Part shown: piece by piece, positions 1-64,000 of the stretch
Position numbering within the stretch: the stretch's first letter is position 1
Layout of the letters: every line of letters begins with the position of its first letter
NCBI GenBank assembly: GCA_021771035.1
Contig: JAETPU010000007.1
Span: 7,658 to 71,657 of the forward strand
Direction: 5' to 3'
From: Marvinbryantia formatexigens
GTDB lineage: Bacteria; Bacillota; Clostridia; Oscillospirales; Ruminococcaceae
DNA: 64,000 bases
Program-made: the position numbers and the translations under genes
The notes under the pieces: generated by a model
The model's database searches: none
Seen by the model: the letters and a program-made list of their open reading frames with translations, nothing else
What the model was told of the DNA's origin: nothing

Positions 1-614
1 GCGATGAAGGATTCCCGCCGCTGGTTTCAAAGGAACAGTGGGAAGAAGCAGCTTTCCTCAGAGCAGCCAAGGCAAAGCAATATGGCGGCAGCCTACCTGC
101 GGAAATGAAAAAAATCCGCCAGAAGATCTGCTGTGGAAACTGTGGGCAAATCCTCAAGCGAGTCAATATGCGGACAGGATACATCCTGTGGGAATGCCCA
201 AAATGCGGAATCAGCACAGACTACATACCAGACGAACTATTGCTGCAAAGCGTGACTGCCCTATTAAACCGGGCAATTGAAAACCGGGAAAAGCTGAAAC
301 CGGAAGAAAGGCATTGTGAATGCTTATCCATCGAAGTCCTCCGGCTGAATAATGAAATTGACCGGCAGATGACCAATCCCCACGCTAATGCGGATCAACT
401 GCTCCAGCTTATCATGGATTGTGCCAAAGCGAAATACGAAGTCAGCGAAAGCGGTGCTTCGGAGCAGATGACTCAGCTTATACAGGAACGGCTGGCCGAT
501 CAACCCCTGATTTCTGACTTCGACTACGACCTGTTTAGCAGCATAGCAGAGAAAATCCTTATTCAGCCAAATACTTCCGTTCACCTTCAACTGCAAAACG
601 GAAAAGTGATATAA
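1..614 (+). CDS. Large serine recombinase, C-terminal part (5' end lies outside the window)
   Basis: Frame 3 is open from the window edge (DEGFPPLVSKEQWEEAAFLRAAKAKQYGGSLPAEMKKIRQKICCGNCGQ...). A CGNCG...CPKCG zinc ribbon is followed by a helical tail, which is the C-terminal layout of large serine recombinases. It lies directly upstream of a complete recombinase. Confidence 0.6.
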   Translation, partial: DEGFPPLVSKEQWEEAAFLRAAKAKQYGGSLPAEMKKIRQKICCGNCGQILKRVNMRTGYILWECPKCGISTDYIPDELLLQSVTALLNRAIENREKLKPEERHCECLSIEVLRLNNEIDRQMTNPHANADQLLQLIMDCAKAKYEVSESGASEQMTQLIQERLADQPLISDFDYDLFSSIAEKILIQPNTSVHLQLQNGKVI

Positions 615-636
615 CCTACCGGAAAGGAGCATTTAT

Positions 637-2280
637 ATGGAGCCACAAACCCCCATCAGGCAAAAAATCATCCGGGAGATTAAACCCTCCCCAGTGCTGC
701 AGGCCCGAACCCGCAATCACAGGCTAAGGGTAGCGGCTTACTGCCGAGTCAGTACAGAGCAGGAAGAACAGCAGACCAGTATCGAAAACCAAATCACCTA
801 CTATGACGACTTGATTCGCTCGAATCCTGAATGGGAATATGCTGGCGTTTTTTCAGACGATGGCATAAGCGGAACGAGAGATGAGAACCGTCCCGGCTTT
901 ATGGAAATGATAAAGCAGTGCAAAAAGGGAAAAATCGACATGATACTGGCAAAGTCACTATCCCGTTTTTCCCGAAATACCCTTCAATGTATTTCATACA
1001 TACGAATGCTAAAGGACCGGGGCATCATCATCCGGTTTGAAAAAGAAGGGCTGGATACCTCCCGTGTAACCAGCGAAATATTCTTCACATGGACCAGCGC
1101 CTTCGCCCAAGGCGAAAGCGAATCTCTGAGCAACAATGTCAAATGGGGTAAACGAAAAGGCTACAGTCAAGGAAATTTCGCCTTTCCCTATAAGAGCCTG
1201 CTGGGATACAAAAAAGGTGAGGATGGAGAACCGGAGATCATACCGGAAGAAGCAGAGCAGATCAAACTGATATTTAACCTGTTTCTGCTGGGCAGAAGCA
1301 TGCGCCAGATCAAGGAAGCGTTAGAGCGAAGGAATATTCTGACGCCCAAAGGGAAAACAGAATGGTCACTAAGCACGATTGAAAGCATTTTGAAAAATGA
1401 AAAATACATGGGTGATGTACTGCTGCAAAAGAGCTATACCGCTGATTTTCTCAGTAAGAAAAAGAAGAAAAACAATGGAGAACTCACTCAATATTACATC
1501 ACCGACAATCACCCAGCTATCATCCCTCGTGAGGATTTCCTAAACGTCCAGCTGGAACTTACACGCCGGAACAGCAAAAAGAAGGTAACAAAAAAGAAAT
1601 CTAAAAGCGAACTCAGCAGGTACACCAGCCAATATTCCCTAAGCGAAAGGTTAGTGTGCGGAGAATGCGGTTCCATGTACCGCAGAACTACTTGGGCCAA
1701 AAAAGGCAAGAAAAAAGTAGTCTGGCGTTGCATCAGCCGTTTGGAATTCGGAACGAAATACTGTCAGCATTCACCAACCCTTTTAGAAGAAACCCTGCAC
1801 CAAGCAATTTTGCAATGTATTCAAAAAGTGGTTGAGGATAAGGAAGATATCCTGAAAACCCTGCGCGACGTTCAAGAAAACATTATCCTGTTTTCCGGGA
1901 ATCAAGTCACACCGCAATCACTGGAAAAGCAAATAGACAAGCTGCAGCAGGAAATGTCGGCCTTAGTCAAAATCGTTGCCCAAGGCGGCGACAGCGACTT
2001 CTATGCCGCCAAGCTGCGGCAGCTTTCCGAACAAAAAATGGCCCTCACAAACCAACTGCAGGAAATCCAGAAAAAGAAGATGGCTGATCAGGCACAGGAA
2101 TACCAATACCAGCAAGCCCTGCTTTATATCAACAACGAGGAAAACTTGAACCTTACCGAATTTAATGATGACTTTATCCGAAGAATCATTGAACAGGTGA
2201 CCGTCCTATCAGCCACTCAAGTCAGAATACAGTTTGTCGCCGGGTACGAGCAAGACGCATGCCTACCACTGAAGAAATAG
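637..2280 (+). CDS. Large serine recombinase (resolvase/invertase N-terminal domain + recombinase domain + zinc ribbon + coiled coil)
   Basis: 547 aa. Resolvase catalytic domain RVAAYCRVSTEQEEQQTSIENQ ... LAKSLSRFSRN. CGECGSMY...WRC zinc ribbon and a long Q/E-rich coiled-coil tail. GAAAGGAG RBS 7 nt upstream of the ATG. Confidence 0.93.
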   Translation: MEPQTPIRQKIIREIKPSPVLQARTRNHRLRVAAYCRVSTEQEEQQTSIENQITYYDDLIRSNPEWEYAGVFSDDGISGTRDENRPGFMEMIKQCKKGKIDMILAKSLSRFSRNTLQCISYIRMLKDRGIIIRFEKEGLDTSRVTSEIFFTWTSAFAQGESESLSNNVKWGKRKGYSQGNFAFPYKSLLGYKKGEDGEPEIIPEEAEQIKLIFNLFLLGRSMRQIKEALERRNILTPKGKTEWSLSTIESILKNEKYMGDVLLQKSYTADFLSKKKKKNNGELTQYYITDNHPAIIPREDFLNVQLELTRRNSKKKVTKKKSKSELSRYTSQYSLSERLVCGECGSMYRRTTWAKKGKKKVVWRCISRLEFGTKYCQHSPTLLEETLHQAILQCIQKVVEDKEDILKTLRDVQENIILFSGNQVTPQSLEKQIDKLQQEMSALVKIVAQGGDSDFYAAKLRQLSEQKMALTNQLQEIQKKKMADQAQEYQYQQALLYINNEENLNLTEFNDDFIRRIIEQVTVLSATQVRIQFVAGYEQDACLPLKK

Positions 2281-2299
2281 GTTGCCTGCAAAAAAATAG

Positions 2300-2342
2300 C
2301 ACCGATAACCTCAAGCCGGGGGACATCGGTGTTGTTTTTTTT
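2300..2342 (+). terminator. Putative intrinsic terminator after the recombinase gene
   Basis: CACCGAT ... ATCGGTG stem (7 bp, large loop) followed by TTGTTTTTTTT. Confidence 0.5.
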
Positions 2343-2401
2343 GGCTAATTCTTATGGCTTGATCAAAATACAAATATATGAGATTTTCTCTCAATTAAAT
2401 A

Positions 2402-2430
2402 TTGATTTTATTTCGATATGGCGCTATAAT
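2402..2430 (+). promoter_or_regulatory. Sigma-A type promoter of the four-gene cassette
   Basis: TTGATT, a 17 nt spacer, then TATAAT. GGGAGAG RBS and the ATG at 2451 follow about 20 nt downstream. Confidence 0.5.
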
Positions 2431-2450
2431 AGGCTTGGGAGAGTGAAAAA

Positions 2451-3734
2451 ATGTTTACCAAGTTTATTTTTCGTAATTTTAAGTCTTTTCGGGATGATAC
2501 CACACTGGATTTGTCTGCGTCTAAAATCACAGAATATGCCGATCATTTATTTGATACCGGCGTTGAAAAGGTTTTACCGACTATCGCTATCTATGGAGCC
2601 AATGCAAGTGGTAAATCCAACGTTTATCAGGCTTTTGAATATATGAGTCAGTATGTTGCAAACTCCTTTAAATTTGGCGGAGATGACGATTTAAATCAAA
2701 AGTCGGATTTTGACTATATGAAACCTACTCCCTTTTTGTTTGATAGCAAAAGCAAAGATCAAGAGTCTTTATTTGAGGTCTACTTCGTAGATACAAGTAG
2801 TGAATCCATAAAATCATATCAATATGGCTTTGCGGTAAATTCCCAGGGTGTCACACGAGAATGGTTGAATCGAAAAGCTAAGACAGCAAGAGCATATAAG
2901 CGAATTTTTTACCGGGATGGCGAAACATTAGATTTAACTGGAATTCCGGCCAAATACCGTGAAAACTTAGAGGTCTCTTTGGAACGAGAGGTTTTGATCT
3001 CATCCTTAGGAGCAAAGCTGAAAATCCCTAAACTCAAATTTATTAGAGATTGGTTTTTACAAAATGAATTTGCGGATTTCGGGGACCCTGCTGAAAGCTT
3101 CTTTATGTCTCGGTTTTTGCCTGCGGGCTTCGTTGATAGCCAAGAAGTACAGGATAACATTGTAAAATTCTTTACTGCCTTTGATGACTCCATCAAGGGA
3201 TTCCATATAGAAAAGGTTGCTTCCTCTGATTCTGATAAAAAGGAAGAGCACTACACGATAGACGCTATTCACTCCATGATTGATTCGGATGAAACAGCAT
3301 CCATTCCCCTGCGTTTGGAATCTGACGGAACGCTGAAAATGTTTGCATTGTATCCGGTTCTACAAGAGGTGTTAGAACGTGGCAGCGTATTGTTTATAGA
3401 CGAACTTAATGCAAGACTACATCCTTTGCTTGTAAAAAACTTTATTCATACTTTTTTGACTCCTGAATTAAACCCACATAGGGCGCAATTGGTTTTTACG
3501 ACCCATGATACATGGCAGTTATCTACTGACATCCTCAGACGTGATGAAATTTATTTTACACAGAAGGATAAGCAGGGAATTTCGCATTTATATTCATTGG
3601 CAGATTGTGTTGACGAAGATGGAATTAAAATCCGGAAGGATGAAAATTTTGAGAAGAACTATTTGAATGGGAAGTATGAGGGAATACCATGCATCCGAGA
3701 GTTTCACATTACCGAACTTAGTAAAGATAGTTAA
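2451..3734 (+). CDS. ABC/SMC-like AAA ATPase (AAA_15/AAA_21-type), cassette gene 1
   Basis: 427 aa. Walker A GANASGKS, signature-like ESDGTLKM, Walker B VLFIDELNARLHP, H-loop FTTHD. Same ATPase class as Septu PtuA, PARIS AriA and AbiL-like proteins (class-level statement only). Confidence 0.85.
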   Translation: MFTKFIFRNFKSFRDDTTLDLSASKITEYADHLFDTGVEKVLPTIAIYGANASGKSNVYQAFEYMSQYVANSFKFGGDDDLNQKSDFDYMKPTPFLFDSKSKDQESLFEVYFVDTSSESIKSYQYGFAVNSQGVTREWLNRKAKTARAYKRIFYRDGETLDLTGIPAKYRENLEVSLEREVLISSLGAKLKIPKLKFIRDWFLQNEFADFGDPAESFFMSRFLPAGFVDSQEVQDNIVKFFTAFDDSIKGFHIEKVASSDSDKKEEHYTIDAIHSMIDSDETASIPLRLESDGTLKMFALYPVLQEVLERGSVLFIDELNARLHPLLVKNFIHTFLTPELNPHRAQLVFTTHDTWQLSTDILRRDEIYFTQKDKQGISHLYSLADCVDEDGIKIRKDENFEKNYLNGKYEGIPCIREFHITELSKDS

Positions 3735-3808
3735 TGGATCCATATTATTGATCCGATTTTAAAATAGTTAAATTAAACCTTGTGTAAATAGAAAGGAAAG
3801 GTATAGTT

Positions 3809-4741
3809 ATGAAATTAAAAGCGTTGAGTCATTATGATGGCGATATGGACACAAGATTTGGGGATTGTATCCTTCTATATGATTCTAATACCCTTATTGT
3901 ATACGATTGTGGTCACACTAAGCATTCAGAAACAATAAAATCATTCTTGCAATCTACTCCATCAGTTTCTCAGATACATATTGTGATTTCCCATAACGAC
4001 AGCGATCACACAGATGGTGTAATAGATTTGCTTGATTATTTGAACGATAACAATTACAACACGTCGGTATACTCATCCTTATATCTAAAGCATACAAAAG
4101 AAGTCATGGAGTTACTTGATGATGATAGAAGAACCAAATCGGCGACCAAGGAACACATTCTGGAAAATTTTGATAATATCGCAGAAATCATTGAAAAAGC
4201 TGAGGACTATTCCTTTACTATCGTAGATGCAACGGTTGATACAACTGTTGCTTCCGCAAAAATTGTGGGACCAACAGAAGAAGAATTCGTAGCAGTAGTT
4301 GCCCAAGCAATTAAAGATGATACCGTCACCCAAATTGAAGGAGAAACGGTTATGAATGCAGCCAGCATTCAGCTAAAATCTACATTAACTGATGAAAAGG
4401 TGGTTTTGCTATGCGGAGATGCCTCTCCGTCATATTTGCACGATCTTGACAGCTACGATATTATACAGTTACCACATCACGGCCAGTTAGATGATGCTAA
4501 AGCTATTTTTCAAGAACTCGGTGATTCCGCATATAGAAAGACATTTCTAATCTCAGATAATACTGGATCTGCTGGAAATAGTGGTGGTTCAGTTAAGCTA
4601 AAGAGTTATATGCAAGAAGAATATTATACGGCTGCGCTGAACACTCAGGATGGAGTAATTGAATTGCCTGATGATGTTAGTAGCCACATCGGGATTCAAA
4701 CGCAAAGGAGAACTTATTACGGTGATTTGGGTAGTATCTAA
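3809..4741 (+). CDS. Metallo-beta-lactamase-fold hydrolase, ComEC/Rec2-like motif order, variant metal motif; cassette gene 2
   Basis: 310 aa. Motif order is GDCILL..VYDCGH, then ISHNDSDHTDG (at the HxHxDH position but reading H-N-D-S-D-H), then LLCGDAS, then LPHHGQ. GAAAGGAAAGG RBS upstream. Confidence 0.7.
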   Translation: MKLKALSHYDGDMDTRFGDCILLYDSNTLIVYDCGHTKHSETIKSFLQSTPSVSQIHIVISHNDSDHTDGVIDLLDYLNDNNYNTSVYSSLYLKHTKEVMELLDDDRRTKSATKEHILENFDNIAEIIEKAEDYSFTIVDATVDTTVASAKIVGPTEEEFVAVVAQAIKDDTVTQIEGETVMNAASIQLKSTLTDEKVVLLCGDASPSYLHDLDSYDIIQLPHHGQLDDAKAIFQELGDSAYRKTFLISDNTGSAGNSGGSVKLKSYMQEEYYTAALNTQDGVIELPDDVSSHIGIQTQRRTYYGDLGSI

Positions 4742-5237
4742 ATCTATCTGCAGCTCTTCAGAAGAGTTGGATTGTAGACGCCAGTATATTAGGGATGTAA
4801 CAAAAGCTGAAGTGTCTTGTTGGTCAGAATCAAATTGTGAATATAAACGGTTTGGCCTTAAACGAACTTGTGCTTTTTATGTTTGCCAGTCTAAAAAGGG
4901 TGAGTATGGAATGATAATAACTGCACATATTCACGAAATAGGGGCCATATTTGAAAGTATAGCATCCAGAAAACGTGCTATAGTTGTTATTAACTCCTGT
5001 GAGATCGAAAAGACTATTTCAAGTGTATTTTTGTCCATAGTAAGGCAAAAGAACAATTCTTCTGAATTGTTCTATGCATACCAAGAAAGAGAGAGCCACG
5101 GGCTACTTGTCAATTATGCTGACAACCTTGGAACTTTTGGTTTCAGCACCACCCTATCTGAACGGATGCTATTTAGGCAAAGGCACGAGGGCTTTATAAA
5201 GGCTATTAGGAATTCATTCCAAAAGGTGGTGCCATAA
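4722..5237 (+). CDS. Hypothetical Cys-rich protein, cassette gene 3 (start uncertain; GTG 4722 preferred, ATG near 4912 possible)
   Basis: The frame stays open through AT-rich DNA from 4659. AAGGAG lies 11 nt before GTG 4722, overlapping the MBL gene by 20 nt. The N-terminus has six Cys (CSSSEELDC...CWSESNC...CAFYVC). No family recognised. Confidence 0.45.
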   Translation: MIWVVSKSICSSSEELDCRRQYIRDVTKAEVSCWSESNCEYKRFGLKRTCAFYVCQSKKGEYGMIITAHIHEIGAIFESIASRKRAIVVINSCEIEKTISSVFLSIVRQKNNSSELFYAYQERESHGLLVNYADNLGTFGFSTTLSERMLFRQRHEGFIKAIRNSFQKVVP

Positions 5238-5761
5238 TGAATCAAATACTGGAAAAATTAGGTTCATATCAAATTTTAACCAACCTTTTGCCAGGAGCTT
5301 TCTTTGGCGTAAGTCTTAAATTTTTCTTTGGCATAAATATTTCAACTGAGAATTTTGGAGAAGATATTCTGATATACTATTTAATCGGATTGATTATCAA
5401 TCGCGTTGGTGCATTAATCACAGAACCTTTTTTGAAGAAAATTCGTTTTATAAAATTCGCACCATACGCAGAATTTGTGCAAGCACTAAAAAGTGATTCA
5501 AAGATAGATATATTATCAGAAATCAATAATCTTTTTCGTTCTATATTAACTTGTATCGTGTTATTACCTTTAGCAAGACTTGGGCAAGTACTATCTTTAA
5601 ATTGGTTGTGGTTTTCTAAAAACTGGAAATGGTTTGTCATAATTTTTATTTTAGTTTTGTTTTTATTTGCATATCGACAACAGAGCAGCTACATCTGTAA
5701 ACGAGTAATGATAAGCAATAACAAGACTAAAGAGGGCAAGAGTGCCACGAAAAATAATTAA
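5237..5761 (+). CDS. Hypothetical membrane protein (about 4 TM segments), cassette gene 4
   Basis: 174 aa. The ATG overlaps the preceding TAA by 1 nt (TAATG). Hydrophobic stretches: ILTNLLPGAFFGVSLKFFFGI, ILIYYLIGLIINRVGALI, ILTCIVLLPLARLGQVL, WFVIIFILVLFLFAY. Confidence 0.6.
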   Translation: MNQILEKLGSYQILTNLLPGAFFGVSLKFFFGINISTENFGEDILIYYLIGLIINRVGALITEPFLKKIRFIKFAPYAEFVQALKSDSKIDILSEINNLFRSILTCIVLLPLARLGQVLSLNWLWFSKNWKWFVIIFILVLFLFAYRQQSSYICKRVMISNNKTKEGKSATKNN

Positions 5762-6071
5762 ATAAATTTGAATGTGAAAATTTTATTGTTGATGGTCATT
5801 TGAAAGGGGTATCTAAACCGTTCGCCCCTTCCATGTCGGGGCAAAGTTCGCTTTGCTCCGACTTATTTTTTGTCTGCAACAGAAAATAAATCCTCCGCCC
5901 GCTTCCTTGCGCCTCCTCTTACGCAAAAAGTCACGCTGGGCTCACCTGTTCGGTTGTAAACGCCCTCACGACGGCTCACTGTCGCTGCGAACTTTTTGCG
6001 GGTTCGCGAGGGTTCAAATCCACCTTTGAAAAAATATCAGAGGTTCTGTTTGTCTCACCCTGCCATATGTT

Positions 6072-6117
6072 GAAAGAAGCTGATTGTTTTACAACAATCG
6101 GCTTCTTTCGCGTTTTG
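6072..6117 (+). terminator. Long hairpin, terminator-like
   Basis: GAAAGAAGCTGATTGTT / AACAATCGGCTTCTTTC, a 17-bp stem with one G-U pair and a 4-nt loop, followed by GCGTTTTG. Confidence 0.45.
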
Positions 6118-6645
6118 TCCGATAGATATGATGACGTTCGCTTCACGCAAGAGCGGGACGGGCGTCAAAGCGATGTCCAACCAAAACGGCTGTATTGGGG
6201 TAAGGGAGAATCTTTGGCATCATGGGGAGGACAGCGCCGGTATTCTTTCAGCAGAGCCGGCATACAGTCCGGGGCTGCTGGGCAAATCCCGGGTAGTATA
6301 GCTTTTTTCTATAGCAAGTTATGAATTCTAAGTATTTGCTATTTGTATGGTACAGACGTATACTGAAGTTAAAAGAACAGGAACGGTATCCGCTGTACTG
6401 TGGGAAACCGGAAAAAGGCAGGGCTCAACGGTGGCTGTCCTGGTTGGGGTTTATAGCTCTGCCAATACCGTGGTGGGGCAGCCTCTATTCTTGGCTGCCG
6501 CGGCGAATGCTGTCCCGGCGGGAATCTGGAAATACGCGGTTTGGCGGCGTGCAGGGTTTATTCTATGATTGGAAAGCCCGGGCTCCTATCTTAGTGCACG
6601 GTGAAAAAACAGCTGCCAAACAGTGAATGGGGGAGAAAGGAAAAG

Positions 6646-6877
6646 ATGCGAAATTCACCCTCGGCTCAGGCGCTCCTTGAGAATTTGCGGGATGCGGGAT
6701 GCGGGATGCGGTTCCGGCCTGGTGGAGAGATTTTTAACTCTTGAGGAAAGCAACGATGTAAAAGGCCAGCTGGACCTGCTGTGTGCGCATCGGGAACAGC
6801 TTATAAAAAGGGTGCATCGGGAGGAAGCGAAAATTTGCTGCCTGGATTATTTGACATACCAGCTGAAGAAAAAATAA
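6646..6877 (+). pseudogene. Small conserved-looking protein (LRDAGC...LVERFL...CLDYLxY motif) split by a frameshift inside a 7-bp tandem repeat
   Basis: ATG 6646 has a strong GGGGGAGAAAGG RBS and encodes MRNSPSAQALLENLRDAGCG, then stops at 6744. The +1 frame continues as RDAGCGSGLVERFLTLEESNDVKGQLDLLCAHREQLIKRVHREEAKICCLDYLTYQLKKK to 6877. Removing one GCGGGAT unit joins both halves. Confidence 0.5.
6687..6711. repeat. GCGGGAT x3.6 tandem repeat
   Basis: Read directly: gcgggat gcgggat gcgggat gcgg. Confidence 0.95.
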
Positions 6878-6912
6878 ACCACAACTGAAAGGAAATAAAG
6901 GAGGAAAGCGCA

Positions 6913-7785
6913 ATGACTGCTTATGAAAATCAGACCTTCGATATGGAGAGGGCGCTTTATGGGATGCATGGGCTTACCGTGCGGGATTGTGCGTTTGACG
7001 GCCCGGCTGACGGGGAAAGCGCTTTCAAAGAGTGCGGGGATGTTCAGGTGGATCGCTGCTATTTCAATCTGCGCTATCCCTTCTGGCACGATCACAAACT
7101 GACAATCCGCAATTCCCAGATGACGGAACTCTGCCGGGCCGCCCTGTGGTATTCCCATGATATTGAGATTGCGGATACCAAGCTTTACGGCATCAAGGCC
7201 CTGCGGGAGTGCAGCCAGGTGAAGATGCGGGGATGTGAACTCATCTCTGCGGAATTCGGATGGTCTGTACAGGATTTGGAGATGGAGGACTGTACGGCTC
7301 AGAGCGAATATTTTATGATGCGCGCCGCGCGTCTGCGGTTTAAAAATGTACAGCTGAAGGGGAAGTATTCCTTTCAGTATATTCAAGATTCTGTTTTTGA
7401 AAACTGCGTTTTTGATACGAAGGATGCCTTCTGGCACGCCAAAAACGTGTTGGTCCGGGACAGCGTAGTCAAAGGGGAATACCTGGCCTGGTATTGTGAG
7501 AATGTCACCTTCGAGCGCTGTAAGATCATCGGGACACAGCCTCTGTGCTACTGCAAGGGACTCAGGCTCATCGACTGCGAAATGGAGGGGGCGGATTTCG
7601 CGTTTGAAAAAAGCGAGGTTCAGGCCACGGTCACCACTCCGGTCATCAGCATTAAAAATCCCAGTTCCGGTTGTATCACGGTTCCCGCGGTGGGTGAAAT
7701 AATCCGGGATGACTGCAACGCCAAGGGCGAAGTGATAGTCAATGGGCAGCCGGCAGACAACGGAGCTTCCGGCGCCTGCGCATAA
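6913..7785 (+). CDS. Parallel beta-helix-like repeat protein, probably DUF3737 family
   Basis: 290 aa. AAGGAGGAAAG RBS. Repetitive C/F/W-containing approximately 22-aa turns (RDCAFDG, VDRCYFN, IRNSQM, MRGCELI, FENCVFD, FERCKII, LIDCEME). The DUF3737 assignment is from memory of the family and needs an HMM check. Confidence 0.6.
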   Translation: MTAYENQTFDMERALYGMHGLTVRDCAFDGPADGESAFKECGDVQVDRCYFNLRYPFWHDHKLTIRNSQMTELCRAALWYSHDIEIADTKLYGIKALRECSQVKMRGCELISAEFGWSVQDLEMEDCTAQSEYFMMRAARLRFKNVQLKGKYSFQYIQDSVFENCVFDTKDAFWHAKNVLVRDSVVKGEYLAWYCENVTFERCKIIGTQPLCYCKGLRLIDCEMEGADFAFEKSEVQATVTTPVISIKNPSSGCITVPAVGEIIRDDCNAKGEVIVNGQPADNGASGACA

Positions 7786-7884
7786 ACGGCGTAAAACGAG
7801 AGTTCCGAACTTGCCGGGCGGGAGCATACCGCCCTGTGGGGATGGCCGGATGCGGATGACGCAAAGGGAAAGGAAGGGGCAGGA

Positions 7885-8490
7885 TTGAAACGATTCTTTG
7901 CGGCGGCGCTAGGCGTTCTGCTGTCGCTGTGCCTGGCCGCCTGTTCGGGAACTCAGGGGCGGCACAAGGCGCCTTTTGATTCAATGCCGTGCACCCAGGG
8001 AGAGGACAGCGGAATTTCCGTGCCGGTTTCCCAGGGGAACGCCGCCCAGCAGGACTGCCGGACGCCCGGCGGGACCTCACAGGGGCAAACCATTACAAAC
8101 CAGGCGCCGGAGGAGCCGGCAAAAACGGAGGACGCCGCGGTGAAACTCAACATTCAAGTTGGACCAAGGCTCTTTTCCGCCGTTTTGGAGGACAATGCGG
8201 CGGCGCGTGCGTTTGCCGGGATGCTGCGGGAAGCGCCGTTGGTTCTGCAGATGCGGGAGTATTCCGGATTTGAGAAGGTGGGCTCCCTGGGCAGAAGCCT
8301 TCCCGCCAGTGATCGCCGTACTACTGCTCAACCGGGCGATATCGTTCTTTATAACGGCGACCAAATTGTTTTATTGTATGGCTCCAATTCCTGGAACTAT
8401 ACAAGGCTTGGCACAGTCGAGAGCCTGTCCGGATGGGAGGAAGCCCTCGGCAGCGGGGATGTGAGCGTAACCTTTTGGGCTGCGGACTGA
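7885..8490 (+). CDS. Lipoprotein with C-terminal cyclophilin-like domain
   Basis: TTG start after a GGAAAGGAAGGGG RBS. Lipobox LSLCLAAC-SG. The C-terminal approximately 115 aa (VKLNIQVG..FSAVLEDNAAARAF...GDIVLYNGDQIVLLYG...YTRLG) matches the cyclophilin-like small-domain family pattern. Confidence 0.7.
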   Translation: MKRFFAAALGVLLSLCLAACSGTQGRHKAPFDSMPCTQGEDSGISVPVSQGNAAQQDCRTPGGTSQGQTITNQAPEEPAKTEDAAVKLNIQVGPRLFSAVLEDNAAARAFAGMLREAPLVLQMREYSGFEKVGSLGRSLPASDRRTTAQPGDIVLYNGDQIVLLYGSNSWNYTRLGTVESLSGWEEALGSGDVSVTFWAAD

Positions 8491-8665
8491 TCGCCTGATG
8501 CGTTGAGGCTGTCGTGAACCGCCGGCCGCGGGCGAGTCTGGGAGGGATACTGTATTGCGTCTGCTGTCTGCGAACACCGGCGATTGCTGTATAAACTGTA
8601 TGGCTTGCATAATTATTTAGAGTATATTGATAGAATTTGTTGACGATGCTGCAATTATATGCTAT
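8391..8665. repeat. Direct repeat copy 1 (3' end of the cyclophilin-like gene plus downstream intergenic/promoter region)
   Basis: Aligns without indels to 17176..17450 at a constant offset of 8785 nt, with about 15 mismatches by hand count. Confidence 0.9.
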
Positions 8666-8668
8666 GGT
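8640..8668 (+). promoter_or_regulatory. Promoter inside repeat copy 1
   Basis: TTGACG, 17 nt spacer, TATGGT. It sits just upstream of the MutS-like pair. The homologous site in copy 2 is TTGACA-17-TATTCT. Confidence 0.4.
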
Positions 8669-8682
8669 TTCTAGCATAGGCG

Positions 8683-10272
8683 GTGGTAAATTTGTCAGTG
8701 AATTCGATTGTTTGGGATAGAGAAACTCACCCCTCGCGTCATGCGGCGGCGGGAGGGACTGAAGCCGATGCGCTCAGGGAATTGGGAATTCCCCAGCTGC
8801 TGTTCAGCCGCAGGGAACTCAGCGATGAGGAAATCCTCGGTTTTCTCAATTGCAAAGGCGGGGATATTGTTCTAAGGCAGGGGGTATTAGAGGAGGCGCT
8901 TCAAAAGGAAGAACTCTCCTCGATTTTTGACGCTCTCCTTCAAAGTATCAGCAAAATAAAACGCTATCTTAAAGAATACAGCATCAAAGATCAGGAAAAA
9001 ATCGTATGCTTCCAGGCCCTGTACCTGCTATTGAGGGAATATGTGCAGATTATTGGGCAGTCCAGAGAACGCTTAGAGTCCGCCGGTGTGAAAAGCCGGG
9101 GGCTGACTAGGCTTTTACACCTATTTAAGGAGTTGTGGGACAGCCAGAATCTCAATGCGCTGCAGGAGAGTTTGTCCCATATCGGGGAGTACTGGAATCC
9201 TCCCAAGATATGTGAATTCGGCCTGAATATTGATTCCGGCTTTCATATCAAGGAAATCACCGTCACCAAGCTGTTCCCGCAGCGGGAATTTGCCGAATCC
9301 GCCTGCTTTTCCAGGCCGACCTATCTGCACAGGGGAACGTCCACCGCCAAACTGCAGTACTACTATTTTAAAAAGCTCAAGAGCCTGCTCAATACAGAGC
9401 TTGGCAGATTGCAGCGGGATCTGAAACCGTTTTCTCCCGAGCTGGTATCGGCGCTGCTGCAGCTGGAGCGGGAATTCACTCTGTATTCGGCGGGGATCCG
9501 TTGGTGCCAAAAGATTCAGCGCAAAAACGCCGTTTTTTGCTTTCCAGCCGTTTCACAGCATACTATCCGATGCCGTGGCATGGCCCTTCCCGAAACAGTG
9601 GAGGCTTTGGAGACTGCGGACAGATACACCGTCGATTTGAAAGACGGGGAAACTGTCTGCATCGTTACGGGGGCGGGCAGCGCCTATAAGGATGGATTTG
9701 CGGCGGCGCTTGGGGCAAACCAGGTGTTGTTTCAGCTGGGGTTCCCGGTGTGCGCCTCAGAGGCGGCCCTTCCGGTTCGGGAGCGTGTATTTACTATTTT
9801 CGCCCAGGGAGAGAGCGAGGACGAGTCCCGGTTCGCCCGGGAGGCCAGATTGACTGCTCAAATTGAGCGGTGCGGCGGGGAAAGCCTTGTTTTGCTCCGG
9901 GATGCCTATACCTCCACCAATGCCCGGGAGGGGGAGAAAATCGCCGCCGAATTGATTGAGGCTGTCACAAAAACCGGAAGCATCGTGGTGTGCTCCACCC
10001 ATTTTGCGAAGCTGGTGTCAGCCCTTGCGGACAAAAACATCCCCTGCGCCAGCTATGTGGCGGCTTCGGGAACGCAGGAGGATGGCTGCGTTGGGAATAT
10101 GCTTCTTCGCGGGGAGCCCTATGCGCTCAGTTATGCCAGGCAGCTTGCCCAAAAGCACAGTTTCACCGTTGAGGCTATCCTGGAAATCCTCAAATCCAAG
10201 GATATGAGCGCAGAGACCAGCGCGAGGCTGCTCAGGGAACTGGCCCTGGCTGAGGAAGGGGGCGCGTTGTGA
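8683..10272 (+). CDS. MutS-domain-V-like protein with degenerate P-loop (start codon uncertain)
   Basis: 529 aa. The C-terminal region aligns with the next gene's ATPase domain. It reads TGAGSAYKDG where the partner has TGANQGGKTV, LLRDAY at Walker B, and CSTHF at the H-loop position. No mismatch-binding or Smr motifs were seen. Confidence 0.65.
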   Translation: MVNLSVNSIVWDRETHPSRHAAAGGTEADALRELGIPQLLFSRRELSDEEILGFLNCKGGDIVLRQGVLEEALQKEELSSIFDALLQSISKIKRYLKEYSIKDQEKIVCFQALYLLLREYVQIIGQSRERLESAGVKSRGLTRLLHLFKELWDSQNLNALQESLSHIGEYWNPPKICEFGLNIDSGFHIKEITVTKLFPQREFAESACFSRPTYLHRGTSTAKLQYYYFKKLKSLLNTELGRLQRDLKPFSPELVSALLQLEREFTLYSAGIRWCQKIQRKNAVFCFPAVSQHTIRCRGMALPETVEALETADRYTVDLKDGETVCIVTGAGSAYKDGFAAALGANQVLFQLGFPVCASEAALPVRERVFTIFAQGESEDESRFAREARLTAQIERCGGESLVLLRDAYTSTNAREGEKIAAELIEAVTKTGSIVVCSTHFAKLVSALADKNIPCASYVAASGTQEDGCVGNMLLRGEPYALSYARQLAQKHSFTVEAILEILKSKDMSAETSARLLRELALAEEGGAL

Positions 10273-11813
10273 TGGTAAAGACCTCCAAGACCATACTCCA
10301 GGACTTGGAGCTGGATGAAATTATAGATTGGTTTGAGATAAAACTGCCCAATTCGGATGATTATCTATCCTTCCACCGCGCCGCAATTACAGACTACTTA
10401 TCATCGGATCTGGAGATCCTGCGCCAAAGGCAGAAGGCCATTGGGCTTTTGCTGGAAAATGAACCCCTGTGCCAGGCGCTGTACAGCCTGTTGGACTTAC
10501 ATGCGCAGGTACGGCAGCTGAGTTCGAAGCACGGCAGCGATGACAGGGCGTCCATTTCCAATTATATTGATGCGAGACGCCAGGTCCGGTCGCTTTTGCC
10601 CCAACTGCACGGCCTTCTCAATGACACATGGGGAATCCAGGTGTTTGAGCGGCTCAAAGCAGAGCTGGAAGAACTGTTTGAGAGCGGCGCCCTGGACAGG
10701 ATAGACCAGTGGGATAAAACCTATGTGGAACAGGAGCTTGTGCCTAGGAGTATGCGGGTTCTCTTGGCTGTGGACGAATTGTTTTTGATCCGGGAATTTC
10801 AGATCCGGGATTTTTCCCAGGGCACCTATGAGAACACTCTGACTGGATGTGTCTATTCGCTGACAAGGGAGAAGGCGCTGGAAAAGCTGAATGTTTTTTC
10901 CGGCAAGGGGGATCAGATTGTCAATGCGCTGTTTTCCGGGCACCTGCAGGATCCCTATGGCGATAACACGATATTCAATGACGCCCTGGATCAGAATATC
11001 GCGCAGTTTGAACAGGATACCTATCTGTTATTGTCTTCTTGCTTCCGGTTCTTGGAACAGGCAGAGGAGGATATTGTTTTTCTGCTGAAATGTGCGGAGT
11101 TCTGCAGGAAAGCCCAAAGCCTGGGCACGGCGGCTTGCTTTCCAACCCTGTGTGAAACGCGGGACAAGGTGTATGCGGCCAGGGAGGCGTATTCCTTTGC
11201 CCTGGCGGACAGGATGAAAAAAAGAGGATGGAATCTTTCAGACACGCTGGTGAAAAATCCAGTTGAGTTCGACCGGCCCAATTCGGCGCTGGTGGTGACT
11301 GGCGCCAACCAGGGTGGAAAAACCGTATACCTGCAAACCATTGGGATGATTCAGTTTCTCGCACAGCTGGGGGTAATGGTTCCCGCCAGCCAGGCACAGG
11401 TGAGCCCTGTGGATGCCATTGTCACGATTTTTGCCGGTCAGGAGGAGAAACTGGGCCAGGGCCAGCTGTCCGCTGAGTTTGATTTGCTGCTGCAATCCCT
11501 GCGCCAGGCCAACGGGAATTCCCTGATTCTGCTCAACGAGATTTTTACGCTCTGCGATCCCCAGGATGGTGTGCTCTTCAGCCGCCAGGCCCTTTATGCC
11601 CTGATGGCGATGGGGGCAAGAAGCGTGTGGGTTACGCATCTCTTTGAACTGGCGCTTCCGCTTGAGGAAGGCGATCCCATCACCAGCCTGGTGATGGCGG
11701 TCACAGACCAGGATCACCGCCCTGTCTACCGAATCCGGCGCTCTCCCCCGGACTATCGGAGCTATGCCGCGGAGTCCATTAAAAGCTTTCAGAATCAGGA
11801 ACGCCCGGTTTGA
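10269..11813 (+). CDS. MutS family protein (domain V ABC ATPase only)
   Basis: 514 aa. Overlaps the upstream stop (GTGATG). Walker A GANQGGKT and QTIGMIQFLAQLG..VPA as in MutS/MutS2. Walker B reads LILLNEIF (Asn in place of Asp). WVTHLFEL H-loop. Confidence 0.8.
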   Translation: MMVKTSKTILQDLELDEIIDWFEIKLPNSDDYLSFHRAAITDYLSSDLEILRQRQKAIGLLLENEPLCQALYSLLDLHAQVRQLSSKHGSDDRASISNYIDARRQVRSLLPQLHGLLNDTWGIQVFERLKAELEELFESGALDRIDQWDKTYVEQELVPRSMRVLLAVDELFLIREFQIRDFSQGTYENTLTGCVYSLTREKALEKLNVFSGKGDQIVNALFSGHLQDPYGDNTIFNDALDQNIAQFEQDTYLLLSSCFRFLEQAEEDIVFLLKCAEFCRKAQSLGTAACFPTLCETRDKVYAAREAYSFALADRMKKRGWNLSDTLVKNPVEFDRPNSALVVTGANQGGKTVYLQTIGMIQFLAQLGVMVPASQAQVSPVDAIVTIFAGQEEKLGQGQLSAEFDLLLQSLRQANGNSLILLNEIFTLCDPQDGVLFSRQALYALMAMGARSVWVTHLFELALPLEEGDPITSLVMAVTDQDHRPVYRIRRSPPDYRSYAAESIKSFQNQERPV

Positions 11814-11846
11814 GAAAACCGGGCGTTCCTGATTCTGGTTTGTTTT
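11790..11846. terminator. Strong intrinsic terminator between convergent genes
   Basis: Perfect 22-bp stem CAGAATCAGGAACGCCCGGTTT / AAACCGGGCGTTCCTGATTCTG with a GAGA loop, then GTTTGTTTT. Confidence 0.85.
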
Positions 11847-11981
11847 CGGAGAGTTTGGCTTGGGGATTAAACCGGAAGCCGACGTAGCAGCACAGCGATG
11901 GCGGTGGGATAATCAGGTGGGAAAGGGCGGGCACGGCAACCCTCATAGCCCCGTCTGGTATCTGCACACGGGGAATTTTGC

Positions 11982-12953
11982 CTACAGGATGCCCGCGGTT
12001 CGCCAGCGGATCGACTCGACCCAATCCAACGCGGCATCTTTCAGCCGTTTGGGCTGCGGCGTAAAAAATTCCAGGGTAGGCTCTCCCTTCTTGATGTTCC
12101 ATAAACCGGCAACCTGCCCGTTTACGGCTATGGTGGGCAGGCAGATTCCCGATTTCATAATTACCGCGCGTTTATATTCCGGCGGCAGAACGGCGCTGCG
12201 CTCTGTGTAGGATACGAGTACCGGATCAAAACCGGACAGCAGGGTTAACTCGGGGATTTCACCCATGTTGGCTCCGTCCTCCACATAGTAATAGGTAGAG
12301 CCCCCATATTCCAAACGTGCATATTCGTCCAGGTTGATTTGGGCAAGCAGCTTCTTGTCCTCTTTGCGAAGCCCGAAGAACCATACGGCGTCGGCAAGGG
12401 TAGCTGGACCGTAAGCGGAGAAATACCGGCTCAGCAGGCTGGGCAGCACCTCCTTTGGCGTCTGAGTGGGCTCGGCGCTGATGAGATCAAAATCGCGGCT
12501 GGTCATATCCCGAAACGCCACCAGCCCTTTTTGTGCCAGTCCTACGAAAACGCCGCCCCATGGGCTGAAGGCCCTCTCGATGAACCCGTGGTCATACCGA
12601 TCGGCGAACAAGTGCCGGAACTGGGCGCGGGAAAACACGCCGTCCTCCATAGCACGCAGTACCTCCAGTTCAAAATCGCTGAGCGGCTCACGGTTTGCGT
12701 GCAGGGTCAACAGGTCCGGCAGGTCCTCATAGACTACCCCATGCAGGGCATGGTGAACCCAGGTTTTGGTCAATGCCGTTTTCCAGCCCGAGATATTTGC
12801 ACCCCGGATAAGGGCGGAGAACACCACATTCCGGTGAAACCAGCAGTGCAGCCCGAGAAGCTCGTGGGAAAGCTGCGTGATGTCCTCGCATTGACGGGAT
12901 AAATATAGCCCGTGCATCCGCCTTTGCAGAATTTGCTCCGTTATTTTATCCAT
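11982..12953 (-). CDS. Winged-helix DNA-binding protein, AlkZ/YcaQ-like (HTH_42) DNA glycosylase family
   Basis: 323 aa. GGAGGAAAGG RBS. The length and C-terminal pattern (...GFDPVLVSY...VNGQVAGLWNIKKGEPTLEFF) are typical of the family. The N-terminal region reads GLHCW where AlkZ/YcaQ proteins carry the Q-x-Q or Q-x-D catalytic motif (alignment by eye, uncertain). Confidence 0.65.
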   Translation of the reverse strand: MDKITEQILQRRMHGLYLSRQCEDITQLSHELLGLHCWFHRNVVFSALIRGANISGWKTALTKTWVHHALHGVVYEDLPDLLTLHANREPLSDFELEVLRAMEDGVFSRAQFRHLFADRYDHGFIERAFSPWGGVFVGLAQKGLVAFRDMTSRDFDLISAEPTQTPKEVLPSLLSRYFSAYGPATLADAVWFFGLRKEDKKLLAQINLDEYARLEYGGSTYYYVEDGANMGEIPELTLLSGFDPVLVSYTERSAVLPPEYKRAVIMKSGICLPTIAVNGQVAGLWNIKKGEPTLEFFTPQPKRLKDAALDWVESIRWRTAGIL

Positions 12954-13338
12954 AACAGCCTTTCCTCCAAAATCATTCCATGTTTTTTTCTGTGCCGATT
13001 TGCCCGGCGAACAGCCCGCTTCCGTGTGTGACGGGATCAGTCATGAATATAAGCCGCGTGATGGACACTGGGGAACGCTTGCCTCTTCCGCAGGAGCCCG
13101 CTATTCTGTTGATAGCCCCGGGCCCTTGCGTGCGGGCCCGCTCGGGCAGGAGCCGGGGTTCGGATGTCTCAAGTATACACCAAAATTACGGCTGAAACAA
13201 TTTTTATGGATACAAAGAGGCGAGAGGCAAATGTTTTTCCCCAATAGGATGGAGCGAAGGGACTGCTGGCGGGACACAGCGTTTTTGATGGGCTGCCGCA
13301 GTCCGGTAAAAACCCGGCAGGCCTCACAGAATGACCGC

Positions 13339-13367
13339 TTGACGTATGTATGAGAACCCGGTATAAT
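13339..13367 (+). promoter_or_regulatory. Near-consensus sigma-A promoter inside the 1.16 kb non-coding gap
   Basis: TTGACG, exactly 17 nt, TATAAT. The next credible start codon on this strand is 14114, about 745 nt away. Confidence 0.55.
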
Positions 13368-14113
13368 GAAAAATATTCGTCGCTAACCAGAAGGACTGTG
13401 GGCATGACAGGCTGCGGACAGGGATGCAGCCGTAGTCATAACTTATGCAGGCGGCGAAAATAGAGATAGAAGCGGAAGATTACCCCCATTTCATCCGAAA
13501 TGGGGGCTGTTGGCTTCTCAAAAAATGAATGAGACGGCTGTTCTTTATGACTCAATATTCCGGGTATTTGTGGGGCGTTTTCCACGGAATACACGGGTTT
13601 TGCCATGTCCGGCCGGATTTGCGGGGGATTTCGCATGAAAAGACGGTGGATTTGCCCTGCTGTTGGCTTCGGAGTTCGGAGAGCGGGTTAAGCGGGGATT
13701 AGCGTCGCCACTAAAGGACCAGAGGACAGGCCAGGCACAAAATTCGCAGGCATTGGAAAATTGAGGATGATGGTTCGCAGTGCTGCGTCTGGCTGAAACG
13801 GCCCTTCCGGGGGTTAGGCTTGCCGCGATTCATGGTACGCGTGGAGTGCTTGTACGGCCGTTGTGAAAGGCAGTCAAAGAGCGGGCCTGCTGAACTTTAA
13901 GGGGGCGCTCTGCTTGCTTGGAAGGGAAAGCCGCCTTAACAGATACTGTATATTGCGCACCGGTTTTGCTGTAAGGCTGAAAATCTGTATATTTAACGGA
14001 GGTTTCTCAGGCCTGTGCAAAATAGATGCTGCTATAAAAATTAGAGTAGGTGGGAGGTACAGCTGTCGGGATTATGAATCGTTGGATGTGAATGTGCAAT
14101 AGGAGAACAGACT

Positions 14114-15088
14114 ATGATTGAGTTTGAAGGTATCAGTAAGACCTATCGTGTGGCAAAACGCCAGGCTGGCTTCGGAAATGCTGTCAAGGCGTTGTTTTCC
14201 CGGGAATATGAGCTTGTGAATGCCTTGAATAACGTCAGTTTCACCATCAGGGACGGTGAAATGGTGGGGTATATCGGCCCCAATGGGGCAGGCAAAAGTA
14301 CGACCATCAAGGTGATGTGCGGCGTTCTCACCCCGGACAGCGGCAGCTGCGTCATCAACGGACGGGTTCCCTGGAAGGAGCGTATCGCCCATGTCAGGGA
14401 AATCGGCGTCGTATTTGGGCAGCGCAGCCAGCTGTGGTGGGATGTGCCGGTAATCGACAGCTTTGATCTCATCCGCGATATGTACAAAATTGAGGAGGCA
14501 TCCTATCGGGGCAATTTAAGCGAGCTCACCGAGCTTTTGGATTTAAAGGAGCTGCTGAAAACCCCTACGCGCAACCTGAGCCTGGGCCAGCGGATGCGCT
14601 GCGAGATAGCGGCCTCTCTGCTGCACAATCCCAAAATTCTGTTTTTGGACGAGCCCACTATCGGCTTGGACGCGGTGTCAAAGCTCTCTGTGCGGCAGTT
14701 TATTCAGCGGCTCAATACCCAGCGCGGCACCACGGTGATTCTCACTACCCATGATATGCAGGATATTGAGGCACTTACCCAGCGCATTCTGCTGATTGGC
14801 AAGGGCAGAATCCTTCTGGACGGCGATCTGGAGCAGCTCAAGCGTCAGGTCTCCCAGCGCAGGACCTTGACGGTGTCCTACCGGGGAAAGCCTCCCGCTT
14901 TAACTGCGGGGATGCGGGTGGAGCAGCACAGGGAGGGCCGTATGGTGGTGTCGCTGGATCCGGCGGTTCTGCCGGTGTCGCAGGCCATTGCTGCCCTTGC
15001 CGCGCAGACAGAGCTTTTAGACATCTCGGTTTCCGAAATATCCACCGAGGAGATGGTGGCGGCCCTGTATCGGGAGTACCGCATATGA
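14114..15088 (+). CDS. ABC transporter ATP-binding protein (ABC-2 type system)
   Basis: Walker A GPNGAGKST, signature LSLGQRMR, Walker B ILFLDEPTIGLD, H-loop TTHDM. AGGAGAACAG RBS. Confidence 0.92.
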   Translation: MIEFEGISKTYRVAKRQAGFGNAVKALFSREYELVNALNNVSFTIRDGEMVGYIGPNGAGKSTTIKVMCGVLTPDSGSCVINGRVPWKERIAHVREIGVVFGQRSQLWWDVPVIDSFDLIRDMYKIEEASYRGNLSELTELLDLKELLKTPTRNLSLGQRMRCEIAASLLHNPKILFLDEPTIGLDAVSKLSVRQFIQRLNTQRGTTVILTTHDMQDIEALTQRILLIGKGRILLDGDLEQLKRQVSQRRTLTVSYRGKPPALTAGMRVEQHREGRMVVSLDPAVLPVSQAIAALAAQTELLDISVSEISTEEMVAALYREYRI

Positions 15089-15888
15089 AAAAGTATTTTT
15101 CCGTGTTCCGGATCCGCTTTATCAATGGCCTGCAATACCGTGCGGTGCTGTTTTTTACTCTCGCCGCGCGGTTTGCCTGGGGATTCATGGAGGTGCTGGC
15201 CTATACGGCGCTGTACCGCTCCGGGTATGCGGGGGCTTCCATGGAATATTCCCAGACGGTATCCTATATGTGGATGCAGCAGGTGCTGTTTGTCCTGTTT
15301 TCCGTGGTGTTTTCCGACGGTGATATCTACTCTGCCATCGGCAGCGGCTCCATTGCCTACGAAATGGTGCGCCCGATGGATTTATATGGGCGCTGGTTCT
15401 GCCAGTCCGCCGCCAACCGTGTGTCCTTTACACTGATAAACGCCCTGCCGGTGCTGGTTGTGGCCTGTATCATCCCGCAGCCGTACCGGATGACTCTCCC
15501 TGTAGGGGCCGGGCAGTTTGGACTGTTTCTCGTATCGATGGTGCTGGCGTTGGGGGTTACCGTCGCTTTTGCTATGCTGATGTATGTTTCCCTGTTCTAT
15601 ACGCTCTCCCAGCGGGGTGTCCGGATTATTGTCACGGCGGTGACATCTTTTCTCTCGGGTGGTGTGATCCCGCTTCCGTTTTTCCCGGCCCAGGTGCTGG
15701 CTGTGGTGGAACTGCTGCCCTTTGCAGCCATGCAGAATATGCCTCTTCGTATTTATTCCGGAAACATTGCTGGGTCTTCCGCCGTGTACGGGGTTTTATT
15801 CCAGCTGTTTTGGCTGGTGGTGCTGGTGTTTTTGGGCCGGCTGTGGATGGGCCGCGCCCAGAAAAAAGTAATTGTCCAGGGCGGATAG
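15085..15888 (+). CDS. ABC-2 family transporter permease
   Basis: 267 aa, 6 hydrophobic segments. The start overlaps the ATPase stop (ATGA). Confidence 0.8.
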   Translation: MKKYFSVFRIRFINGLQYRAVLFFTLAARFAWGFMEVLAYTALYRSGYAGASMEYSQTVSYMWMQQVLFVLFSVVFSDGDIYSAIGSGSIAYEMVRPMDLYGRWFCQSAANRVSFTLINALPVLVVACIIPQPYRMTLPVGAGQFGLFLVSMVLALGVTVAFAMLMYVSLFYTLSQRGVRIIVTAVTSFLSGGVIPLPFFPAQVLAVVELLPFAAMQNMPLRIYSGNIAGSSAVYGVLFQLFWLVVLVFLGRLWMGRAQKKVIVQGG

Positions 15889-16237
15889 CCGAATCACAAC
15901 AGTGGATAAACCGAGAAAGGGGAAGGGCGCAAAGGAGCCTCATCGCAGTGATTCGTGTGTTCCCGCCATATCTCATGGGTCTGCTGAGCGCGCCGCCGCA
16001 GGGGACGCCGGCTTCCCATGATGAAACCGCGTGTTTTCCTGGCAGCGGCCCCGAAGCGGCGGACGATACCATCCCTTGCGGGATTGCCGATAGTTTGCAC
16101 GGTTCCCCCCAATGGGCCAAAAGGGGGAGCGTACAGCGTGCGGCAGTTCCCTGCCCGAGCTGTGCTGAAATTCCGGTTCAGGAAGAAGGGGGCGTCCCTC
16201 AAAACCTCATTGGGCCCGTAAACCGGGCCGGAAAGGA

Positions 16238-17026
16238 ATGATTGCTGCCATGCGGCTGTATTTCAGTTATATCGCAATCAATCTGAAAAGCCAGATGCAG
16301 TATAAGATGTCCTTCTTTTTAACTGCGCTTGGCCAGTTTATCACGGCATTTACCTCGTTTTTCGGACTATATTTCATCTTTTCCCGAATAAGCGCTGTAG
16401 ATGACTTTACCTTTGGGCAGGTGCTTCTGTGCTTTGCTGTTGTGATGATGGCCTTTTCCTTAGGAGAAATGCTGGGAGGAAGCTTCTCAGTATTTCCAAG
16501 GCTTCTGGGCAATGGGGAATTTGACCGGGCCCTGGTGAGGCCCAGAAGCGTCATTCTGCAGGTTTTATTCCCGCACATGGACTTTGCGCGTATCGGTATC
16601 ACGGCTCAGGCGGTTTTAGTACTGTGTTATGCCATTCCTCTCAGCGGAGTTATCTGGTCCTGGCAGAAAATTCTCACGCTGGCGCTGATGATCCTGTGCG
16701 GGAGCGCTTTGTTTTTCGGACTCTTTCTCCTGCAGGCGGCATTCTGCTTTTTCACGGTGGAGGATCTGAGCTTTCTGAACCTGTTCACCTACGGTTCCCG
16801 CCAGTTTGGACGGTACCCGTTCTCGGTGTATGGCAAGGGGGTGCTTCACATCCTGACGTTTATCATTCCGCTGGCGTTGTTTCAGTATTACCCGCTGCTG
16901 TATCTTCTGGATAGGGAACACAGTCCCTTTTATATGCTGCTGCCTCTGGCAGCACTCCTGTTTTTACTCCCCTGCTACGCTTTGTTTCGCTTTGGCATGA
17001 GCCGGTATAAGTCTGTCGGTTCCTAG
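16238..17026 (+). CDS. ABC-2 family transporter permease (second subunit)
   Basis: 262 aa polytopic membrane protein with the same architecture as the preceding permease. GGAAAGGA RBS. Confidence 0.8.
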   Translation: MIAAMRLYFSYIAINLKSQMQYKMSFFLTALGQFITAFTSFFGLYFIFSRISAVDDFTFGQVLLCFAVVMMAFSLGEMLGGSFSVFPRLLGNGEFDRALVRPRSVILQVLFPHMDFARIGITAQAVLVLCYAIPLSGVIWSWQKILTLALMILCGSALFFGLFLLQAAFCFFTVEDLSFLNLFTYGSRQFGRYPFSVYGKGVLHILTFIIPLALFQYYPLLYLLDREHSPFYMLLPLAALLFLLPCYALFRFGMSRYKSVGS

Positions 17027-17076
17027 CGTATGCTTGATGCTGGATGCTGGGCCCAGAGGATCGGTTTATGTGAAAA

Positions 17077-17111
17077 ACGGAGCCTTACAGTTTCTGTAAG
17101 GCTCCGTTTTG
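17077..17111 (+). terminator. Intrinsic terminator after the ABC-2 operon
   Basis: ACGGAGCCTTACAG / CTGTAAGGCTCCGT stem with a TTTC loop, then TTTTG. Confidence 0.8.
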
Positions 17112-17175
17112 CTGTCGTGGGAAAGGCGGGAAAAATCCGCCGTTTGAACCGGGGCTGCATGATGCGGCCCAAACC

Positions 17176-17450
17176 CTGGAGCTATACAAGGCTTGGCACA
17201 GTCGAGAGCCTGTCCGGATGGGAGGAAGCCCTCAGCAGTGGGGATGTGAGCGTAACCTTTTGGGCTGCGGACTGATCGCTTGATGCGTTGAGGCTGTCGT
17301 GAACCGCCGGCCGCGGGCGAGTCTGAGCGGGATACTGTATTGGGTTTGCTGTCTGCGAACACCGGCGATTGCTGTATAAACTGTATGATTTGCATAATTG
17401 TTTATAGTATATTGATAGAATTTGTTGACAATGCTGCGATTATGTGCTAT
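17176..17450. repeat. Direct repeat copy 2 (truncated 3' end of a cyclophilin-like gene plus promoter region)
   Basis: Encodes only ...SYTRLGTVESLSGWEEALSSGDVSVTFWAAD, with no upstream body of the gene. About 94-95% identical to 8391..8665. Confidence 0.9.
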
Positions 17451-17453
17451 TCT
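17425..17453 (+). promoter_or_regulatory. Promoter inside repeat copy 2
   Basis: TTGACA, 17 nt spacer, TATTCT, about 200 nt upstream of the solute-binding protein gene. Confidence 0.45.
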
Positions 17454-17650
17454 GGGTATGCTATCAAATGTTTTGTGAATTTGTACCTGAATTGTGAATC
17501 AATAATACATAGAAGTGACGATGGGAGAATAGGATTTGAACATATGATGTCCGCAGGCGGTATCGGCTGTGTCAGGGGAAGACAGATAGTGTATTTGCGG
17601 GTTACCTCTAGGTTATCATACACAACAACTGAAGGAGGAATGGATGAACT

Positions 17651-19258
17651 ATGAAAAAACGTGCAGTCAGCGGTTTTTTGGCACTGACGATGCTGGGCTC
17701 ACTGGTCGTTGGATGCCAAAAGGACACGGGAGCAAACACAAGCTCCGGGGCCGCAGCCCCGGTACCGGATTACGACTCAGGGGAATTGTATGCCCAGGCA
17801 AAGTTCAGCGAGGAACCTATCTATCCCACCTATATGCTCCGGACAAACGAGACCTTTACCGAGGAAACCCTGGCCTATCAGTGGATTGGCGAGATTACAA
17901 ACATCTATTTTAAACCCATACCGGTGCCGTTAGCCTCCTATGATGAAAAGCTCAGCGCGATCATTGCTTCGGGGGATATCCCGGATTATCAGGCTCTGCG
18001 CAGTTCCATGGTTGCCAAACAATACGGGCCCAACGGCGTGTTTGTCAATCTGTCTGAACGCATAGAGAGCGGCCAGATGCCCAATTTGAAGCAGCGCCTG
18101 GACGAGGGGCCCGACGACGCCTATGTGGTGTTAAAGGCTCCGGACGGGCAGATTTACGGCGCTCCCAGAATTTACACCTATGATATGCTCCATGAGACCT
18201 TCATGATGAGAACGGATCTGATGAAGGAGTGGGGATATCCGGAGCGGTTCGAAACCTTTGACGAGCTGCACGAATTTTTAAAGGAATGCAAAGAAAAATA
18301 TCCGGACTCCACTCCGCTTGGCAGCCGCTGGGGCGTTCAGCATGCATTTAATGGCTTTGGAGAGATGTTTGACGGCCTTATCGATTTGGCCTATCTGGAT
18401 CCCATCGATAAAACGACCTGGAAAATAGGCCCCTTTACCGATGGCTTTGAGGAAATGATCACATACATGAATACGCTGTATTCTGAGGGCATTTTGGATC
18501 CGGAATGGACCACCTGTTCTGACGAACAGTGGAAGGAGAGAATCCTCAACGATAAATTCATGCTCACCTATGACTATATGTCCAGCTGCGATGAGCTTGA
18601 GAGTTCCGGTAAAACCAGGAATCCCTCCTTTGAGTTCCGCCCTGTCATTCCGCCAGCAGCAGGAGGCAGAATGAAGATGGGAGTTGCCGACACTTCCCAC
18701 CGGATCTACCAGTGTCTGAAGGCAATCAGCACCAAATCCCAATATGTTGAAGAACTGGTCCGCTTTACCGACTGGACCTATTCCAAAGAGGGCTCCGATG
18801 TTCTCAACTATGGAAAAGCCGGGGAAACCTTCACGTATGACGCAAACGGAAAGGTTGTTTTGGACGCGGATGTAAAGACCATACATAACCTGAACGGCTC
18901 CGTCGACCTGGGGAAAATCGGCGTTGCGGCGGAATGGACCTCGATTGAGCCGGAGGAGATGGAGCAGCTGAAAAACCTGGGCCCCAACACCATCGCGGCC
19001 CAGAAAAAATTCCGCGAGGAAGGCGCTGTCCTGGCTTCTCAGCCTTCGCTTACCTTTGACGAGGAAACCCTGGCCCGCAAAAATGATCTGTCCGGCCCGC
19101 TTACCACGTATCGGGATGAGATGATGGTCCGCTTTACTACCGGCGACGAGCCGCTGAGCAATTTTGATAAGTTCCGTGAAACCCTCAAGAGCATGGGCGT
19201 TGAGGAGCTGCTGGAAATTTACAAGAAGACCTATGATCAGCAGATGGCCATGAAATAA
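17651..19258 (+). CDS. Extracellular solute-binding lipoprotein (large family-1 ABC SBP); no cognate permeases adjacent
   Basis: 535 aa. GAAGGAGGAA RBS. Lipobox LVVGC-QKD. The size and W/Y/D-rich pattern are typical of LplA/YtcQ-like sugar-binding proteins. Confidence 0.8.
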   Translation: MKKRAVSGFLALTMLGSLVVGCQKDTGANTSSGAAAPVPDYDSGELYAQAKFSEEPIYPTYMLRTNETFTEETLAYQWIGEITNIYFKPIPVPLASYDEKLSAIIASGDIPDYQALRSSMVAKQYGPNGVFVNLSERIESGQMPNLKQRLDEGPDDAYVVLKAPDGQIYGAPRIYTYDMLHETFMMRTDLMKEWGYPERFETFDELHEFLKECKEKYPDSTPLGSRWGVQHAFNGFGEMFDGLIDLAYLDPIDKTTWKIGPFTDGFEEMITYMNTLYSEGILDPEWTTCSDEQWKERILNDKFMLTYDYMSSCDELESSGKTRNPSFEFRPVIPPAAGGRMKMGVADTSHRIYQCLKAISTKSQYVEELVRFTDWTYSKEGSDVLNYGKAGETFTYDANGKVVLDADVKTIHNLNGSVDLGKIGVAAEWTSIEPEEMEQLKNLGPNTIAAQKKFREEGAVLASQPSLTFDEETLARKNDLSGPLTTYRDEMMVRFTTGDEPLSNFDKFRETLKSMGVEELLEIYKKTYDQQMAMK

Positions 19259-19340
19259 AAAGAGGATTGGTTTCGGTGCCAATACCAAAGCTTCAGGAAC
19301 GGCTTTTTCGTTCTGGCTGAGAAGGCCAGCGGGTTCCATA

Positions 19341-19387
19341 TAAAAATGAGGCCGGCCCCACGCTGGGGCCGGCCTCATGGCGTTTTT
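19341..19387. terminator. Bidirectional intrinsic terminator
   Basis: 15-bp stem ATGAGGCCGGCCCCA / TGGGGCCGGCCTCAT with a CGC loop. An A-run lies on the left and a T-run on the right. It sits between convergent genes. Confidence 0.85.
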
Positions 19388-19430
19388 CAGAGCACAAGGA
19401 GGACTCGCACTCCGTTTTTATCAGGCTCCC

Positions 19431-19778
19431 TCACACAGGGCGGGGCTTTTCGGGATGCTCCTGTGGATGGGCCTCCTCATTTTTTATCTCCCAGTGAATG
19501 AGAAAGGTGAGAGCCGAACGCAGCGCGATGATTCCCGCCACAATGAGGATTTCAGAAAATTCCCGCACCACGACGGTCCGCAGGATTTCGCTTCCCAATT
19601 TGAATTCCAGCCCCATTGCCATTCCCTTGGCCAAATTGAGCCTGGTAAGCGGGTTTGCGCTCACATAGTTGACAGCGCCCCGAATTCCGGCTGCCAAAAT
19701 GACAAGGACGCCGATTAATTCGAACAGAACAATAGAGACGCTTACCAGCCCTTCCAGTATCGTATGAATCCAGTCCAA
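19431..19778 (-). CDS. Small membrane protein, DUF1622-like
   Basis: About 115 aa with hydrophobic segments. TTG at 19778 is preferred because GAGGAG lies 8 nt upstream (the track start at 19787 overlaps the RBS). The family call is from memory. Confidence 0.6.
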   Translation of the reverse strand: MDWIHTILEGLVSVSIVLFELIGVLVILAAGIRGAVNYVSANPLTRLNLAKGMAMGLEFKLGSEILRTVVVREFSEILIVAGIIALRSALTFLIHWEIKNEEAHPQEHPEKPRPV

Positions 19779-19848
19779 CTTCCACACTCCTCTCTGCCAG
19801 ACAGTATACCCCGGCAGCGGGAGCGTTAGTCAGTCTGCACGGTTTTTT

Positions 19849-20925
19849 CTACCGGTTCCAGCTCTGAGGAGCGCTTTGCAGAGTAGTCTGGTCGGCCTGC
19901 TGCATCAGCAGGGACAGATAGGCGTCCTGCAGGGCCTCCTTGAGTGGATAGAATTCCTCGCCGGTTTTTGCATAATGGCCCATACGATCCATACAGGAGG
20001 CCACAGCCAATTCATCATCCGTCAGGCGGGCGCCGGGGAAGGGATTGCGGTACATAAACTGCTCTCCCACCTGGATTCCACGGTGATAAAAGCCCTCCAG
20101 GTTGCTGTCGGCGCCGGTGTCCACCCGGTGAAGAGGCAGCGTAACCGGAGTGAGATCCTCTGTCAGGTAGGACAGGCTGGAATCGTTGAGCTCTCCTCTG
20201 TCTCCCTGAACGTTGATGCTGCGCCGGCGGATATAGGAGAAATACTGTTCACCGTCAAAGTCAAAAAACGCTGTTTTGCCCGATTCAAATTCCAAAAGCG
20301 CCACCTCACGGGAGGAGGGCTTGGCGGTTCCCTGGGTGTAAAGACCGGTACGGTCGCAGTGGTGGATGCCGGGGAAGGCAAAATGGCGGGCGCTGACCCG
20401 GCAGGACTGCATTCCCACATTCAGATATTTGCGGATGAGGCTGACGCCATGATATCCGTGCACCATACTCAAGCGCAGATTGGAGACCTCCCCCAGATAC
20501 CCCCGGCGAATCACTTCCAGCGCCGCCGCGTGGTAGGGCTGCAGAAAGTATTGCTCCGCCACTTGGATTTTTCCCTGCTTGGCCTGAGTGAGTTCCCAAA
20601 CACGGTTGAGATTTTCCAGGGAGTCGGAGGGCGGTGTTTCGCACAGGACGGGAATCCCCCTGGAATAGAGCGGCTCCAAATACTCCAGCGTGTTTTCCCG
20701 GGGAATGCACAGTACAATATAGTCTAGGTGCGTTTCCAGAAGCTCCTCCAAATCTGTGGTGACGCGTACGGCGTACTTTTGCGCGAGTGCCTGGGCTTTC
20801 TGCTGAGAACGCATCCATACGCCGGCCAGCTCAAAGCGCTCAGGGACAGCTTTGGCGGCACGGAGAAAAAACTCGGAGCGCCAGCCGCCGCCCAGGATGC
20901 CAAAGCGGATTTTTGAATTTTCCAT
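19849..20925 (-). CDS. Gfo/Idh/MocA family oxidoreductase
   Basis: Start at [20 protein letters not shown] (Rossmann GxGxxG-like) with an AAAGGAAGGA RBS. 358 aa. Confidence 0.85.
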
Positions 20926-21193
20926 AGTGTTCCTTCCTTTCTGGAATGGACTCGGTTTCCAATGGCCGCTGATGCCGCATTGCTTCAATCACAGGCATCA
21001 GCCCGATGTGGTCCTTCCGGCACAGCCGTACCGCAGCAGGATTGCCCCCGCCGGACTCCACGGCTATTATACCCCCCGCACAGGCCTGGGACAAGATACA
21101 AGGGGAAAATAGTTTTGCTGAAAATTTCCGGGATTCTTCGTCAAAACAGAGAAAGAGGCGCGAAAATATGTTCTTTTTTAGGCGGTTTCCACC

Positions 21194-21222
21194 TTGATTT
21201 TTGCAGGGTAATCCGCTATAAT
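21194..21222 (+). promoter_or_regulatory. recA promoter
   Basis: TTGATT, 17 nt spacer, TATAAT, about 65 nt upstream of the recA ATG. Confidence 0.5.
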
Positions 21223-21285
21223 GAGAACAGAATTCACAAAGGAAAGACGGGGAAGGCATCATTCCCCTACGGAGGAAATGAGAGA

Positions 21286-22407
21286 ATGGCAGGGATTGAT
21301 CGGCAGAAAGCGTTGGAGACTGCTCTGAGTCAGATTGAAAAGCAATTCGGAAAAGGCGCGGTTATGAAGTTGGGGCAGACCCCCTCCATGAACGTGGAAG
21401 TAATTTCTACCGGCTCCCTTTCCTTGGATATGGCGCTGGGGATTGGCGGGCTTCCCCGGGGAAGAATTATCGAGATCTATGGGCCGGAGAGTTCCGGTAA
21501 AACAACCGTAGCCCTTCATGCCATTGCGGAGGCGCAGAAACTGGGCGGCGACGTTGCGTTTATCGACGTTGAGCACGCGCTGGATCCGGTATATGCCAAG
21601 GCTGTGGGCGTGGATATTGACTCGCTTTTGGTTTCACAGCCGGACACCGGTGAGCAGGCTCTGGAGATTACAGAGGCCCTGGTGCGCTCCGGCGCGATTG
21701 ACGCCATTGTAATCGACTCGGTGGCGGCGATGGTGCCGAAGGCGGAAATTGAAGGCGAAATGGGGGACTCCCATGTGGGCCTTCAGGCCAGGCTGATGTC
21801 CCAGGCGCTGCGTAAGCTTACCGGCGTTATCTCCAAATCCAACTGCGTGGCGATTTTTATCAACCAGCTGCGGGAAAAGGTGGGGGTCTCCTATGGAAAT
21901 CCGGAGGTTACCCCGGGCGGACGCGCCTTAAAGTTCTATTCTTCCGTCCGCTTGGATGTACGCCGGATTGAGACGCTCAAAAACGGCGGTGAAATGGTGG
22001 GAAACCGTACCCGTGTCAAGGTGGTTAAGAATAAGGTGGCACCGCCCTTTAAGGAGGCGGAGTTTGACATTATGTACGGCCAGGGAATTTCCAAGGCCGG
22101 AGAAATTCTGGATTTGGCAGTGAAGCTGGATATTATCAATAAATCCGGCGCCTGGTTTAGCTACAAAGACGCCCGTTTGGGCCAGGGACGGGACAACGTA
22201 AAGGAATATATCCGGACCAATCCGGAATTTGCTGCGGAAATTGAGCAGCAGGTGCGGGAGAATAAGGACCGCCTGATGGCAATGGGCGGCAGCAAGACCC
22301 TGAAGAAGGGCCTGAAGCCTATGCCGAAGTCTGTCCAGCTGGACGTTGAGGTGGATGACGAGGAAGAACCGGCGCAGGCCGCTATGCCGTCCAAGGCGTC
22401 AGAATAG
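21286..22407 (+). CDS. recA: Recombinase RecA
   Basis: [30 protein letters not shown]..., Walker [10 protein letters not shown], and [36 protein letters not shown] are all canonical RecA strings. Confidence 0.97.
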
Positions 22408-22444
22408 GAAGAATACCGGTACCGTGTTTTGCAGGCAGTGCAGA

Positions 22445-22480
22445 CGGGCCGTCTGAATCAGTTCAGACGGCCCGTTTTCT
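22445..22480 (+). terminator. recA terminator
   Basis: CGGGCCGTCTGAA / TTCAGACGGCCCG stem with a TCAG loop, then TTTTCT. Confidence 0.85.
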
Positions 22481-22796
22481 GCAGATGTCCCGGCGTTCCG
22501 GCTAAAGGCTTTTCAGGCCCAAAGGTTTGAAGGAAAGAGCCTTTCACAATGGGACGAGGATTTGAAAAACACAGCCGCCGCCAGTTTGAGGACCGCATGG
22601 CTGCGTCTAAAAGAGCTGGACTCCCAGGACGGCGTAGGGAGTGTGCCGGTAAACCGGCCTGGGTTTGTGTCACGAAAAATTCAGCGGTGAGGAATCAGCA
22701 GCCAGAACTGCGGGCTGCCGGTTTTAGGGGATGCGGCTAATCTGCTGTGGGAAATGGCCTGGGGCAGGCCGCCGGCGGGAGAGGAGGAATCCATAC

Positions 22797-23423
22797 ATGA
22801 AAATTACATCGTTGGAGCCCTGGAAGGGGACTTTTTATAAGGTGTTCGTTGACGGAGAATACTTTGCCACTTTGGACGCGGAAACTTTGGTGGGGGAACA
22901 CCTGCACACCGGCGTGGAGGTGGATGTCCAGCGCCTTCAGGAGGTTCGGTATGCCAGTGAACTGCGCAGGGCCCGGGAGCGGGCTCTGCACCTGCTGGAA
23001 TACCGCAGCCATACCCGCCAGGAACTGCTGGATAAGCTCCTTCGCAATTATGAGCGGGAGATCTGTGAAGATGTGGTGCAGCGCCTTGAGGAGATTGGGC
23101 TGATTAATGATGAGGACTATGCCCGGCGCGCGGCTGCAACGATGCTGGGGGCCAAGCACTATGGAGAGATGAGGGTGCGCCAGGAGCTGCTGCGCCGGGG
23201 TATCGAGCGGGAACTGGTGGAAACCGTACTGGAGGAATTGGACTGGGATCCCCACCAGGAGCTGTACGAGTTGGTACAGGCCAAGTATCTGAGATTGTGT
23301 GTGGATGAGAAGGGGGTCCGCAGAGCGACCAATGCTCTTTTGCGGCTGGGATATTCCTATTCTCAGGTGCGGGACGTGCTGCGGGAGTTTATGGAGGAGG
23401 ATTCTTGGCAGGGGGTTGAATAA
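22797..23423 (+). CDS. recX: Recombination regulator RecX
   Basis: 208 aa helical-repeat protein directly downstream of recA. GAGAGGAGG RBS. ...RALHLLEYRSHTRQELLDKL..., ...INDEDYARRAA... repeats are typical of RecX. Confidence 0.82.
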   Translation: MKITSLEPWKGTFYKVFVDGEYFATLDAETLVGEHLHTGVEVDVQRLQEVRYASELRRARERALHLLEYRSHTRQELLDKLLRNYEREICEDVVQRLEEIGLINDEDYARRAAATMLGAKHYGEMRVRQELLRRGIERELVETVLEELDWDPHQELYELVQAKYLRLCVDEKGVRRATNALLRLGYSYSQVRDVLREFMEEDSWQGVE

Positions 23424-23507
23424 GCGCTGGGGCTTGAACGAATCTGTGTCGAATGTAAGAATTTAAAGGGGAAGGGTAAAATGGACGTTTCCCTTCCTTT
23501 AAAACTG

Positions 23508-23990
23508 TGTTATAATAACCTCACGCCATGCACCAAAGCAGAGCTTTGAACTGCGCAGTTCGGAATGGGATTCCGAACTACAGAGAGAACATTGTAGCAG
23601 TTTGGTATGAAAGCTTCGCTTTCTGATTGATGCTATAATAACCTCACGCCATGCACCAAAGCAGAGCTTTGAACTGCGCAGTTCGGAATGGGATTCCGAA
23701 CTACAGAGAGAACATTGCAGTAGTTTGGTATGAAAGCTCCGCTTTCTCTTTATGCTGTAATAACCTCACGCCATGCACCAAAGCAAAGCTTTGGACTGCG
23801 CAGTTCGGAATGGGATTCCGAACGACAGAGAGAACATGGAAGCGTTAAGGAATGAAAGCTACGCTTTCCGATTGATACTATCATAACCTCACGCTGTTAT
23901 CCAAATCGAAGATTTGAACTGCAGGGAGAACATGGAATCAATGGGAAGGATAGCTGTGGTTTCAAATTGAGGGCTGAACTGCCTCACGCC
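23508..23990 (+). repeat. Tandem array of a ~123 bp unit (three good copies plus one degenerate copy)
   Basis: Units start at 23511, 23634, 23756 and 23879. The first 84 nt of units 1 and 2 are identical. Each good unit carries TGnTATAAT (TGnTGTAAT in unit 3), a perfect 10-bp hairpin AGTTCGGAAT-GGG-ATTCCGAACT and a GAAAGC-NNN-GCTTTC hairpin. Confidence 0.9.
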
Positions 23991-24303
23991 GTAAACTAAG
24001 GTAAGGCTTGGGAGTATGGGATCGATTGAACCGCGGCGGGAGCTTTTCTGGGAGCTGGCCGAAGGCGAGGGAGGAATCGCTGAATTGGCGGGTACAAGGT
24101 CATTTATCTGCTAGAAGAGCCGCTGGAAGGGAACGAGTGCAGCATCTCTATAGCTTTGGCGCGGGGACACTCACCCCATGGACGGTTTTTGCACAGGACA
24201 TGATAAAAACGCACCGCGCGGTGCGAAAAATTGGGCGGTTAATCCACCGGCGGGTTTCGCCCGGACAGTAAGAAAATATGAGCCGGAGATAGGTGGAACA
24301 AGA

Positions 24304-25653
24304 ATGGCAGTAAAGGTTGGGATGGTATCCCTGGGATGTTCGAAAAATCAGGTGGATGCAGAAATCATGCTGGCATCTTTAAAGAAAGCTGGATATGAGC
24401 TCTGTACAGATTCCGGCAGCTGTGATGTGGTTGTCATCAACACCTGTGGGTTTATCGAGGACGCCAAAAAAGAGGCCATTGAGAATATTCTGGAGTTCTG
24501 CACCCTGAAAAAGGAGGGGCGGATCAAGGCGGTGGTTGTCACCGGATGCCTGGCCCAGCGTTATCAGATGGAGATCGCCAAGGAGATACCCGAAGCGGAC
24601 GTTATCCTGGGGATTGGCTCCAACGATCAGCTGGTGGATGCCATTGGGCGCGCGCTCAACGGCGAAAAGGTGTATTCCTTTGAAGATAAGGAAAAGGCCC
24701 CCATGAGCGGTGAGAGGATTCTCTCCAACCTGCCGTTTTTTGCCTACCTGAAAATTGGGGACGGATGCAGCAACAACTGCTCCTACTGTGCCATTCCGCT
24801 GATCCGCGGGCGTCTGCGCAGCCGGCCTATGGAAGAAATTGTAGAGGAAGCCCGCCATTTCGCACAGTGCGGCGTTACGGAAGTCATTGTGGTGGCGCAG
24901 GATCCCACCCGGTATGGGGAGGATCTCTACGAGGGCCGGCGGATGCTGCCCGAATTGCTGCGCCGTCTGTGCGCGATTGAGGAGCTTAAATGGGTACGGG
25001 TGCTCTACTGTTATCCGGAGCGCATCACCGACGAGCTGCTGGATGTAATGGCCAGTGAGGAAAAGCTGGTGAAGTATCTGGATATCCCCATCCAGCATGT
25101 CAGCGCGCCGGTGCTGAAACGGATGTACCGTCCGGGTAACCGGGAATCCTTAACGGCCCTGATGAAAAAAATCCGGGAGCGTGTGCCGGGCATTGTATTG
25201 AGAACGACTTTAATTACCGGTTTCCCCGGAGAGACTGAGGAAGACTTTACCGAACTGTGTGAATTTGTCAAAGAGGTGAAGTTTGAACGCCTGGGCTGCT
25301 TTACCTATTCTGCGGAGGAGGGAACCCCTGCCGCGCAGTTCCCGGATCAGGTGGATGAAGAGGTAAAGCAGCGGCGCGCCGACGTCATCATGCTGGAACA
25401 GAACAGGATTGCCGAGGAATTTAACACGGCCCAAATTGGAAAAACTTTGGAAGTTGTGGTGGAGGGCTTTGACCGCTATGCGGAGAGCTTTTTTGGCCGC
25501 AGCGCCATGGATGCTCCGGATATCGACGGCAAAATCTTTTTTACAGCGCCCAAGGATATCAAGCTGAGAGTGGGGGACTATGTTCCGGTACTCATCGAGG
25601 ATGTTATGGATTATGATCTGCTTGGTGTCCTGGTGAGTGAAGAGGAGGAATAG
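24304..25653 (+). CDS. rimO: Ribosomal protein S12 methylthiotransferase RimO
   Basis: MAVKVGMVSLGCSKNQVDAEIM (UPF0004 domain), radical-SAM CSNNCSYC, and a C-terminal TRAM domain (GKTLEVVVEG...APDIDGKIFF). Adjacent to pgsA, as is common in Clostridia. Confidence 0.9.
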   Translation: MAVKVGMVSLGCSKNQVDAEIMLASLKKAGYELCTDSGSCDVVVINTCGFIEDAKKEAIENILEFCTLKKEGRIKAVVVTGCLAQRYQMEIAKEIPEADVILGIGSNDQLVDAIGRALNGEKVYSFEDKEKAPMSGERILSNLPFFAYLKIGDGCSNNCSYCAIPLIRGRLRSRPMEEIVEEARHFAQCGVTEVIVVAQDPTRYGEDLYEGRRMLPELLRRLCAIEELKWVRVLYCYPERITDELLDVMASEEKLVKYLDIPIQHVSAPVLKRMYRPGNRESLTALMKKIRERVPGIVLRTTLITGFPGETEEDFTELCEFVKEVKFERLGCFTYSAEEGTPAAQFPDQVDEEVKQRRADVIMLEQNRIAEEFNTAQIGKTLEVVVEGFDRYAESFFGRSAMDAPDIDGKIFFTAPKDIKLRVGDYVPVLIEDVMDYDLLGVLVSEEEE

Positions 25654-25657
25654 GGTT

Positions 25658-26224
25658 TTGAATACTCCCAATAAGCTGACGCTGCTGCGCGTTGTGATGA
25701 TTCCAGTGTTTTTGGTGTTTTTGCTCTGCAGTGGAATTCCCCATAACTATCTGTGGGCGCTGCTGGTTTTCACAGCGGCTTCCCTGACGGATTTATTGGA
25801 TGGATACCTGGCCCGGAAGTATGAGCTCATAACGGATTTTGGCAAATTTATGGATCCTCTTGCGGATAAGCTTTTGGTGACCAGCGCCCTTATATGCTTT
25901 ATCCAGCTGGGATTTGCCGATGCCCTGGTGGTGGTGATTATTGTGGCCAGGGAATTTTTAGTCACCTCCCTGCGCCTGGTAGCATCCACAAACGGCAAGG
26001 TGATTGCGGCGGACATCTTTGGAAAACTGAAAACGGTGTCCCAAATTGTTGCCATTGTGGCAATTCTGCTGCTTCAGGAGCTGGTATCCAGCGGATTTTT
26101 GATCAGCGCCGGATTGGCTGCGGCGGTAGGCAATATCTTAATGTGGATTGTGGCGGTGCTGACTGTGTGTTCCGGCGCCAATTACCTGTGGAAAAACCGC
26201 AGTTTTATCAACACGGCCAAATAG
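25658..26224 (+). CDS. pgsA: CDP-diacylglycerol--glycerol-3-phosphate 3-phosphatidyltransferase
   Basis: TTG start after GAGGAGGA (MNTPNKLTLLRV...). CDP-alcohol phosphatidyltransferase motif DLLDGYLARKY...G.FMDPLADK. Confidence 0.9.
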   Translation: MNTPNKLTLLRVVMIPVFLVFLLCSGIPHNYLWALLVFTAASLTDLLDGYLARKYELITDFGKFMDPLADKLLVTSALICFIQLGFADALVVVIIVAREFLVTSLRLVASTNGKVIAADIFGKLKTVSQIVAIVAILLLQELVSSGFLISAGLAAAVGNILMWIVAVLTVCSGANYLWKNRSFINTAK

Positions 26225-26376
26225 GAGCGGCTTTTCATGGCAATATCCGGATTGCTTGAGAAAGTGTGTGGGATTTTGAGGACAGAGGCCATCTGTCCTC
26301 GTTTTCCTTCCCAGAGGGCAGGAACTAAGAAAAAGACGACGAATAAAATTCAGGAATGACAAAAGGGGAGACGGGA

Positions 26377-27141
26377 ATGGAAAAAAAGCAGAGAACGACT
26401 GCTCAAACGGTAGGACGGATAGCAAAGATTGTCGCGGTTATTGCGATAGCCGTTGTCCTGGTATTTGTGACCATCCGCCTGCTGCCGTGGTTTATTTCAC
26501 TCAAGGATGAATCGGTCCGGGTGGCGTTTCAGGAATATGTACACTCCCTGGGCTTTGGAGGCGTGCTGCTGCTCCTGGGAATCCAAGTGCTGCAGATTGT
26601 GGTGGCCTTTCTGCCGGGAGAACCCATTGAAATTTTGGGCGGGATGCTGTATGGGACGTTCGGCGGGCTAGTACTGTGCCTGACTGGTGTGCTCATTGGT
26701 TCCTGTGCGGTCTATTCCCTGGTGCGCCTGCTGGGGAAACCCCTGATCGACCGGCTGTTTAAAAAGGAAGAGGTCAGCAAGTATGCGTTTCTCAGGGATA
26801 CCGCCAAAATTGAGACAATGGTATTCATTCTCTTTTTTATCCCTGGAACGCCCAAGGATATCCTCACCTATCTGGCGCCGTTTGTCCGTATTAAACCTCT
26901 TAAATTCTTTCTCATAGCCACGTTCGCCCGGATTCCCTCTGTTATCACCTCCACCTATGCCGGCGCCAGTATCATGGCGGGCAAGTGGTGGCAGACGGTG
27001 GTGGTTTTTGTCATTACAGGTATTTTGGGCCTTTTAGGTATTTGGTACAATAACCGGCTGACAAAGAAACAGAATGCGAAGCTCGCTCAGGAAGGCGAAG
27101 GCGCGCAGGCAGAAAAGGAGGAAACCGGGGATGACCTATGA
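26377..27141 (+). CDS. TVP38/TMEM64 (DedA-related) family membrane protein
   Basis: VLQIVVAFLPGEPIEILGGMLYG...GSCAVYSLVRLLGKPL motif. AAAAGGGGAG RBS before ATG 26377. Confidence 0.8.
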   Translation: MEKKQRTTAQTVGRIAKIVAVIAIAVVLVFVTIRLLPWFISLKDESVRVAFQEYVHSLGFGGVLLLLGIQVLQIVVAFLPGEPIEILGGMLYGTFGGLVLCLTGVLIGSCAVYSLVRLLGKPLIDRLFKKEEVSKYAFLRDTAKIETMVFILFFIPGTPKDILTYLAPFVRIKPLKFFLIATFARIPSVITSTYAGASIMAGKWWQTVVVFVITGILGLLGIWYNNRLTKKQNAKLAQEGEGAQAEKEETGDDL

Positions 27142-28426
27142 GGAGGCGCTGGATTATCTTCATAACTTTATGCGTTTCGGTACCAAATTAGGCCTTCAGC
27201 GCGTTGGGGAGCTGCTTGAGCGCCTGGGAAGCCCCCAAAAGCAGCTGCGGTTTATCCATGTGGCGGGGACCAACGGCAAAGGCTCCACCACCTGTATGCT
27301 GGCCAATATTCTCACCCGCGCAGGATACCGCACCGGGCTGTATATCTCGCCCTATGTGGTGGATTTCCGGGAGCGGATGCAGATTGACGGCGAGATGATT
27401 TCCAAAGAGGAACTGACAGAGTGTGTGGGGACTGTCAGGGAACAGGTCCAGCTGATGGCGGATGCCGGGCGCTGTCCCACGGAATTTGAGGTGGTCACCG
27501 CCACTGCAATGCTCTGGTATTTCCGACGGCACTGTGAGTTTGTATGTTTAGAGGTGGGCCTGGGGGGCCGGTTTGACGCCACCAATGTGATTGAGGCTCC
27601 GCTGGTGAGTGTCATCTGCTCGATTGGGCTGGATCATACGGCGATTTTAGGGGATACTATAGAACAAATCGCAGGAGAAAAGGCCGGTATTATCAAGCGA
27701 GGATGTCCCACGGTGTGTTATCCCTGCCTGGATCCTCGGGCGCTTGCGGTAATTCAGCGGACTGCCTTGCAGCAGGACAGCGAGCTGGCGGCGGCGGATT
27801 TGGATCAGCTGGAAATCCTGGATGACAGTCTGTTTGGCCGCCGGTTTTCTTACCGGGGCATTGTGGTGTGCCCAAGCCTTCTGGGACGTTACCAAATCTA
27901 TAATACCATGACGGTTATGGAGACGGTATTCCAGCTGCAAAAGCAGGGTATTCCGATTCCTGAAAGCGCTGTCCAATGGGGGATTGCCAATACCCACTTC
28001 CCGGCCCGTACCGAGATTCTTTGCCGGGATCCGCTTGTGATTGTGGACGGCGCCCATAATCCACAGGGAATAGCCAGTCTGGCACAGTCTCTGCGGGAAC
28101 TGGGGGACAGGCCGGTATCCCTGGTGGTGGGCATGATGGCGGATAAGGATCATCAGCATTCCATGCAGGTGCTGGGGCCGCTGTGCCGCAGAGCCTTTGC
28201 AGTGACGCCCAACAATCCCCGTTCCCTGCCAGCGCGGGAATTGGCCCGGGAGCTTGCGCCCTATTGTGAAACCCAGGTGCCGGATTCCATTGAGCAGGCT
28301 GTACGCCTGGCGATAGATTTTGCCCGCCGCGATGGTGGGGCTGCGGTTTTGTGCGGTTCATTATACCTGGCAGAGGATACCCGCCGCATTGCCAAGCAGT
28401 TTTTAAGCCAAAATGGCATGGAATAA
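27131..28426 (+). CDS. folC: Bifunctional folylpolyglutamate synthase / dihydrofolate synthase
   Basis: MTYEEALDYL...GLQRV...IHVAGTNGKGST (Mur-ligase P-loop), and ...IVDGAHNPQG.... Overlaps the upstream gene by 11 nt. Confidence 0.9.
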   Translation: MTYEEALDYLHNFMRFGTKLGLQRVGELLERLGSPQKQLRFIHVAGTNGKGSTTCMLANILTRAGYRTGLYISPYVVDFRERMQIDGEMISKEELTECVGTVREQVQLMADAGRCPTEFEVVTATAMLWYFRRHCEFVCLEVGLGGRFDATNVIEAPLVSVICSIGLDHTAILGDTIEQIAGEKAGIIKRGCPTVCYPCLDPRALAVIQRTALQQDSELAAADLDQLEILDDSLFGRRFSYRGIVVCPSLLGRYQIYNTMTVMETVFQLQKQGIPIPESAVQWGIANTHFPARTEILCRDPLVIVDGAHNPQGIASLAQSLRELGDRPVSLVVGMMADKDHQHSMQVLGPLCRRAFAVTPNNPRSLPARELARELAPYCETQVPDSIEQAVRLAIDFARRDGGAAVLCGSLYLAEDTRRIAKQFLSQNGME

Positions 28427-28528
28427 CAGCTGATTTCCGCCCTGTTCCTGTACGAAGGAGATGGGGGCTTGGAGAAGAGAGGGCTTGCGTTCTCCCAACC
28501 TGGATTCTCAGTTCTCTCATAAGCGTGA

Positions 28529-28567
28529 AAATCAGGAGCACCGCGTTTGCGGCGCTCCTGATTTTTA
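28529..28567. terminator. Bidirectional intrinsic terminator
   Basis: AAAATCAGGAGC ... GCTCCTGATTTTTAT, a 10-11 bp stem flanked by A- and T-runs. Confidence 0.8.
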
Positions 28568-28824
28568 TAGTTGATAACGGATGTCTGTTTTGCTGATGCG
28601 GGCGAAGAAATTTTTGCTTGGAGCAGCGAGCCAAACGAGCGGCACTTATGGAGCTTCTGACAAATCCGCCAATAGAAGAAACGCTGCCTATGGGTTGTCG
28701 TGAGAACTATATGGGGCTGGGAACCATACACAAATTTTTCCGTAAACAACAGAGAAAAGTCAATTTTTAAGGAGACAGCAGGCCCCAATCGGCCGGAACG
28801 CTCCGATAGGGAAGGAAAGATCTG

Positions 28825-30081
28825 TCAGTTAAAGCTTAAATCCGAAAAACTGAAATAGTAGAGCCTGGAGAAATTCCCCTTTCTGGCGAAACTGCCATAG
28901 TGTTCATAGACAAGCATATGGTCAGAGTCATCCCGGGAAGCCGAGACAAAAAAGTACTTGTTTTCCTTGGAATGATTGGGGATCTCCGCTCTCATCATGG
29001 TTTCGTCCTTTTTATCGAATAGATAGAGGTACCGGCGGGACCATTCATGCGAATATAAAAACAGCATCGTTGGTCTGTCCTGTTTTACGTCCTCCGCCAG
29101 GATTAGTTTTGCATCGAACCGTTTTTCATCGAAGCGGGTGTCGTATGGAATTTTGAGATCATCCTCAAACTCCATACAGGGTTTCAGAACCTTGTCCTCA
29201 ATTTTACCAAGAAAACAAGTGCTGCCCAAGTTTTCGTAATAAACGAAATCGTCCGAAACCCGGAATTGTAAAACGGGCTGATCGATTTCATACCGATCGG
29301 AAGAAATGAGGGAAGCATCTACGGAGTATAGAAAATTCATATCATAGTCGTACCGGTCGATTCGCAGGTTGTGCTCCTCTTGGGAGTGCATCTCCAGAAT
29401 TAAAATGGAAATCGTGGATTCGTCACAGGCAATCTGCTGAATGCTGTCCCCGGAGAAATCCTCGTTGTTATAATAGCTTTTTAGAGGCCTGAGTTCCTTG
29501 CTTTCGGGGAGATACTCCGCTAAAACGCTCTCGCCATCCAGGTATTGGGTAGTAAAGATCCGGCCGCTGGCCGCTGTCAGGGAATTGTAGAGATATCCAT
29601 CCTTTTCCGCAAATATTTCCGTCATGGTATTTTGATTCAAATCAATGTCAAAGAACCGCAGGACGTTTACTTCCTGTATTCCCATATCGCTGGGGGTGTC
29701 AATGATGGAAAGATACAGATAGAGATGATCATCCACCAGGGCGGTATCGTGGCTCTGATAGGCCCAGTTGGAGACACTGCCCAGTTTGATGTTCTCTCCT
29801 GTGGAGGGGATAAACCGGTAATACTCCATCTCTGTTATCAGCCCTTTATTTGTAGTAGACACAATTTTAGTGTAAATTATGCTGTCTTTCGCAAAAATGA
29901 AATTACCATGGTGTTCTACACTGCCGATTTCCCTTTGATCCAATGTGTAGATGGGAACAACCTCATTTAACGGAATATTAGGAATCATACTGGGCTGAAA
30001 GATCCCTGAGTTGTTGGATGACTGGCCGCACCCGCTTAAAAGAAAAAGGAAACAACACAGGATCCCGATCATTTTCTTCAT
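28825..30081 (-). CDS. Hypothetical lipoprotein (418 aa)
   Basis: TAGGAGGG RBS. Lipobox FLLSGC-GQ. Y/F/D-rich repetitive beta-type sequence. Lower GC than the backbone. No family recognised. Confidence 0.7.
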   Translation of the reverse strand: MKKMIGILCCFLFLLSGCGQSSNNSGIFQPSMIPNIPLNEVVPIYTLDQREIGSVEHHGNFIFAKDSIIYTKIVSTTNKGLITEMEYYRFIPSTGENIKLGSVSNWAYQSHDTALVDDHLYLYLSIIDTPSDMGIQEVNVLRFFDIDLNQNTMTEIFAEKDGYLYNSLTAASGRIFTTQYLDGESVLAEYLPESKELRPLKSYYNNEDFSGDSIQQIACDESTISILILEMHSQEEHNLRIDRYDYDMNFLYSVDASLISSDRYEIDQPVLQFRVSDDFVYYENLGSTCFLGKIEDKVLKPCMEFEDDLKIPYDTRFDEKRFDAKLILAEDVKQDRPTMLFLYSHEWSRRYLYLFDKKDETMMRAEIPNHSKENKYFFVSASRDDSDHMLVYEHYGSFARKGNFSRLYYFSFSDLSFN

Positions 30082-30145
30082 ACTGCCGCCCTCCTAAAGA
30101 AAAAAACGGCGGCATATTAAAACAAATATGCCGCTTTATATTGAA

Positions 30146-30694
30146 TTACCAGATGATGTCATTGCAATAGTCGTGTACAATTGCGGACGGTTTTGTATAC
30201 TTTGCAGGGATTGTCTTATTATCATTACCGGGATATCCACCTAAAGGATCCTCCAACTGCATATATAACTTATCGCTCTGGATTTCAGTGCTCACAACAC
30301 GGTGACCGCCTGTGCGATAATACCAATTTACGCCATACACATTTACAATGGATAATAAGCAGGGCTTTTTACTGGTTACAATTGTTGTGTAGGCATTGTT
30401 GCACAACGTGGTTTGACTGGGAGATCCCGTACGCATATAGTAAAAACCACTGATATTTTTATTTAAAAATTCAGCGATCTCCAAAGGAACAGTGCCTCCA
30501 ATAATATCAGTACTTACTTGGCCTGCAATAAAGCTCTGGGATGGACTAGCACCATTAACGTACTGAAGTACACTTTTAATGCATGCGGGAACACAGTACA
30601 ACTCATTTTCCTGTTTATAAATTTTAAATGCTCCTGGAAGTTGAATCAAGTACGAGGCCCTGGTTGTGGGTTTATTTTCCATTTCCCTGGCCAA
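30146..30694 (-). CDS. Papain-like (clan CA) cysteine peptidase domain, without its own signal peptide
   Basis: The KQENELYCVPAC motif has Gln six residues before Cys (the papain Q19/C25 spacing). Downstream GGHRVVS is a candidate catalytic His. TTG start only. The frame is open a further 17 codons upstream. Confidence 0.5.
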   Translation of the reverse strand: MAREMENKPTTRASYLIQLPGAFKIYKQENELYCVPACIKSVLQYVNGASPSQSFIAGQVSTDIIGGTVPLEIAEFLNKNISGFYYMRTGSPSQTTLCNNAYTTIVTSKKPCLLSIVNVYGVNWYYRTGGHRVVSTEIQSDKLYMQLEDPLGGYPGNDNKTIPAKYTKPSAIVHDYCNDIIW

Positions 30695-30716
30695 TGCTTC
30701 TGACTTTGCTATTTTT

Positions 30717-30908
30717 TCATTGATTTTTTTCCCAGTCCTCTTGGGTTAAACTTTCTAAGTACGCCTGTTCCTCTTCAGGAGTGGGAATAATTTCACCCGT
30801 ATACACTGGCACACTATCCGGTGCGTTAACATCAGCGGCTCTGGGGACGAAAGCACAGGAAAAAAGCAGTGCAACTGTGAAAACAAGAGCCAAAGGTTTT
30901 TTCAGCAT
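30717..30908 (-). CDS. Small ORF encoding a signal peptide plus acidic pro-like segment
   Basis: MLKKPLALVFTVALLFSCAFVPRAADV... then EEEQAYLESLTQEDWEKNQ. It stops 23 nt before the peptidase ORF. An A7 tract lies at the junction. Confidence 0.5.
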   Translation of the reverse strand: MLKKPLALVFTVALLFSCAFVPRAADVNAPDSVPVYTGEIIPTPEEEQAYLESLTQEDWEKNQ

Positions 30909-31267
30909 TTGTAACATCCTTTCTTTTAGTCCATATAATGTTGCCTAAGGCCGCCATTTTAAATTGCTGTAAATATTGCCATTGGAATCACCTGTTCCTT
31001 TTATCAACCGGTCAGGATTGGAAATTGTTTCCCTTACAGTTAGCATAACTATTGTATATAAAAATGTCAATAAGTTAATTTTAAATAAATATTTTACTGA
31101 AAAATAGAACACTGAGAAGATTCATTGCGAAAAAACAAGCCGGCGGACTGTGATTCACAGTCCGCCGGCTTTTCTCTGATTGGCTATTCAATGTATAGAG
31201 AGTGGGATTCTCCTTCTTATTGTTCGATGAACTTTTGAAAATCCGGGTATCAGGATCCCCTGCGGTC

Positions 31268-31915
31268 CTACTCCCTTTCTAGATTCTCCGCAATCAGGCG
31301 GGCGACGGCATCGTCTGTGTAGCTGAGCAGACGGCCGAACCCAGCGGCAATTTCCCGCCGGGGCTCACCCTGATAGGCCCCCGCGTCCAGGAGTGCCTGT
31401 TTGCGCTCTTTGAGCGCCAGATAGTCGCTGAGCACCTGGGGCTGACGGTAAAACAGCAGATTATAGGTTCCCCGGTTCAGGGAGAGGGGAAACAAATCGG
31501 TGATAAGGGGATTGTCCTCCGCATAGCAGTGAACCCCGTATTTCTGACACAGCGTAAGAGCCCTGGGCATGAGGGCATCCCGCTGGAGCTTGGTGGGGCT
31601 GGGATGGGCCAGCGCCAGTTTTTTTACCCCGGCTCCCACAATCTCGGCAAAGCAGTCCATGGCGCCGCAGGCATAGGAGAAGCTGTCCAAGCCGGTATGG
31701 CTGTCCGTGCTTTGGACAGCTGAGGACGGCACAGCCTGAGAAGGGCCGTCCAGAAAAGGCCTGAGCGTTTCCAGGCAATCTGCCGCTTGCAGGAATGCCG
31801 TCCGGGCGGCATCTCGCGATCCGCACGGGTTCTGTGCCAGCTTCTGCAGAGCTTGGATGAACTCCTGCAGGGTATGGATGGAAGAAAGGATGGTTTCCGG
31901 ACAAATGGTATCCAT
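31268..31915 (-). CDS. Hypothetical protein (215 aa), co-oriented with and 9 nt downstream of the LysR gene
   Basis: GAGGGA RBS and backbone-like composition. No motif recognised. Confidence 0.55.
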   Translation of the reverse strand: MDTICPETILSSIHTLQEFIQALQKLAQNPCGSRDAARTAFLQAADCLETLRPFLDGPSQAVPSSAVQSTDSHTGLDSFSYACGAMDCFAEIVGAGVKKLALAHPSPTKLQRDALMPRALTLCQKYGVHCYAEDNPLITDLFPLSLNRGTYNLLFYRQPQVLSDYLALKERKQALLDAGAYQGEPRREIAAGFGRLLSYTDDAVARLIAENLERE

Positions 31916-31924
31916 GGCAGTCCC

Positions 31925-32887
31925 TCACATTTTCTCCGCCGTGTCCCCGCAGGAAGGTAAACTTCCGTTGGGAAACAGGGCGGCAAACTCATTTTTTGGA
32001 TAATGCCGGATCGCCTCAAGCATGGCAGTCACGGCAGGGGAATGGTATTTATTCTGGTGGATTGCCAGGCTGAAGTCCCGGCGCCAGACGCAGCGGCTTT
32101 TTGTGGCGCTGTCATGGACAGGCACCACACAGATCCTGCCGTTTCGCACCTCCTGTTCCACCAGCCGGATGGAGATAACGGAGATTCCCCGGTTATGCAG
32201 CACCGCGTTTTTAATGGCCTCGGAGTTGCTGCACACCCAGGCGGGGGTAAAGCTCATCTGGCGGTCGGTCAGGTAGGTTTCAAACAGCTCCCGGGTGCCG
32301 CTGCCGGTTTCCCGTTCAATGAGAGGTTCCCGGCTCAGCTGTTCCAGGGATACGCTGTGCTTTTTGGCAAAGGGGTGCTCAGAGGAGCATACCAGAACCA
32401 GGTAGTCCTCAATGGCGGGTGTGACCTGGATTTTCGGGCTGTGGATGGTGCCTTCCACCAGGGCCAAATCCAGCTCTCCCCGCAGCAGTTTTTCCTCGAT
32501 GACGGCGGTGTTGTCCACACAGACGCGCACCTCCACCTGCGGGGAGGCCTGCTCCAGCCTGTCGATGATGGGATTCATCAGGCAGGTGCCCACCGTAACG
32601 CTGGCGCCCATACGAAGCAGCTGGCGCTGGCGCAGCTGGTTCATATTTTCCTCCAATTCGTCAAAGCTGGCAATGACATGATGGGCGTAATCCCGCAGCT
32701 GTTCCCCCTGAGGAGTGATGTACAGCCTGCGGGAGAGCCGCTCAAACAAGCGGGTGCGGTAATGTTCCTCCAGTTCCGCGATGGCTTGGCTTACAGTGGG
32801 CTGAGAAATGAAAAATTCTGAGGCGGCCTGGCTCATGCTCCCGGTTTTAGCCACAGCTAAGAAAATTTTCAGGTGGCGGATAGTCAT
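31925..32887 (-). CDS. LysR family transcriptional regulator
   Basis: MTIRHLKIFLAVAKTGSMSQAASEFFISQPTVSQAIAELEEHY (HTH) followed by a LysR substrate-binding domain. Confidence 0.92.
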   Translation of the reverse strand: MTIRHLKIFLAVAKTGSMSQAASEFFISQPTVSQAIAELEEHYRTRLFERLSRRLYITPQGEQLRDYAHHVIASFDELEENMNQLRQRQLLRMGASVTVGTCLMNPIIDRLEQASPQVEVRVCVDNTAVIEEKLLRGELDLALVEGTIHSPKIQVTPAIEDYLVLVCSSEHPFAKKHSVSLEQLSREPLIERETGSGTRELFETYLTDRQMSFTPAWVCSNSEAIKNAVLHNRGISVISIRLVEQEVRNGRICVVPVHDSATKSRCVWRRDFSLAIHQNKYHSPAVTAMLEAIRHYPKNEFAALFPNGSLPSCGDTAEKM

Positions 32888-33034
32888 AGAATCTCCCCTT
32901 TCTGTATAGGCTGCTGGAAAAAGCCTGTCCGCAATGGGGACAGGGCGTCGGTTTCACAAAACGCTGCGCTCGCTGGAGAGCGGGCGGCTGTACGGGGCAT
33001 TTGAGAACCGGCGGGATGGTTTCCAATCTTTATT

Positions 33035-33100
33035 ATAGATAAAACCTATTGATATTATCTGATAATACTATTTTTATTATAGGTAATCAAGTGCTATAAT
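33035..33100 (+). promoter_or_regulatory. Divergent control region: LysR-type T-N11-A box and extended -10 promoter
   Basis: ATAGATAAAACCTAT (an ATAG-N7-CTAT dyad) at 33035-33049, and TGCTATAAT at 33092-33100. About 150 nt upstream of the CoADR-like gene. Confidence 0.4.
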
Positions 33101-33250
33101 GAAAACAGTCATCCGGCCTATCCCAACAGTTTTGGGAATCGGGAATCAGGAAGGTTGGTAAGCGGAGCTGGTGCCCCTGGGATTTTGGTTTGGCAGATGT
33201 GATTGAGCCGGGATCCAGCGGGCTGAGTTTCAAAAGGAGGAGCTGCAGAC

Positions 33251-34882
33251 ATGAAGGTAATTGTCATCGGAGGCGTAGCCGCGGGTACAAAAGCGGCGGC
33301 AAAGCTCAAGAGAGAGAACAGAGGCTGTCAGGTCACCATTCTGACGAAGAGCGCGGATATCTCCTACGCAGGCTGCGGTCTGCCCTACTTTGTGGGCGGT
33401 GCCATCCAGTCCCGGGATGAGCTCATCGTCAATACGCCCCAGAGCTTTTCGGCTCTCACCGGGGTACAGGTGCAGGTCAATACCGAGGTGACATCCGTGG
33501 ACTTTGGGGCTAAAACTGTGCATACCAGGGATTTGCTCACCGGCAGCGAAGAGGACGTCCCCTATGATAAGCTGGTGATTGCCACCGGAGCCAGCCCCAT
33601 TGTGCCGCCCGTCCCCGGCGCCGACTTGGACTCGGTGTTCACGGTGAGAACCCCTGAGGACGCGGTTCAAATCCGTGCGGCAGTACAGTCCGGAGAACTC
33701 AAGCGGGCTGTTATTGTGGGGGGAGGGTTTATCGGCCTGGAGATGGCGGAAAACCTGCACTGCGCCGGTGTGCGGGCAACCGTAGTGGAGATGGCCCCTC
33801 ATATCCTCACCATGTATGATCCGGAAATGAGCGGTTATCTGGAGGATTATCTGGCGGATCAGGGGATCCAGTGCTTTACCGGCGACGGGCTCACGGAGAT
33901 TATCGGAGAGGGCCGTGTGCAGAAGGTGAAGACCCAGAAACGCACCATGAAGGCGGATGCCGTCATTATGGCGGTGGGAATCCGTCCCAACACGCAGTTT
34001 CTGGCCGGAACCCAGCTGGATTTCATGCCCAACGGCACAATCCGCACCGATGCCCAAATGCGTACCAATATTCAGGATGTGTATGCGGTTGGCGACTGCG
34101 CCAGCGTACAGAACGTGCTGACCCATCAGGACGCCTGGTCCCCCATGGGTTCCTCCGCGAACCTGGAAGGCCGTCTGGCGGCGCAGAACCTGGCGGGAGC
34201 GCAAAAGGAATATCCCGGTGTCCTGGGCACAGCGGTAATCAAGCTGCCGGGTATCAATGCCGGGCGCACAGGCCTGACGCAGACCCAGGCCCAGGCGCTG
34301 GGCTATGACGCGGTCAGCGTTCTGTGTGTAGTAGACGATAAGGCCCACTACTATCCGGGCTCCGGATCCTTTATTGTGAAGCTTACCGCCCAGCGGGAGA
34401 CACAGAAGCTCTTGGGAATTCAGGTTTTGGGCTCCGGTGCGGTGGATAAAATGGTGGATATCGCGGTGACGGCCATCAGCCTGGGCGCAGCGCTGCCCCA
34501 GCTGAGTAACCTGGACTTGGCCTATGCCCCGCCGTTTTCCACGGCGATCCACCCCTTTACCACAGCGGTTCAGGTGCTGCAGAATAAGCTGAGCGGTGCT
34601 TTGGAGAGTATGTCCCCGGCCCAGTTCCAGTGCGGGGACGCCGAGGGGTACACCATTGTGGATGTCTCCAAAGCCCCCAGCATCGAGGGTGCCTTCTATA
34701 TGGATTTCACTAAAATACAGGGCCCGGTTCAGGGCTTGGAACCGAAGGATAAGCTGCTTCTTGTCTGTACCCGGGGCAAGCGGGCGTATTTGGCCCAGAA
34801 CCGCCTGAAATACTACGGCTACACCAACACAAGGGTGCTGGAGGGCGGAACTACCTTTAATACGGTAGAGGTTCAGGAATAG
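33251..34882 (+). CDS. CoA-disulfide reductase / NADH-dependent persulfide reductase type flavoprotein with C-terminal rhodanese domain
   Basis: VIVIGGVAAGTKAA FAD fold, redox Cys in SYAGCGLPYFVGG, second Rossmann VIVGGGFIGLE, and C-terminal rhodanese loop CTRGKRA. Confidence 0.85.
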   Translation: MKVIVIGGVAAGTKAAAKLKRENRGCQVTILTKSADISYAGCGLPYFVGGAIQSRDELIVNTPQSFSALTGVQVQVNTEVTSVDFGAKTVHTRDLLTGSEEDVPYDKLVIATGASPIVPPVPGADLDSVFTVRTPEDAVQIRAAVQSGELKRAVIVGGGFIGLEMAENLHCAGVRATVVEMAPHILTMYDPEMSGYLEDYLADQGIQCFTGDGLTEIIGEGRVQKVKTQKRTMKADAVIMAVGIRPNTQFLAGTQLDFMPNGTIRTDAQMRTNIQDVYAVGDCASVQNVLTHQDAWSPMGSSANLEGRLAAQNLAGAQKEYPGVLGTAVIKLPGINAGRTGLTQTQAQALGYDAVSVLCVVDDKAHYYPGSGSFIVKLTAQRETQKLLGIQVLGSGAVDKMVDIAVTAISLGAALPQLSNLDLAYAPPFSTAIHPFTTAVQVLQNKLSGALESMSPAQFQCGDAEGYTIVDVSKAPSIEGAFYMDFTKIQGPVQGLEPKDKLLLVCTRGKRAYLAQNRLKYYGYTNTRVLEGGTTFNTVEVQE

Positions 34883-34945
34883 GCTGACGGCATATCGGCA
34901 GCAGATGCAATATATTTTGTGAATTGGAAAATGGAGGAACAGAGC

Positions 34946-35890
34946 ATGGCAAAACTGACACCCCAGGATATTAAACGCGTGAAAGGCATGGGCTTTCTCA
35001 AAAACACCACCAACGAGGGCTTTTCCATGCGGGTTATTACCAAAAACGGCGTGCTCACCAGCGCGCAGTGGGCCTGCCTGGCTCAGGCCGCTCAAAAGTT
35101 TGGGGATGGCACCATCGCCGTCACCACGCGCTTGACAGCAGAGCTGCCCGGCATCCGCTATGAGGATATCGAATCCGCCAGGGAGTTTATCGCCAGGGAA
35201 GGGCTGACCTCCGGCGGCACCGGCTCCCGGGTTCGTCCGGTGGTGGCCTGCAAAGGGACGGTCTGTCAGTATGGAAACTGCGACACGCAGGCGCTGGCGG
35301 AAAAAATCCATGATCGCTTCTATGTGGGCTATTATGATGTGAAGCTGCCCCACAAGTTTAAAATCGCCGTGGGCGGATGTCCCAACAACTGTGTAAAGCC
35401 GGATCTCAACGATTTCGGGATTGTGGGCGTCACGGTACCCAATTATGATGCGGAGCTTTGCGCCGGGTGCAAGAAATGCGGTGTTCAGGCCGCCTGCCCC
35501 ATGGGTGCGGTGTCCCTGCAGGACGGTGTGGCTAAAATTGACAGCGAGCGGTGCAACAGCTGCGGACGCTGTGTGGGAAAATGCTATTTTGACGCTCTGG
35601 ACGATGGGGAAAAGGGCTTTGTGGTGTATATCGGCGGACGCTGGGGCAAGCAGGTTCGCCATGCCAGCAGGCTGCCCGGCGTGTTCACCGAGGAGCAGGT
35701 ACTCAGCCTGCTGGAAAAAACGCTGCTCTTCTACCGGGAGCAGGGCAAAACCGGGGAGCGCCTGGCTTCCATGCTGGACCGCATTGGAGAGGAAAGCTTC
35801 TTTGCGCAGATCCTGTCCGACGATATCCTGCAGCGCAAAGAGAAAATTCTCAGCGCCGATCTGCATCTGGTGGGCGGAGCCACCTGCTAG
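34946..35890 (+). CDS. Small sulfite-reductase-like protein (nitrite/sulfite reductase 4Fe-4S/siroheme domain with ferredoxin insert; AsrC/small Dsr-like)
   Basis: VACKGTVCQYGNC and GGCPNNCV cluster motifs, plus two ferredoxin motifs CAGCKKCGVQAACP and CNSCGRCVGKC. GGAGGA RBS before ATG 34946. Confidence 0.7.
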   Translation: MAKLTPQDIKRVKGMGFLKNTTNEGFSMRVITKNGVLTSAQWACLAQAAQKFGDGTIAVTTRLTAELPGIRYEDIESAREFIAREGLTSGGTGSRVRPVVACKGTVCQYGNCDTQALAEKIHDRFYVGYYDVKLPHKFKIAVGGCPNNCVKPDLNDFGIVGVTVPNYDAELCAGCKKCGVQAACPMGAVSLQDGVAKIDSERCNSCGRCVGKCYFDALDDGEKGFVVYIGGRWGKQVRHASRLPGVFTEEQVLSLLEKTLLFYREQGKTGERLASMLDRIGEESFFAQILSDDILQRKEKILSADLHLVGGATC

Positions 35891-36193
35891 AGACTGCCAT
35901 CGGGCGCCATATGCTGAACAGATGGTTTCATTGAGCCGACGGCATCTCGTTGGGATTCCCAGGTAATGTGCCGGCCGGTTTGCACCAGGGCCGCGGCAGT
36001 ATGGTATTCCCCCGGCGCAACGATTCGTTGGCCGGGGGATATTTGCCGCTGCGAAGAGGTCCCAAGCCTGTGATACGACAGCGGGAGACGGGAGCCGTAG
36101 AAGAAAATCGAGAGATTTTCATACCCGTGAAACAAAAAATAGATGGTGGGGCTTTTTGTCTGAAAAAATTAAAACTATTTTTTATGTAAACTA

Positions 36194-36222
36194 TTGCATT
36201 TGAAAACTCGGTATGGTAATAT
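36194..36222 (+). promoter_or_regulatory. rpmE promoter
   Basis: TTGCAT, 17 nt spacer, TAATAT. Confidence 0.4.
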
Positions 36223-36266
36223 AATATCTGTTGCACATAAGGAATTGTCGAAAGAGGTGACTGAAC

Positions 36267-36470
36267 GTGAAAGAGGGAATTCATCCCAAGTACGTGGATA
36301 CCACTATCACCTGCGCCTGCGGTGAAGTGATTAAGACTCGTTCTACTAGAGAGAATATCCGGGTTGAAATTTGTTCCAAATGCCATCCGTTTTTTACCGG
36401 TAAGCAGAAGCTGGTCGATTCCGGCGGACGTGTTGACCGCTTTAAAAAGCGTTTCGGTATGGATAAATAA
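36267..36470 (+). CDS. rpmE: 50S ribosomal protein L31
   Basis: GTG start. [19 protein letters not shown]...[29 protein letters not shown] is canonical L31. Confidence 0.95.
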
Positions 36471-36879
36471 GCATCCTGCGGAAATTGATAGTTGCAAAAA
36501 TGGGCGGTACAGTGTGTGCCGCCTTATTTTTGTTCCACTGGAGTCGGTTTTTGTCGAGGTGAAGGCGCGGGATACGCGTTTGTGCGGCAGTTTATCGTCC
36601 GGATGATTCAAATCAGGAATAGGCTGCTTCCCGGGGCTTGGGTGCGAGCCTTCCCTTCTGTGCTGGCCGAAACGGCGGCTGGGGACGGGTGATTCACCAG
36701 GGGCGGCGGGGAACTTGCCGCTTCCGCTGCGAATATCCCGGGACAGAATGGGAACGCGGGCCCGTGGAGCTTAACCAGCCGCCGGCGAAGGATAGGGATA
36801 CTCCATACTGTGCGGAACGCATAGACGGCACCAGGTTTCAAAGCTTCTTTATAAATAAGGAAAAGAAGGGGGCGGTGTG

Positions 36880-37509
36880 ATGAAGGAATACCGGACCGTG
36901 GCGCAGGAGGGCGAGCAGGAATTTATTGAAAAAAGGAGCCGGTTTATCGGGTATGCGGCGCCGGTTGAAAGTGAGGAGGAGGCGCTGCGGCTTCTTGGCG
37001 AACGCCGGGCGCTGCACCGGGAGGCCTCCCATAATGTGTGGGCCTATGTGCTGCGTGACGGTCAGATCAGGCGCTACAGTGACGACGGGGAACCCCAGGG
37101 GACGGCGGGAATTCCGGTTTTGGATGTGCTTTTAAAGGGGGAGCTGGTGGATGTGCTGGTGGTGGTGACCCGCTATTTTGGGGGCACCCTTTTGGGAGCG
37201 GGCGGGCTGGTGCGCGCGTATTCCCACACTGCCAAGCTGGCCGTTGATGCCGCAGGCATCCGCTGCATGACGCCCTGTACGGTATTCCGCCTGCAGATGG
37301 ATTATTCCTGGTATGGGAAAATCACCTATTTTCTGCCGGAATTCAGGACGGTGGTTTTGGATACCCAGTTTGCCGAAGCTGTCACCATGGTGCTGCGGAT
37401 TCCCACACAGGACTGCCCGGATTTTCTGAAGAAGCTCAGGGAAGCGTCTTTCGGCAGCATTGTCCCTGAGAAAATTGAAGAAAACTATGCGTTTGTGGAA
37501 GAAAATTAG
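36880..37509 (+). CDS. YigZ / IMPACT family protein
   Basis: EKRSRFIGYAAPV...ASHNVWAY...DDGEPQGTAGIPVL...VVVTRYFGGTLLGAGGLVRAY. Confidence 0.85.
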   Translation: MKEYRTVAQEGEQEFIEKRSRFIGYAAPVESEEEALRLLGERRALHREASHNVWAYVLRDGQIRRYSDDGEPQGTAGIPVLDVLLKGELVDVLVVVTRYFGGTLLGAGGLVRAYSHTAKLAVDAAGIRCMTPCTVFRLQMDYSWYGKITYFLPEFRTVVLDTQFAEAVTMVLRIPTQDCPDFLKKLREASFGSIVPEKIEENYAFVEEN

Positions 37510-37629
37510 GTTGTTTTTCATAAATCGTAAAAAACATGAAAAAATGGAAAAGGGTTTTTCTTTTTTTTGACGTATTACTTATAAGGAAAGACTTTTTCAC
37601 CATGATTTGTCCAAAAAGGGGGGAGCCGG

Positions 37630-39399
37630 TTGATACCAGACAGCTTTATTCAGGAACTGCGGTTCCGGTGTGATGTGGAATCCATCATCGCGTCCTATGT
37701 CAATCTCAAGCGGCGCGGGCGCAACCTGGTGGGGCTGTGCCCCTTCCATTCGGAAAAGACCCCCTCCTTCACCGTATACCCGGAGAGCCAGTCCTTTTTC
37801 TGTTTCGGCTGTTCCGCCGGAGGGGATGTCATTACCTTCATCCGTCAGATGGAGAATCTGGACTATGTGGAGGCCATCAAGTTTTTGGCCCAAAAGGTGG
37901 GGATGACGGTCCCTGAGGATGCAGTGGACGACAAGGCCTCCCGGCTAAAAACACGGATTTTGGAGATGAACCGCCTGACGGCCCGTTTTTATCATCAGTG
38001 CCTGATTGAGCCGGGGGGGAAGCCGGCGTTGGATTACCTGCTGGGCCGTGCGCTCACCCCCAAGACGATCCGGCATTTCGGCCTGGGATATGCCCCCAAC
38101 GATTGGCGGGAAACGCTGAATTTCCTAAAATCAAAGGGGTTTTCCGAGGAGGAGATCCAGGCCTCCTCCCTGTGCCTGCGAGGGAGAAACGGCGGGCTGT
38201 ACGATCAGTTCCGCAACCGGGTGATGTTTCCGATTATCGATATCCGGGGCAATGTGATTGCCTTCGGCGCCCGCAAGCTGGAAGGCGACGGCCCTAAATA
38301 CCTGAACTCCTCGGATACGCCGGTTTATAAAAAGAGCCGGAATTTATTTGCGCTGAATTTCGCTAAGAATTCGAAAAGCGACACGCTCATTTTGGCGGAG
38401 GGCTACATGGATGTCATCGCCCTGCACCAGGCAGGCTTTGAAAACGCGGTGGCAACCCTGGGCACCGCGCTTACCCCGGAGCAGGCGCGGCTGATTTCCG
38501 GCTATGCCCAGAAGGTAGTGGTATCCTACGATTCCGACGAGGCTGGGCAGAAGGCCGCCCGCCGGGCCATCAACTTGTTTGACGAAACCGGGGTTTCCGT
38601 AAAAATCCTCAAGGTGCAGGGGGCCAAGGATCCGGACGAATTTATCAAGACCTACGGCGCCCAGCGCTTTAAACTGTTATTGGAAGGGTCTGCTTCCGCC
38701 TTGGATTTTGAACTGGATAAGCTGCGCCAGAAGGTGGATTTGGAGACCCCGGAGGGGAAGGTCGCCTTTCTGCGGGACTGCGCCCAGCTGCTTGCCGGAG
38801 TGAATAACCGGTTGGAGCGGGAGGTGTATGCCTCAAAAATTGCCCAGGAGCTCTCCGTGGATAAGGCGCCGCTGATGCTCAGCATCGAGGATGTCATCAA
38901 AAAGCGCACCCGGCAGCGCCAAAAACAGGAAAAACGGGATCTGCGGATGTATTCCCAGGTGTCCGCCTCCGGGCAAAGACAGGCGCCTGCCGCTTTGCAG
39001 TCCAAGGATTTGAAGGCCCAGGTAAGCCAGGGCAAGCTGCTGGCGATGCTGTTGCGGTATCCGGACTTCTATGAGCTGGTGAGCCGAAAACTAACGCCGC
39101 AGGACTTTACCGTAGAGGAAAACCGCCTGATTTATGAGGCGATGTCCGCCCGGTTTGCCCGGGGGGAGACGGTGGATCTGCTCTCGCTGGGAGCGGCTCT
39201 CACCCAGGAGCAGATGGCAAAGCTGTCCGGATGGCTGGCCTCTGTCAGCGGGATGAATTTTACCAAAGAGGATGCCGTGCGCTATGTGGACAGTATCTTG
39301 GCACAGCGCGAGCAGAAGACACAGACCGATATTGCACAGATGAACGAGGAAGAGCTCAACGCCTATATCCATTCCTTGGCATCGAAAAAGAAATCATAG
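37630..39399 (+). CDS. dnaG: DNA primase
   Basis: TTG start after GGGGGAG. Zinc finger CPFHSEKTPSF...CFGC, TOPRIM EGYMDVIAL...VVSYDSDEAGQKAA. Confidence 0.95.
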   Translation: MIPDSFIQELRFRCDVESIIASYVNLKRRGRNLVGLCPFHSEKTPSFTVYPESQSFFCFGCSAGGDVITFIRQMENLDYVEAIKFLAQKVGMTVPEDAVDDKASRLKTRILEMNRLTARFYHQCLIEPGGKPALDYLLGRALTPKTIRHFGLGYAPNDWRETLNFLKSKGFSEEEIQASSLCLRGRNGGLYDQFRNRVMFPIIDIRGNVIAFGARKLEGDGPKYLNSSDTPVYKKSRNLFALNFAKNSKSDTLILAEGYMDVIALHQAGFENAVATLGTALTPEQARLISGYAQKVVVSYDSDEAGQKAARRAINLFDETGVSVKILKVQGAKDPDEFIKTYGAQRFKLLLEGSASALDFELDKLRQKVDLETPEGKVAFLRDCAQLLAGVNNRLEREVYASKIAQELSVDKAPLMLSIEDVIKKRTRQRQKQEKRDLRMYSQVSASGQRQAPAALQSKDLKAQVSQGKLLAMLLRYPDFYELVSRKLTPQDFTVEENRLIYEAMSARFARGETVDLLSLGAALTQEQMAKLSGWLASVSGMNFTKEDAVRYVDSILAQREQKTQTDIAQMNEEELNAYIHSLASKKKS

Positions 39400-39412
39400 G
39401 GGGAGTTAGCAA

Positions 39413-40498
39413 GTGGCTGGAGATAAAAAGAGTGTAATCAAGGACTTAATTGAACAGGGGAAAGCCAAGGGAAAGGTGACGACCAAGGAGCTCAACGACG
39501 CTCTGGAGGAATTGGACTTTGACGTGGAGCAGGTGGACAAGCTCTACGATACCCTGGATGCCAACAACATTGAAATCATCGAGGATTTTGCCCCCGCGTC
39601 GGACGGCTCTTTTGATACCATGCTCCATGAAAATGAGGATTTGGAGACGGTGCTCTCTGCGGAGGGAATCAGCATTGACGATCCGGTCAAGGTGTATCTC
39701 AAGGAGATAGGCCGTGTGCCGCTTCTCACCAGCGAGGAGGAAGTGGAGCTGGCAATCCGCATGGCCAAGGGCGACCCTTACGCCAGAAAACGCCTGTCTG
39801 AGGCCAATCTGCGCCTGGTGGTGAGCATCGCGAAAAAATATGTGGGACGGGGAATGCAGTTCCTGGATTTGATTCAGGAGGGAAACCTGGGCCTTATCAA
39901 GGCTGTGGAGAAGTTTGACCATACCAAGGGCTTTAAATTCTCCACCTATGCCACCTGGTGGATCCGCCAGGCCATCACCCGCGCCATCGCCGATCAGGCC
40001 CGGACTATCCGGATCCCGGTGCACATGGTGGAAACCATCAACAAGGTAAAGAAGGTCAGCAGCCAGCTGCTGCATAAAAACGGCCATGAGCCCACTGCGG
40101 AGGAAATTTCCGCGGAATTGGATATGCCGGTGGACAAGGTGCGGGAGATTATCCGGGTTGCCCAGGAGCCTGTTTCCCTGGAGACCCCCATCGGTGAGGA
40201 AGAGGACAGCCACTTGGGGGATTTTATCCAGGACGAGGATGCCCCGGCCCCGGCAGAGGCGGCCTCCCATACTCTCCTCAAGGAACAGCTGGGCGAGGTG
40301 CTGCAGACCCTGACTCCCCGTGAGGAGAAGGTGCTGCGCCTTCGCTTCGGGTTGGAGGACGGACGTTCCAGAACCCTGGAGGAAGTGGGAAAGGAATTCA
40401 ACGTCACCAGGGAGCGCATCCGGCAGATTGAGGCCAAGGCCCTGCGCAAGCTGCGCCACCCCAGCCGCAGCAAAAAACTCAAGGATTTCCTGGATTAA
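39413..40498 (+). CDS. rpoD: RNA polymerase primary sigma factor
   Basis: Region 2 [17 protein letters not shown]...[29 protein letters not shown], and region 4 ...[30 protein letters not shown]. Confidence 0.95.
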
Positions 40499-40542
40499 AC
40501 CGGGGCGCCGGCTGGAAATGGTCTCCTTTTTGAGCTGAGGTG

Positions 40543-40571
40543 TTGACAAGCAGCGCGAAGAAAACTATACT
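40543..40571 (+). promoter_or_regulatory. Promoter of the Rrf2 regulator gene
   Basis: TTGACA, exactly 17 nt, TATACT. Confidence 0.55.
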
Positions 40572-40604
40572 TGTATTATCTACTTTGAAAGGGAGCCGCC
40601 AGTT

Positions 40605-41000
40605 ATGCATATTACATTGGAATCCGATTACGCCGTGCGCATTGTGGACTGTCTGGTGCAGGCTGGGGCCCGTCTAGATGCCCGCACGATTGCCGAGCGC
40701 ACCGACGTTACGCTTCGTTTTTCCTTGAAAATCCTGAGAAAGCTTGTTTCCGCCGGGATTGTCAAGTCCTTTAAAGGGACACAGGGCGGCTATGAGCTGG
40801 CAAGAGCGCTCAATGAGATTTCCCTGGGTGATGTCATTGAGGCCGTGGAAGGGGAATATGCCATCAGCCGCTGTACCAAGGAGGGCTTCACCTGCAACCG
40901 GGAGCACAGCGCACCCTGTAAATTTCAGAAGATATACCGGGAAATCTCCCGGGAGGTTCAGGATAAGCTTAAATCGGTTACATTTGATCAGTTGGTCTGA
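40605..41000 (+). CDS. Rrf2 family transcriptional regulator
   Basis: MHITLESDYAVRIVDCL...IAERTDV...LRKILRKLVSAGIV.S.KG..GGY.LAR. C-terminal Cys residues (C..C.....C). Confidence 0.9.
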   Translation: MHITLESDYAVRIVDCLVQAGARLDARTIAERTDVTLRFSLKILRKLVSAGIVKSFKGTQGGYELARALNEISLGDVIEAVEGEYAISRCTKEGFTCNREHSAPCKFQKIYREISREVQDKLKSVTFDQLV

Positions 41001-41156
41001 GGTAAGGACAGTGTAAAGGAACACCGCGGCGGCCCTAAGTCCTCTCCGCTTTCGGAGAGCCGGGCGCCGTGGTGTTTTGTTCATGTTTTTGCTGCCCCTG
41101 CAGGGCGGGCGGCGGCCTGAGGCCGGGGAGAACGGAAAACATTCAAACTTTCTCTC

Positions 41157-41185
41157 TTGCATTAAGTAGAGGGTTTATGTATAAT
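41157..41185 (+). promoter_or_regulatory. lon promoter
   Basis: TTGCAT, 17 nt spacer, TATAAT. Confidence 0.5.
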
Positions 41186-41352
41186 TTATTAGAATCTCTG
41201 AATCACAGAAATTCCCGCAAAAAAACAATCATAACTACGACTATCACCTAAAATCTCCATAGATAGCGCCGGCTGACTAAAACGCGGCGGGGAAAACTCC
41301 CTGCCCGGTTTTTCAGAATGCCGCTATGATTCTAGGAAAGGAGAATCGGCAA

Positions 41353-43875
41353 ATGAACGAGATGGAAAATAAAAATAAGGAACTCCTGGAAGAGGCCCGT
41401 GAAGTGAGCCCGGATGCCGTACAGGAGCAGAACTCCCAAGCGGAGAAGACTCAAGTGGAAACCCTGGAAATCCTGCCGCTGCTGCCGATGCGGGGCCTGG
41501 TTCTGTTTCCAAGGATGGTCCTGCACTTTGACGCGGGGCGAAAACGCTCCATCGAGGCGGTAAATGCCGCCATGGAGGGCAACCAGCGGCTGTTTTTAAC
41601 CGCACAGAAGGATTTGCAGGTGGAGGATCCTGCCGTTAGGGATTTGTATCAGGTGGGCGTGGTGGCCAAGGTGCGCCAGGTCATCCGTTCCGGAGACATG
41701 ATCCGGGTGTTGGTGGAGGGGCTTTACCGCGCCCGTTTTGAGGAATTGGTGCAGAAGGAGCCCTACCTGACCGTCACCAGCCGGGAGTATCCAACCCGTC
41801 CGGCGGCCCAGAGGAAAACCATGATGGCACAGGCTCTGATGCGCTCCATCAAATCCCTGTTTGAGGAGTACGCCTCTTTGATGCCCAAGATGCCCAAGGA
41901 AATTATGGTGACCGCCATGACCGCGGAGGACCCGGACTATCTGGTGGAGTATATCATCTGCAATATTCCCATCGAGTATACTCAAAAGCAAAGTGTCCTG
42001 GAGGAAAGCGATCTGCGCCGCCGTATGGAGATGACTGCCCAGATTCTGGAGCAGGAGACCGCCCTTTTGGACTTGGAGCGGGGGATCTATGAGAAGGTCA
42101 AGGAATCCATGGATCAAAACCAGCGGGAATACTACCTGCGGGAGCAGATGCGGGCTATCAGCCAGGAACTGGGGGAGGAGGAAAACCCCCAGGACGAGGC
42201 GGCCCAGTACCGGGAGAAGATCCTGGCGCTGCAGCTGGAGGAGGAAACCCAGGAAAAGCTGCTCAAGGAAGCGGACAGGCTCTCCAAAATGCCTCCCAGT
42301 TCCCAGGAATCCAGCGTAATCCGCAGTTATTTGGACATTGTGCTGGATTTGCCGTGGAATACCGTAACGAAGGATAAAATTGAGCTGAGTAAGGCGCAGC
42401 GCCAGCTGGACAGGGATCACTATGGCCTGCAGGAGGTCAAAAAACGTATCCTGGAGTTTTTGGCGGTGCGTAAGCTCACCGATGACACCAGCGGGCAGAT
42501 TCTGTGCCTGGTGGGCCCTCCCGGCGTGGGAAAAACCTCCATCGCCCGCAGTGTGGCCCAGGCTATGGGGCGCAATTTTACACGGATTTCTTTAGGCGGC
42601 GTGCGGGACGAATCCGACATCCGCGGACACCGCAAGACCTATATCGGCGCCATGCCGGGGCGTATCATTAACGCTGTTCGCCAGGCCAAAAGCAAGAATC
42701 CGCTGATCCTCTTGGATGAAATTGATAAAATGGGCAATGATTTCAGGGGAGACCCGGCCTCGGCAATGCTGGAGGTGCTGGATTCCGAACAGAACCACGC
42801 CTTCCGGGATCACTATGTCGAAGTCCCCTTTGATTTGAGCCACGTACTCTTTTTGACGACAGCCAACACGCTGGATACCATTCCGGCCCCGCTGCGGGAC
42901 CGTATGGAGATTATCGAGCTGGGAAGCTATACCCGGGAGGAAAAATTCCAGATTGCGAAGCGCCATCTGGTGCAAAAACAGATGAAAAAGCATGGGCTTG
43001 GCGCCCGGCAGATGCGGGTTGCCGACGACGCCCTGTATAGTATCGTGGATTTTTATACCCGGGAGGCCGGCGTGCGCAGCCTGGAGCGTAACATCGCGGC
43101 CCTGTGCCGCAAGGGGGCAAAGGCCATTGTCAGCGGGGACTGTAAGCGTTTTAACGTGACAGCGCAGGATCTGGAGGAGCTCTTGGGCCCCAAAAAGTTT
43201 TTGCCGGAGCAGGGCAGCCAAACCGACGAGGTGGGGCTGGTGAACGGCCTTGCCTGGACTTCTGTCGGCGGCGAGATGCTGCAGGTGGAGGTTGCCGTTC
43301 TGGAGGGCAGCGGAAAAATCCAGCTCACCGGTTCTTTGGGGGATGTCATGAAGGAATCGGCGCAGATTGCCGTGAGCTATGTTCGCTTTCGGGCGCGGGA
43401 TTGGGGAATTGATCCTAAGTTCTATGAAAACCGGGATCTGCACATTCATTTTCCCGAGGGCGCGGTGCCCAAGGATGGTCCCTCCGCCGGCGTTACCATT
43501 ACTACGGCGCTGGTGTCCGCTCTGACAGGAATTCCGGTGCGCCACGATGTGGCCATGACCGGGGAGGTTTCCCTGCGGGGAAGGGTGCTGCCCATCGGCG
43601 GGCTCAAGGAAAAGACCATGGCCGCCTACCGGGCCGGAATGAAAACGGTTATCATCCCCAAGCTCAACGAGCCGGATTTGGCCCAGGTGGATGAGGTTGT
43701 GAAAAAAGCCGTCACCTTTGTGGCGGCACAGGATATCGAAAAGGTGCTGCAAACCGCTTTGACCCAGGCTCCCGGCGCCAAACCGGTGCCCCGGCCCCGG
43801 GGCGAAAAGAAGCTGACGCTGGACTGCCCGATTCCGTCCATCCCTCAGCAGCCCGCGCCGGTGATCCGCCAGTAG
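41353..43875 (+). CDS. lon: ATP-dependent endopeptidase La (Lon)
   Basis: LON N-domain ([16 protein letters not shown]), Walker [10 protein letters not shown], and proteolytic [10 protein letters not shown]...[20 protein letters not shown] before ATG 41353. Confidence 0.95.
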
Positions 43876-43929
43876 GCCGTGGGGATGGCAGGTACCGTTT
43901 GAGCCTAAGGAAGGGAAGGGTTTGACTTC

Positions 43930-44526
43930 ATGAATTTTCATCTGGCGTCCTTTGAGGCGTCCTTTGGCCTGTTTTCTCAGCTCCCCCCCTCAGATCGTCT
44001 GGAGATTGCATTTGCCGGGCGCTCCAATGTGGGAAAATCATCGCTGATCAACAAGCTGCTGAACCGCCGCAATCTGGCCCGTGTGAGTTCGGTTCCGGGG
44101 AAAACCGCCACCATCAATTTCTATACTCTGGAGGATATCCGTATTGTGGATTTGCCCGGGTATGGTTACGCCAAGGTGTCCAAAAGCGAAAAGGCGCGCT
44201 GGGCCGGCCTGATGGAAGGCTATTTTGCCGACGACAGAAGGCTTGGCCTGGTGGTACAGCTGGTGGATATGCGCCACGCGCCCACAAGGGACGATTTGCA
44301 GATGATAAATTTTCTCATCGACAATGAGTTTCCGTTCGTCATTGTGCTCACCAAACGGGATAAGCTGAGTGCCAGGCAGCAGCAGGAACGCCTGAAGGAG
44401 CTTGCCAAGGAGCTGCCGTATTTTGAGCAGCTGACCATTCTGCCCATCTCCTCCACCAGCGGTGAGGGGATGCAGGAGCTTCGGGAGATTATTGAGGAAG
44501 TGGCACAGTCTGAGCGGGAGGCATAA
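43930..44526 (+). CDS. engB: Ribosome biogenesis GTPase YsxC/EngB
   Basis: G1 GRSNVGKSS, G3 DLPGYG, G4 TKRDK. Downstream of lon, as in many Firmicutes. Confidence 0.9.
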   Translation: MNFHLASFEASFGLFSQLPPSDRLEIAFAGRSNVGKSSLINKLLNRRNLARVSSVPGKTATINFYTLEDIRIVDLPGYGYAKVSKSEKARWAGLMEGYFADDRRLGLVVQLVDMRHAPTRDDLQMINFLIDNEFPFVIVLTKRDKLSARQQQERLKELAKELPYFEQLTILPISSTSGEGMQELREIIEEVAQSEREA

Positions 44527-44590
44527 CCGCAAACGCGGGAACCTGGTCTTCCGGCTGTAAATAAAGAACTGCAATAGGGGAAATGAAGGT

Positions 44591-45892
44591 ATGTTTATTT
44601 CGGATTGTCTGGGAATCAATGACAAGGGAAACCTGACCATCGGCGGCTGTGACACGCTGGAATTGGTGCAGCGGTACGCAACACCTTTATATGTAATGGA
44701 CGAGCAGCAGCTGCGGGAGCACTGCCGCCAGTACCGGTCCTCCATCGAAAAATACTACGGTGGGAACGGCTTGGTGGCCTATGCCAGCAAATCCTTCTGC
44801 TGCAAGGCGGTATGCCGCCTGGCGATGGAGGAGGGCCTGGGGCTGGACGTGGTGTCCGGAGGGGAGCTCTATACGGCCATGAGCGTGGGCTTTCCTGCCC
44901 AGCGTATTTTCTTTCATGGAAACAACAAAACCCCTCAGGAGTTAACGGAAGCTCTGGAATACGGTGTGGGGCAGATTGTGGTGGACAACCTGACGGAACT
45001 GGAGCTGCTCAACCAGCTTGCGAAATCCCAGGAGCGGGTTGCGCGCATTCTGCTCAGAGTGAAGCCCGGCATTGATGCGCATACCCATAATTTCATCCGC
45101 ACCGGCCAAATTGACAGCAAATTCGGCCTGGCCCTGGAGACTGGAGAGGCCATGCAGGCGGTGAAAGCCGCTGCGGCTCTGGATTGGGTCCAGCTGGTTG
45201 GCCTGCACTGCCACATTGGCTCGCAGATTTTTGATATCGCCCCCTTTGAGGAGACTGCCAGGGTGATGCTGCGGTTTATGGCCCAAATCCGAGAGGAGAC
45301 GGGGCTGGAACTCACTATGCTCAATCTGGGCGGCGGCTTTGGCATCCAGTACCTGCCTGAGCACGATCCCAAGCCCTATGAGACCTATATGGACGGCGTA
45401 TCCAGAACCGTGCACTCCGAGTGCGAGAAGCTGGGGATGAAAATTCCCTTTATCGTCATTGAGCCGGGGCGTTCTGTCAGCGGCCCGGCGGGGATTACGC
45501 TGTACCGGGTGGGCTCTGTCAAGGAAATTCCCGGTGTGCGCACCTATGTATCTGTAGACGGCGGCATGACGGATAATCCCCGGTACGCTTTGTATCAGGC
45601 GGAGTATGAGATGCTTGTGGCAAATAAGGCCTCCCAGCCCAAAACCCAGAAGGTGACAGTGGCGGGCAAGTGCTGCGAGAGCGGGGATTTACTGGGGGAG
45701 AATATCCCGCTGCAACAGGCTGTCCCCGGCGATGTGCTGGCAGTATTGGCCACCGGCGCCTACAATTACTCCATGTCCTCCAATTATAACCGCCTGCCCA
45801 AGCCGCCTGTGGTCTTTGTGCGGGACGGGAAGGCCAGAGTTGTGGTGAAGCGGGAGACTCTGGAGGATCTCATCCGCAACGACTGCGAATAA
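44591..45892 (+). CDS. lysA: Diaminopimelate decarboxylase
   Basis: TPLYVMDE..., PLP-Lys region AYASKSF, LNLGGGFG, EPGRS, and CESGD. Confidence 0.93.
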   Translation: MFISDCLGINDKGNLTIGGCDTLELVQRYATPLYVMDEQQLREHCRQYRSSIEKYYGGNGLVAYASKSFCCKAVCRLAMEEGLGLDVVSGGELYTAMSVGFPAQRIFFHGNNKTPQELTEALEYGVGQIVVDNLTELELLNQLAKSQERVARILLRVKPGIDAHTHNFIRTGQIDSKFGLALETGEAMQAVKAAAALDWVQLVGLHCHIGSQIFDIAPFEETARVMLRFMAQIREETGLELTMLNLGGGFGIQYLPEHDPKPYETYMDGVSRTVHSECEKLGMKIPFIVIEPGRSVSGPAGITLYRVGSVKEIPGVRTYVSVDGGMTDNPRYALYQAEYEMLVANKASQPKTQKVTVAGKCCESGDLLGENIPLQQAVPGDVLAVLATGAYNYSMSSNYNRLPKPPVVFVRDGKARVVVKRETLEDLIRNDCE

Positions 45893-45902
45893 GAAGTGAT
45901 AT

Positions 45903-45934
45903 ACACCGGGCTTAATGCGGCCCGGTGTTATTTT
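45903..45934 (+). terminator. lysA terminator
   Basis: ACACCGGGC / GCCCGGTGT stem followed by TATTTTA. Confidence 0.75.
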
Positions 45935-46313
45935 ATGGCGATTTCCGGGGGACTGCTGCGCGCTGCAAAAACGGCGAACAAGAGATGGTTTGAGCATATG
46001 GCGCAGGAATCCTGCTGGTAAATACAACAAATATTGAGCCATATGGCCCAACAAGATGGAAGAGAACAGCTTTTTATGCTATAATTTGATTCGGTGGTTT
46101 ATAGAGCAGGAACGCAGCATTTAGTGCGGTATTGACACAGGCTCCCAGCTGAGCTACACCCCCAGATGCGGGAAAGTGCGTTTATTTAATTTTGATTGCT
46201 GAGAACGGGGGTGGGTACACGCTTGTGCCGCGCTCCCCAGCTTTCTGCAGTTTGCCTGAGAATCCCGCGGGATATGTTTTCTGCGGATAGGACCGGATAA
46301 ATGGGGGATACCG

Positions 46314-47507
46314 ATGGATCAATTGATTCCTATTCTAAATGATATCTGCATCATTGCGTTTGATTTAATTCTCTTTACAAGGCTCATCTCCTTAAAACGC
46401 GACACCCGAATTTATAGAATCTGTATGTATGCCGGCTGTATCGTGATTGTGGGGGCTTATTTCATTGCGGCTTATGTGATGGGGCTTCCAGCCGCTTTGG
46501 CCACCGTTATCTGTATGACCATCCCCAGCATGGCGCTGTTTTGGTGCCTCTCCAAATGCAAGGACAGCAGGTTTTTTCTCACCTTCTGTTTTGTGGATAC
46601 CGTTTCCCTGATTATTGCGTTTCTGGGGCGGTACGTGGGAATTCTCCTGGGGAACCTGGGTCAGCTTGCGGGGCTGTTAGTGGTAGCTGCCCTGTATGTG
46701 GCCATTCTGTACGCGGGCAGAAACTACTTTAAGCGGTATGCGCAGCTTTTGGAGGTGCAGAAGGCCGGATGGACCGAGATGATGATCTCATCAATGCTCA
46801 TCTATGCGGCGCTGATATTTTTTGCCGCCTATCCCAGGCCTTTGGTTACCCGTCTGGAGTATGCTCCCGTATACCTGCTGTTTTGTGCGGTCGTCCTGTC
46901 CTGCTATCTGGTATTTGTGCATTCCATTGTAAAAACCAAAAAGATTTATGACCAATACCAGCTGCTGCAGAGGGAGCAGGAACTGTATCGCATCGCGTAT
47001 ACCGACGCGCTTACCGGCCTGGAAAACCGTGCCGCCTATTTTGAGCGAATTCGTGACCTGCAAGCTGAGTTTACAAGCTTGGATAATTTATGCTGCATTG
47101 TATTTGACATCAATAATTTTAAATCCATCAACGACAGCTTAGGCCATGCGGTTGGAGATCAGGTGTTATGCATGGTGGCGCAGCTTCTGCAGGATACGTT
47201 TCATCAGGAAAGCGTGTTCCGCATGGGAGGGGACGAATTCTTCGCGCTGCTCACCAATTGTGAGGAATCGCTGATACAGGCAAAGCTCCAGAGTCTTGAG
47301 CAGCAGATTGCGAAGAAAAGCCTTGATGTGGGAATGCAGGTTTATTTGGCGGCAGGGTATGATATTGTTAAGATTCTGCCGCAGCAGGCCCAGTCGCCGG
47401 GAGATACCATCGAGCAGGCGTTCGACAGGGCGGACAGGAATATGTATCGGGATAAGGCGGCGCACAAGGTGTGCCCTGCCGGAATAGTCCCGGGTAAAAA
47501 AGATTGA
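46314..47507 (+). CDS. Membrane-anchored diguanylate cyclase (GGDEF)
   Basis: About 6 N-terminal TM segments, then YTDALTGLENRAAY...FDINNFKSINDSLGHAVGD...RMGGDEFFALL. Confidence 0.9.
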   Translation: MDQLIPILNDICIIAFDLILFTRLISLKRDTRIYRICMYAGCIVIVGAYFIAAYVMGLPAALATVICMTIPSMALFWCLSKCKDSRFFLTFCFVDTVSLIIAFLGRYVGILLGNLGQLAGLLVVAALYVAILYAGRNYFKRYAQLLEVQKAGWTEMMISSMLIYAALIFFAAYPRPLVTRLEYAPVYLLFCAVVLSCYLVFVHSIVKTKKIYDQYQLLQREQELYRIAYTDALTGLENRAAYFERIRDLQAEFTSLDNLCCIVFDINNFKSINDSLGHAVGDQVLCMVAQLLQDTFHQESVFRMGGDEFFALLTNCEESLIQAKLQSLEQQIAKKSLDVGMQVYLAAGYDIVKILPQQAQSPGDTIEQAFDRADRNMYRDKAAHKVCPAGIVPGKKD

Positions 47508-47727
47508 TTGGACTTCAAAAGGAAGGGGAACCGGAGCCGGCTCCTCTTTTTTTGCGCCGTTTTGCACGGGAACACCGAAAGGCCGCGCACGCGGGCAATC
47601 ATAGAAATTGCGGAATAAAAGTTCACTGGGCATTCACAAAATGTTCTTGAAGGAAGGCAAAGTTTTCTTTAGAATATATAACAGCGCTAACTATTAATCT
47701 TGTTAATAGTTTGATGGGGGAAGTAAT

Positions 47728-48225
47728 TTGTTGGACACAGGAATCCGCCTGTTTGAAACAGCCAGGCAATTCCGGCAGCTGGGACGGGTGGAATGCCTGC
47801 ACCTGATGCCGCAGAATGAAATGGCGGTGCTGAAGCTGGTGGCGGACTCTGCCCTTAAGGATCCGCGGGGGCTGTCAGTCAGCGAGATGGCCCAACGCCT
47901 GAATGTCTCTGTCCCGCTGGTTTCCCGGACCCTCAAGCGCCTGCGGGAAAAGGGGTATATACAAAGCGCAGCCGACCGGCTGGACCGCCGCAGCACCCGG
48001 ATTGTGGCAACCCTGCAGGGAACCCGGGCGCTGGAGGAGACGATGCAGCGTCTGCAAAGCTTTATCCGTCGGGTGGCGGGCCGTATGGAGGAGCAGGAGC
48101 TGCAGCAGCTGCAGGGCCTGCTGGAAAAACTGTACCATGCCATGCGCACGGAGGCCCTGCTATGGACGCAGGAAGAAAAGAATGGAACCTTAAATTTAAA
48201 TGGCCAGGGCTGTCAGGAAAAATGA
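47728..48225 (+). CDS. MarR family transcriptional regulator
   Basis: TTG start after GGGGGAAG. LSVSEMAQRLNVSVPLVSRTLKRLREKGYIQSAADRLDRRSTRI winged helix. Confidence 0.85.
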   Translation: MLDTGIRLFETARQFRQLGRVECLHLMPQNEMAVLKLVADSALKDPRGLSVSEMAQRLNVSVPLVSRTLKRLREKGYIQSAADRLDRRSTRIVATLQGTRALEETMQRLQSFIRRVAGRMEEQELQQLQGLLEKLYHAMRTEALLWTQEEKNGTLNLNGQGCQEK

Positions 48226-48322
48226 CGGCGGCCCGCACGGGTTTTCCTTTGCCGTACAGCGGAGAACCGGGCCGGCCGGTAAGGTTTTGGCAACCGCTCT
48301 AAGAAAGGGATGATACGACGCC

Positions 48323-50485
48323 ATGATAAAAATTCTCAAGAACATGAAGCACCAGTGGAAGGCTGTGATAGCCATTATCCTGCTTCTGTTCGTCCAAGCG
48401 ATTTGTGACTTATCATTACCCAACTATACGTCGAACCTGATTGACGTGGGAATTCAGAACAGCGGCGTGGAATTTGCGACGCCCGCGGTATTGCGGGCAC
48501 AGGAGTACGCCTCCATGCAGCTGTTTATGACCCAGGAGGAAAAAAGCCTCTGGGAAGCGTCCTATCAGCAGGGGGAGGATGGAAACTACCGCCTGAAGGA
48601 TACCTCCCGGGATACGCTCCAAAATTTGGATGACAACTTTACCACTCCCATTGCCATCCACTATATGCTCACCCAGATGGATGACGAGACCAAAGCCAAG
48701 ATGCAAAAGCAGATGGCTGGGGCCGATACCAGCGCCGTCTCCATGGAGAGCGTCCGCGCAAAAATAGAAGAGCAGCTGCATACGATGGGGGACAGTATGC
48801 TGCATTCCAGCGCCGTGGCCTATACCAAAAGCGAATATGAGGCTGTGGGCGAGGACTTGGGCGCGATTCAGAGCAAATATCTATGGAAAACCGGCGGCAT
48901 GATGCTGGGGATGTCCCTTTTGATGGCGGCCTCCGCGGTGCTGGTGGGCCTGCTGGCCTCCAGAGTGGGCGCGGGCGTCGGCCGGGATCTGCGGGAAAAG
49001 GTCTTTAACCGTGTGGTGGGCTTCTCCAACGCGGAGGTAAACCGCTTCTCCACCGCTTCCCTGATCACCCGCAGCACCAACGATATCCAGCAGATTCAGA
49101 TGGTTTCCACCATGCTGCTCAGGATGATTTTCTACGCGCCGATTTTGGCAATCGGCGGCATTATCATGGTGCTGCGCACCGGAGCCAACATGGAATGGAT
49201 TATTGTGGTGGCGGTGCTGGCAATTTTGTGCCTGGTAGGCGTTTTGATGGCGGTTGCCATGCCCAAGTTTAAACTCATGCAGACCCTGGTGGATAAGGTC
49301 AACCTGGTAGCCCGGGAAATTCTTACCGGCCTGTCTGTGATCCGCGCCTTCGGGCGGGAGGAGCTGGAGGAAAAGCGCTTTGACGACGCCAACCGCCAGC
49401 TCACCAAGACCATGCTGTTCACCAACCGCGCCATGACCTTTATGATGCCGGTGATGATGCTCATTATGAACGCCGTATCTGTGCTGATCGTGTGGGTTTC
49501 TGCCAACCGGATTGATGCGGGTACCCTCCAGGTGGGCACCATGACCGCGTTCATCACCTATACGATGCAGATTGTCATGTCCTTCCTGATGATCTGTATG
49601 GTCTCCATTATGCTGCCCCGTGCCGCGGTGGCCGCAGAGCGTATCGATGAGGTGGTGCGCACCGAGCCCACCATCGAGGATCTGCCGGACAGCAAAACCC
49701 TGGAGAATGCCAGGGGTGTGGTGGAGTTCGATCATGTCAGCTTTAAGTATCCGGGGGCCCAGGACGACAGCCTGTCGGACATCACCTTCACGGCAAGGCC
49801 AGGGGAGACAACGGCCATCATCGGCAGCACCGGCAGCGGAAAATCCACTTTGGTGCATCTGATTCCCCGGTTCTATGACGTGACGGATGGCTGCATCCGC
49901 GTGGATGGAACCGATATCCGCCGGCTCTCCCAGCACAGCCTGCGGGCTCAAATCGGCTTTGTGCCGCAGAAGGGGGTTCTGTTCTCCGGAACCATCGCCT
50001 CCAATATCTGCTATGGCGAGGATACCATCGACGAAGCGGGGATGAAAGAGGCGGCAAAGATTGCGCAGGCCACCGAGTTTATCGAGGAAAAGCATGATGG
50101 GTATGAGAGCCCCATCGCCCAGGGAGGCTCCAACGTCTCCGGCGGGCAGAAGCAGCGCCTCTCCATTGCCAGGGCCATTGCCAAGGATCCGAAGATCTAT
50201 ATCTTTGACGACAGCTTTTCCGCCTTGGACTTTAAAACCGATACCGCCCTGCGCCGCGCGCTGGGCCCCAAGGTCAAGGACTCTACGGTTTTCATTGTGG
50301 CCCAGCGGATTTCCACCATCCTCTATGCCGACCAGATCCTCGTCTTGGACGAGGGGCGCCTGGTGGGCAAGGGTACCCACAGCCAGCTGATGCAGAGCTG
50401 TGAGGAATATCAGCAGATTGCACGTTCGCAGCTCTCGGAGGAGGAGCTGTCGGCGGATTATTCGGGAAAGGCGGTGAAGGATTAA
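48323..50485 (+). CDS. ABC exporter, fused permease/ATPase, with ~140-aa insertion after TM1
   Basis: 720 aa. Walker A GSTGSGKST, signature VSGGQKQR, Walker B IYIFDDSFSALD. Confidence 0.9.
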   Translation: MIKILKNMKHQWKAVIAIILLLFVQAICDLSLPNYTSNLIDVGIQNSGVEFATPAVLRAQEYASMQLFMTQEEKSLWEASYQQGEDGNYRLKDTSRDTLQNLDDNFTTPIAIHYMLTQMDDETKAKMQKQMAGADTSAVSMESVRAKIEEQLHTMGDSMLHSSAVAYTKSEYEAVGEDLGAIQSKYLWKTGGMMLGMSLLMAASAVLVGLLASRVGAGVGRDLREKVFNRVVGFSNAEVNRFSTASLITRSTNDIQQIQMVSTMLLRMIFYAPILAIGGIIMVLRTGANMEWIIVVAVLAILCLVGVLMAVAMPKFKLMQTLVDKVNLVAREILTGLSVIRAFGREELEEKRFDDANRQLTKTMLFTNRAMTFMMPVMMLIMNAVSVLIVWVSANRIDAGTLQVGTMTAFITYTMQIVMSFLMICMVSIMLPRAAVAAERIDEVVRTEPTIEDLPDSKTLENARGVVEFDHVSFKYPGAQDDSLSDITFTARPGETTAIIGSTGSGKSTLVHLIPRFYDVTDGCIRVDGTDIRRLSQHSLRAQIGFVPQKGVLFSGTIASNICYGEDTIDEAGMKEAAKIAQATEFIEEKHDGYESPIAQGGSNVSGGQKQRLSIARAIAKDPKIYIFDDSFSALDFKTDTALRRALGPKVKDSTVFIVAQRISTILYADQILVLDEGRLVGKGTHSQLMQSCEEYQQIARSQLSEEELSADYSGKAVKD

Positions 50486-52338
50486 TGGAAAAGGGACACA
50501 ACACTCCCTCCCGCCCCGTACGGCGGGGCCCCATGGGAGGGCACGGCCCGATGGGTGCCGGCGAAAAGGCGCGGGACTTTAAGGGTACTATCAAAAAGCT
50601 GCTGGCCTATATCGGGCGCTATAAGCTGGCTGTCCTGGCTGTGATGATCTTTGCCGTGGGCAGCACCGTATTCAGCATCCTGGGCCCGAAAATTATGGGT
50701 AACGCCACCACGGAGCTGGCAAACGGCCTGATGGGCAAGATCCAGGGGACCGGGGGCATCGATTTCGGCGTGATCGGCAACATCCTTCTGCTGGTTTTGG
50801 TGATGTATGGCGTCAGCGCCATTCTCAACTTTGTGCAGGGATTTCTGATGACTGGCATCACCCAGAAAATCTGTTACCGGATGCGCCGGGAGATCTCCGA
50901 GAAGATCGACCGGATGCCCATGAAATATTTTGAAACCCGCACCTACGGCGAGGTGCTCTCCCGCATCACCAACGATGTGGATACCCTGGGCAATGGGCTC
51001 AACCAGAGCGTAACCCAGCTGATTACCTCTATTGCCACTCTCATCGGCGTTCTGGTGATGATGCTGAGCATCAGCCCGCTGATGACCCTGATTACCCTGG
51101 TGATTCTGCCGATCAGCGTAGCGCTCATCGGGCTGGTGGTCAAGAAATCCCAGAAATACTTCAGAACCCAGCAGGAATACCTGGGGCATATCAACGGCCA
51201 GGTGGAAGAGGTTTACAGCGGGCATATGATCGTCAAGGCCTTCAACCAGGAGGAAAACGTTCAGAAGCAGTTCCATGAGACCAATGAGATTTTGTACCGC
51301 TCGGCATGGAAATCCCAGTTTCTTTCCGGCATGATGCACCCCATCATGGTGTTTGTGGGCAACCTGGGGTATGTGGCGGTGGCTATCTCCGGCGCGTTTT
51401 TAGCCATCCGGGGCACCATCACCATCGGCGATATCCAGGCGTTTATCCAGTATGTGCGCAACTTTACCAACCCCATCCAGCAGATAGCCCAGGTCTCCAA
51501 TATGCTGCAGTCCATGGCTGCCGCCGCGGAGCGGGTATTTGAATTTTTGGATGAGGAGGAGGAGCAGCAGACGCTGGAGAACCCCGCCCCCATCGGCGCC
51601 ATTGGAGGCAATGTGGCTTTTGAGCACGTGAGCTTCGGCTACCGTGAGGACCAGACCATCATCCACGATTTCAACGCGACCGTGCGCGCCGGGCAGAAAA
51701 TCGCCATCGTGGGCCCCACCGGCGCCGGCAAGACCACCATGGTAAAGCTGCTCATGCGCTATTACGATGTCAACAGCGGTTCCATTATCCTGGATGGTCA
51801 CGATATCCGGGACTTCAACCGCAGGGATCTGCGCAGCGCCTTTGGAATGGTGCTCCAGGATACGTGGCTGTTTAAGGGCACCATTATGGAGAATATCCGC
51901 TATGGTCGCCTGGACGCCACCGACGAGGAAGTGATTGCCGCGGCGAAGGCGGCCCATGCCCACCATTTTATCCAGACTTTGCCGGGCGGCTATCAGATGG
52001 AACTCAATGAGGAGGCCAGCAACGTCTCCCAGGGCCAAAAGCAGCTGCTCACCATCGCCAGGGCCATCCTGGCAAACCGCCCGATTCTGATTCTGGATGA
52101 GGCCACCTCCTCGGTGGATACCAGAACCGAGGTGCGTATTCAGAAGGCCATGGATAACCTGGTCAAGGGCCGCACCAGCTTCATCATCGCCCACCGGCTC
52201 TCCACCATCCGGGATGCGGACCTCATTCTCTGCATGAAGGACGGAGACATTGTGGAGCAGGGAAGCCATGAGGAGCTCATTGCCAAGAACGGATTCTACG
52301 CCAATTTGTACAACAGCCAGTTTGAAAAGGTGTCCTGA
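50485..52338 (+). CDS. ABC exporter, fused permease/ATPase (heterodimer partner)
   Basis: 617 aa. The start overlaps the upstream stop (TAATG). GPTGAGKTT, VSQGQKQL, ILILDEATSSVD. Confidence 0.9.
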   Translation: MEKGHNTPSRPVRRGPMGGHGPMGAGEKARDFKGTIKKLLAYIGRYKLAVLAVMIFAVGSTVFSILGPKIMGNATTELANGLMGKIQGTGGIDFGVIGNILLLVLVMYGVSAILNFVQGFLMTGITQKICYRMRREISEKIDRMPMKYFETRTYGEVLSRITNDVDTLGNGLNQSVTQLITSIATLIGVLVMMLSISPLMTLITLVILPISVALIGLVVKKSQKYFRTQQEYLGHINGQVEEVYSGHMIVKAFNQEENVQKQFHETNEILYRSAWKSQFLSGMMHPIMVFVGNLGYVAVAISGAFLAIRGTITIGDIQAFIQYVRNFTNPIQQIAQVSNMLQSMAAAAERVFEFLDEEEEQQTLENPAPIGAIGGNVAFEHVSFGYREDQTIIHDFNATVRAGQKIAIVGPTGAGKTTMVKLLMRYYDVNSGSIILDGHDIRDFNRRDLRSAFGMVLQDTWLFKGTIMENIRYGRLDATDEEVIAAAKAAHAHHFIQTLPGGYQMELNEEASNVSQGQKQLLTIARAILANRPILILDEATSSVDTRTEVRIQKAMDNLVKGRTSFIIAHRLSTIRDADLILCMKDGDIVEQGSHEELIAKNGFYANLYNSQFEKVS

Positions 52339-52462
52339 GCCTGCGCGGATGCCGGGCCGCGGCGCCGTTTCCCATGGGAGCGGCACCCGGCTTTTTGCAA
52401 GCTGAATCAGGAAGCCAATAGAAACGCAGGGCCCATGAGGGGTTCTGCCGGGAGGGATCACA

Positions 52463-53065
52463 TTGCGTTATTCAGTCATCGCGATAGAACGCGAATATGC
52501 CAGCGGCGGACGGGAGATTGGAGAAAAAACGGCTGAAATACTGGGGATTCCCTGTTATAACAGCCAGGTGCTGCAGATGGCGGCCCAAAAGCTGGGAAAA
52601 TCCCCGGACTATGTGCAGGAAATGGACGAAACGGCGCCCAACAGCCTCTTGTATTCCCTGTCCGTCATGGCGAAGCCCATTTCCTTTGACGGCAGCCGGG
52701 TGGATACCGCCAATTCCCTGCACGCAGCTGAGGCCAAGGTGGTATGGAATCTGGCCCAGGAGGGCCCTTGCGTCATCATCGGGCGCTGTGCGGGGGTTAT
52801 TTTAAAGGATCGCCGGGATGTTCTGCGGGTATTTATCCATGCGGCGCCTGAGTTTCGAGCAAAACGGGCCCAGGAGGAGTATGGGATACCTGAGCGTGAA
52901 ATTGCCCAGACCCTGCGCCGGTTTGACCGTAAGCGGGCCGGCTATTACAGCTTTTTTTCCACCCAGAAGTGGGATGGCCGTTCCGGGTATGACCTGATGC
53001 TGGACAGCTCCAAGCTGGGGCTGGAGTCCAGCGCCAAGCTTCTGGCCTTTTTGGCAAGGGGCTGA
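52463..53065 (+). CDS. Cytidylate kinase-like family protein
   Basis: TTG start after GGGAGGG. IAIEREYASGGREIGEKTAEILGIPCY... is the typical N-terminus of the cytidylate-kinase-like family of Firmicutes. Confidence 0.7.
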   Translation: MRYSVIAIEREYASGGREIGEKTAEILGIPCYNSQVLQMAAQKLGKSPDYVQEMDETAPNSLLYSLSVMAKPISFDGSRVDTANSLHAAEAKVVWNLAQEGPCVIIGRCAGVILKDRRDVLRVFIHAAPEFRAKRAQEEYGIPEREIAQTLRRFDRKRAGYYSFFSTQKWDGRSGYDLMLDSSKLGLESSAKLLAFLARG

Positions 53066-53083
53066 GAGATACCGGCGGAAGAG

Positions 53084-53114
53084 AAACAGGGAGCGCCCGG
53101 CGCTCCCTGTTTTG
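53084..53114 (+). terminator. Intrinsic terminator
   Basis: AAACAGGGAGCG / CGCTCCCTGTTT stem, then TTGC. Confidence 0.75.
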
Positions 53115-53439
53115 CATATAACGGATCGGCCGCAGCGGGGAAAGGATGCACAATCCCCATAAGGTGTAGCCCAACCGCACTTTTTCCGTGAGGAATCCCT
53201 TTGAGGATACAACGCACGGGGAGAAAAGCCGTGCCGTTTGCGCGAAAAGCAGTAATAGCCTTTGGATGGCAGCGCCCTTGGGGTACGAGCGGCGTTCTGT
53301 CATTTTACAGGCTGGCTTGAGGATATGGGGCCAGGCTCGGTCTCCGGTTCTGCCGGGGGGCTTGAAACGGGATTCACAGGGGACCTGCAAATAGTCTGGA
53401 AACAGTGCAAAAAAACTATTACAAAAAATGGAAAAATAG

Positions 53440-53469
53440 TTGTCGGAAGGGTTTAAAATGTGATATGAT
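53440..53469 (+). promoter_or_regulatory. Possible extended -10 promoter in a long GC-rich gap
   Basis: TTGTCG, 18 nt spacer, TGaTATGAT. It lies in the only AT-rich patch of the 53115-53836 gap. Confidence 0.35.
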
Positions 53470-53836
53470 ACAATAATCGCAAAGTGTTTAACAATGCCAA
53501 ACCGCAGAATATCCCGGTTGGGTTCAGGCCTTGCTGTGCTACGGCAAATAGGCGGAACTGTCCAGGCGTGGGATTTTGCATCTGGCGTTGGGGCTTGGCC
53601 GGGGCGCTGGCCGGGGAATGTGAGCAAGCCCCAGGCTGCCGGTGTTTGACGGTACCCGCCTGGCTGATGGGAACCCTGCAGGCGTCGTCCAGAAGGGGCC
53701 GGGCAACTCTGTTTTCAAGGAAAAGCAGCGGATACGGCTGCCGGGAGCGTACCAGAGGGCCAGAGGCCACTGCCTTTTTTAAGTTTGCCGCCACTTGGAG
53801 CCGCAGGGGTTCCGGGGCGGGGAAGGAGCCGGAACT

Positions 53837-54628
53837 ATGGAGCAGCCGCACCCATTCGACAGCCTGTGCCAAAAATGGATTGCCCAGTATGGCAGTATCC
53901 AGCGGGACGGGGGAATCGGCACCTTGGGGGAACGTACGCTCCATGCTGTGCTCAAGGAGTATTTTCAGCCGGACAGTTCCCTCAGGGAGATTCCGCTTGC
54001 GGGCTTTGTGGCGGATATCCGCAGCGACAGCGGCATTATCGAGGTGCAAACCCGGCAGCTCTCCAAGCTGTGCCGCAAGCTGGATGCCTTTCTGCCCCTG
54101 GCTCCGGTGACGGTGGTGTATCCTGTGGCGCAGGTGAAGTGGCTGTGCTGGGTGGATCCTGAAACCGGAGAGTCGAGCGCCCGGCGGCGTTCGCCCAAGC
54201 GGGGAGAGGCCTTTGATATTTTAGAGGAGCTCTACTGGATGCGCCGGATGCTGGGCCGGGAAGGGCTCCAGTTTCGGGTGGTTCTTCTGGAACTGATGGA
54301 ATACCGGCTTTTGGATGGCTGGAGCAGGGATAAAAAGAAAGGTTCCCAGCGGGTGGAACGAATTCCACTGTCCTGGCGCGGCGAGGTTTTGCTCAAAGTC
54401 CCCGGTGATTTTTTGGAACTGCTGCCCTTTGGGTTAGAGGAACCCTTCACTGTGGAGGAGCTGGCAAAACGGCTGTCCCGGTCCCAAACCTTTGCGCGCA
54501 GGGCCATCGCGGTACTGCGCCAGCTGGGACTTGTGCAGCAGCAGGGAAAAAGAGGACGGCGCTATCTGTATCAGCGCAGCGGAGAAACGGCTGAGGGCTT
54601 GGAGCCTGTCCCTGTAAAACTTGGATGA
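53837..54628 (+). CDS. Hypothetical protein, possible PD-(D/E)xK nuclease-like N-terminal half and winged-helix-like C-terminus
   Basis: GGAAGGAG RBS 8 nt before ATG 53837. GERTLHAVLKEYF...GFVADIRSDSGIIEVQTRQ resembles an E...D...ExQ/K nuclease core. The assignment is tentative. Confidence 0.45.
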   Translation: MEQPHPFDSLCQKWIAQYGSIQRDGGIGTLGERTLHAVLKEYFQPDSSLREIPLAGFVADIRSDSGIIEVQTRQLSKLCRKLDAFLPLAPVTVVYPVAQVKWLCWVDPETGESSARRRSPKRGEAFDILEELYWMRRMLGREGLQFRVVLLELMEYRLLDGWSRDKKKGSQRVERIPLSWRGEVLLKVPGDFLELLPFGLEEPFTVEELAKRLSRSQTFARRAIAVLRQLGLVQQQGKRGRRYLYQRSGETAEGLEPVPVKLG

Positions 54629-54672
54629 GTTGGGCCCTTGAGGCGGACCATATAAGGGAGGATGTTGTGAGT

Positions 54673-55320
54673 ATGCGACAGAAAACAATTCTGGTGGTAG
54701 GCGATTACGGGGAGCGTGCGCCCTACCATCCTCTGGATGGGGTTGACACTCTGCTGACCCGGACTTTTTCAGAGTATTTGGTGAGCTGTACCGGGAATTA
54801 TGACGCATTCCAGGAGGATTTCCTGCGGGGTTATGATTTGTGCATCTCCTACCTGGATTGCTGGGATGGCGGACAGGCCCGGCCTGACGCCCTGAGCGAT
54901 TCCCAGGTGGGCGGGCTTCTTTGCTATGTGGCGGGCGGCGGCAAGCTCCTGAACTTGCATACGGGGATTGCCGATCAGGGGCGGTATGAGCTGGCACAGC
55001 TCAACGGCGCCTATTTTACCGGGCATCCGCCCATGCGGGAACTGGTTTACCAGCCCCGGGAATCCCGGCATCCCGCCCTGCGGGGAGTACGGGAATTTAC
55101 TCTGCAGGAGGAACCCTACCAGTTTGACTTTCGCTTTGGCACGCCGGTGCAGATGCTCATGGAGTATACCTATGAGGGAAACCGATACCCCGCTATGTGG
55201 GAGCATTCCTTCGGCCTGGGAAAAGTCATGTATTTCCAGCCCGGGCATACCCCTCAAAACCTGGAGCACCCGATGGTGCAGAAAATTTTAGTTCAGCTGG
55301 CGGCGTATTTGACGCGGTGA
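54673..55320 (+). CDS. ThuA domain-containing protein
   Basis: ...YVAGGGKLLNLHTGI...FTGHPP...HPALRGVREFTLQEEPYQFD...PAMWEHSFGLGKVMYFQPGH follows the ThuA pattern. Confidence 0.7.
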   Translation: MRQKTILVVGDYGERAPYHPLDGVDTLLTRTFSEYLVSCTGNYDAFQEDFLRGYDLCISYLDCWDGGQARPDALSDSQVGGLLCYVAGGGKLLNLHTGIADQGRYELAQLNGAYFTGHPPMRELVYQPRESRHPALRGVREFTLQEEPYQFDFRFGTPVQMLMEYTYEGNRYPAMWEHSFGLGKVMYFQPGHTPQNLEHPMVQKILVQLAAYLTR

Positions 55321-55332
55321 GACGGACTGTAT

Positions 55333-55384
55333 AAAAATCCGCCGGCCTTTTCCTCATATATGGGAAAAGGCCGGCGGATTTTTA
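55333..55384. terminator. Bidirectional intrinsic terminator
   Basis: Perfect 21-nt arms AAAAATCCGCCGGCCTTTTCC / GGAAAAGGCCGGCGGATTTTT. Confidence 0.9.
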
Positions 55385-55500
55385 TTTGCTGTCTATAAAC
55401 ATCACAAATAGAGACCAAAAAGTATATAATATGTTGAAAATATTTATTGAATAATCTATTGTGAATATGTAAAAATTTCTCTTAGAAGAGGAGGATTAGA

Positions 55501-56124
55501 ATGAAAAGGATGCTGAGGTTTTTAAGAGGGGTTTTCTTCGGGGCGCTTGCCTTTGGAATGGTGGTGAGCCTCCCCATGGACGTTTCGGCGGCTGCCAGAT
55601 TGGCCTTTGACTATCGGTGGCAGGTTTGCCCAAATACGCTGCCGTTCCGTTGTGATATTCCGGAAAAAAGTGCGGTTCAAAGTGCCATGAATACTTGGAA
55701 CGCGGTGAAAGATTTTAGTGGGAAATCCATGCTGACTCTTCAAATGACTACCAGTTCCAGTGCTTCCAATACGATTTCTTATTACAGTGGCAGTAGATTT
55801 GACACTGCAGTTGGTTATACTGATGAAGCAACCTATACTTCAAATGGTAAGAAATATGTATCCTCCATGAAGATCTATCTGTGTACCTACAACGGCAAGC
55901 AGTATTCGGTTGGAGCCAAGGTAAATTGTTTTGATATTCAGACCATTGTGACACATGAGTTGGGCCATGCGCTGTGTGTTATGCATTGTCACAAGCAGGG
56001 GGCCTCATCTTGTTTCAGTTCCACCTGTACCAGTAATGTCATGAACCCGGATGCTCATAGAAACTTTACGAGGCGTACATTAACCAGCTATGACAAGTCA
56101 TCCTACCAGGTGATCTACGATTGA
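55501..56124 (+). CDS. Secreted zinc metalloprotease, metzincin/matrixin-like
   Basis: Signal peptide MKRMLRFLRGVFFGALAFGMVVSLPMDVSAA. Zinc motif HELGHALCVMH (HExxHxxxxxH with Cys at the usual Gly position). GAGGAGGA RBS. About 35% GC. Confidence 0.72.
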   Translation: MKRMLRFLRGVFFGALAFGMVVSLPMDVSAAARLAFDYRWQVCPNTLPFRCDIPEKSAVQSAMNTWNAVKDFSGKSMLTLQMTTSSSASNTISYYSGSRFDTAVGYTDEATYTSNGKKYVSSMKIYLCTYNGKQYSVGAKVNCFDIQTIVTHELGHALCVMHCHKQGASSCFSSTCTSNVMNPDAHRNFTRRTLTSYDKSSYQVIYD

Positions 56125-56139
56125 GGAGGCGAAAGAGAA

Positions 56140-56739
56140 ATGAAAGTGTCACATAAAATTAAGAGGGCATTGATTGGTATAGGCGGTGGGACATTGACGG
56201 TCTGTATCTGTGCGGGTATTTGGATTTGGAGCGGCGCGGCAAAACACGAACCGGTAACCAATGATAAGCCGATCCATACAATCAGCTTCAGTTATGCGGT
56301 GGATCCCTTATCAACTTATTTAAATGCTCCTGATCCTGTTGCAATCGTTAAGGGAACCTTAACACGGCGATATCATGATCAGGCCTTCCTGGATACTATG
56401 GGGTTTGCTTATACTCCATTGGTAATCCGAATCGATGAACTTTTATATGGGAATGTAGCAGAAAAGGCATTGGTTTGTACGGAAAAAGGGGGGGAAATCG
56501 ATGGTGTAATCTATCAAGTGGGTGACGAAGACAATTTAGATATAGGACAACAGGCAATCGTTGTTCTTATTTATAGTACTGAGAATGGTTTTTCAGGATG
56601 GCATGTCTTATTTTATGCCGATAAAACAGGGGAGGATACCTATTCGTTCCCTAGCTATATTCAAGATATGCCAAAGGATGTCTCCATTGAACAGCTCAAG
56701 GCTATCATAGCCGAAGGGGCTCCGCAAGACACGGAATAG
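56140..56739 (+). CDS. Hypothetical membrane-anchored protein (single N-terminal TM)
   Basis: GAGGAGG RBS. LIGIGGGTLTVCICAGIWIW anchor. Follows the protease gene by 15 nt. No family recognised. Confidence 0.6.
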   Translation: MKVSHKIKRALIGIGGGTLTVCICAGIWIWSGAAKHEPVTNDKPIHTISFSYAVDPLSTYLNAPDPVAIVKGTLTRRYHDQAFLDTMGFAYTPLVIRIDELLYGNVAEKALVCTEKGGEIDGVIYQVGDEDNLDIGQQAIVVLIYSTENGFSGWHVLFYADKTGEDTYSFPSYIQDMPKDVSIEQLKAIIAEGAPQDTE

Positions 56740-56754
56740 CCCCGATAAGGAACG

Positions 56755-56789
56755 TAAGCCCCCGGTTGTACTCGGGGGCTTATGTTTTT
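56755..56789 (+). terminator. Intrinsic terminator of the protease islet
   Basis: TAAGCCCCCG / CGGGGGCTTA stem, then TGTTTTT. Confidence 0.85.
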
Positions 56790-57038
56790 GTTTATGGAAA
56801 AAACCGGTTTCCAGGCCGAAAACGGTATGCCGCAAAATCCATTGTGGATTTGCTTTTGGCTGGCTAAAGCGGTTGTCCCCGGCAAAACCAGGGGGAGTGA
56901 AGCCCAAAGGAAACAAAAACCCCGCAGGGGAACCATCACCCTGCGGGGAACAATTTTCACGGAAGCTTATACTCTATCCCTGCTCCAGTGGGGCAGGCCG
57001 CTGAAACGTCCAAATCCGGGCACCGGTGTCCCAGTCAA

Positions 57039-58451
57039 TCAGAACCGGAAATCCCGCATTCCGCCGTCCATATCGTGCAGGTGCTCCAGTACAGTCTGGC
57101 GAACCTGCTCATTGGGGATATCCTGAGCTTCCTTTTTGATCATCTCAATGGCCAGGCGGTAGGTGTCCTCGCTGGCATAGTCCTCCGCGTATTCCTTGAG
57201 GGTCATCAGCGCGTTGGGCAGGCAGCAATTCTTAATCTCACCCTGCTTGACGAGAGACATAAACCGGTCGCCGGTTCTTCCCAGGCGGTAGCAGGCAGTA
57301 CAGAAGCTGGGGATATACCCTAAGCGCAGCAGCCAGTTCACCACCTGATCCAGCGTTCTGCGGTCGCTGACTTCAAATTGAGAGGAATCCTCCTCCTCTT
57401 CCTCCGCGTAGCCGCCTACACTGGTGCGGGAGCCGCCGCTAATCTGGGAAACGCCGTATTTAATCACCATTTCCCGGGATTTCTGGGACTCTCTGGTGGA
57501 CACAATCAGCCCCGTATAGGGTACGGCGATACGCAGAATCGCGACAATTTTCTGGAACAATTCATCGGAAATTCCGTTTTTAAATTCGGAGGCGTCGATA
57601 TCGTCCGCATTGCGCAGGCGCGGAACGCTGATGGTGTGGGGGCCCACACCGTGCACGGCCTCCAGATGCTCCGCGTGCATGAGCAGTCCCACAAAGTCAT
57701 ACTTGTACAGGTTAAGCCCGAACAGCACGCCGCAGCCCACGTCGTCGATACCGCCCTCCATGGCCCGGTCCATGGCCTCGGTGTGGTAATCATAGTTGTG
57801 CTTGGGGCCTGTGGGGTGCAGCAGCTCATACTGCTCCTTGTTATAGGTCTCCTGGAACAGGATATAGGTGCCGATGCCCGCCTCCTTGAGCTTGCGGTAA
57901 TTCTCCACCGTGGTGGCGGCAATATTTACGTTCACCCGGCGGATTGCACCGTTTTTATGCTTGATGGAATAGATGGTCTTGATGCTCTCCAGCACATACT
58001 CGATGGGACAGTTCACCGGATCCTCGCCGGTCTCCAGCGCAAGGCGCTTGTGGCCCATATCCTGCAGTGCGATAACCTCCCGGCGGATCTCCTCCTGGGA
58101 CAGCTGTTTTCTGGGAATGTGCTTGTTCTTGGCATGGTAGGGGCAGTAGGTACATCCGTTGACACAGTAGTTGGAGAGGTACAAGGGCGCGAACATGACG
58201 ATACGGTTCCCGTAAAACTCCTGTTTAATCTTGGTTGCCTGCTCATAAATGCGTTTGAGTGCATGCTCATCCTCGCAGCACAGAAGCAGGGCCGCCTCCC
58301 GGTGGGAAAGGCCCTTGAGCTCATCCGTCTTGTCGATGATGCGGTTGATCAGCTCCAGGTTCCCCTTATTTTCCTCGGCCCAGGCAATGGTGTCGCGGAT
58401 TTCCTGGTCGTCAATAAATTCTGTCGCCTTTTTGGAATACTTGTCATACAT
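57039..58451 (-). CDS. hydG: [FeFe]-hydrogenase H-cluster maturase HydG (radical SAM)
   Basis: 470 aa. Radical-SAM CVNGCTYC and the C-terminal CTAC-x22-C motif (SFCTACYRLGRTGDRFMSLVKQGEIKNCC) characteristic of HydG. Confidence 0.92.
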   Translation of the reverse strand: MYDKYSKKATEFIDDQEIRDTIAWAEENKGNLELINRIIDKTDELKGLSHREAALLLCCEDEHALKRIYEQATKIKQEFYGNRIVMFAPLYLSNYCVNGCTYCPYHAKNKHIPRKQLSQEEIRREVIALQDMGHKRLALETGEDPVNCPIEYVLESIKTIYSIKHKNGAIRRVNVNIAATTVENYRKLKEAGIGTYILFQETYNKEQYELLHPTGPKHNYDYHTEAMDRAMEGGIDDVGCGVLFGLNLYKYDFVGLLMHAEHLEAVHGVGPHTISVPRLRNADDIDASEFKNGISDELFQKIVAILRIAVPYTGLIVSTRESQKSREMVIKYGVSQISGGSRTSVGGYAEEEEEDSSQFEVSDRRTLDQVVNWLLRLGYIPSFCTACYRLGRTGDRFMSLVKQGEIKNCCLPNALMTLKEYAEDYASEDTYRLAIEMIKKEAQDIPNEQVRQTVLEHLHDMDGGMRDFRF

Positions 58452-58481
58452 CGCTGTGTTCCTCCCAAATTTTCTTCCCGT

Positions 58482-58736
58482 TTAATTTTCTTTCTGCTTT
58501 TGATACACCGTTTTCACGCTCACCCCGGGCAGATTTCCCAATTTCCCCGTCATGGCGCTGACAGCTGGAGTCGGGGCATCCATGGCTACGCTGATAATGT
58601 GGACGCCCCGCTCCCGGTAGGGAATTCCCATTCTTCCAATGATGTAATCCCCATATCCGTGGAGGATGGTATTGATGCTTTCTGCCTGCCCGGCGTCCTC
58701 CAGGATAATCCCCACCAGGGCGATTCGTTTTTCCAT
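58482..58736 (-). CDS. TM1266-family iron-only hydrogenase system regulator (ACT-like small protein)
   Basis: 84 aa. MEKRIALVGIILEDAGQAESINTILHGYGDYIIGRMGIPYRERGVHIISVAMDAP... It lies immediately upstream of hydG, which is the usual context. Confidence 0.8.
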   Translation of the reverse strand: MEKRIALVGIILEDAGQAESINTILHGYGDYIIGRMGIPYRERGVHIISVAMDAPTPAVSAMTGKLGNLPGVSVKTVYQKQKEN

Positions 58737-58959
58737 TAAAAATATCAATCCTTTCTGGAATTGTGCCGGTTTTGCCTTGCAAAATTGGAATCCTTGGATT
58801 CGAAAGGCACAAAAGCAAGCTTGACTGTTTTCGTTCAAACCGGTTTCATCCCTTTCTCAGGCGCACCGGGACCCTCGAAGCCTTCGAATTTCCTGGATTC
58901 CCAGGGCGCGGACCGTCCCCATTCCCAAATCCGCCGGGCTTTCTCCCTGTTGACGGCAC

Positions 58960-58983
58960 AAAAAAAGCGCGCCAGCGGCGCGC
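58960..58983 (-). terminator. Intrinsic terminator on the minus strand
   Basis: The minus strand reads GCGCGCC-GCT-GGCGCGC followed by TTTTTTT. Confidence 0.8.
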
Positions 58984-59151
58984 AGCGATCCGAAACTCCC
59001 TCATCGTCCATAGGGAATACAGTTTGCCATAGCGTCGCCTTTTTTCTCAGGGGGCTTCCCTTTAAAATCAGGAAACGATATCCGGCGGTATGCTCCGGTT
59101 CCCGGTCAGAATTTTCGTCCCGGTAAGGCTGCTGAGCCGCCGTTATCTGTC
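58960..59151 (-). ncRNA. Candidate ~190 nt sRNA or terminated cis-regulatory leader (class unknown)
   Basis: Bounded by the promoter and terminator above. Only a 9-codon ORF (MANCIPYGR) lies inside. The hydrogenase regulator gene lies about 220 nt downstream. Confidence 0.3.
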
Positions 59152-59157
59152 TCTTTC

Positions 59158-59186
59158 ACTTTACCAGCATTTTGCACGGTTGTCAA
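59158..59186 (-). promoter_or_regulatory. Sigma-A promoter on the minus strand
   Basis: The minus strand reads TTGACA, exactly 17 nt, TAAAGT, with TG one base upstream of the -10 (TGgTAAAGT). Confidence 0.45.
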
Positions 59187-59287
59187 TTCTCAGAGCCGTT
59201 TCTTTTCCGAATGATACCTGAAATCAGAAATTTCAGGTAAGGGACGGCCGCAGCCGCCTGACAGGATTCTGCGGCTGTCGCCCTTCC

Positions 59288-60367
59288 TTAATAAACAGCC
59301 TTGGCCAAGGTAGTTCCCGGATAGTAGTGGGCTAAAATATCACGGTAACCGTCCCCCTGCCGGGCCATATAATCCGCCCCATACTGGGAGAGCCCCACGC
59401 CGTGCCCATACCCCTTCACCGTAAAGGTAAAGGCGTTGTCCTGATACCCCACCTGCACATTGCTGGAGCGCAGGGATAAGATGTTTCGCAGCTCATTGCC
59501 GGTAAAGGTTTTGTCCCCCGCCTGAATCTGCGTGAGATACCCGGAATCCGAGCGCTCCTCTGCGGAAAACCACCCCGCCGGATCCTCTGGGAGGGTAATC
59601 TCCCCCTGGGCCTGGAGCAGTGCCTTCACCTCGTCGCTTGTGAGCTTTACCGTAGTCTCATAGTCGGGCGCTAACGTATCCCCAAAGCTCTCGGCAGGCA
59701 CCAGATACGGCGCTCCGGCCTCCCAGACATTTTTGGCGTCCTCGGTCTTTCCCGCGCTCATGGAGTGGTAGGCCGCCACGATGGGCTGTTCCTCATAGAG
59801 CAGAATTTCATCCACCACCTCGTCCGCTGCCTGGCAGATCTTCTGCCAGTACTGCTCAAATTTATCCCCAAACCGCTCCCGTGCCAGCTCCTCTGTGGTA
59901 TACACCAGCCAGTCCTGGGGCCGCGCCGAAAAATCCGCGCCCTTGAGTTTTTCATTGGGGCTGCTCTTCTGCTCCTGCTGCAGGCGCAGCGCGTAGGTAT
60001 GTGCGGCAACGGCCTGCGCCTTCAGGGCCTCCAGCGCAAAATCCGGCGGCATTTCCGCACACACCGCGCCCCGCACATAGTCCCGGATGGAAACCTCCTC
60101 CACCTTTCCTGTGTTTTCATTGAGGATTTTAAAGGTTTTCTCCGTGGGAACCTGCGCTGTAATCTCTCCCTGTGCCTGCTGCGCCGGCTCGGGCTGGCTC
60201 TGCGGCTGGGATTCTTCTCCGGACGCCTGAGAGGGCCCCTCAGAGCCCGCCTGGGAGGTTTCTTCCCCAGGCGCCGGCGCTTGGGGAAGGGAGAATCCCA
60301 TCGCCATCATAGGGATACACATCACCAGTAAAAAAAACACCAGGAATAAAACCAACTTTTCCTTCAT
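59288..60367 (-). CDS. spoIID: Stage II sporulation protein D (SpoIID/LytB lytic transglycosylase domain)
   Basis: N-terminal TM/signal, low-complexity linker, then ...VVAAYHSMSAGKTED...PYLV...GYGHGVGLSQYGADYMA. Confidence 0.9.
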   Translation of the reverse strand: MKEKLVLFLVFFLLVMCIPMMAMGFSLPQAPAPGEETSQAGSEGPSQASGEESQPQSQPEPAQQAQGEITAQVPTEKTFKILNENTGKVEEVSIRDYVRGAVCAEMPPDFALEALKAQAVAAHTYALRLQQEQKSSPNEKLKGADFSARPQDWLVYTTEELARERFGDKFEQYWQKICQAADEVVDEILLYEEQPIVAAYHSMSAGKTEDAKNVWEAGAPYLVPAESFGDTLAPDYETTVKLTSDEVKALLQAQGEITLPEDPAGWFSAEERSDSGYLTQIQAGDKTFTGNELRNILSLRSSNVQVGYQDNAFTFTVKGYGHGVGLSQYGADYMARQGDGYRDILAHYYPGTTLAKAVY

Positions 60368-60574
60368 ACGCTTTTCTCATCTCCTTAAAACGCAGGAATT
60401 GCCAATATAACATTCATTTATAATTATCATAACGAATTATTATTGGCTTATATTTGCAAAAAACTTGACTTTTTCTAGAAATAAAGCTATGATATTCTTC
60501 AAATATGAAATTAATATTAATTTGATTATTCATTTTTATATGGATAGATGAATTTTTGAAACGGAGGAACAGCC

Positions 60575-61960
60575 ATGACTTTTGCAGCACAAGAATCTAC
60601 CATCCGGGCCTCCCGCCGCCTGCATGAGGACATCCTTAGCCTATGCGGCGAATTCCAGAAATATAACTTCATTGATGAAGGGGATTATGAACACTACGAC
60701 GTCAAGCGCGGACTGCGCAATTTTGACGGCACCGGCGTGGTTGCCGGGCTCACCAACATCTGTAATGTCCATGGCTATGTGCTGGATGAAGGCGACAAAA
60801 CCCCCATTGACGGCGAGCTCATCTACCGGGGAATCCGCATCCAGGAGCTGGTTCGGGGCTGTGAAGCCGAAAACCGCTTTGGGTTTGAGGAGACCATTTG
60901 GCTTTTGCTGTTCGGCAAGCTGCCCACAAAGCGCCAGCTGGACGATTTCACCGAGCTGCTCTCCGTGGCAAGGGAACTGCCCGAAGGCTTTGTGGAGGAT
61001 ATGATTATCAAGGCCCCTTCTCCCAACATCATGAACAAGCTGGCCCGCAGTGTGCTGGCCCTGTATTCCTACGATGAAAACCCGGAGGATCAAAGCCTGC
61101 AGAACACCATGCGCATCTGCATCGGGCTAATCGCAAAGCTGCCCTCCATTATCGTGCACGCCTATCAGGTGAAGCGCCGGTTCTATGATCACCAGAGTAT
61201 GTTCTTCCATCCGCCGATGCTTCACCACTCCACAGCCGAAAATATCCTGTACAGCCTGCGGGCGGATAATCAGTTCTCACCCCAGGAAGCCCGGCTGTTG
61301 GATCTGTGCCTGATGCTGCACGCGGAGCACGGCGGCGGAAACAACTCCACCTTTGCCACCAGAGTGCTCACCTCCTCCGGGACCGATCCCTATTCCGCTG
61401 TTGCCGCAGGCGTGGGGGCCCTCAAGGGCCACCGGCACGGCGGCGCCAACCATAAGGTCCTGCAGATGCTGGGATATATTAAGGAAGGGGTTTCCAACTG
61501 GGAGGACGATGAGGAAATCGCCCAATTCCTGGAGAAAATCCTGCTCAAAGAGGCCGGCGACGGCAGCGGGCTTATCTATGGAATCGGCCACGCTGTCTAT
61601 ACAAAAAGCGATCCCCGTGCTATAATATTGAGAGATCACGCCATGTCCTTAGCCAAGGGAACCCAGCTGGAGCCGGAATTCCGCCTGCTCCATGCCGTAG
61701 AACGGCTTGCGCCGGGGGCCTTTGCCAAAATCAAGCACGACGACAAGGTGATGTGCGCCAATGTGGATCTGTATTCCGGCCTGGTATACCAGCTGCTGGG
61801 GATCCCGGCGGATTTGTTCACCCCCTTGTTTGCCACTGCGAGGATTGCCGGCTGGAGCGCCCATATTATGGAGGAAATGATCTTTGGAAAGCGGATTATC
61901 CGTCCCGCCTATAAGGCGCTGGTCCATCCGCAGCCCTATCTTCCTCTGGCTGAGCGCTGA
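60575..61960 (+). CDS. Citrate synthase
   Basis: LCLMLHAEHGGGNNSTF and YGIGHAVYTKSDPRA are citrate synthase signatures. ACGGAGGAA RBS. Confidence 0.93.
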   Translation: MTFAAQESTIRASRRLHEDILSLCGEFQKYNFIDEGDYEHYDVKRGLRNFDGTGVVAGLTNICNVHGYVLDEGDKTPIDGELIYRGIRIQELVRGCEAENRFGFEETIWLLLFGKLPTKRQLDDFTELLSVARELPEGFVEDMIIKAPSPNIMNKLARSVLALYSYDENPEDQSLQNTMRICIGLIAKLPSIIVHAYQVKRRFYDHQSMFFHPPMLHHSTAENILYSLRADNQFSPQEARLLDLCLMLHAEHGGGNNSTFATRVLTSSGTDPYSAVAAGVGALKGHRHGGANHKVLQMLGYIKEGVSNWEDDEEIAQFLEKILLKEAGDGSGLIYGIGHAVYTKSDPRAIILRDHAMSLAKGTQLEPEFRLLHAVERLAPGAFAKIKHDDKVMCANVDLYSGLVYQLLGIPADLFTPLFATARIAGWSAHIMEEMIFGKRIIRPAYKALVHPQPYLPLAER

Positions 61961-61993
61961 ACCCTGGGGATATGGCCTTAAACGGGGGATAAC

Positions 61994-62932
61994 ATGAAAA
62001 AATTTGCTGCTGTACTCTATGTCCTGTTCACCGGCGCCCTCATTGGGCTGCGGTGCTATATTCAAAATACGCTTCTGGAGCCGGATACCGGTTTTTATCT
62101 GGAAAACGCGCTGCCGGTGGCCATACAAAACTGGGCGCTTCTGGCAGTATGCCTTATCTGGCTTGTGCTTCCGCTGCTGGTGTATCCTTCCCGGCAGGAG
62201 CCTCTCAAGCATCAGGGGCCAAGTGGTTTGGCGCAGATTTTTCTGGGATTTGTCCTGGTGCTCTCCATTGTTTTGGACGCACTGTTCACCAATTCCTCTT
62301 CCGCCCTGTTTACCGCCGCTATGCTGCCGCAGATGCTGCTGTGGCTTCTGGGCACCGCCTGTGGAATCCTGTTTTTAGTCCGTGGGTTCGGGATCCTCAA
62401 GGGAAAGGAATACCGCTCCACAGCCGCCCTCTTTTCCTATCTTCTCCCGGTTGTATGGATGGTTGCCGTTTTGGTGTATCACTTTGTGCGCTATACCGCG
62501 GCTCTCACCATTTCCCACCAGCTGTTTGAAATCTTATTCTATCTTGCCTCCACCGTCTTCTTTTTGGGGCACGCGGGCGTGCTGTGTGATGTGTGCCCGT
62601 TAAAGAGCCTGCGTTACTCGATGATCGGCGGATGTATCGGCAGCCTGTTCGCCTTTCTTTTGACAATTCCCGCAGGAGCCGCCTATCTGATGGGCAATGG
62701 GGACAAAATTTTCTGTTCCCAGGGACAATTTGTCCTGTTCCTGGGCGTGGGGCTGTATCAGCTGTTTTATGTGCTGTACTGCATGAAAAAAAGCCAGCCG
62801 CGCCAGCGCCGCCTGCGGGAGGAGCCGGCTGTCCCTTCGGAGGAGCCTGTGGATCCGCAGAAAGGGCTGTTGGAGCTCTCCCTGCCCGGCCAGGATGAAA
62901 CTGTCCCTGAGCCGCAGGATGGGCAGGAATAG
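61994..62932 (+). CDS. Hypothetical polytopic membrane protein
   Basis: 312 aa with about 8 hydrophobic segments and a charged P/E-rich tail. GGGGGA RBS. Confidence 0.65.
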   Translation: MKKFAAVLYVLFTGALIGLRCYIQNTLLEPDTGFYLENALPVAIQNWALLAVCLIWLVLPLLVYPSRQEPLKHQGPSGLAQIFLGFVLVLSIVLDALFTNSSSALFTAAMLPQMLLWLLGTACGILFLVRGFGILKGKEYRSTAALFSYLLPVVWMVAVLVYHFVRYTAALTISHQLFEILFYLASTVFFLGHAGVLCDVCPLKSLRYSMIGGCIGSLFAFLLTIPAGAAYLMGNGDKIFCSQGQFVLFLGVGLYQLFYVLYCMKKSQPRQRRLREEPAVPSEEPVDPQKGLLELSLPGQDETVPEPQDGQE

Positions 62933-63345
62933 TACCAAAACAGGGCTTGCGTATCACAAAGCCGGTGCGTTCTGTGCTCATCGCTGAACCCAGCTGCAAA
63001 ACGGTATGCCTGCGGCGGATACCGTTCCCGGCAAATTCCGCCGCGCGCCTGCAAACGGGCGTGCTTGTGCCTATCCAGGTTCTCCGGATACACAGAGGTC
63101 ATAGGCAAAGGTTCCCCACGCGCTTCTGAAGCGTATGAGAGGGAATGGACATTGACGAAAAGCCCCCTGCCGTAGGAAAACAGCTACGGCAGGGGGCTAA
63201 TTGTATATAAGAAAAAACGTGCAAGAGATGGAAAACAGGATGCCGGAGGCGGGAGTGCCAGGTAAGCCGCATGGCTTTTATCACCGTATCGTCTCAGCCG
63301 ACGGCAAAATCCGCCGCGCCAGCCAAAGAAGCGGGGGGACTGCCG

Positions 63346-63948
63346 TCAGCGCTTGGAATGATTCAGACAGAACCTCCCCGTGAAGGCAGGAGCCGCTTTC
63401 TGAACAGCCGCAAAAACCACCCAGCCTAAAACCGCGCCCAAGGTGTTCAGCCATAAATCGTCCACATCCGTTCCCCGCGGCTGTGGAATTTGGGACAGCT
63501 CAATGAATAGGGAACAGCAGAATCCGGCCAGTGCCGCTGTCCGCAGGGATTTTTTGTTCCACAACAGCGGAATCAAGAAGCCGATTGGCAGGAACATGAC
63601 TATATTCCCGAGAAAATTGATCAGGAAATACTCAAAATTCCCCTGGACAAAGACTTCGTAATAGGTATCATAAAACACCCTCAAGGGAATTAGATTGATG
63701 CCCGAGGCGCCGCCGGACAGAATCCTCACCGCGCCGCCGTCAAATTCCAGCTTGGGGATTACCGTTTGGGAGGCCAGCCCCACCAGAAACAGGGCAAACA
63801 CCAATAGTCCAGCCTCATGCCACAGAGTTGTCCTGACGCCCTTGCTGCGCAGACCCGGCACCCGAATTCCGCGCCACAGCAAAATGACAGGCAGGGCACA
63901 CAGCATATAGGGAAGCATATTCAGCACATATCGCAGGATTCCCATCAT
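63346..63948 (-). CDS. VanZ family protein
   Basis: GGAAGGAG RBS before ATG 63948. 4-5 TM segments and C-terminal ...RGTDVDDLWLNTLGAVLGWVVF, typical of VanZ-like proteins. Confidence 0.72.
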   Translation of the reverse strand: MMGILRYVLNMLPYMLCALPVILLWRGIRVPGLRSKGVRTTLWHEAGLLVFALFLVGLASQTVIPKLEFDGGAVRILSGGASGINLIPLRVFYDTYYEVFVQGNFEYFLINFLGNIVMFLPIGFLIPLLWNKKSLRTAALAGFCCSLFIELSQIPQPRGTDVDDLWLNTLGAVLGWVVFAAVQKAAPAFTGRFCLNHSKR

Positions 63949-64000
63949 AAAAAACTCCTTCCAACACTCCGTCAAATCCGACTTCACACACCAACTTTCT

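Follow-up and report, generated by a model that had tools for sequence, protein, structure and literature searches.

Gene content and boundaries of the element

In the window (the whole 64,000-nucleotide stretch of DNA that was analyzed), four close-packed genes on the plus strand, g1 to g4 (2451 to 5761), lie behind their own promoter and downstream of serine recombinases (Table 1). The four open reading frames were as described in an earlier, sequence-only reading, and their spacing was also borne out: a 74-nt gap separates g1 from g2, g2 and g3 overlap by 20 nt, and g3 and g4 share a 1-nt TAATG overlap. The GTG start of g3 is supported by the lengths of its homologues (165 to 190 amino acids). 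The GC content was 0.364 at positions 2290 to 5833, compared with 0.465 at positions 1 to 2289 and 0.536 at positions 5834 to 12000; the abrupt drop reported earlier thus exists, but on the recombinase side it is smaller than had been claimed. The promoter proposed for the cassette was confirmed as the top promoter-like site of the region. As no hairpin of significance was found in the g1-g2 gap (z, -0.39), cotranscription of these two genes is plausible, and all four genes may form a single transcript.

Table 1. Features of the cassette and its surroundings
Feature	Position	Strand	Details
Serine-recombinase array, middle gene, 3' part	105..614	+	ORF; weak Zn_ribbon_recom match; context, outside the cassette
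Large serine recombinase, final gene of the array	637..2280	+	547 aa; Resolvase 2.4e-33, Recombinase 2.2e-24, Zn_ribbon_recom 3.4e-11
Terminator-like hairpin and T-run	2315..2330	+	3' of the recombinase gene
Sigma-70-type promoter-like site	2402..2430	+	TTGATT-17-TATAAT; 10/12 match; accompanies g1 in sister loci
g1, AbiLi-family ABC ATPase	2451..3734	+	427 aa; Walker A K55, Walker B D317/E318; AAA_21 and AbiLi matches
[quoted passage not shown]
g3, small stand-alone family, always between MBL and g4	4722..5237	+	GTG start, 171 aa; invariant R19, H69, C93, Q121
g4, small polytopic membrane protein, full-length PDC-M48A member	5237..5761	+	174 aa; 3.8e-50
Final 72 nt of the mobile element	5762..5833	.	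right end at about 5833
Terminator-like hairpin in the host flank	5835..5862	+	outside the element; boundary from alignment to L081 to L087 and L095

The recombinases had been taken for a tandem pair. However, the array, which can be seen whole in loci L081 to L087, holds three genes encoding proteins of 514, 281, and 547 amino acids, and the window, whose base 1 corresponds to position 4764 of L081, begins within the middle one, which has a Recombinase domain alone. The same element was found in at least eight distinct genomic contexts. Its identity to L081 to L087 and L095 (96 to 99.9%) halts at window positions 5831 to 5833 in all eight, and the right flanks of these loci differ from one another, so that the cassette stops 72 nt short of the right end of the element. 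The position of this end and the differing flanks mark the block as mobile-element cargo, and the earlier view of it as AT-rich cargo of the defense type is supported. The block is almost certainly antiphage cargo at the element's tip, and we infer an antiphage activity for the cassette.

An AbiL-type ATPase in a leader position

All of the ATPase motifs named earlier for g1 were present (GANASGKS at residues 49 to 56, ESDGTLKM at 290 to 297, LFIDE at 314 to 318, and TTHD at 350 to 353), and its assignment as an AAA_21/AbiL-type ATPase held (Pfam AAA_21, 9e-30). Among the PADLOC profiles, g1 matched AbiLi over residues 1 to 423 (1.5e-85) and AriA less strongly (3.1e-29). AbiL of Lactococcus (AbiLi and AbiLii), PARIS (AriA and AriB), and RloAB each combine an ABC ATPase with a TOPRIM/OLD nuclease. 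The likeness to AbiL extends from the full-length AbiLi match to the relatives of g1, since an RloB gene followed most of those with 62% identity or less and accompanied a fragment in L126 (67% identity, residues 268 to 419). In contrast to all three systems, no RloB, AbiLii, or DUF4435 partner was found at the window's cassette, and RloB was absent beside every relative with at least 69% identity in the 41 loci with g1 relatives. The relatives with 69 to 93% identity occupied the same leader position ahead of other complete defense modules, namely, CBASS, Hachiman, or a helicase, and those at 93% identity head CBASS operons. Thus, g1 is a modular gene that is not specific to this cassette. 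The DNA homology to sister loci, which carry CBASS or Hachiman in the slot after g1, begins at about 2268 to 2379, spans the promoter and g1, and breaks at 3688 to 3711.

We propose that g1 and its promoter would constitute a first module, drawn from a subclade that probably lost its RloB/TOPRIM nuclease partner. The ATPase of this subclade would be the first gene of an operon with an interchangeable downstream part, which may be CBASS, Hachiman, a helicase, or the g2-g3-g4 trio. It probably supplies transcription and possibly adds an ATP-dependent infection-sensing or regulatory layer, and it would not be obligate for the trio.

The g2-g3-g4 trio and its relation to PDC-M48

The trio was strictly conserved in all 22 other loci examined. 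Its order and spacing were kept in 16 genome loci with g4 identities of 45 to 60%, and it was also present in L096 and L103 and in four distant loci reached through g3 homologues of just 26 to 34% identity. The ATPases adjoining it differed in lineage and orientation (at least three kinds), and a few of them retained their own RloB nuclease. The four genes had been read as one co-conserved unit, but only g2, g3, and g4 are fixed, while the adjacent ATPase is missing in L004, L015, and L129 or is of another lineage. The block is therefore two modules rather than one new system: an exchangeable ATPase gene of the AbiL type and, after it, a conserved trio. Nor is the combination unrecognized, as had been suggested, because PADLOC-DB already models g1 (AbiLi) and g4 (PDC-M48A), and g2 weakly matches PDC-M48B.

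A single obligate four-component system, with the ATPase as sensor, the MBL protein as an effector that possibly replaces the TOPRIM/RloB partner, g3 as adaptor, and g4 as membrane effector, is in our judgment rather unlikely. Of the 16 assessable loci, 14 have an AAA_21/AAA_15 ATPase immediately 5' of the trio, which argues that the ATPase may be more than an optional neighbor; g1 might cooperate with the trio. Additionally, RloB is missing in two unrelated ATPase lineages, one being the g1 clade and the other the AbiLi-like genes of L001 to L003 and L007, which are transcribed divergently and share about 26% identity with g1. The cassette has one strong promoter and no g1-g2 terminator, and L095, L096, and L103 preserve the order of the four genes at identities as low as 87% for g1 and 58% for g4. 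However, besides the three loci where the trio occurs with no ATPase, there are six (L008 to L012 and L014) where the ATPase retains its own AbiLii, so that the trio has a full AbiL system as its neighbor, and three (L005, L013, and L034) where the ATPase is of a different family (AAA_15, HEC-01A-like) and other genes intervene before the trio. The g1 relatives with 93% identity lead CBASS operons instead, and such an ATPase accompanied the two-gene PDC-M48 of other phyla in only 2 of 64 loci. On balance, we consider it probable that positions 2290 to 5833 are explained as a whole by two modules, carried as cargo at the end of a mobile serine-recombinase element that is integrated in the chromosome.

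PDC-M48 is listed in PADLOC-DB v2 as a two-gene "phage defence candidate," consisting of the membrane protein M48A and the MBL hydrolase M48B; our literature search found no paper naming "PDC-M48." The earlier description of g4 as a small polytopic membrane protein agrees with its hydrophobic segments, of which three are clear and a fourth is weaker. Residues 1 to 162 of g4 aligned with positions 1 to 162 of the 164 in the PDC-M48A profile (168 bits), and g4 also matched phrog_11864 (3.6e-31). An MBL gene was the constant partner, adjoining the g4 homologue or lying one gene off on the same strand in 75 of 81 loci. The family occurs on phages and mobile elements, and in E. coli P2-like phages the M48A-MBL pair directly follows gpA, a position in the gpA-gpQ region described as a defense hotspot (PMC9122126). 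The trio differs from PDC-M48 in its reversed gene order, with the MBL gene first, in the additional conserved gene g3 inserted between the two, and in a divergent MBL subfamily, as g2 scored 44 bits on M48B whereas the MBL proteins of canonical g4-MBL pairs scored 350 to 540. Its MBL also carries a C-terminal Gly tail that does not characterize the two-gene PDC-M48 (Gly in 16 of 47). The trio would thus be an autonomous second module, a divergent three-gene variant of this computational defense candidate, whose mechanism we can only propose.

It is improbable that the cassette serves the element itself through addiction of the toxin-antitoxin type or through entry or transfer exclusion, with the MBL protein as toxin and g3 and g4 as its controllers. 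A site at the very tip of an integrative element, beside the recombinases, would suit such a role, as would a potentially toxic nuclease with small partners, and many trio loci adjoin recombinases, integrases, or T4SS coupling proteins. However, the same slot holds bona fide antiphage systems in sister loci, M48A-MBL pairs occupy the P2 hotspot, and PADLOC counts the family among its phage defense candidates. This is a weak alternative to the two-module reading, and defense and addiction are not mutually exclusive. The trio's neighbors were AbiL, MADS components, methyltransferases, recombinases, and T4SS genes, and homologues of all four cassette genes were found in defense or mobile-element contexts, with none in metabolic or competence contexts.

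The MBL hydrolase, its C-terminal tail, and g3

The proposal that g2 is a ComEC-like MBL hydrolase stood (Pfam Lactamase_B, 2.3e-5), and its metal motifs (D33, H62xD64xD66H67, D204, and H223H224) were conserved across all MBL groups compared. The pattern SHxDxDH ... GD ... PHHG is one that we take to be of the ComEC type. Statements in PMC12799240 and PMC12642450 agree with this and describe related defense MBL proteins as ComEC-like Zn-dependent double-stranded DNA nucleases kept as proenzymes; by analogy, g2 is a putative nuclease. In contrast to ComEC, g2 has neither the competence channel domain nor the OB domain, and its homologues were not seen in a competence context. The PADLOC matches of g2 were PDC-M48B (3.3e-12), LmuA (7e-11), and RTasMBL (1e-8); a separate profile search gave Avs1a (5.9e-7, with 28.6 bits versus a cutoff of 420).

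The g3 family is rare (88 representative clusters among 1.84 billion). Only C55 and C93 of its seven cysteines are conserved across the family, and the "Cys-rich Zn sensor" suggested earlier thus does not describe the family. The predicted model of g3 is a confident alpha/beta structure (pLDDT, 94.9) for which no relative was found in the PDB (best E value, 0.014; TM, 0.25) or BFVD, and no sequence match was found in Pfam, PADLOC, NCBIfam, or the PDB. An MBL linked to E2, E1, or JAB proteins, as in 6A-MBL operons, was also seen beside M48A homologues: about 15 of 80 loci have an MBL and an E1-JAB fusion next to the M48A gene, two loci have MBL-E2 there, and these MBL proteins, like g2, have a Gly near the C terminus. 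The place of g3 is taken by a CBASS-type E2 in L043 and L067 (PADLOC E2, 1.4e-43 and 4.6e-26) and by an E1-JAB fusion in L038 and L047. Together with the invariant Cys and His of g3 and the Gly tail of the MBL, this could point to a divergent E2-like (UBC-fold) or caspase-like g3 and a cryptic E2/E1/JAB-MBL or protease-MBL zymogen system. We regard this as very improbable, since the model matched no E2, caspase, protease, or other recognizable fold and hhalign of g3 against the E2 sets of these loci gave a probability of <1%. In contrast to 6A-MBL operons and type II CBASS with Cap2/Cap3, E1, E2, and JAB domains are absent from the window. Within the two-module reading, g3 may instead be a His/Cys thiol enzyme with a new fold that holds the operon position of E2 or E2-E1-JAB proteins in sister systems.

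A hydrophobic-Gly motif was found within the last 9 residues of all 19 trio MBL proteins. A Gly within the last 8 residues was present in 12 of 12 MBL proteins adjoining E1-JAB fusions, compared with the minority given above for two-gene PDC-M48, although the clades behind these figures lack phylogenetic independence. The pattern parallels that of cGAS, which conserves a C-terminal Gly only where the operon also encodes Cap2/Cap3 (PMC10097602). The tail of the MBL thus tracks an extra gene (g3 or E2/E1-JAB), which hints that the nuclease is controlled through its tail. We suggest that g2 would be a metal-dependent DNase and the effector of the trio, held in check or positioned at the membrane through g4, and that g3, judging from its position and conservation, might license it through the conserved tail.

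HamM (HamMAB), Avs1a, and CanC ("canu" loci) are protease-activated MBL nuclease modules (PMC12799240, PMC12642450). As in these systems, a defense-associated ComEC-like MBL hydrolase, presumably a gated DNase, is encoded by its own gene upstream and is coupled to various sensors, Hachiman and ABC-type ATPases among them. However, the cassette has no trypsin-like, caspase-like, or subtilisin-like protease, g2 is shorter and only marginally similar to Avs1a, and a membrane protein is an obligate partner here.

The g2-g3-g4 unit and its relatives

The four plus-strand open reading frames of the cassette were recovered as the sequence-only reading had claimed (see the table), encoding an AbiLi-type ATPase (g1), a ComEC-like MBL hydrolase (g2), a small protein (g3), and a membrane protein (g4). 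Their packing also read as described, with a 74-nt gap between g1 and g2, a 20-nt overlap between g2 and g3, and a TAATG overlap between g3 and g4. The proposed promoter was the top-scoring promoter-like site of the region, and the g1-g2 gap had no significant structure (z -0.39), so a single transcript is plausible.

Features of the cassette and of the adjoining host flank (positions in the window)
Feature	Position	Strand	Size	Remark
Hairpin with T-run	2315-2330			3' of recombinase gene
Promoter TTGATT-17-TATAAT	2402-2430
g1	2451-3734	+	427 aa	ORF call
g2	3809-4741	+	310 aa	ORF call
g3	4722-5237	+	171 aa	GTG start, AAGGAG before it
g4	5237-5761	+	174 aa	ORF call
Terminator-like hairpin	5835-5862			strong; host flank
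T-arm-like string GGTTCAAATCC	6011-6021			host flank, just outside the element
Terminator-like hairpin	6071-6110			strong; host flank
MutS domain V paralogues	8683-11813		529 and 514 aa	tandem, stop/start overlap

As expected, g2 matched Pfam Lactamase_B (2.3e-5); it also matched the PADLOC RTasMBL model weakly. The MBL-fold motif order noted earlier was present, and the metal ligands (D33, H62xD64xD66H67, D204, and H223H224) were kept in every MBL group compared. The g4 protein had no Pfam match but aligned over residues 1-162 with positions 1-162 of the 164 in PDC-M48A (PDLC04670; 3.8e-50), and it also matched phrog_11864. PDC-M48 is a two-gene entry among the phage defence candidates (PDC) of PADLOC, pairing the membrane protein M48A with the MBL hydrolase M48B, and no publication found in a literature search mentions the name. 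Against PDC-M48B, g2 scored 43.9 bits (3.3e-12), over residues 27-190 only, compared with 351 to 539 bits for canonical partners.

A g4 homologue profile yielded 80 genome loci from many phyla, in which ORFs were called and clustered. In 75 of 81 loci, the g4 homologue had an MBL-fold gene on its own strand, either adjacent or one gene away. The canonical PDC-M48 order, g4 followed by MBL, occurred in 43 loci and the order MBL-g4 in 10, while MBL-g3-g4 was found in 16 loci in addition to the window, MBL-X-g4 in 4, and MBL genes on both sides of g4 in 2. The 16 loci with g3 had identical spacing, with identities to the cassette of 45 to 60% for g4, 52 to 65% for g2, and 32 to 40% for g3. Three distant g3 members (26 to 34% identity), on four contigs, each sat between an MBL gene and a g4 homologue, and the MBLs on those contigs matched the profile of the g3-associated MBLs at 1e-103 to 1e-129. 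Thus, g2-g3-g4 is a fixed unit in 22/22 other loci examined.

The g3 protein had no match in Pfam, PADLOC, or NCBIfam and no tblastn match in plasmids. When 1.84 billion representative proteins were searched with an HMM, only 88 clusters appeared, all of them stand-alone proteins of approximately 165 to 190 aa, and the label "Cys-rich" had to be dropped, as Cys-richness is not a family trait. An AlphaFold2 model built from 10 sequences was uninformative (pLDDT 65), whereas one built with 45 family members reached a pLDDT of 94.9 and a pTM of 0.90 and was alpha/beta. In this model, the invariant residues H69 and C93 come after strands 63-67 and 87-91, within the motifs fITAH and vvxNxC, and R19, Q121, and the motif GxFGFxT(S/T)xSER were invariant or nearly so. 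Foldseek found nothing meaningful in PDB (best E 0.014, TM 0.25) or BFVD (best E 0.06), a protease fold included; a PDB sequence-profile search was empty, and hhalign gave probabilities below 1% against E2 sets, in a comparison with shallow E2 alignments and a weak control. An E2-like or caspase-like identity was rejected on these comparisons. Thus, g3 does not recognisably have any solved fold, those of E2 and caspase included.

All 19 distinct MBLs encoded beside g3 ended with a variable linker, a hydrophobic-Gly motif, and then 0 to 6 residues, as in ...YYGDLG-SI of the window, ...VRLG-EMDYR of L001, ...HVLG-Y of L129, and ...CVG of L130. MBLs next to E1-JAB fusions had a Gly in the last 8 residues in 12/12 cases (e.g., ...PRAG-RN), compared with 16/47 for two-gene PDC-M48 MBLs, a frequency close to chance in a group with many acidic PYPE(D/E)QEE ends; these groups are clades and not independent samples. 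The conserved string LGEMD in g2 tails might have reflected only the g3 start or ribosome-binding site that overlaps it; this artefact was rejected because the ATG lies in the g2 frame and not in the g3 frame.

The X gene of the MBL-X-g4 loci encoded a CBASS-type E2 in L043 and L067 (1.4e-43 and 4.6e-26), whereas in L038 and L047 its product was a 700- to 790-aa ThiF(E1)+JAB fusion. Fusions of this kind followed the MBL gene in about 15 loci. In CBASS, the C-terminal Gly of cGAS is tied to Cap2/Cap3 (PMC10097602). By analogy, the tail pattern suggests that the extra gene, whether E2, E2-E1-JAB, or g3, acts on the MBL C terminus, and that in the E1-JAB and E2 loci the MBL itself may be what is conjugated or processed, a role that cGAS has in type II CBASS. 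In stretches of about 10 kb surrounding the g4 homologue, M48A genes lay beside an MBL gene and a gene for a ThiF+JAB protein of 700 to 790 aa in L033, L038, L047, L049, L056, L059, L068, L074, L076, and L077, and beside an MBL gene and a CBASS-type E2 gene in two loci (L043:9312-9992 and L067:2148-2567). Gly-containing tails, such as the ...PRAG-RN end, were seen in the MBLs of E1-JAB and E2 loci alike.

The leading ATPase and its varied cargo

The g1 protein matched Pfam AAA_21 (9e-30), as anticipated, and AAA_15. Walker A, Walker B, and H-loop motifs were present, and the ATPase strings picked out earlier were located at residues 49-56 (GANASGKS), 314-318 (LFIDE), and 350-353 (TTHD). Its match to PADLOC AbiLi was full length (1.5e-85, residues 1-423) and stronger than that to the AriA model (3.1e-29). 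The canonical AbiL pairs used for comparison were L092, L056, and L008. None of g2, g3, and g4 matched AbiLii or RloB in Pfam or PADLOC, and an MBL hydrolase gene comes after g1.

Relatives of g1 number in the thousands, and the 41 loci fetched split cleanly by identity into those with and those without RloB. At 62% identity or below, the ATPase gene was mostly followed, after a 2-nt gap, by an RloB/AbiLii gene, which is the canonical AbiL arrangement; a fragment in L126 (67% identical over residues 268-419 of g1) also had RloB. At 69 to 100% identity, RloB was never present among the 41 loci. The cargo behind these closer relatives was SAVED with CD-NTase and E2-CBASS genes, CD-NTase with E2 and a 4TM effector, HamA with HamB, a 998-aa ResIII helicase, or g2-g3-g4 (L095, L096, and L103). 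The junction between g1 and its cargo measured -17 to +10 nt with CBASS or Hachiman, 67 to 74 nt with g2-g3-g4, and 115 nt with the helicase. Among the g1 relatives of L088-L128, the stop codon of those at 69 to 100% identity mostly overlapped or nearly touched the start of the next gene.

At the DNA level, the window and the sister loci with CBASS were homologous from about 2268, thus including the promoter, to 3688-3711, ending 8 to 15 codons short of the g1 stop. The promoter and g1 thus form a conserved leader, the left arm in front of defence cargo that can be exchanged. Judged from sequence comparison, g1 is not a dedicated partner of g2-g3-g4. The proposal that the four genes form one unit was therefore not supported as it stood, since relatives of g1 at 69 to 100% identity also lead CBASS, Hachiman, or helicase genes; the loss of co-conservation concerns g1 only, and the other three genes stay together. 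No description of an RloB-less AbiLi-type leader was found in a literature search made apart from the ABC ATPase classification of Krishnan et al. (2020). The element-end sequence (5756-5840) was found downstream of sister-locus cargo only in the near-identical (98%) L095.

An ABC ATPase adjoined g2-g3-g4 strikingly often, in 14 of the 16 loci that could be assessed, and ABC ATPases made up 13 of 113 proteins encoded nearby, counts that are not independent because some loci are closely related. These ATPases belonged to several lineages: the g1 clade, co-directional with the three genes; an AbiLi-like lineage approximately 26% identical to g1 and divergently transcribed (L001-L003 and L007); complete AbiLi+AbiLii pairs (L008-L012 and L014, also L056); and AAA_15/HEC-01A-like proteins with DUF3892 (L005, L013, and L034). 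Three loci, L004, L015, and L129, had no adjacent ATPase. We somewhat favour a reading in which a swappable g1 leads an autonomous g2-g3-g4 module. An obligate four-gene system would agree with the frequent ATPase neighbour, and we regard it as unlikely given the change of cargo behind g1. In L005 (6144-8526), L013, and L034, the HEC-01A-like ATPase upstream had 440 aa, and a 71-aa DUF3892 protein was encoded just 5' of the MBL gene.

Comparison with known systems and a proposed mechanism

In AbiL and in PARIS, an ABC ATPase is the sensor and has a TOPRIM nuclease as its partner (PMC13064643). Although g1 is of AbiLi type and also matches AriA, the cassette has neither an AbiLii/RloB partner nor an AriB/DUF4435 match, and on profile evidence it falls outside both systems because no TOPRIM partner is present. 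It likewise falls outside the protease-MBL modules (HamM/Avs1a/CanC): Pfam, PADLOC, NCBIfam, and related profile searches found no protease domain in g1, g3, or g4, and g2 lies outside the Avs1a clade, scoring 28.6 bits (5.9e-7) against the NCBIfam Avs1a model, whose cut-off is 420, with no Avs1a model among its PADLOC matches. The E2/E1/JAB-MBL ("6A-MBL"-type) systems are excluded in the same way, since the window has no E1 (ThiF), E2, or JAB domain, whereas sister loci L033, L043, and L067 have such domains. For Lamassu/ABC-3C, the best 25 PADLOC matches of g1 did not include LmuB, and g3 and g4 had no LmuC or MC match, while g2 touched MBL-type LmuA (7.2e-11). Membership in PDC-M48 appears partial: g4 is M48A, but the match of g2 to M48B is weak and the order is MBL-g3-M48A instead of A followed by B. 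The earlier suggestion that the combination matches no named system is thus half contradicted, by the PDC-M48A and AbiLi matches. The description that fits best is that of a new three-gene form of PDC-M48, a catalogued but still putative kind of system, led here by a modular AbiLi-type ATPase.

Defence-associated ComEC-like MBLs are Zn-dependent dsDNA nucleases, gated proenzymes that partner proteases set free, and such gated modules attach to many sensors (PMC12799240, PMC12642450). In the mechanism that we propose, g2 would be the DNase effector; g4 may tether or partner g2 at the membrane, or may be a second membrane effector; g3 would be a thiol enzyme controlling g2 through its Gly tail; and g1 would drive transcription and might add an ATP-dependent sensing layer. 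A bolder joint claim, which we hold to be decidedly unlikely in its entirety, is that g3 is the first of a thiol-enzyme family that has a new fold and acts on the MBL tail, and that an RloB-less AbiLi-type ATPase serves as a plug-in first gene. In that case, g3 would cleave or covalently capture the hydrophobic-Gly tail of the ComEC-like DNase and so license a membrane-associated nuclease without E1, E2, or JAB, standing in, functionally and independently, for the ubiquitin-like machinery that otherwise has this operon slot, and g1 would be a general sensor or regulator coupled interchangeably to CBASS, Hachiman, and g2-g3-g4.

If these proposals hold, the cassette would make the M48A and MBL pairs, a widespread but uncharacterised candidate system, accessible to functional work, and would suggest that a suicide or anti-DNA nuclease can be controlled in a new way, via its C-terminal tail. 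It would also place a small protein without a recognised fold, with an invariant His/Cys pair, in the slot that ubiquitin-like conjugation enzymes have in sister operons. Finally, it would mean that one ABC ATPase lineage shed its own nuclease to become a leader shared by unrelated immune modules, which is relevant to the layering and exchange of defence systems on mobile elements. Of most interest are the g3 family, the tail logic, and the promiscuous leader ATPase.

The mobile element and its host flank

The window was 96 to 99.9% identical in DNA to seven loci (L081-L087) and to L095, from base 1 (base 960 in L084) to 5831-5833, beyond which the right flanks differed (phage integrase, fucosidase, MatE, or Mu-F/barstar). 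Because the shared DNA stops there and the flanks differ, the cassette is the cargo at the end of an integrative element, with a right end 72 nt past the g4 stop. Upstream of the cassette, these loci carry genes for a helicase, SHOCT, and a small resolvase, together with three tandem genes of the serine recombinase family (514, 281, and 547 aa), so the array noted earlier as tandem recombinases has three genes. The reported GC drop was confirmed for the cassette (0.364 across 2290-5833, versus 0.536 in the 6 kb to its right), but the contrast on the left was smaller than claimed (0.465 over the recombinase genes). Gut-type metagenomes carried this element at several distinct sites of the chromosome; its left end lies outside the window.

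The exact g4 protein was present on many metagenome contigs, and window positions 1-8000 had no megablast match in plasmid or phage collections. Pairs of M48A and MBL were spread over many phyla of bacteria and were also present in P2-like phages of E. coli, lying in the gpA-gpQ interval of phages D8, 11W, 12W, and P24E6b; this interval is a defence hotspot of P2-like phages (PMC9122126). It is this context that supports a putative anti-phage activity of PDC-M48. A role outside defence, for the element that carries the cassette as its terminal cargo, seems very unlikely to us beside this distribution. In Escherichia phage D8 (OM475426.1, 29200-30788), the replication gene gpA is directly followed by a homologue of M48A, with 30% identity to g4, and by a convergent MBL gene.

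A T-arm-like string and two strong terminator-like hairpins were observed in the host flank. The idea of a tRNA or att site there was unsupported, as ARAGORN and Rfam found no tRNA, tmRNA, or known RNA in the whole window. To the right of 5833, the window was ordinary chromosome, encoding DUF3737, two MutS_V proteins, RecA, DnaG, and Lon; the two MutS_V proteins are paralogues that each consist only of the MutS domain V ATPase region.

Follow-up and report, generated by a model that had tools for sequence, protein, structure and literature searches.

Did the locus described here gain a multi-gene island, or did a short piece of it move and leave the genes in between looking like one? The window, a stretch of 64,000 nucleotides from an uncultured gut Oscillospiraceae species, holds two direct copies of a gene 3' end and promoter-like sequence, R1 and R2, on either side of a block (8666-17168) that separates a lipoprotein gene from an orphan solute-binding lipoprotein (SBP) gene. 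The genes and repeats are arranged as follows:

7885 to 8490, plus strand: Cyclophil_like2 lipoprotein gene (Pfam, 4e-25), whose 3' end is duplicated
8384 to 8665, plus strand: R1, made up of the final 31 codons and stop codon of the lipoprotein gene and of 175 nt of intergenic DNA that extend into the -10 of the predicted MutS-operon promoter
8683 to 11813, plus strand: two overlapping MutS-domain-V-only ATPase genes (8683/8692-10272 and 10269/10272-11813)
11982 to 12953, minus strand: AlkZ-like DNA glycosylase gene (profile scan)
14114 to 17026, plus strand: ABC-2 exporter genes, four ORFs
14114 to 15088, plus strand: DrrA-like ABC ATPase of the exporter
15085 to 15888, plus strand: permease of the exporter
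15948 to 16241, plus strand: 97-aa ORF of the exporter
16238 to 17026, plus strand: ABC2_membrane_6 permease of the exporter
17169 to 17450, plus strand: R2, with an unambiguous core at 17184-17445 (262 nt), in place of a 111-nt native segment upstream of the SBP gene
17651 to 19258, plus strand: orphan SBP gene, behind R2

A repeat search of the window pairs 8384-8665 with 17169-17450 as ungapped direct copies of 282 nt, 94% identical and offset by 8785, with 17 mismatches and no gaps in BLAST and an agreeing MAFFT alignment. The original prediction had described an ungapped pair of ~275 bp at this offset with ~15 mismatches, and within its narrower limits (8391-8665 and 17176-17450) we count 15. 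Its reading of the first copy as the true end of the lipoprotein gene and the second as a fragment of ~31 codons is likewise borne out by Pfam and by translation, the coding content of R2 being ...SYTRLGTVESLSGWEEALSSGDVSVTFWAAD* only, with the gene body absent. The longest runs shared without mismatch are 52, 45, 41 and 40 bp. The repeat family has only two copies within the window, where a 23-mer from it has exactly 2 matches against 0 expected, and no match was found in plasmids, viral contigs or JGI metagenomes; we reject a dispersed or mobile sequence.

Comparison with other strains reveals the locus as it was before R2. Seven contigs (L007, L013, L017, L030, L031, L033 and L034) carry the whole block and the first copy, lack R2 and have an unrelated 111-nt segment, hereafter Px, immediately 5' of the SBP leader. 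Since L033 and L034 are identical over the region, these represent six distinct strains, which are 0.6-2.4% apart and belong to the same species. The repeat-bearing state is that of one clone: contigs with R2, although drawn from several studies, are essentially identical to the window (at most a few differences over aligned kilobases), and among the contigs compared R2 is confined to them. In midpoint-rooted neighbour-joining trees the window is nested among the repeat-free strains, and its positions 6254-9250 are 100% identical to L007. R1 runs uninterrupted into MutS1 in all strains, and the same is true of a sister species represented by one contig, L026 (MutS2 77% identical at the amino acid level), which ends before the SBP region. 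Here lipoprotein gene, promoter, MutS1 and MutS2 are continuous over the boundary between R1 and the block, the alignment being unbroken from 8583 to 8800 and 68% identical before this boundary and 71% after it. A MutS2 alignment search for this sister species in JGI metagenomes found nothing. Together, these comparisons show that the ancestral order in the species was DUF3737, lipoprotein gene, putative promoter, two MutS-like genes, AlkZ-like gene, ABC-2 exporter, terminator-like hairpins, Px, leader and SBP gene.

In distant relatives, lipoprotein homologs of ~60% amino acid identity keep their DUF3737 neighbour and differ in the genes downstream, and SBP homologs (58-65%) are located in permease-permease-SBP operons. 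This synteny is uninformative for rooting the history of the locus.

The original prediction had instead placed the SBP gene directly after the lipoprotein gene and promoter in the ancestor, and had an 8.8-kb accessory block inserted between them with duplication of the target junction. Direct repeats that contain a gene 3' end and surround a multi-gene segment do occur at many island attachment sites (attL/attR), where recombination yields an empty site and a circle, and one contig, L010, resembles such a site in having the lipoprotein gene joined to the SBP gene. The repeat in L010, however, is a hybrid of both window copies on flanks 100% identical to the window and is therefore derived rather than ancestral, and the search that was proposed for relatives with the two genes adjacent yielded L010 only, with no natural empty site among the contigs compared. 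Carriers of the block lack the second repeat in six strains, the promoter is contiguous with MutS1 in the sister species, and the block is present in every strain spanning the locus, its MutS part also in the sister species, so that neither a patchy distribution nor a foreign composition is seen (GC 53-56% in the block, 50-57% in the flanks, host-like). No recombinase, integrase or transposase was found by Pfam, NCBIfam or PADLOC in any ORF of 8666-17168; the serine recombinase encoded at 637-2280 is part of another element, low in GC and 6 kb upstream. Unlike attachment-site islands, the locus encloses a species-core segment that predates the second repeat, between repeats that are 94% rather than fully identical and far longer than a typical att core. 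Nor does it resemble a composite or IS-bounded transposon, as no transposase domain was found and the copies, each a gene tail with a promoter, are direct rather than inverted. Insertion of an accessory island is thus hardly credible. Because block-bearing strains lack R2, L026 is continuous, the block has host-like GC and no recombinase, and the clone is nested, we consider R2 a secondary, clone-specific replacement of the segment upstream of the SBP gene; by this comparison R1 is the source copy and R2 the derived one.

The junctions suggest how the replacement came about. Comparison of the two copies with each other and with the repeat-free strains, together with a promoter scan, defines these smaller features:

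8640 to 8668, plus strand: promoter-like site ahead of the MutS-like operon, TTGACG-17-TATGGT, its -10 preceded by TG
17175 to 17183, plus strand: left junction microhomology CCTGGAGCT, 9 nt, common to the native block end and R1
17425 to 17453, plus strand: duplicated promoter-like site 5' of the SBP gene, TTGACA-17-TATTCT, again with TG preceding the -10
17446 to 17450, plus strand: right junction microhomology GCTAT, 5 nt, found where the repeat ends (8661-8665) and, in repeat-free strains, where the native upstream segment ends
17451 to 17650, plus strand: SBP leader, with 11 window-private substitutions, 7 of them in 17451-17481

Both novel junctions thus show short microhomology relative to the unrearranged allele. 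At the left joint the R1 counterpart in the window (8390-8398) reads CCTGGAACT, and the R1 alleles of L030-L032 have CCTGGAGCT. The source copy lies 8.8 kb upstream of R2, and the replaced Px is retained in the relatives. At a probability of roughly 0.7, our reading is that R2 is a microhomology-joined replacement of Px in the window clone, which would have given the SBP gene the promoter of the MutS-like operon and left the block prone to deletion. Judging from the junctions, ~276 bp of lipoprotein 3' end and promoter would have taken the place of Px in the lineage of the clone, through illegitimate, recombinase-free joints, the left one at CCTGGAGCT and the right one at GCTAT. The direction of the change is favoured by the lack of similarity between Px and any sequence in the window, the repeat included, and by the presence of R1 as an evident source for R2. 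The idea that Px might be an old, degraded copy of the repeat was rejected, as its local and global alignment scores do not exceed those of shuffles.

Two routes could lead to this replacement. The first would be a double template switch inside one genome. Microhomology-mediated illegitimate recombination comprises RecA-independent slipped or template-switch events, including patches of the FoSTeS/MMBIR type, and R2 resembles these in that DNA was apparently copied from the same replicon through joints of 5-9 nt, resident sequence was replaced, and neither a recombinase nor a target-site duplication accompanies R2. It departs from simple template switching in three respects: the event is known from its sequence, R2 is not identical to its present source, and substitutions cluster by the right junction. 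The 17 differences between R2 and the present R1 speak against simple copying and therefore call for the extra assumption that R1 was replaced later, which fits the complete identity of 6254-9250 to L007. Of the R2 variants, 6 are private and 9 are common to R1 alleles of other strains; the N-to-S change at its left edge is present in P0148, and no lipoprotein allele among the cluster members has its G-to-S change. A simple intragenomic copy also does not predict the private substitutions of the leader (5.5%, versus 0.13% in the sequence on its left and 0.5% on its right).

The second route would be homology-facilitated illegitimate recombination, the incoming DNA being that of a lineage whose SBP leader was already preceded directly by the repeat. 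This process has reportedly been described in naturally transformable bacteria, in work attributed to de Vries and Wackernagel and to Prudhomme and colleagues, in 2002 in both cases. As in that process, for which the term is used elsewhere (PMC6382021), homology in the SBP leader or upstream flank may here have anchored one end and a short microhomology may have served to join the other, with a divergent tract adjoining the anchor. Unlike the cases known for it, no donor lineage for the leader tract was found here in sequence searches.

Since R2 and the SBP leader form one contiguous divergent haplotype, a version of the original model survives as a rival at the level of strains. It holds that the window clone descends from a block-less lineage and later regained the block: an unsampled ancestor would have deleted the block between two GCTAT microhomologies, placing the repeat directly before the leader and SBP gene. 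The block would then have come back from a strain that still had it, through homologous crossing-over on the upstream side and, within the recipient's own lipoprotein 3' end, an illegitimate joint at CCTGGAGCT that duplicated the junction. The excess of private substitutions in this haplotype, mostly transitions, and the occurrence of the window-type leader next to R2 only would be explained, as would microhomology at both junctions and the identity of left flank, R1 and block start to L007, as expected of recently imported donor DNA; the cluster just after R2 hints at import from an unsampled block-less lineage. This history nevertheless requires two rare illegitimate events, and the searches found no lineage that lacks the block and has an R2-type repeat, the sole block-less contig being the hybrid L010. 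Moreover, the adjoining SBP gene shows a private substitution rate that is not unusually high (the 0.5% on the right), and the block was in place in deep ancestry, as L026 indicates. We consider loss and regain of the block unlikely, and prefer replacement of Px.

Replacement of Px would have changed the regulation of the SBP gene. Both -35/-10 pairs of the original prediction were recovered by the promoter scan, the -10 of the first spanning the boundary between R1 and the block and the GCTAT of the right joint falling within the -10 of the second. The hexamers and 17-nt spacing of the MutS-operon site are conserved in L026 (TTGACA-17-TATGGT), and these comparisons show the predicted promoter within the repeat to be native to the MutS-like operon. 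No comparable -35/-10 pair was found by the scan at the SBP upstream position in repeat-free L007, so an upstream region without a recognisable pair would have been exchanged for a near-consensus copy. Because the same motif occurs in both copies, the MutS-like operon and the SBP gene lie behind near-identical putative promoters, and the motifs support the original placement of each downstream of the duplicated promoter. Expression of the SBP gene has thus probably been raised and coupled to that of the MutS-like operon. This resembles promoter capture or swapping, in which a gene gains the promoter of another operon through a small segmental duplication; it differs from the usual case in that the same duplication created a deletion-prone layout, and the capture is recognised here by motifs.

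Several other features of the SBP region were considered. The MutS and SBP leaders show no significant homology, an equal or better score being reached by 174 of 1000 shuffles; Rfam returned only terminator look-alikes in the leader or block at the gathering threshold and at E<=1; and the predicted fold of the SBP leader is not more stable than that of shuffles (z = +1.7). What looks like an SBP frameshift in L008/L012 is due to an N gap in the scaffold and not to a mutation.

The second predicted consequence is instability, as 8.5 kb of species-core genes now lie between direct repeats. Unequal RecA-dependent recombination between direct repeats leads to deletion and tandem amplification of chromosomal segments. 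Because identical runs of 52, 45, 41 and 40 bp suffice for RecA-type unequal or intramolecular recombination, the block could be deleted, circularised or tandemly duplicated. Both reciprocal junctions are present in contigs. In L010 the repeat is R1-like up to 8495 and R2-like from 8541, with the switch within 8496-8540. In L015 the ABC-2 gene leads into MutS1, as in a circle or tandem duplication, through a repeat with an R2-like edge that is R1-like from 8449, the switch lying within 8397-8448 and the sequence elsewhere being identical to the window. Each contig therefore has a single switch inside an identical run, with parent-identical flanks, and the two switch points fall in the two longest such runs (45 and 52 bp). 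These hybrids are suggestive of recombination between the repeats and tentatively support loss of the block. The original prediction of such loss stands insofar as the expected junction of lipoprotein gene, hybrid repeat and SBP gene is present in L010, at the level of a contig. The case differs from established repeat-mediated deletion in being known from contigs and in the 6% divergence of the repeats, at which mismatch repair should suppress exchange.

A doubtful though serious alternative is that metagenome assembly, and not biology, generated the repeat or the hybrid junctions. The L015 scaffold contains an N gap and a fragment in inverted orientation, and the switch points lie in runs of a length at which de Bruijn graphs collapse at k=31-51. 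A chimeric path could also have produced L010, a 2-kb k=31 contig, because no 31-mer covers two adjacent diagnostic sites at its switch point. However, L010 passes several potential branch points unbroken, which implies that the alternative branches were missing from that sample, and the breaks between short-read contigs of the locus coincide exactly with the limits of shared 31-mers (17358 is the start of L002-L006, and L014 extends from 8573 to 17211). R2 itself is no assembly artefact of the window, because it recurs with its private variants in independent assemblies (L008/L012, L002-L006 and L014).

We regard it as distinctly improbable that the block behaves as a naturally switching, integrase-free cassette, excised, circularised or amplified in gut populations with heterogeneous copy number while the SBP gene keeps its strong promoter throughout. 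The value of the locus is that of a clear-cut natural instance of a familiar type of rearrangement, and not of a newly inserted island. Metagenome contigs of a single species show its layout before and after the event, along with two apparent recombination products. It indicates that a promoter may be relocated without mobile-element machinery in the same event that destabilises a core gene block, and current understanding is unchallenged by it. It also urges caution, as direct repeats containing a gene 3' end around several genes can mimic island attachment sites, and the genes bracketed here are older than the second repeat.

As for the block, PADLOC gave generic ABC ATPase matches only, and we rejected its membership of a defence system catalogued there. 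In the switching-cassette reading, the combination of an AlkZ-like glycosylase, a DrrA-like exporter and a pair of MutS-like ATPases looks like a defence against DNA-damaging compounds.

Two 282-nt direct repeats, R1 and R2, flank a block of genes between a cyclophilin-like lipoprotein gene and a solute-binding protein (SBP) gene, and align ungapped at 94% identity with an offset of 8785 nt (repeat search and alignments of the window).

Features of the locus (window coordinates)
7885-8490: Cyclophil_like2 lipoprotein gene
8384-8665: R1, direct repeat copy, 282 nt
8640-8668: sigma-70-like promoter at R1 end, TTGACG-17-TATGGT, TG before -10 (promoter scan)
8683-11813: two MutS-domain-V-only ATPase genes
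Between R1 and R2: AlkZ-like glycosylase gene, convergent
12954-14113: gene-free stretch inside the block, 1.15 kb
Between R1 and R2: DrrA-like ABC ATPase, two ABC-2 permeases and a 97-aa ORF
17169-17450: R2, direct repeat copy, 282 nt
17425-17453: sigma-70-like promoter at R2 end, TTGACA-17-TATTCT, TG before -10 (promoter scan)
17651-19258: orphan solute-binding lipoprotein (SBP) gene, downstream of R2

R1 and R2 form a two-copy family and are its sole copies in the window; no third copy was found there or in the plasmids, viral contigs and JGI metagenomes searched. R1 comprises the final 31 codons and stop of the lipoprotein gene plus the next 175 nt downstream, and the copies share identical runs of 52, 45, 41 and 40 bp. 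The original prediction described the pair accurately: its 15 mismatches, gap-free at constant offset, are reproduced inside its limits, its second copy is indeed a gene tail only (the 31 codons recur with two amino-acid substitutions and without the gene body), and both of its -35/-10 pairs are recovered, each copy ending inside its promoter.

Among same-species contigs (uncultured Oscillospiraceae) retrieved through exact-protein look-ups, the arrangement R1-block-R2-SBP (state A) is confined to contigs that are virtually identical to the window and come from several studies (e.g., L008/L012, L009 and L014). Short-read contigs L002-L006 and L014 end exactly where 31-mers common to R1 and R2 stop. 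R1 and the complete block without R2 (state B) are found in seven contigs (L007, L013, L017, L030, L031, L033 and L034) from six distinct strains, L033 and L034 being identical at the locus; these strains are 0.6-2.4% apart. An unrelated 111-nt segment, Px, stands there in place of window 17184-17445, with no similarity to the repeat or elsewhere in the window and no -35/-10 pair in the promoter scan.

State B is ancestral, based on five concordant lines of evidence. Midpoint-rooted NJ trees of the shared sequence place the window within the state-B strains for all partitions analyzed. The source of R2 is present in the same genome, namely R1; Px has no source. A contig of a sister species (L026), found via a MutS2 77% identical, has the gene order DUF3737, lipoprotein, MutS1, MutS2, and its DNA aligns without a break to window 8583-8800, spanning the R1/block boundary at 8665/8666 (68% identity on its left, 71% on its right), and keeps TTGACA, the 17-nt spacer and TATGGT; the repeat's promoter is therefore natively that of the MutS operon and the R1-block junction is old. 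The GC content of the block (53-56%) matches its flanks, as opposed to 37-48% in a foreign element at 1-5830, and domain scans found no recombinase or transposase encoded in the block. The block therefore belongs to the core of the species rather than being an accessory insertion. The proposed ancestral order of lipoprotein gene, promoter and SBP gene finds no support, given the state-B strains together with the L026, tree, GC and recombinase results, and these refute the general form of the accessory-island history built on it.

The lipoprotein of L026 (2456-3064) is only 24% identical to that at window 7885-8490, versus 77% for MutS2, with order kept; this gene is either replaced or very fast evolving. 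The foreign element is organized as follows.

Element at the left end of the window
1-5830: low-GC (37-48%) element
637-2280: large serine recombinase
2451-3734: AAA_21/AbiEii-like ATPase
3809-4741: MBL-fold protein

L007 and L017 lack this element. In L033 and L034, the same site upstream of DUF3737 is occupied by a different insertion, which bears a resolvase, so the site looks like an integration hot spot.

The junctions of R2 were read by three-way comparison of R1, R2 and state B. On the left, the native block end reads CCCAAACCCTGGAGCT and then, past the breakpoint, GCC, and R1 reads CCAATTCCTGGA(A/G)CT and then ATAC, giving a 9-nt microhomology without mismatch to the L030-L032 alleles of R1. 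On the right, the repeat ends in TGCTAT and Px in GGCTAT, a 5-nt microhomology inside the -10. Judged from sequence, such microhomologies are the signature of a putative recombinase-free illegitimate event, and R2 would have arisen, for example, by two template switches or by one illegitimate and one homologous joint. Events of this kind (microhomology-mediated duplication with promoter capture) are ordinary, and population data document this one unusually well. R2 differs from the present R1 of the window at 17 sites (2 at the ragged left edge, 9 known from R1 alleles of other strains and 6 private to R2), which is inside the species' diversity because R1 alleles differ among themselves by up to 22 sites. 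Window 6254-9250, including R1, is 100% identical to L007 (zero differences over 3 kb), versus a difference of ∼1.5% in the remaining block. This indicates an apparently recent homologous exchange between strains, in which R1 was probably swapped after the duplication.

In state A, the promoter-like site preceding the SBP gene matches the sigma-70 consensus at 10 of 12 positions and has an extended -10; the corresponding position in state B has TATACT only, with no -35 at 16-18 nt. We infer from these motifs that the SBP gene may have gained a sigma-70-like promoter in state A. Window-private substitutions crowd directly 3' of R2, in the leader preceding the SBP gene (17451-17650).

Window-private substitutions around R2
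3 kb left of R2: 4
17451-17481: 7, six transitions
17482-17650: 4
First 1 kb of SBP: 5

Positions 17451-17481 are identical among state-B strains in the junction alignment, and the window leader type is found only adjoining R2. From this clustering and restriction, R2 and the leader start look like a single haplotype with a separate history, which is consistent with import from an unsampled lineage whose SBP leader already lay directly next to the repeat. The donor would be block-less, for example through deletion between two GCTAT motifs, and the repeat-leader junction could have been imported into a block-bearing genome. The same haplotype would also suit a block-less ancestor of the clone that regained the block by homology-facilitated illegitimate recombination; we rank this, the main rival, as rather unlikely because our searches found no such lineage. 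Only in that case would the predicted insertion with junction duplication hold, and only for the last step.

Two further contigs, L010 and L015, carry hybrid repeats on window-identical sequence. L010 joins the lipoprotein to SBP (R1-like to 8495, R2-like from 8541) and L015 joins an ABC-2 permease gene to MutS1 (R2-like repeat edge, R1-like from 8449), with one switch each, inside the 45-bp and 52-bp identical runs, respectively. Recombination between R1 and R2 should yield just such a reciprocal pair. The L015 scaffold includes an N gap and a fragment in inverted orientation, and the 2-kb contig L010 was assembled at k=31, where no 31-mer joins the diagnostic sites flanking the switch point; in favor of a real recombinant, L010 passes several potential branch points unbroken where sister-sample contigs break. 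The predicted loss of the block by repeat recombination is thereby tentatively supported, subject to these caveats. The clone with R2 is intact in many samples, so deletion would be rare or selected against.

The MutS-domain-V-only pair has 9 matches at E<=1e-20 in a 5.8-billion-protein search, only one of which exceeds 36% identity beyond the query's own cluster (P0122, 77%), and weak similarity to KamC-type reactivase ATPases. MutS1 is frameshifted in L033/L034 and L016, MutS2 in L013 and the 97-aa ORF in L031. Selection seems uneven across the block, because frameshifts affect the MutS-like genes in several strains and the AlkZ-like and ABC proteins are 99-100% conserved. AlkZ/YcaQ-family glycosylases unhook interstrand crosslinks and provide self-resistance to genotoxic natural products (PMC7367128; bioRxiv 10.1101/2021.10.29.466481). 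By analogy, the AlkZ-like glycosylase and DrrA-like exporter suggest a possible role of the block in protection against DNA-damaging compounds. The SBP gene lacks permease partners here and is followed by DUF1622, a GFO/IDH/MocA oxidoreductase gene and recA. Homologs sharing 58-65% identity come immediately after a pair of BPD_transp_1 permease genes, and the SBP is therefore an orphan relocated to the recA neighborhood.

The gene-free stretch (12954-14113) has no Pfam or Rfam matches and would be consistent with either a long leader or a gene in decay. The strongest promoter match in the region (TTGACG-17-TATAAT, 13339-13367) lies within it, ∼750 nt ahead of the ABC ATPase gene. A terminator-like hairpin (17079-17111) after the last permease gene has the loop TTT in the window and L013 and AAA in other strains, flipped within a perfect palindrome. 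Between recX and a radical-SAM gene lies a tandem repeat (23508-23922, period ∼122 nt), whose copy number varies, since L012, otherwise the same clone as the window, lacks 23580-23824.

Follow-up and report, generated by a model that had tools for sequence, protein, structure and literature searches.

The window (the whole 64,000-nucleotide stretch of DNA that was analysed) carries a tandem repeat in the intergenic region between recX and rimO, which consists of four units (123, 122, 123 and 95 bp) and a promoter-less relic and spans positions 23505-24046. Pfam searches identified recA and recX upstream of this array and rimO and pgsA downstream, in agreement, as regards recX and rimO, with the initial annotation, in which the units had been described as possible multicopy small-RNA genes. 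Three hairpins recur in the units: P2 (CCAAAGC-NNN-GCTTTGG), which is the most conserved and was found at 23533-23548 and at equivalent positions in every other unit, H2 (AGTTCGGAAT-GGG-ATTCCGAACT) and H3 (GAAAGC-NNN-GCTTTC). The features of the region are listed below, with the scores obtained for R1, the model of the family described further on.

22797-23423, plus strand: recX (Pfam RecX_HTH1/2/3), in the 208-amino-acid form as called in the same-species contigs L001 and L042-L045
23468-23500, plus strand: hairpin GGAAGGG...CCCTTCC after recX (inverted repeat I15), with a short U tail
23505-23627, plus strand: unit 1, 123 nt; TGtTATAAT 23508-23516; P2 23533-23548; H2 23557-23579; purine tract AGAGAGAACATTG 23582-23594; H3 23609-23623; R1 24 bits, E 7e-5
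23628-23749, plus strand: unit 2, 122 nt; TGcTATAAT 23631-23639; P2 23656-23671; H2 23680-23702; purine tract 23705-23717; H3 23732-23746
23750-23872, plus strand: unit 3, 123 nt; TGcTGTAAT 23753-23761; full P2 CCAAAGC-AAA-GCTTTGG 23778-23794; H2 23802-23824 (one mismatch); purine tract 23827-23839; H3 23854-23868; R1 30 bits, E 8e-7
23873-23967, plus strand: unit 4, 95 nt, without H2; weakened -10 box TATCAT 23879-23884; P2 CCAAATC-GAA-GATTTG 23901-23916 (a G-C pair replaced by a compensated U-A pair); CAGGGAGAACAT 23922-23933; R1 64 bits, E 1e-17
23968-24046, plus strand: promoter-less relic of a fifth copy, CCTCACGCCGTAAAC..., with the 3' end GATTGAA
24047-24303, plus strand: rest of the long rimO leader, conserved among strains and without an Rfam match
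24304-25653, plus strand: rimO (Pfam UPF0004/Radical_SAM/TRAM), in the same orientation as the array and followed by pgsA

The start of rimO was placed at 24304, and not at the first ATG of the open reading frame, by comparison with contig L002 and an exact-protein look-up. The hairpin after recX had been taken for the recX terminator; its tail holds only three U residues, it was missed by the terminator scan and it is a weak terminator at best.

The coordinates of the array and its TGnTATAAT or TGnTGTAAT boxes were confirmed by reading of the sequence and by TRF, with the -10 boxes of units 1-4 starting at 23511, 23634, 23756 and 23879. TRF reported the stretch 23511-23894 at a period of 123 (3.1 copies, 90% matches, score 615), well ahead of every other repeat in the window. 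Alignment of the units showed that units 1 and 2 are identical over 84 nt counted from TATAAT, as had been stated, and that unit 4 is without 27 nt present in units 1-3. H2 and H3 were found in the units for which they had been described, H2 of unit 3 with one mismatch. The units (95-123 nt) abut directly and have no unique spacers, so the earlier exclusion of a CRISPR array holds. The relic had been overlooked; it was detected as a fifth copy of direct-repeat family D2 (23982-24013, at 75%) and as a weak R1 match at 23983-24046. Searches for the unit motifs gave no match in 100 dinucleotide-preserving shuffles of the window, and no second site of the unit was found elsewhere in the 64 kb with either the motif or model R1. 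It was also observed that GAACTGCGCAGTTC (23548-23561 and 23671-23684) is a perfect palindrome which overlaps the 5' arm of H2, so that AGTTC can pair upstream or downstream and alternative hairpins are available in units 1-3.

The locus was compared among contigs of the same species, the exact RimO protein being present in at least 24 contigs, mostly from human-gut assemblies. Copy number was found to vary, with one, two, three or four units in different contigs. The distance from the recX stop to the rimO start is 513 bp in two contigs with one unit (L045 and L051), 608 bp where two units are present, both without H2 (L043), 635 bp where one H2 unit precedes unit 4 (L042), 729 bp where a consensus unit, an H2 unit and unit 4 follow one another (L044) and 880 bp in the window, with three H2 units and unit 4. 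Unit 4, the relic and a 336-nt leader are kept in all alleles, and no strain allele is without a good unit. Unit 4 is the closest of the window's units to the family consensus described below, and the first unit of L044 is a perfect family core (R1 77 bits). RecX relatives at 45-48% identity have a recX-rimO gap of 28-110 bp with no R1 match.

H2 corresponds to a 27-nt segment, GCAGTTCGGAATGGGATTCCGAACTAC, which varies within the species and is not found in the family. Since it is present in some same-species units and absent from others, GCAGTTCGGAATGGGATTCCGAACTAC is an insertion polymorphism, and units 1-3 are therefore derived copies. The statement that unit 4 has lost the central hairpin thus stands as regards the absence of the 27 nt and is reversed as regards direction. 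Over its first 7 nt, GCAGTTCGGAATGGGATTCCGAACTAC is the reverse complement of the GAACTGC before it, a relation which suggests an origin by a fold-back copying error. Units 1-3 also have two mismatches in P1, the inner helix of the core described below, and reach only 24-30 bits with R1 because P1 is broken and H2 inserted; these units may be in decay.

Several short-read contigs (L001 and L046-L050) end within the array, and the array explains the breaks between recX and rimO in short-read assemblies of this species. Contig L001 (SRR13048121; 8721-8748) ends 31 nt into a unit-4-type body after the first promoter, at the exact point where either a TATAAT or a TATCAT unit could precede the next 31-mer, so that the sample probably holds two such units or two strains. 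The idea that the tandem copies were made or collapsed by the assembler draws on these breaks and is scarcely credible, given the fixed-position differences between units and the five independent assemblies which span the locus with differing unit sets; the differences at the junctions also go beyond assembly collapse, since the 12 nt common to the unit types at the join are too short for collapse in a de Bruijn graph.

One genome per GTDB species was scanned with a pattern tolerating the differences among units 1-4. Fifteen species gave matches, at 16 loci, of which two are in Clostridium merdae; the others belong to Faecalispora sporosphaeroides, to MAGs of Oscillospiraceae and to one MAG each of Tissierellia and Sedimentibacter. 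A looser pattern applied to JGI/ENA metagenomes gave 22 further loci (38 in total), and viral contigs gave no match to the module, which led to rejection of a phage origin. The members share about 60 nt of the form (TRTGn)TATAAT-AACCTCAC-GCCGY-NNN-CCAAAGC-NNN-GCTTTGG-RCGGC-TGAGAGAACATTGAA, with invariant spacing to the -10 box and a mean column identity in the core of approximately 88% across orders. The TG together with the -10 box, the last loop base and most of the GAGAGAACATTGAA tract are conserved though they lay outside the search patterns, the GAGAGAACATTGAA tract having been wholly unconstrained in the first search pattern only.

Tandem arrays of two to four units recur at other genes and in other species, which bears out the earlier description of the units as multicopy. 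Four copies were found in L012 (period 121 bp) and L028 (period 123 bp), three in L010 (period 119 bp) and two, at periods of 101-134 bp, in L007, L011, L014, L019, L024, L031 and L004. Arrays precede tig in L012 (four copies) and L007 (two copies), and degV in L010 (three copies) and L014 (two copies). Decayed internal units were seen in the window and in L028, L010, L012 and L014. The array-bearing records with a strain designation are Faecalispora sporosphaeroides DSM 1294, whose array precedes degV, and Clostridium merdae Marseille-P2953. Two sites per record were found in C. merdae (before tig, L012, and before degV, L014), OBWS01000159 and OFCQ01000227. Two metagenome contigs each carry two opposed module sites 2-3 kb apart (L028, 6848-6901 minus strand and 9250-9672 plus strand; L036, 3583-3760 minus strand and 6107-6379 plus strand), one site lying before a YfhO-GT2 gene and the other before a 391-amino-acid gene without a Pfam match.

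A dispersed MITE-like repeat had been named earlier as a result that would speak against the small-RNA reading. Dispersal was found in part at family level, two unrelated sites of the module being present in several contigs and in one isolate genome, but neither terminal inverted repeats nor other MITE features were present, and a MITE was rejected as the palindromes are internal only. In some loci TGATATAAT occurs on both sides of the units and is best read as a partial next unit.

Searches of Rfam 15 gave nothing at the gathering threshold for the window or for the element in 32 loci, and at E<=10 the array and canonical members gave chance matches only (best E 0.2), so that no known family was recovered. 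Sequence-string searches of the literature found nothing relevant to the motif, nor was the motif found in the first 200 of the 408 supplementary files of a human-microbiome structured-RNA catalogue. The module is thus a widespread family for which no description has so far been found, although it may sit unnamed in a large candidate list.

Gapless alignment of 36 cores (A3) gave a fold composed of P1 (GCCGY/RCGGC), a 3-nt bulge on one side only and P2. Pairing was observed in 95.8% of the P0/P1/P2 cells, as against 34-45% when the partners were slid, and six pairs showed double changes. The covariation score observed was reached by none of 500 shuffles; the outcome was similar with 20 sequences. 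Covariation is confined to P1 and P2, and the outer pairs (CUCA with UGAG) never vary. An analysis of covariation in H2 and H3 had been suggested earlier; covariation was found in the P1/P2 core, and the two hairpins then singled out do not belong to the conserved portion. Those two hairpins do not serve as the basis of a model, H2 being a polymorphic insertion and the GAAAGC hairpin lineage-specific, and P2 had been overlooked. The segment CACCAAAGC, previously put forward as a single-stranded seed, is the 5' arm of a conserved helix.

A conserved, single-stranded purine tract, UGAGAGAACAUUGAA, follows the hairpin on its 3' side and contains a Shine-Dalgarno-like GAGAG with an NUG a few bases on and no open reading frame. 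Coding units were rejected, as open reading frames are not conserved and the NUG frame stops at once (TTG-TAG in unit 1 of the window, TTG-TAA in L006). A target search with the purine tract, performed in the window only, gave complementary sites at chance level. In two sub-families the 5' hairpin and purine linker are followed by a closing stem around three hairpins, with 6 compensated pairs in this 3' domain in the L005-type sub-family and 10 in the L006-type. In the window species the 3' domain is reduced to one weak, lineage-specific hairpin, H3.

Sequences resembling promoters accompany the units throughout, with an extended -10 box of the kind seen in Gram-positive sigma-A promoters. A TG one nucleotide upstream of the -10 box was present in 22 of 31 first units and 10 of 16 internal units, and 32 of the 47 units have an exact TATAAT. 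A -35 match of at least 4/6 was found in 26% of first units, compared with 11% in the background, and several single-copy loci have -35 boxes at 16-18 bp (TTGCAA in L010 and L015, TTGTCA in L014, TTGGCA in L021 and TTGCCA in L030). The proposal of multicopy RNA units is upheld as regards promoter boxes of their own, which are fixed before the covarying hairpin in more than 40 copies from many species, and not as regards the hairpins chosen for it. Because the extended -10 box directly abuts AACCTCAC, transcription would start about 7 nt past it, most probably on an A that follows the box by seven bases and lies at the base of P1 (A23523 in unit 1).

The plus strand is probably the transcribed one, as judged from the extended -10 boxes, the -35 boxes, the downstream terminator-like hairpins and a weak lean of the 3'-domain wobble pairs to that strand. 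The call rests on promoter orientation and terminator-like hairpins because the wobble pairs of the core show no bias: 41 cores (492 pairs) gave 7 G-U, 10 A-C and 8 other mismatches, and the use of U-G pairs in the core as plus-strand evidence was dropped. Same-strand terminator-like hairpins were called downstream in L016, L018 and L019, in the L006-type sub-family, and seen by eye in L015 and L017; none was called downstream in L022. In the window, a lenient terminator scan called H3 of unit 2 and no other H3.

In the TATAAG-type sub-family the opposite strand was found to carry TTGGAA-16-TATAAT, formed by the reverse complements of the P2 arm and ATTATA. These sites (L019, 2170-2197; L016, 4889-4916; L022, 482-509) are aimed at a divergent gene (hprK, malQ), and the region looks like a bidirectional promoter with overlapping -10 boxes.

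The genes downstream of the module are functionally unrelated: rimO in the window and, elsewhere, tig, degV, bipA, hprK, spoIIR, azlC and genes for a sugar-binding protein, a hydrolase, GT2, YfhO-GT2, MoxR, a NuoE-like ferredoxin, an M16 peptidase and an oxidoreductase. No tRNA or rRNA was found downstream of the module, with the exception of two tRNAs in L020; L013 has a tmRNA without relation to it. At approximately four fifths of sites (our own tally, from naive ORF calls) the downstream gene is co-oriented with the module. The unit stands alone in L016, L018, L019 and L022, where the next gene downstream is encoded on the other strand. At many loci a second TGnTATAAT follows the RNA and would serve the downstream gene, and no gap separates the last unit from the tig leader in L012 and L007.

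The downstream genes fall into no consistent class, and part of the copies point at convergent genes. A riboswitch or leader specific to one gene was therefore ruled out, which leaves two readings, namely discrete small-RNA genes and a reusable cassette of promoter plus leader. A type III toxin-antitoxin ToxI array was also rejected, as the downstream gene is rimO and the units are three times the length of ToxI repeats and have promoters. Comparison by eye with a LexA box, a cre site and rRNA boxA was negative, GAAC-N6-GTTC, AAAGC-N3-GCTTT and the reverse complement of GAGAACAT not fitting the consensus spacing or orientation.

We consider it somewhat probable that the array is a tandem amplification, variable in copy number, of a structured small-RNA unit with a linked promoter, the unit acting as a discrete RNA and belonging to a family outside Rfam, and that the leaky stack also promotes rimO-pgsA. 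Each unit would fire an RNA of about 90-120 nt with a 5' hairpin cap. Since H3 terminates poorly, some transcription would continue across the following units and the 336-nt leader as far as rimO-pgsA. The array would then be a multicopy small-RNA locus and a promoter stack for rimO at once, with a dose that may shift from strain to strain through unequal recombination between units. Units 1-3 would be young, derived copies, with the palindromic 27-nt H2 between P1 and the purine tract and two P1 mismatches. Several observations weigh against this small-RNA reading. H3 is weak, with a single unit passing even the lenient terminator scan, and units 1-3 score poorly with R1, maybe through decay. 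The bias towards co-orientation would be explained by a promoter or leader role no less well than by free-standing sRNA genes, and the core wobble pairs carry no strand signal. AACCTC is invariant yet lies upstream of the predicted start, which a purely RNA-level function leaves unexplained, and the complementarity of the purine tract in the window does not exceed chance.

Tandem multicopy small-RNA loci are known from Listeria (LhrC1-4) and Nostoc (the NsiR1 repeats). The module resembles these in its head-to-tail units of about 100 nt, each with a promoter-like box and hairpins, and in the presence of more copies elsewhere in the genome. One of the features by which such loci are recognised, a promoter belonging to each copy, is present at the level of sequence, TRTGnTATAAT being invariantly placed before the units. 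It differs from them in having no sequence or Rfam relationship to either, in the fixed distance from the -10 box to the predicted RNA start, in weak or absent terminators and in arrays which usually face a co-oriented gene.

A possible but, in our estimation, rather unlikely explanation is that the module is a reusable promoter and 5' stabiliser, in which an extended -10 box, a 5' stem-loop and a tract resembling a ribosome binding site shield the mRNA, the RNA itself has no function and duplication raises rimO-pgsA expression. The distance between hairpin and -10 box is fixed, as a 5'-end protector needs, the Shine-Dalgarno-like GAGAG and the NUG open no conserved ORF, and the merging of the last unit into the tig leader and the frequent co-orientation with unrelated genes (on naive ORF calls) are what would be expected of such a cassette. 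Stabilisers of Gram-positive mRNA 5' ends include the Bacillus aprE leader, with its stem-loop and ribosome binding site, and the cryIIIA STAB-SD. Like these, the module has a stem-loop right at the predicted 5' terminus and, after it, a Shine-Dalgarno-like tract that opens no ORF. Unlike the module, the known stabilisers are single and gene-specific, are neither multicopy, tandem nor conserved across orders, and have no structured 3' domain.

The cassette reading also fits the putative mobile promoters of Nijveen, Matus-Garcia and van Passel (2012; PMC3575422), highly similar promoter-region sequences which occur across taxa and are not in Rfam. The class requires sequences that lie before non-homologous genes of one genome to be at least 80% identical over at least 50 nt (PMC3575422). 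Such identity was found between the tig and degV sites of C. merdae and within OBWS01000159 and OFCQ01000227, with the published window of -150 to -50 from the start codon applied loosely. The module is likewise found before unrelated genes in distant taxa; it differs in its covarying RNA structure and its tandem amplification, mobile promoters being defined by sequence reuse only, and no mobility mechanism was seen. Three observations argue against a simple stabiliser. The covarying three-hairpin 3' domain of two sub-families, followed by a second TGnTATAAT or a terminator-like hairpin, would be superfluous, the stand-alone copies in L016, L018, L019 and L022 face convergent genes, and the near-invariant unpaired bases across orders exceed what simple 5' protection needs.

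Strong promoters about 100-120 bp apart which feed one unit, with C-rich sequence between -10 box and start, are also a feature of the tandem P1/P2 promoters of rRNA operons. The module loci differ from these in having no rRNA or tRNA downstream and a structured RNA in each promoter copy.

Returning to the small-RNA reading, if the units are transcribed as proposed, they represent an uncatalogued structured RNA family with a core kept from Oscillospiraceae to Tissierellia, a degree of conservation which would imply a conserved cellular partner. The near-invariance of unpaired bases across orders likewise suggests such a partner. It would also be a clear natural case in which RNA or promoter dosage is altered by tandem copy number in a human-gut species. 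A more speculative extension, which we hold to be doubtful, is that the module is a riboregulator spanning orders of Clostridia, whose 5' hairpin and SD-like/NUG tract act as a decoy or dock for a conserved partner such as the 30S subunit or a global RNA-binding protein, its dose tuned by copy number, and that the arrays are contingency loci in gut strains.

Strain-variable copy number and unit type, the decayed internal units in the window and four other loci and the relic copy would also be produced by a selfish or neutral minisatellite, generated by slippage or unequal crossing-over, in which the extra copies have no function. The intergenic minisatellites known as MIRU-VNTR are comparable in being tandem repeats between the genes of a cluster with copy number varying among strains; the module differs from them in consisting of a promoter and a structured RNA conserved far outside the species. 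We judge this explanation improbable, in view of the core identity across orders with its compensatory changes, the retention of a good unit in every strain allele and the lack of both terminal inverted repeats and viral-contig matches.

It is very unlikely that the element acts at the DNA level, whether as protein-binding palindromes of an operator- or centromere-like kind or as a terminator for the opposite strand. The helices consist almost wholly of Watson-Crick pairs and show no wobble bias, both P2 (7-3-7) and H2 (perfect, 10 bp) are palindromic, reading of the minus strand puts UUAUUAUA after the hairpin, and the opposite strand of the L006 type has the TTGGAA-16-TATAAT directed at a divergent gene. 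A one-sided 3-nt bulge between P1 and P2 is nevertheless unsuited to a symmetric dimer site, the stem bases covary instead of staying conserved, H2 is polymorphic in the species and absent from the family, and no partition or plasmid genes are nearby. An opposite-strand terminator clashes with the orientation of neighbouring genes and the conserved TG-n-TATAAT. The array of protein-binding sites offered as an alternative in the initial annotation accordingly found no support.

Three further observations were made in the window. Immediately 5' of rimO (24205-24250) lie two adjacent hairpins, CGCACCGCGCGGTGCG with TTTTTATC and GGTGGATTAACCGCC with CAATTTTT, which resemble intrinsic terminators of the minus strand; the hairpins are conserved from strain to strain, no gene of the minus strand terminates at this point, and they may be a piece of the rimO leader or the marker of a short antisense RNA. 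Also in the rimO leader lies GCTTTGGCGC (24147-24162), whose complement GCACCAAAGC forms the P2 5' arm of units 1-3 (inverted repeats I16-I18); it could be a further unit relic or a long-range pairing partner. Lastly, TRF identified a 22-bp tandem repeat at 33031-33086, with 2.5 copies, 75% matches and the consensus TATTATAGATAAAACCTATTGA.
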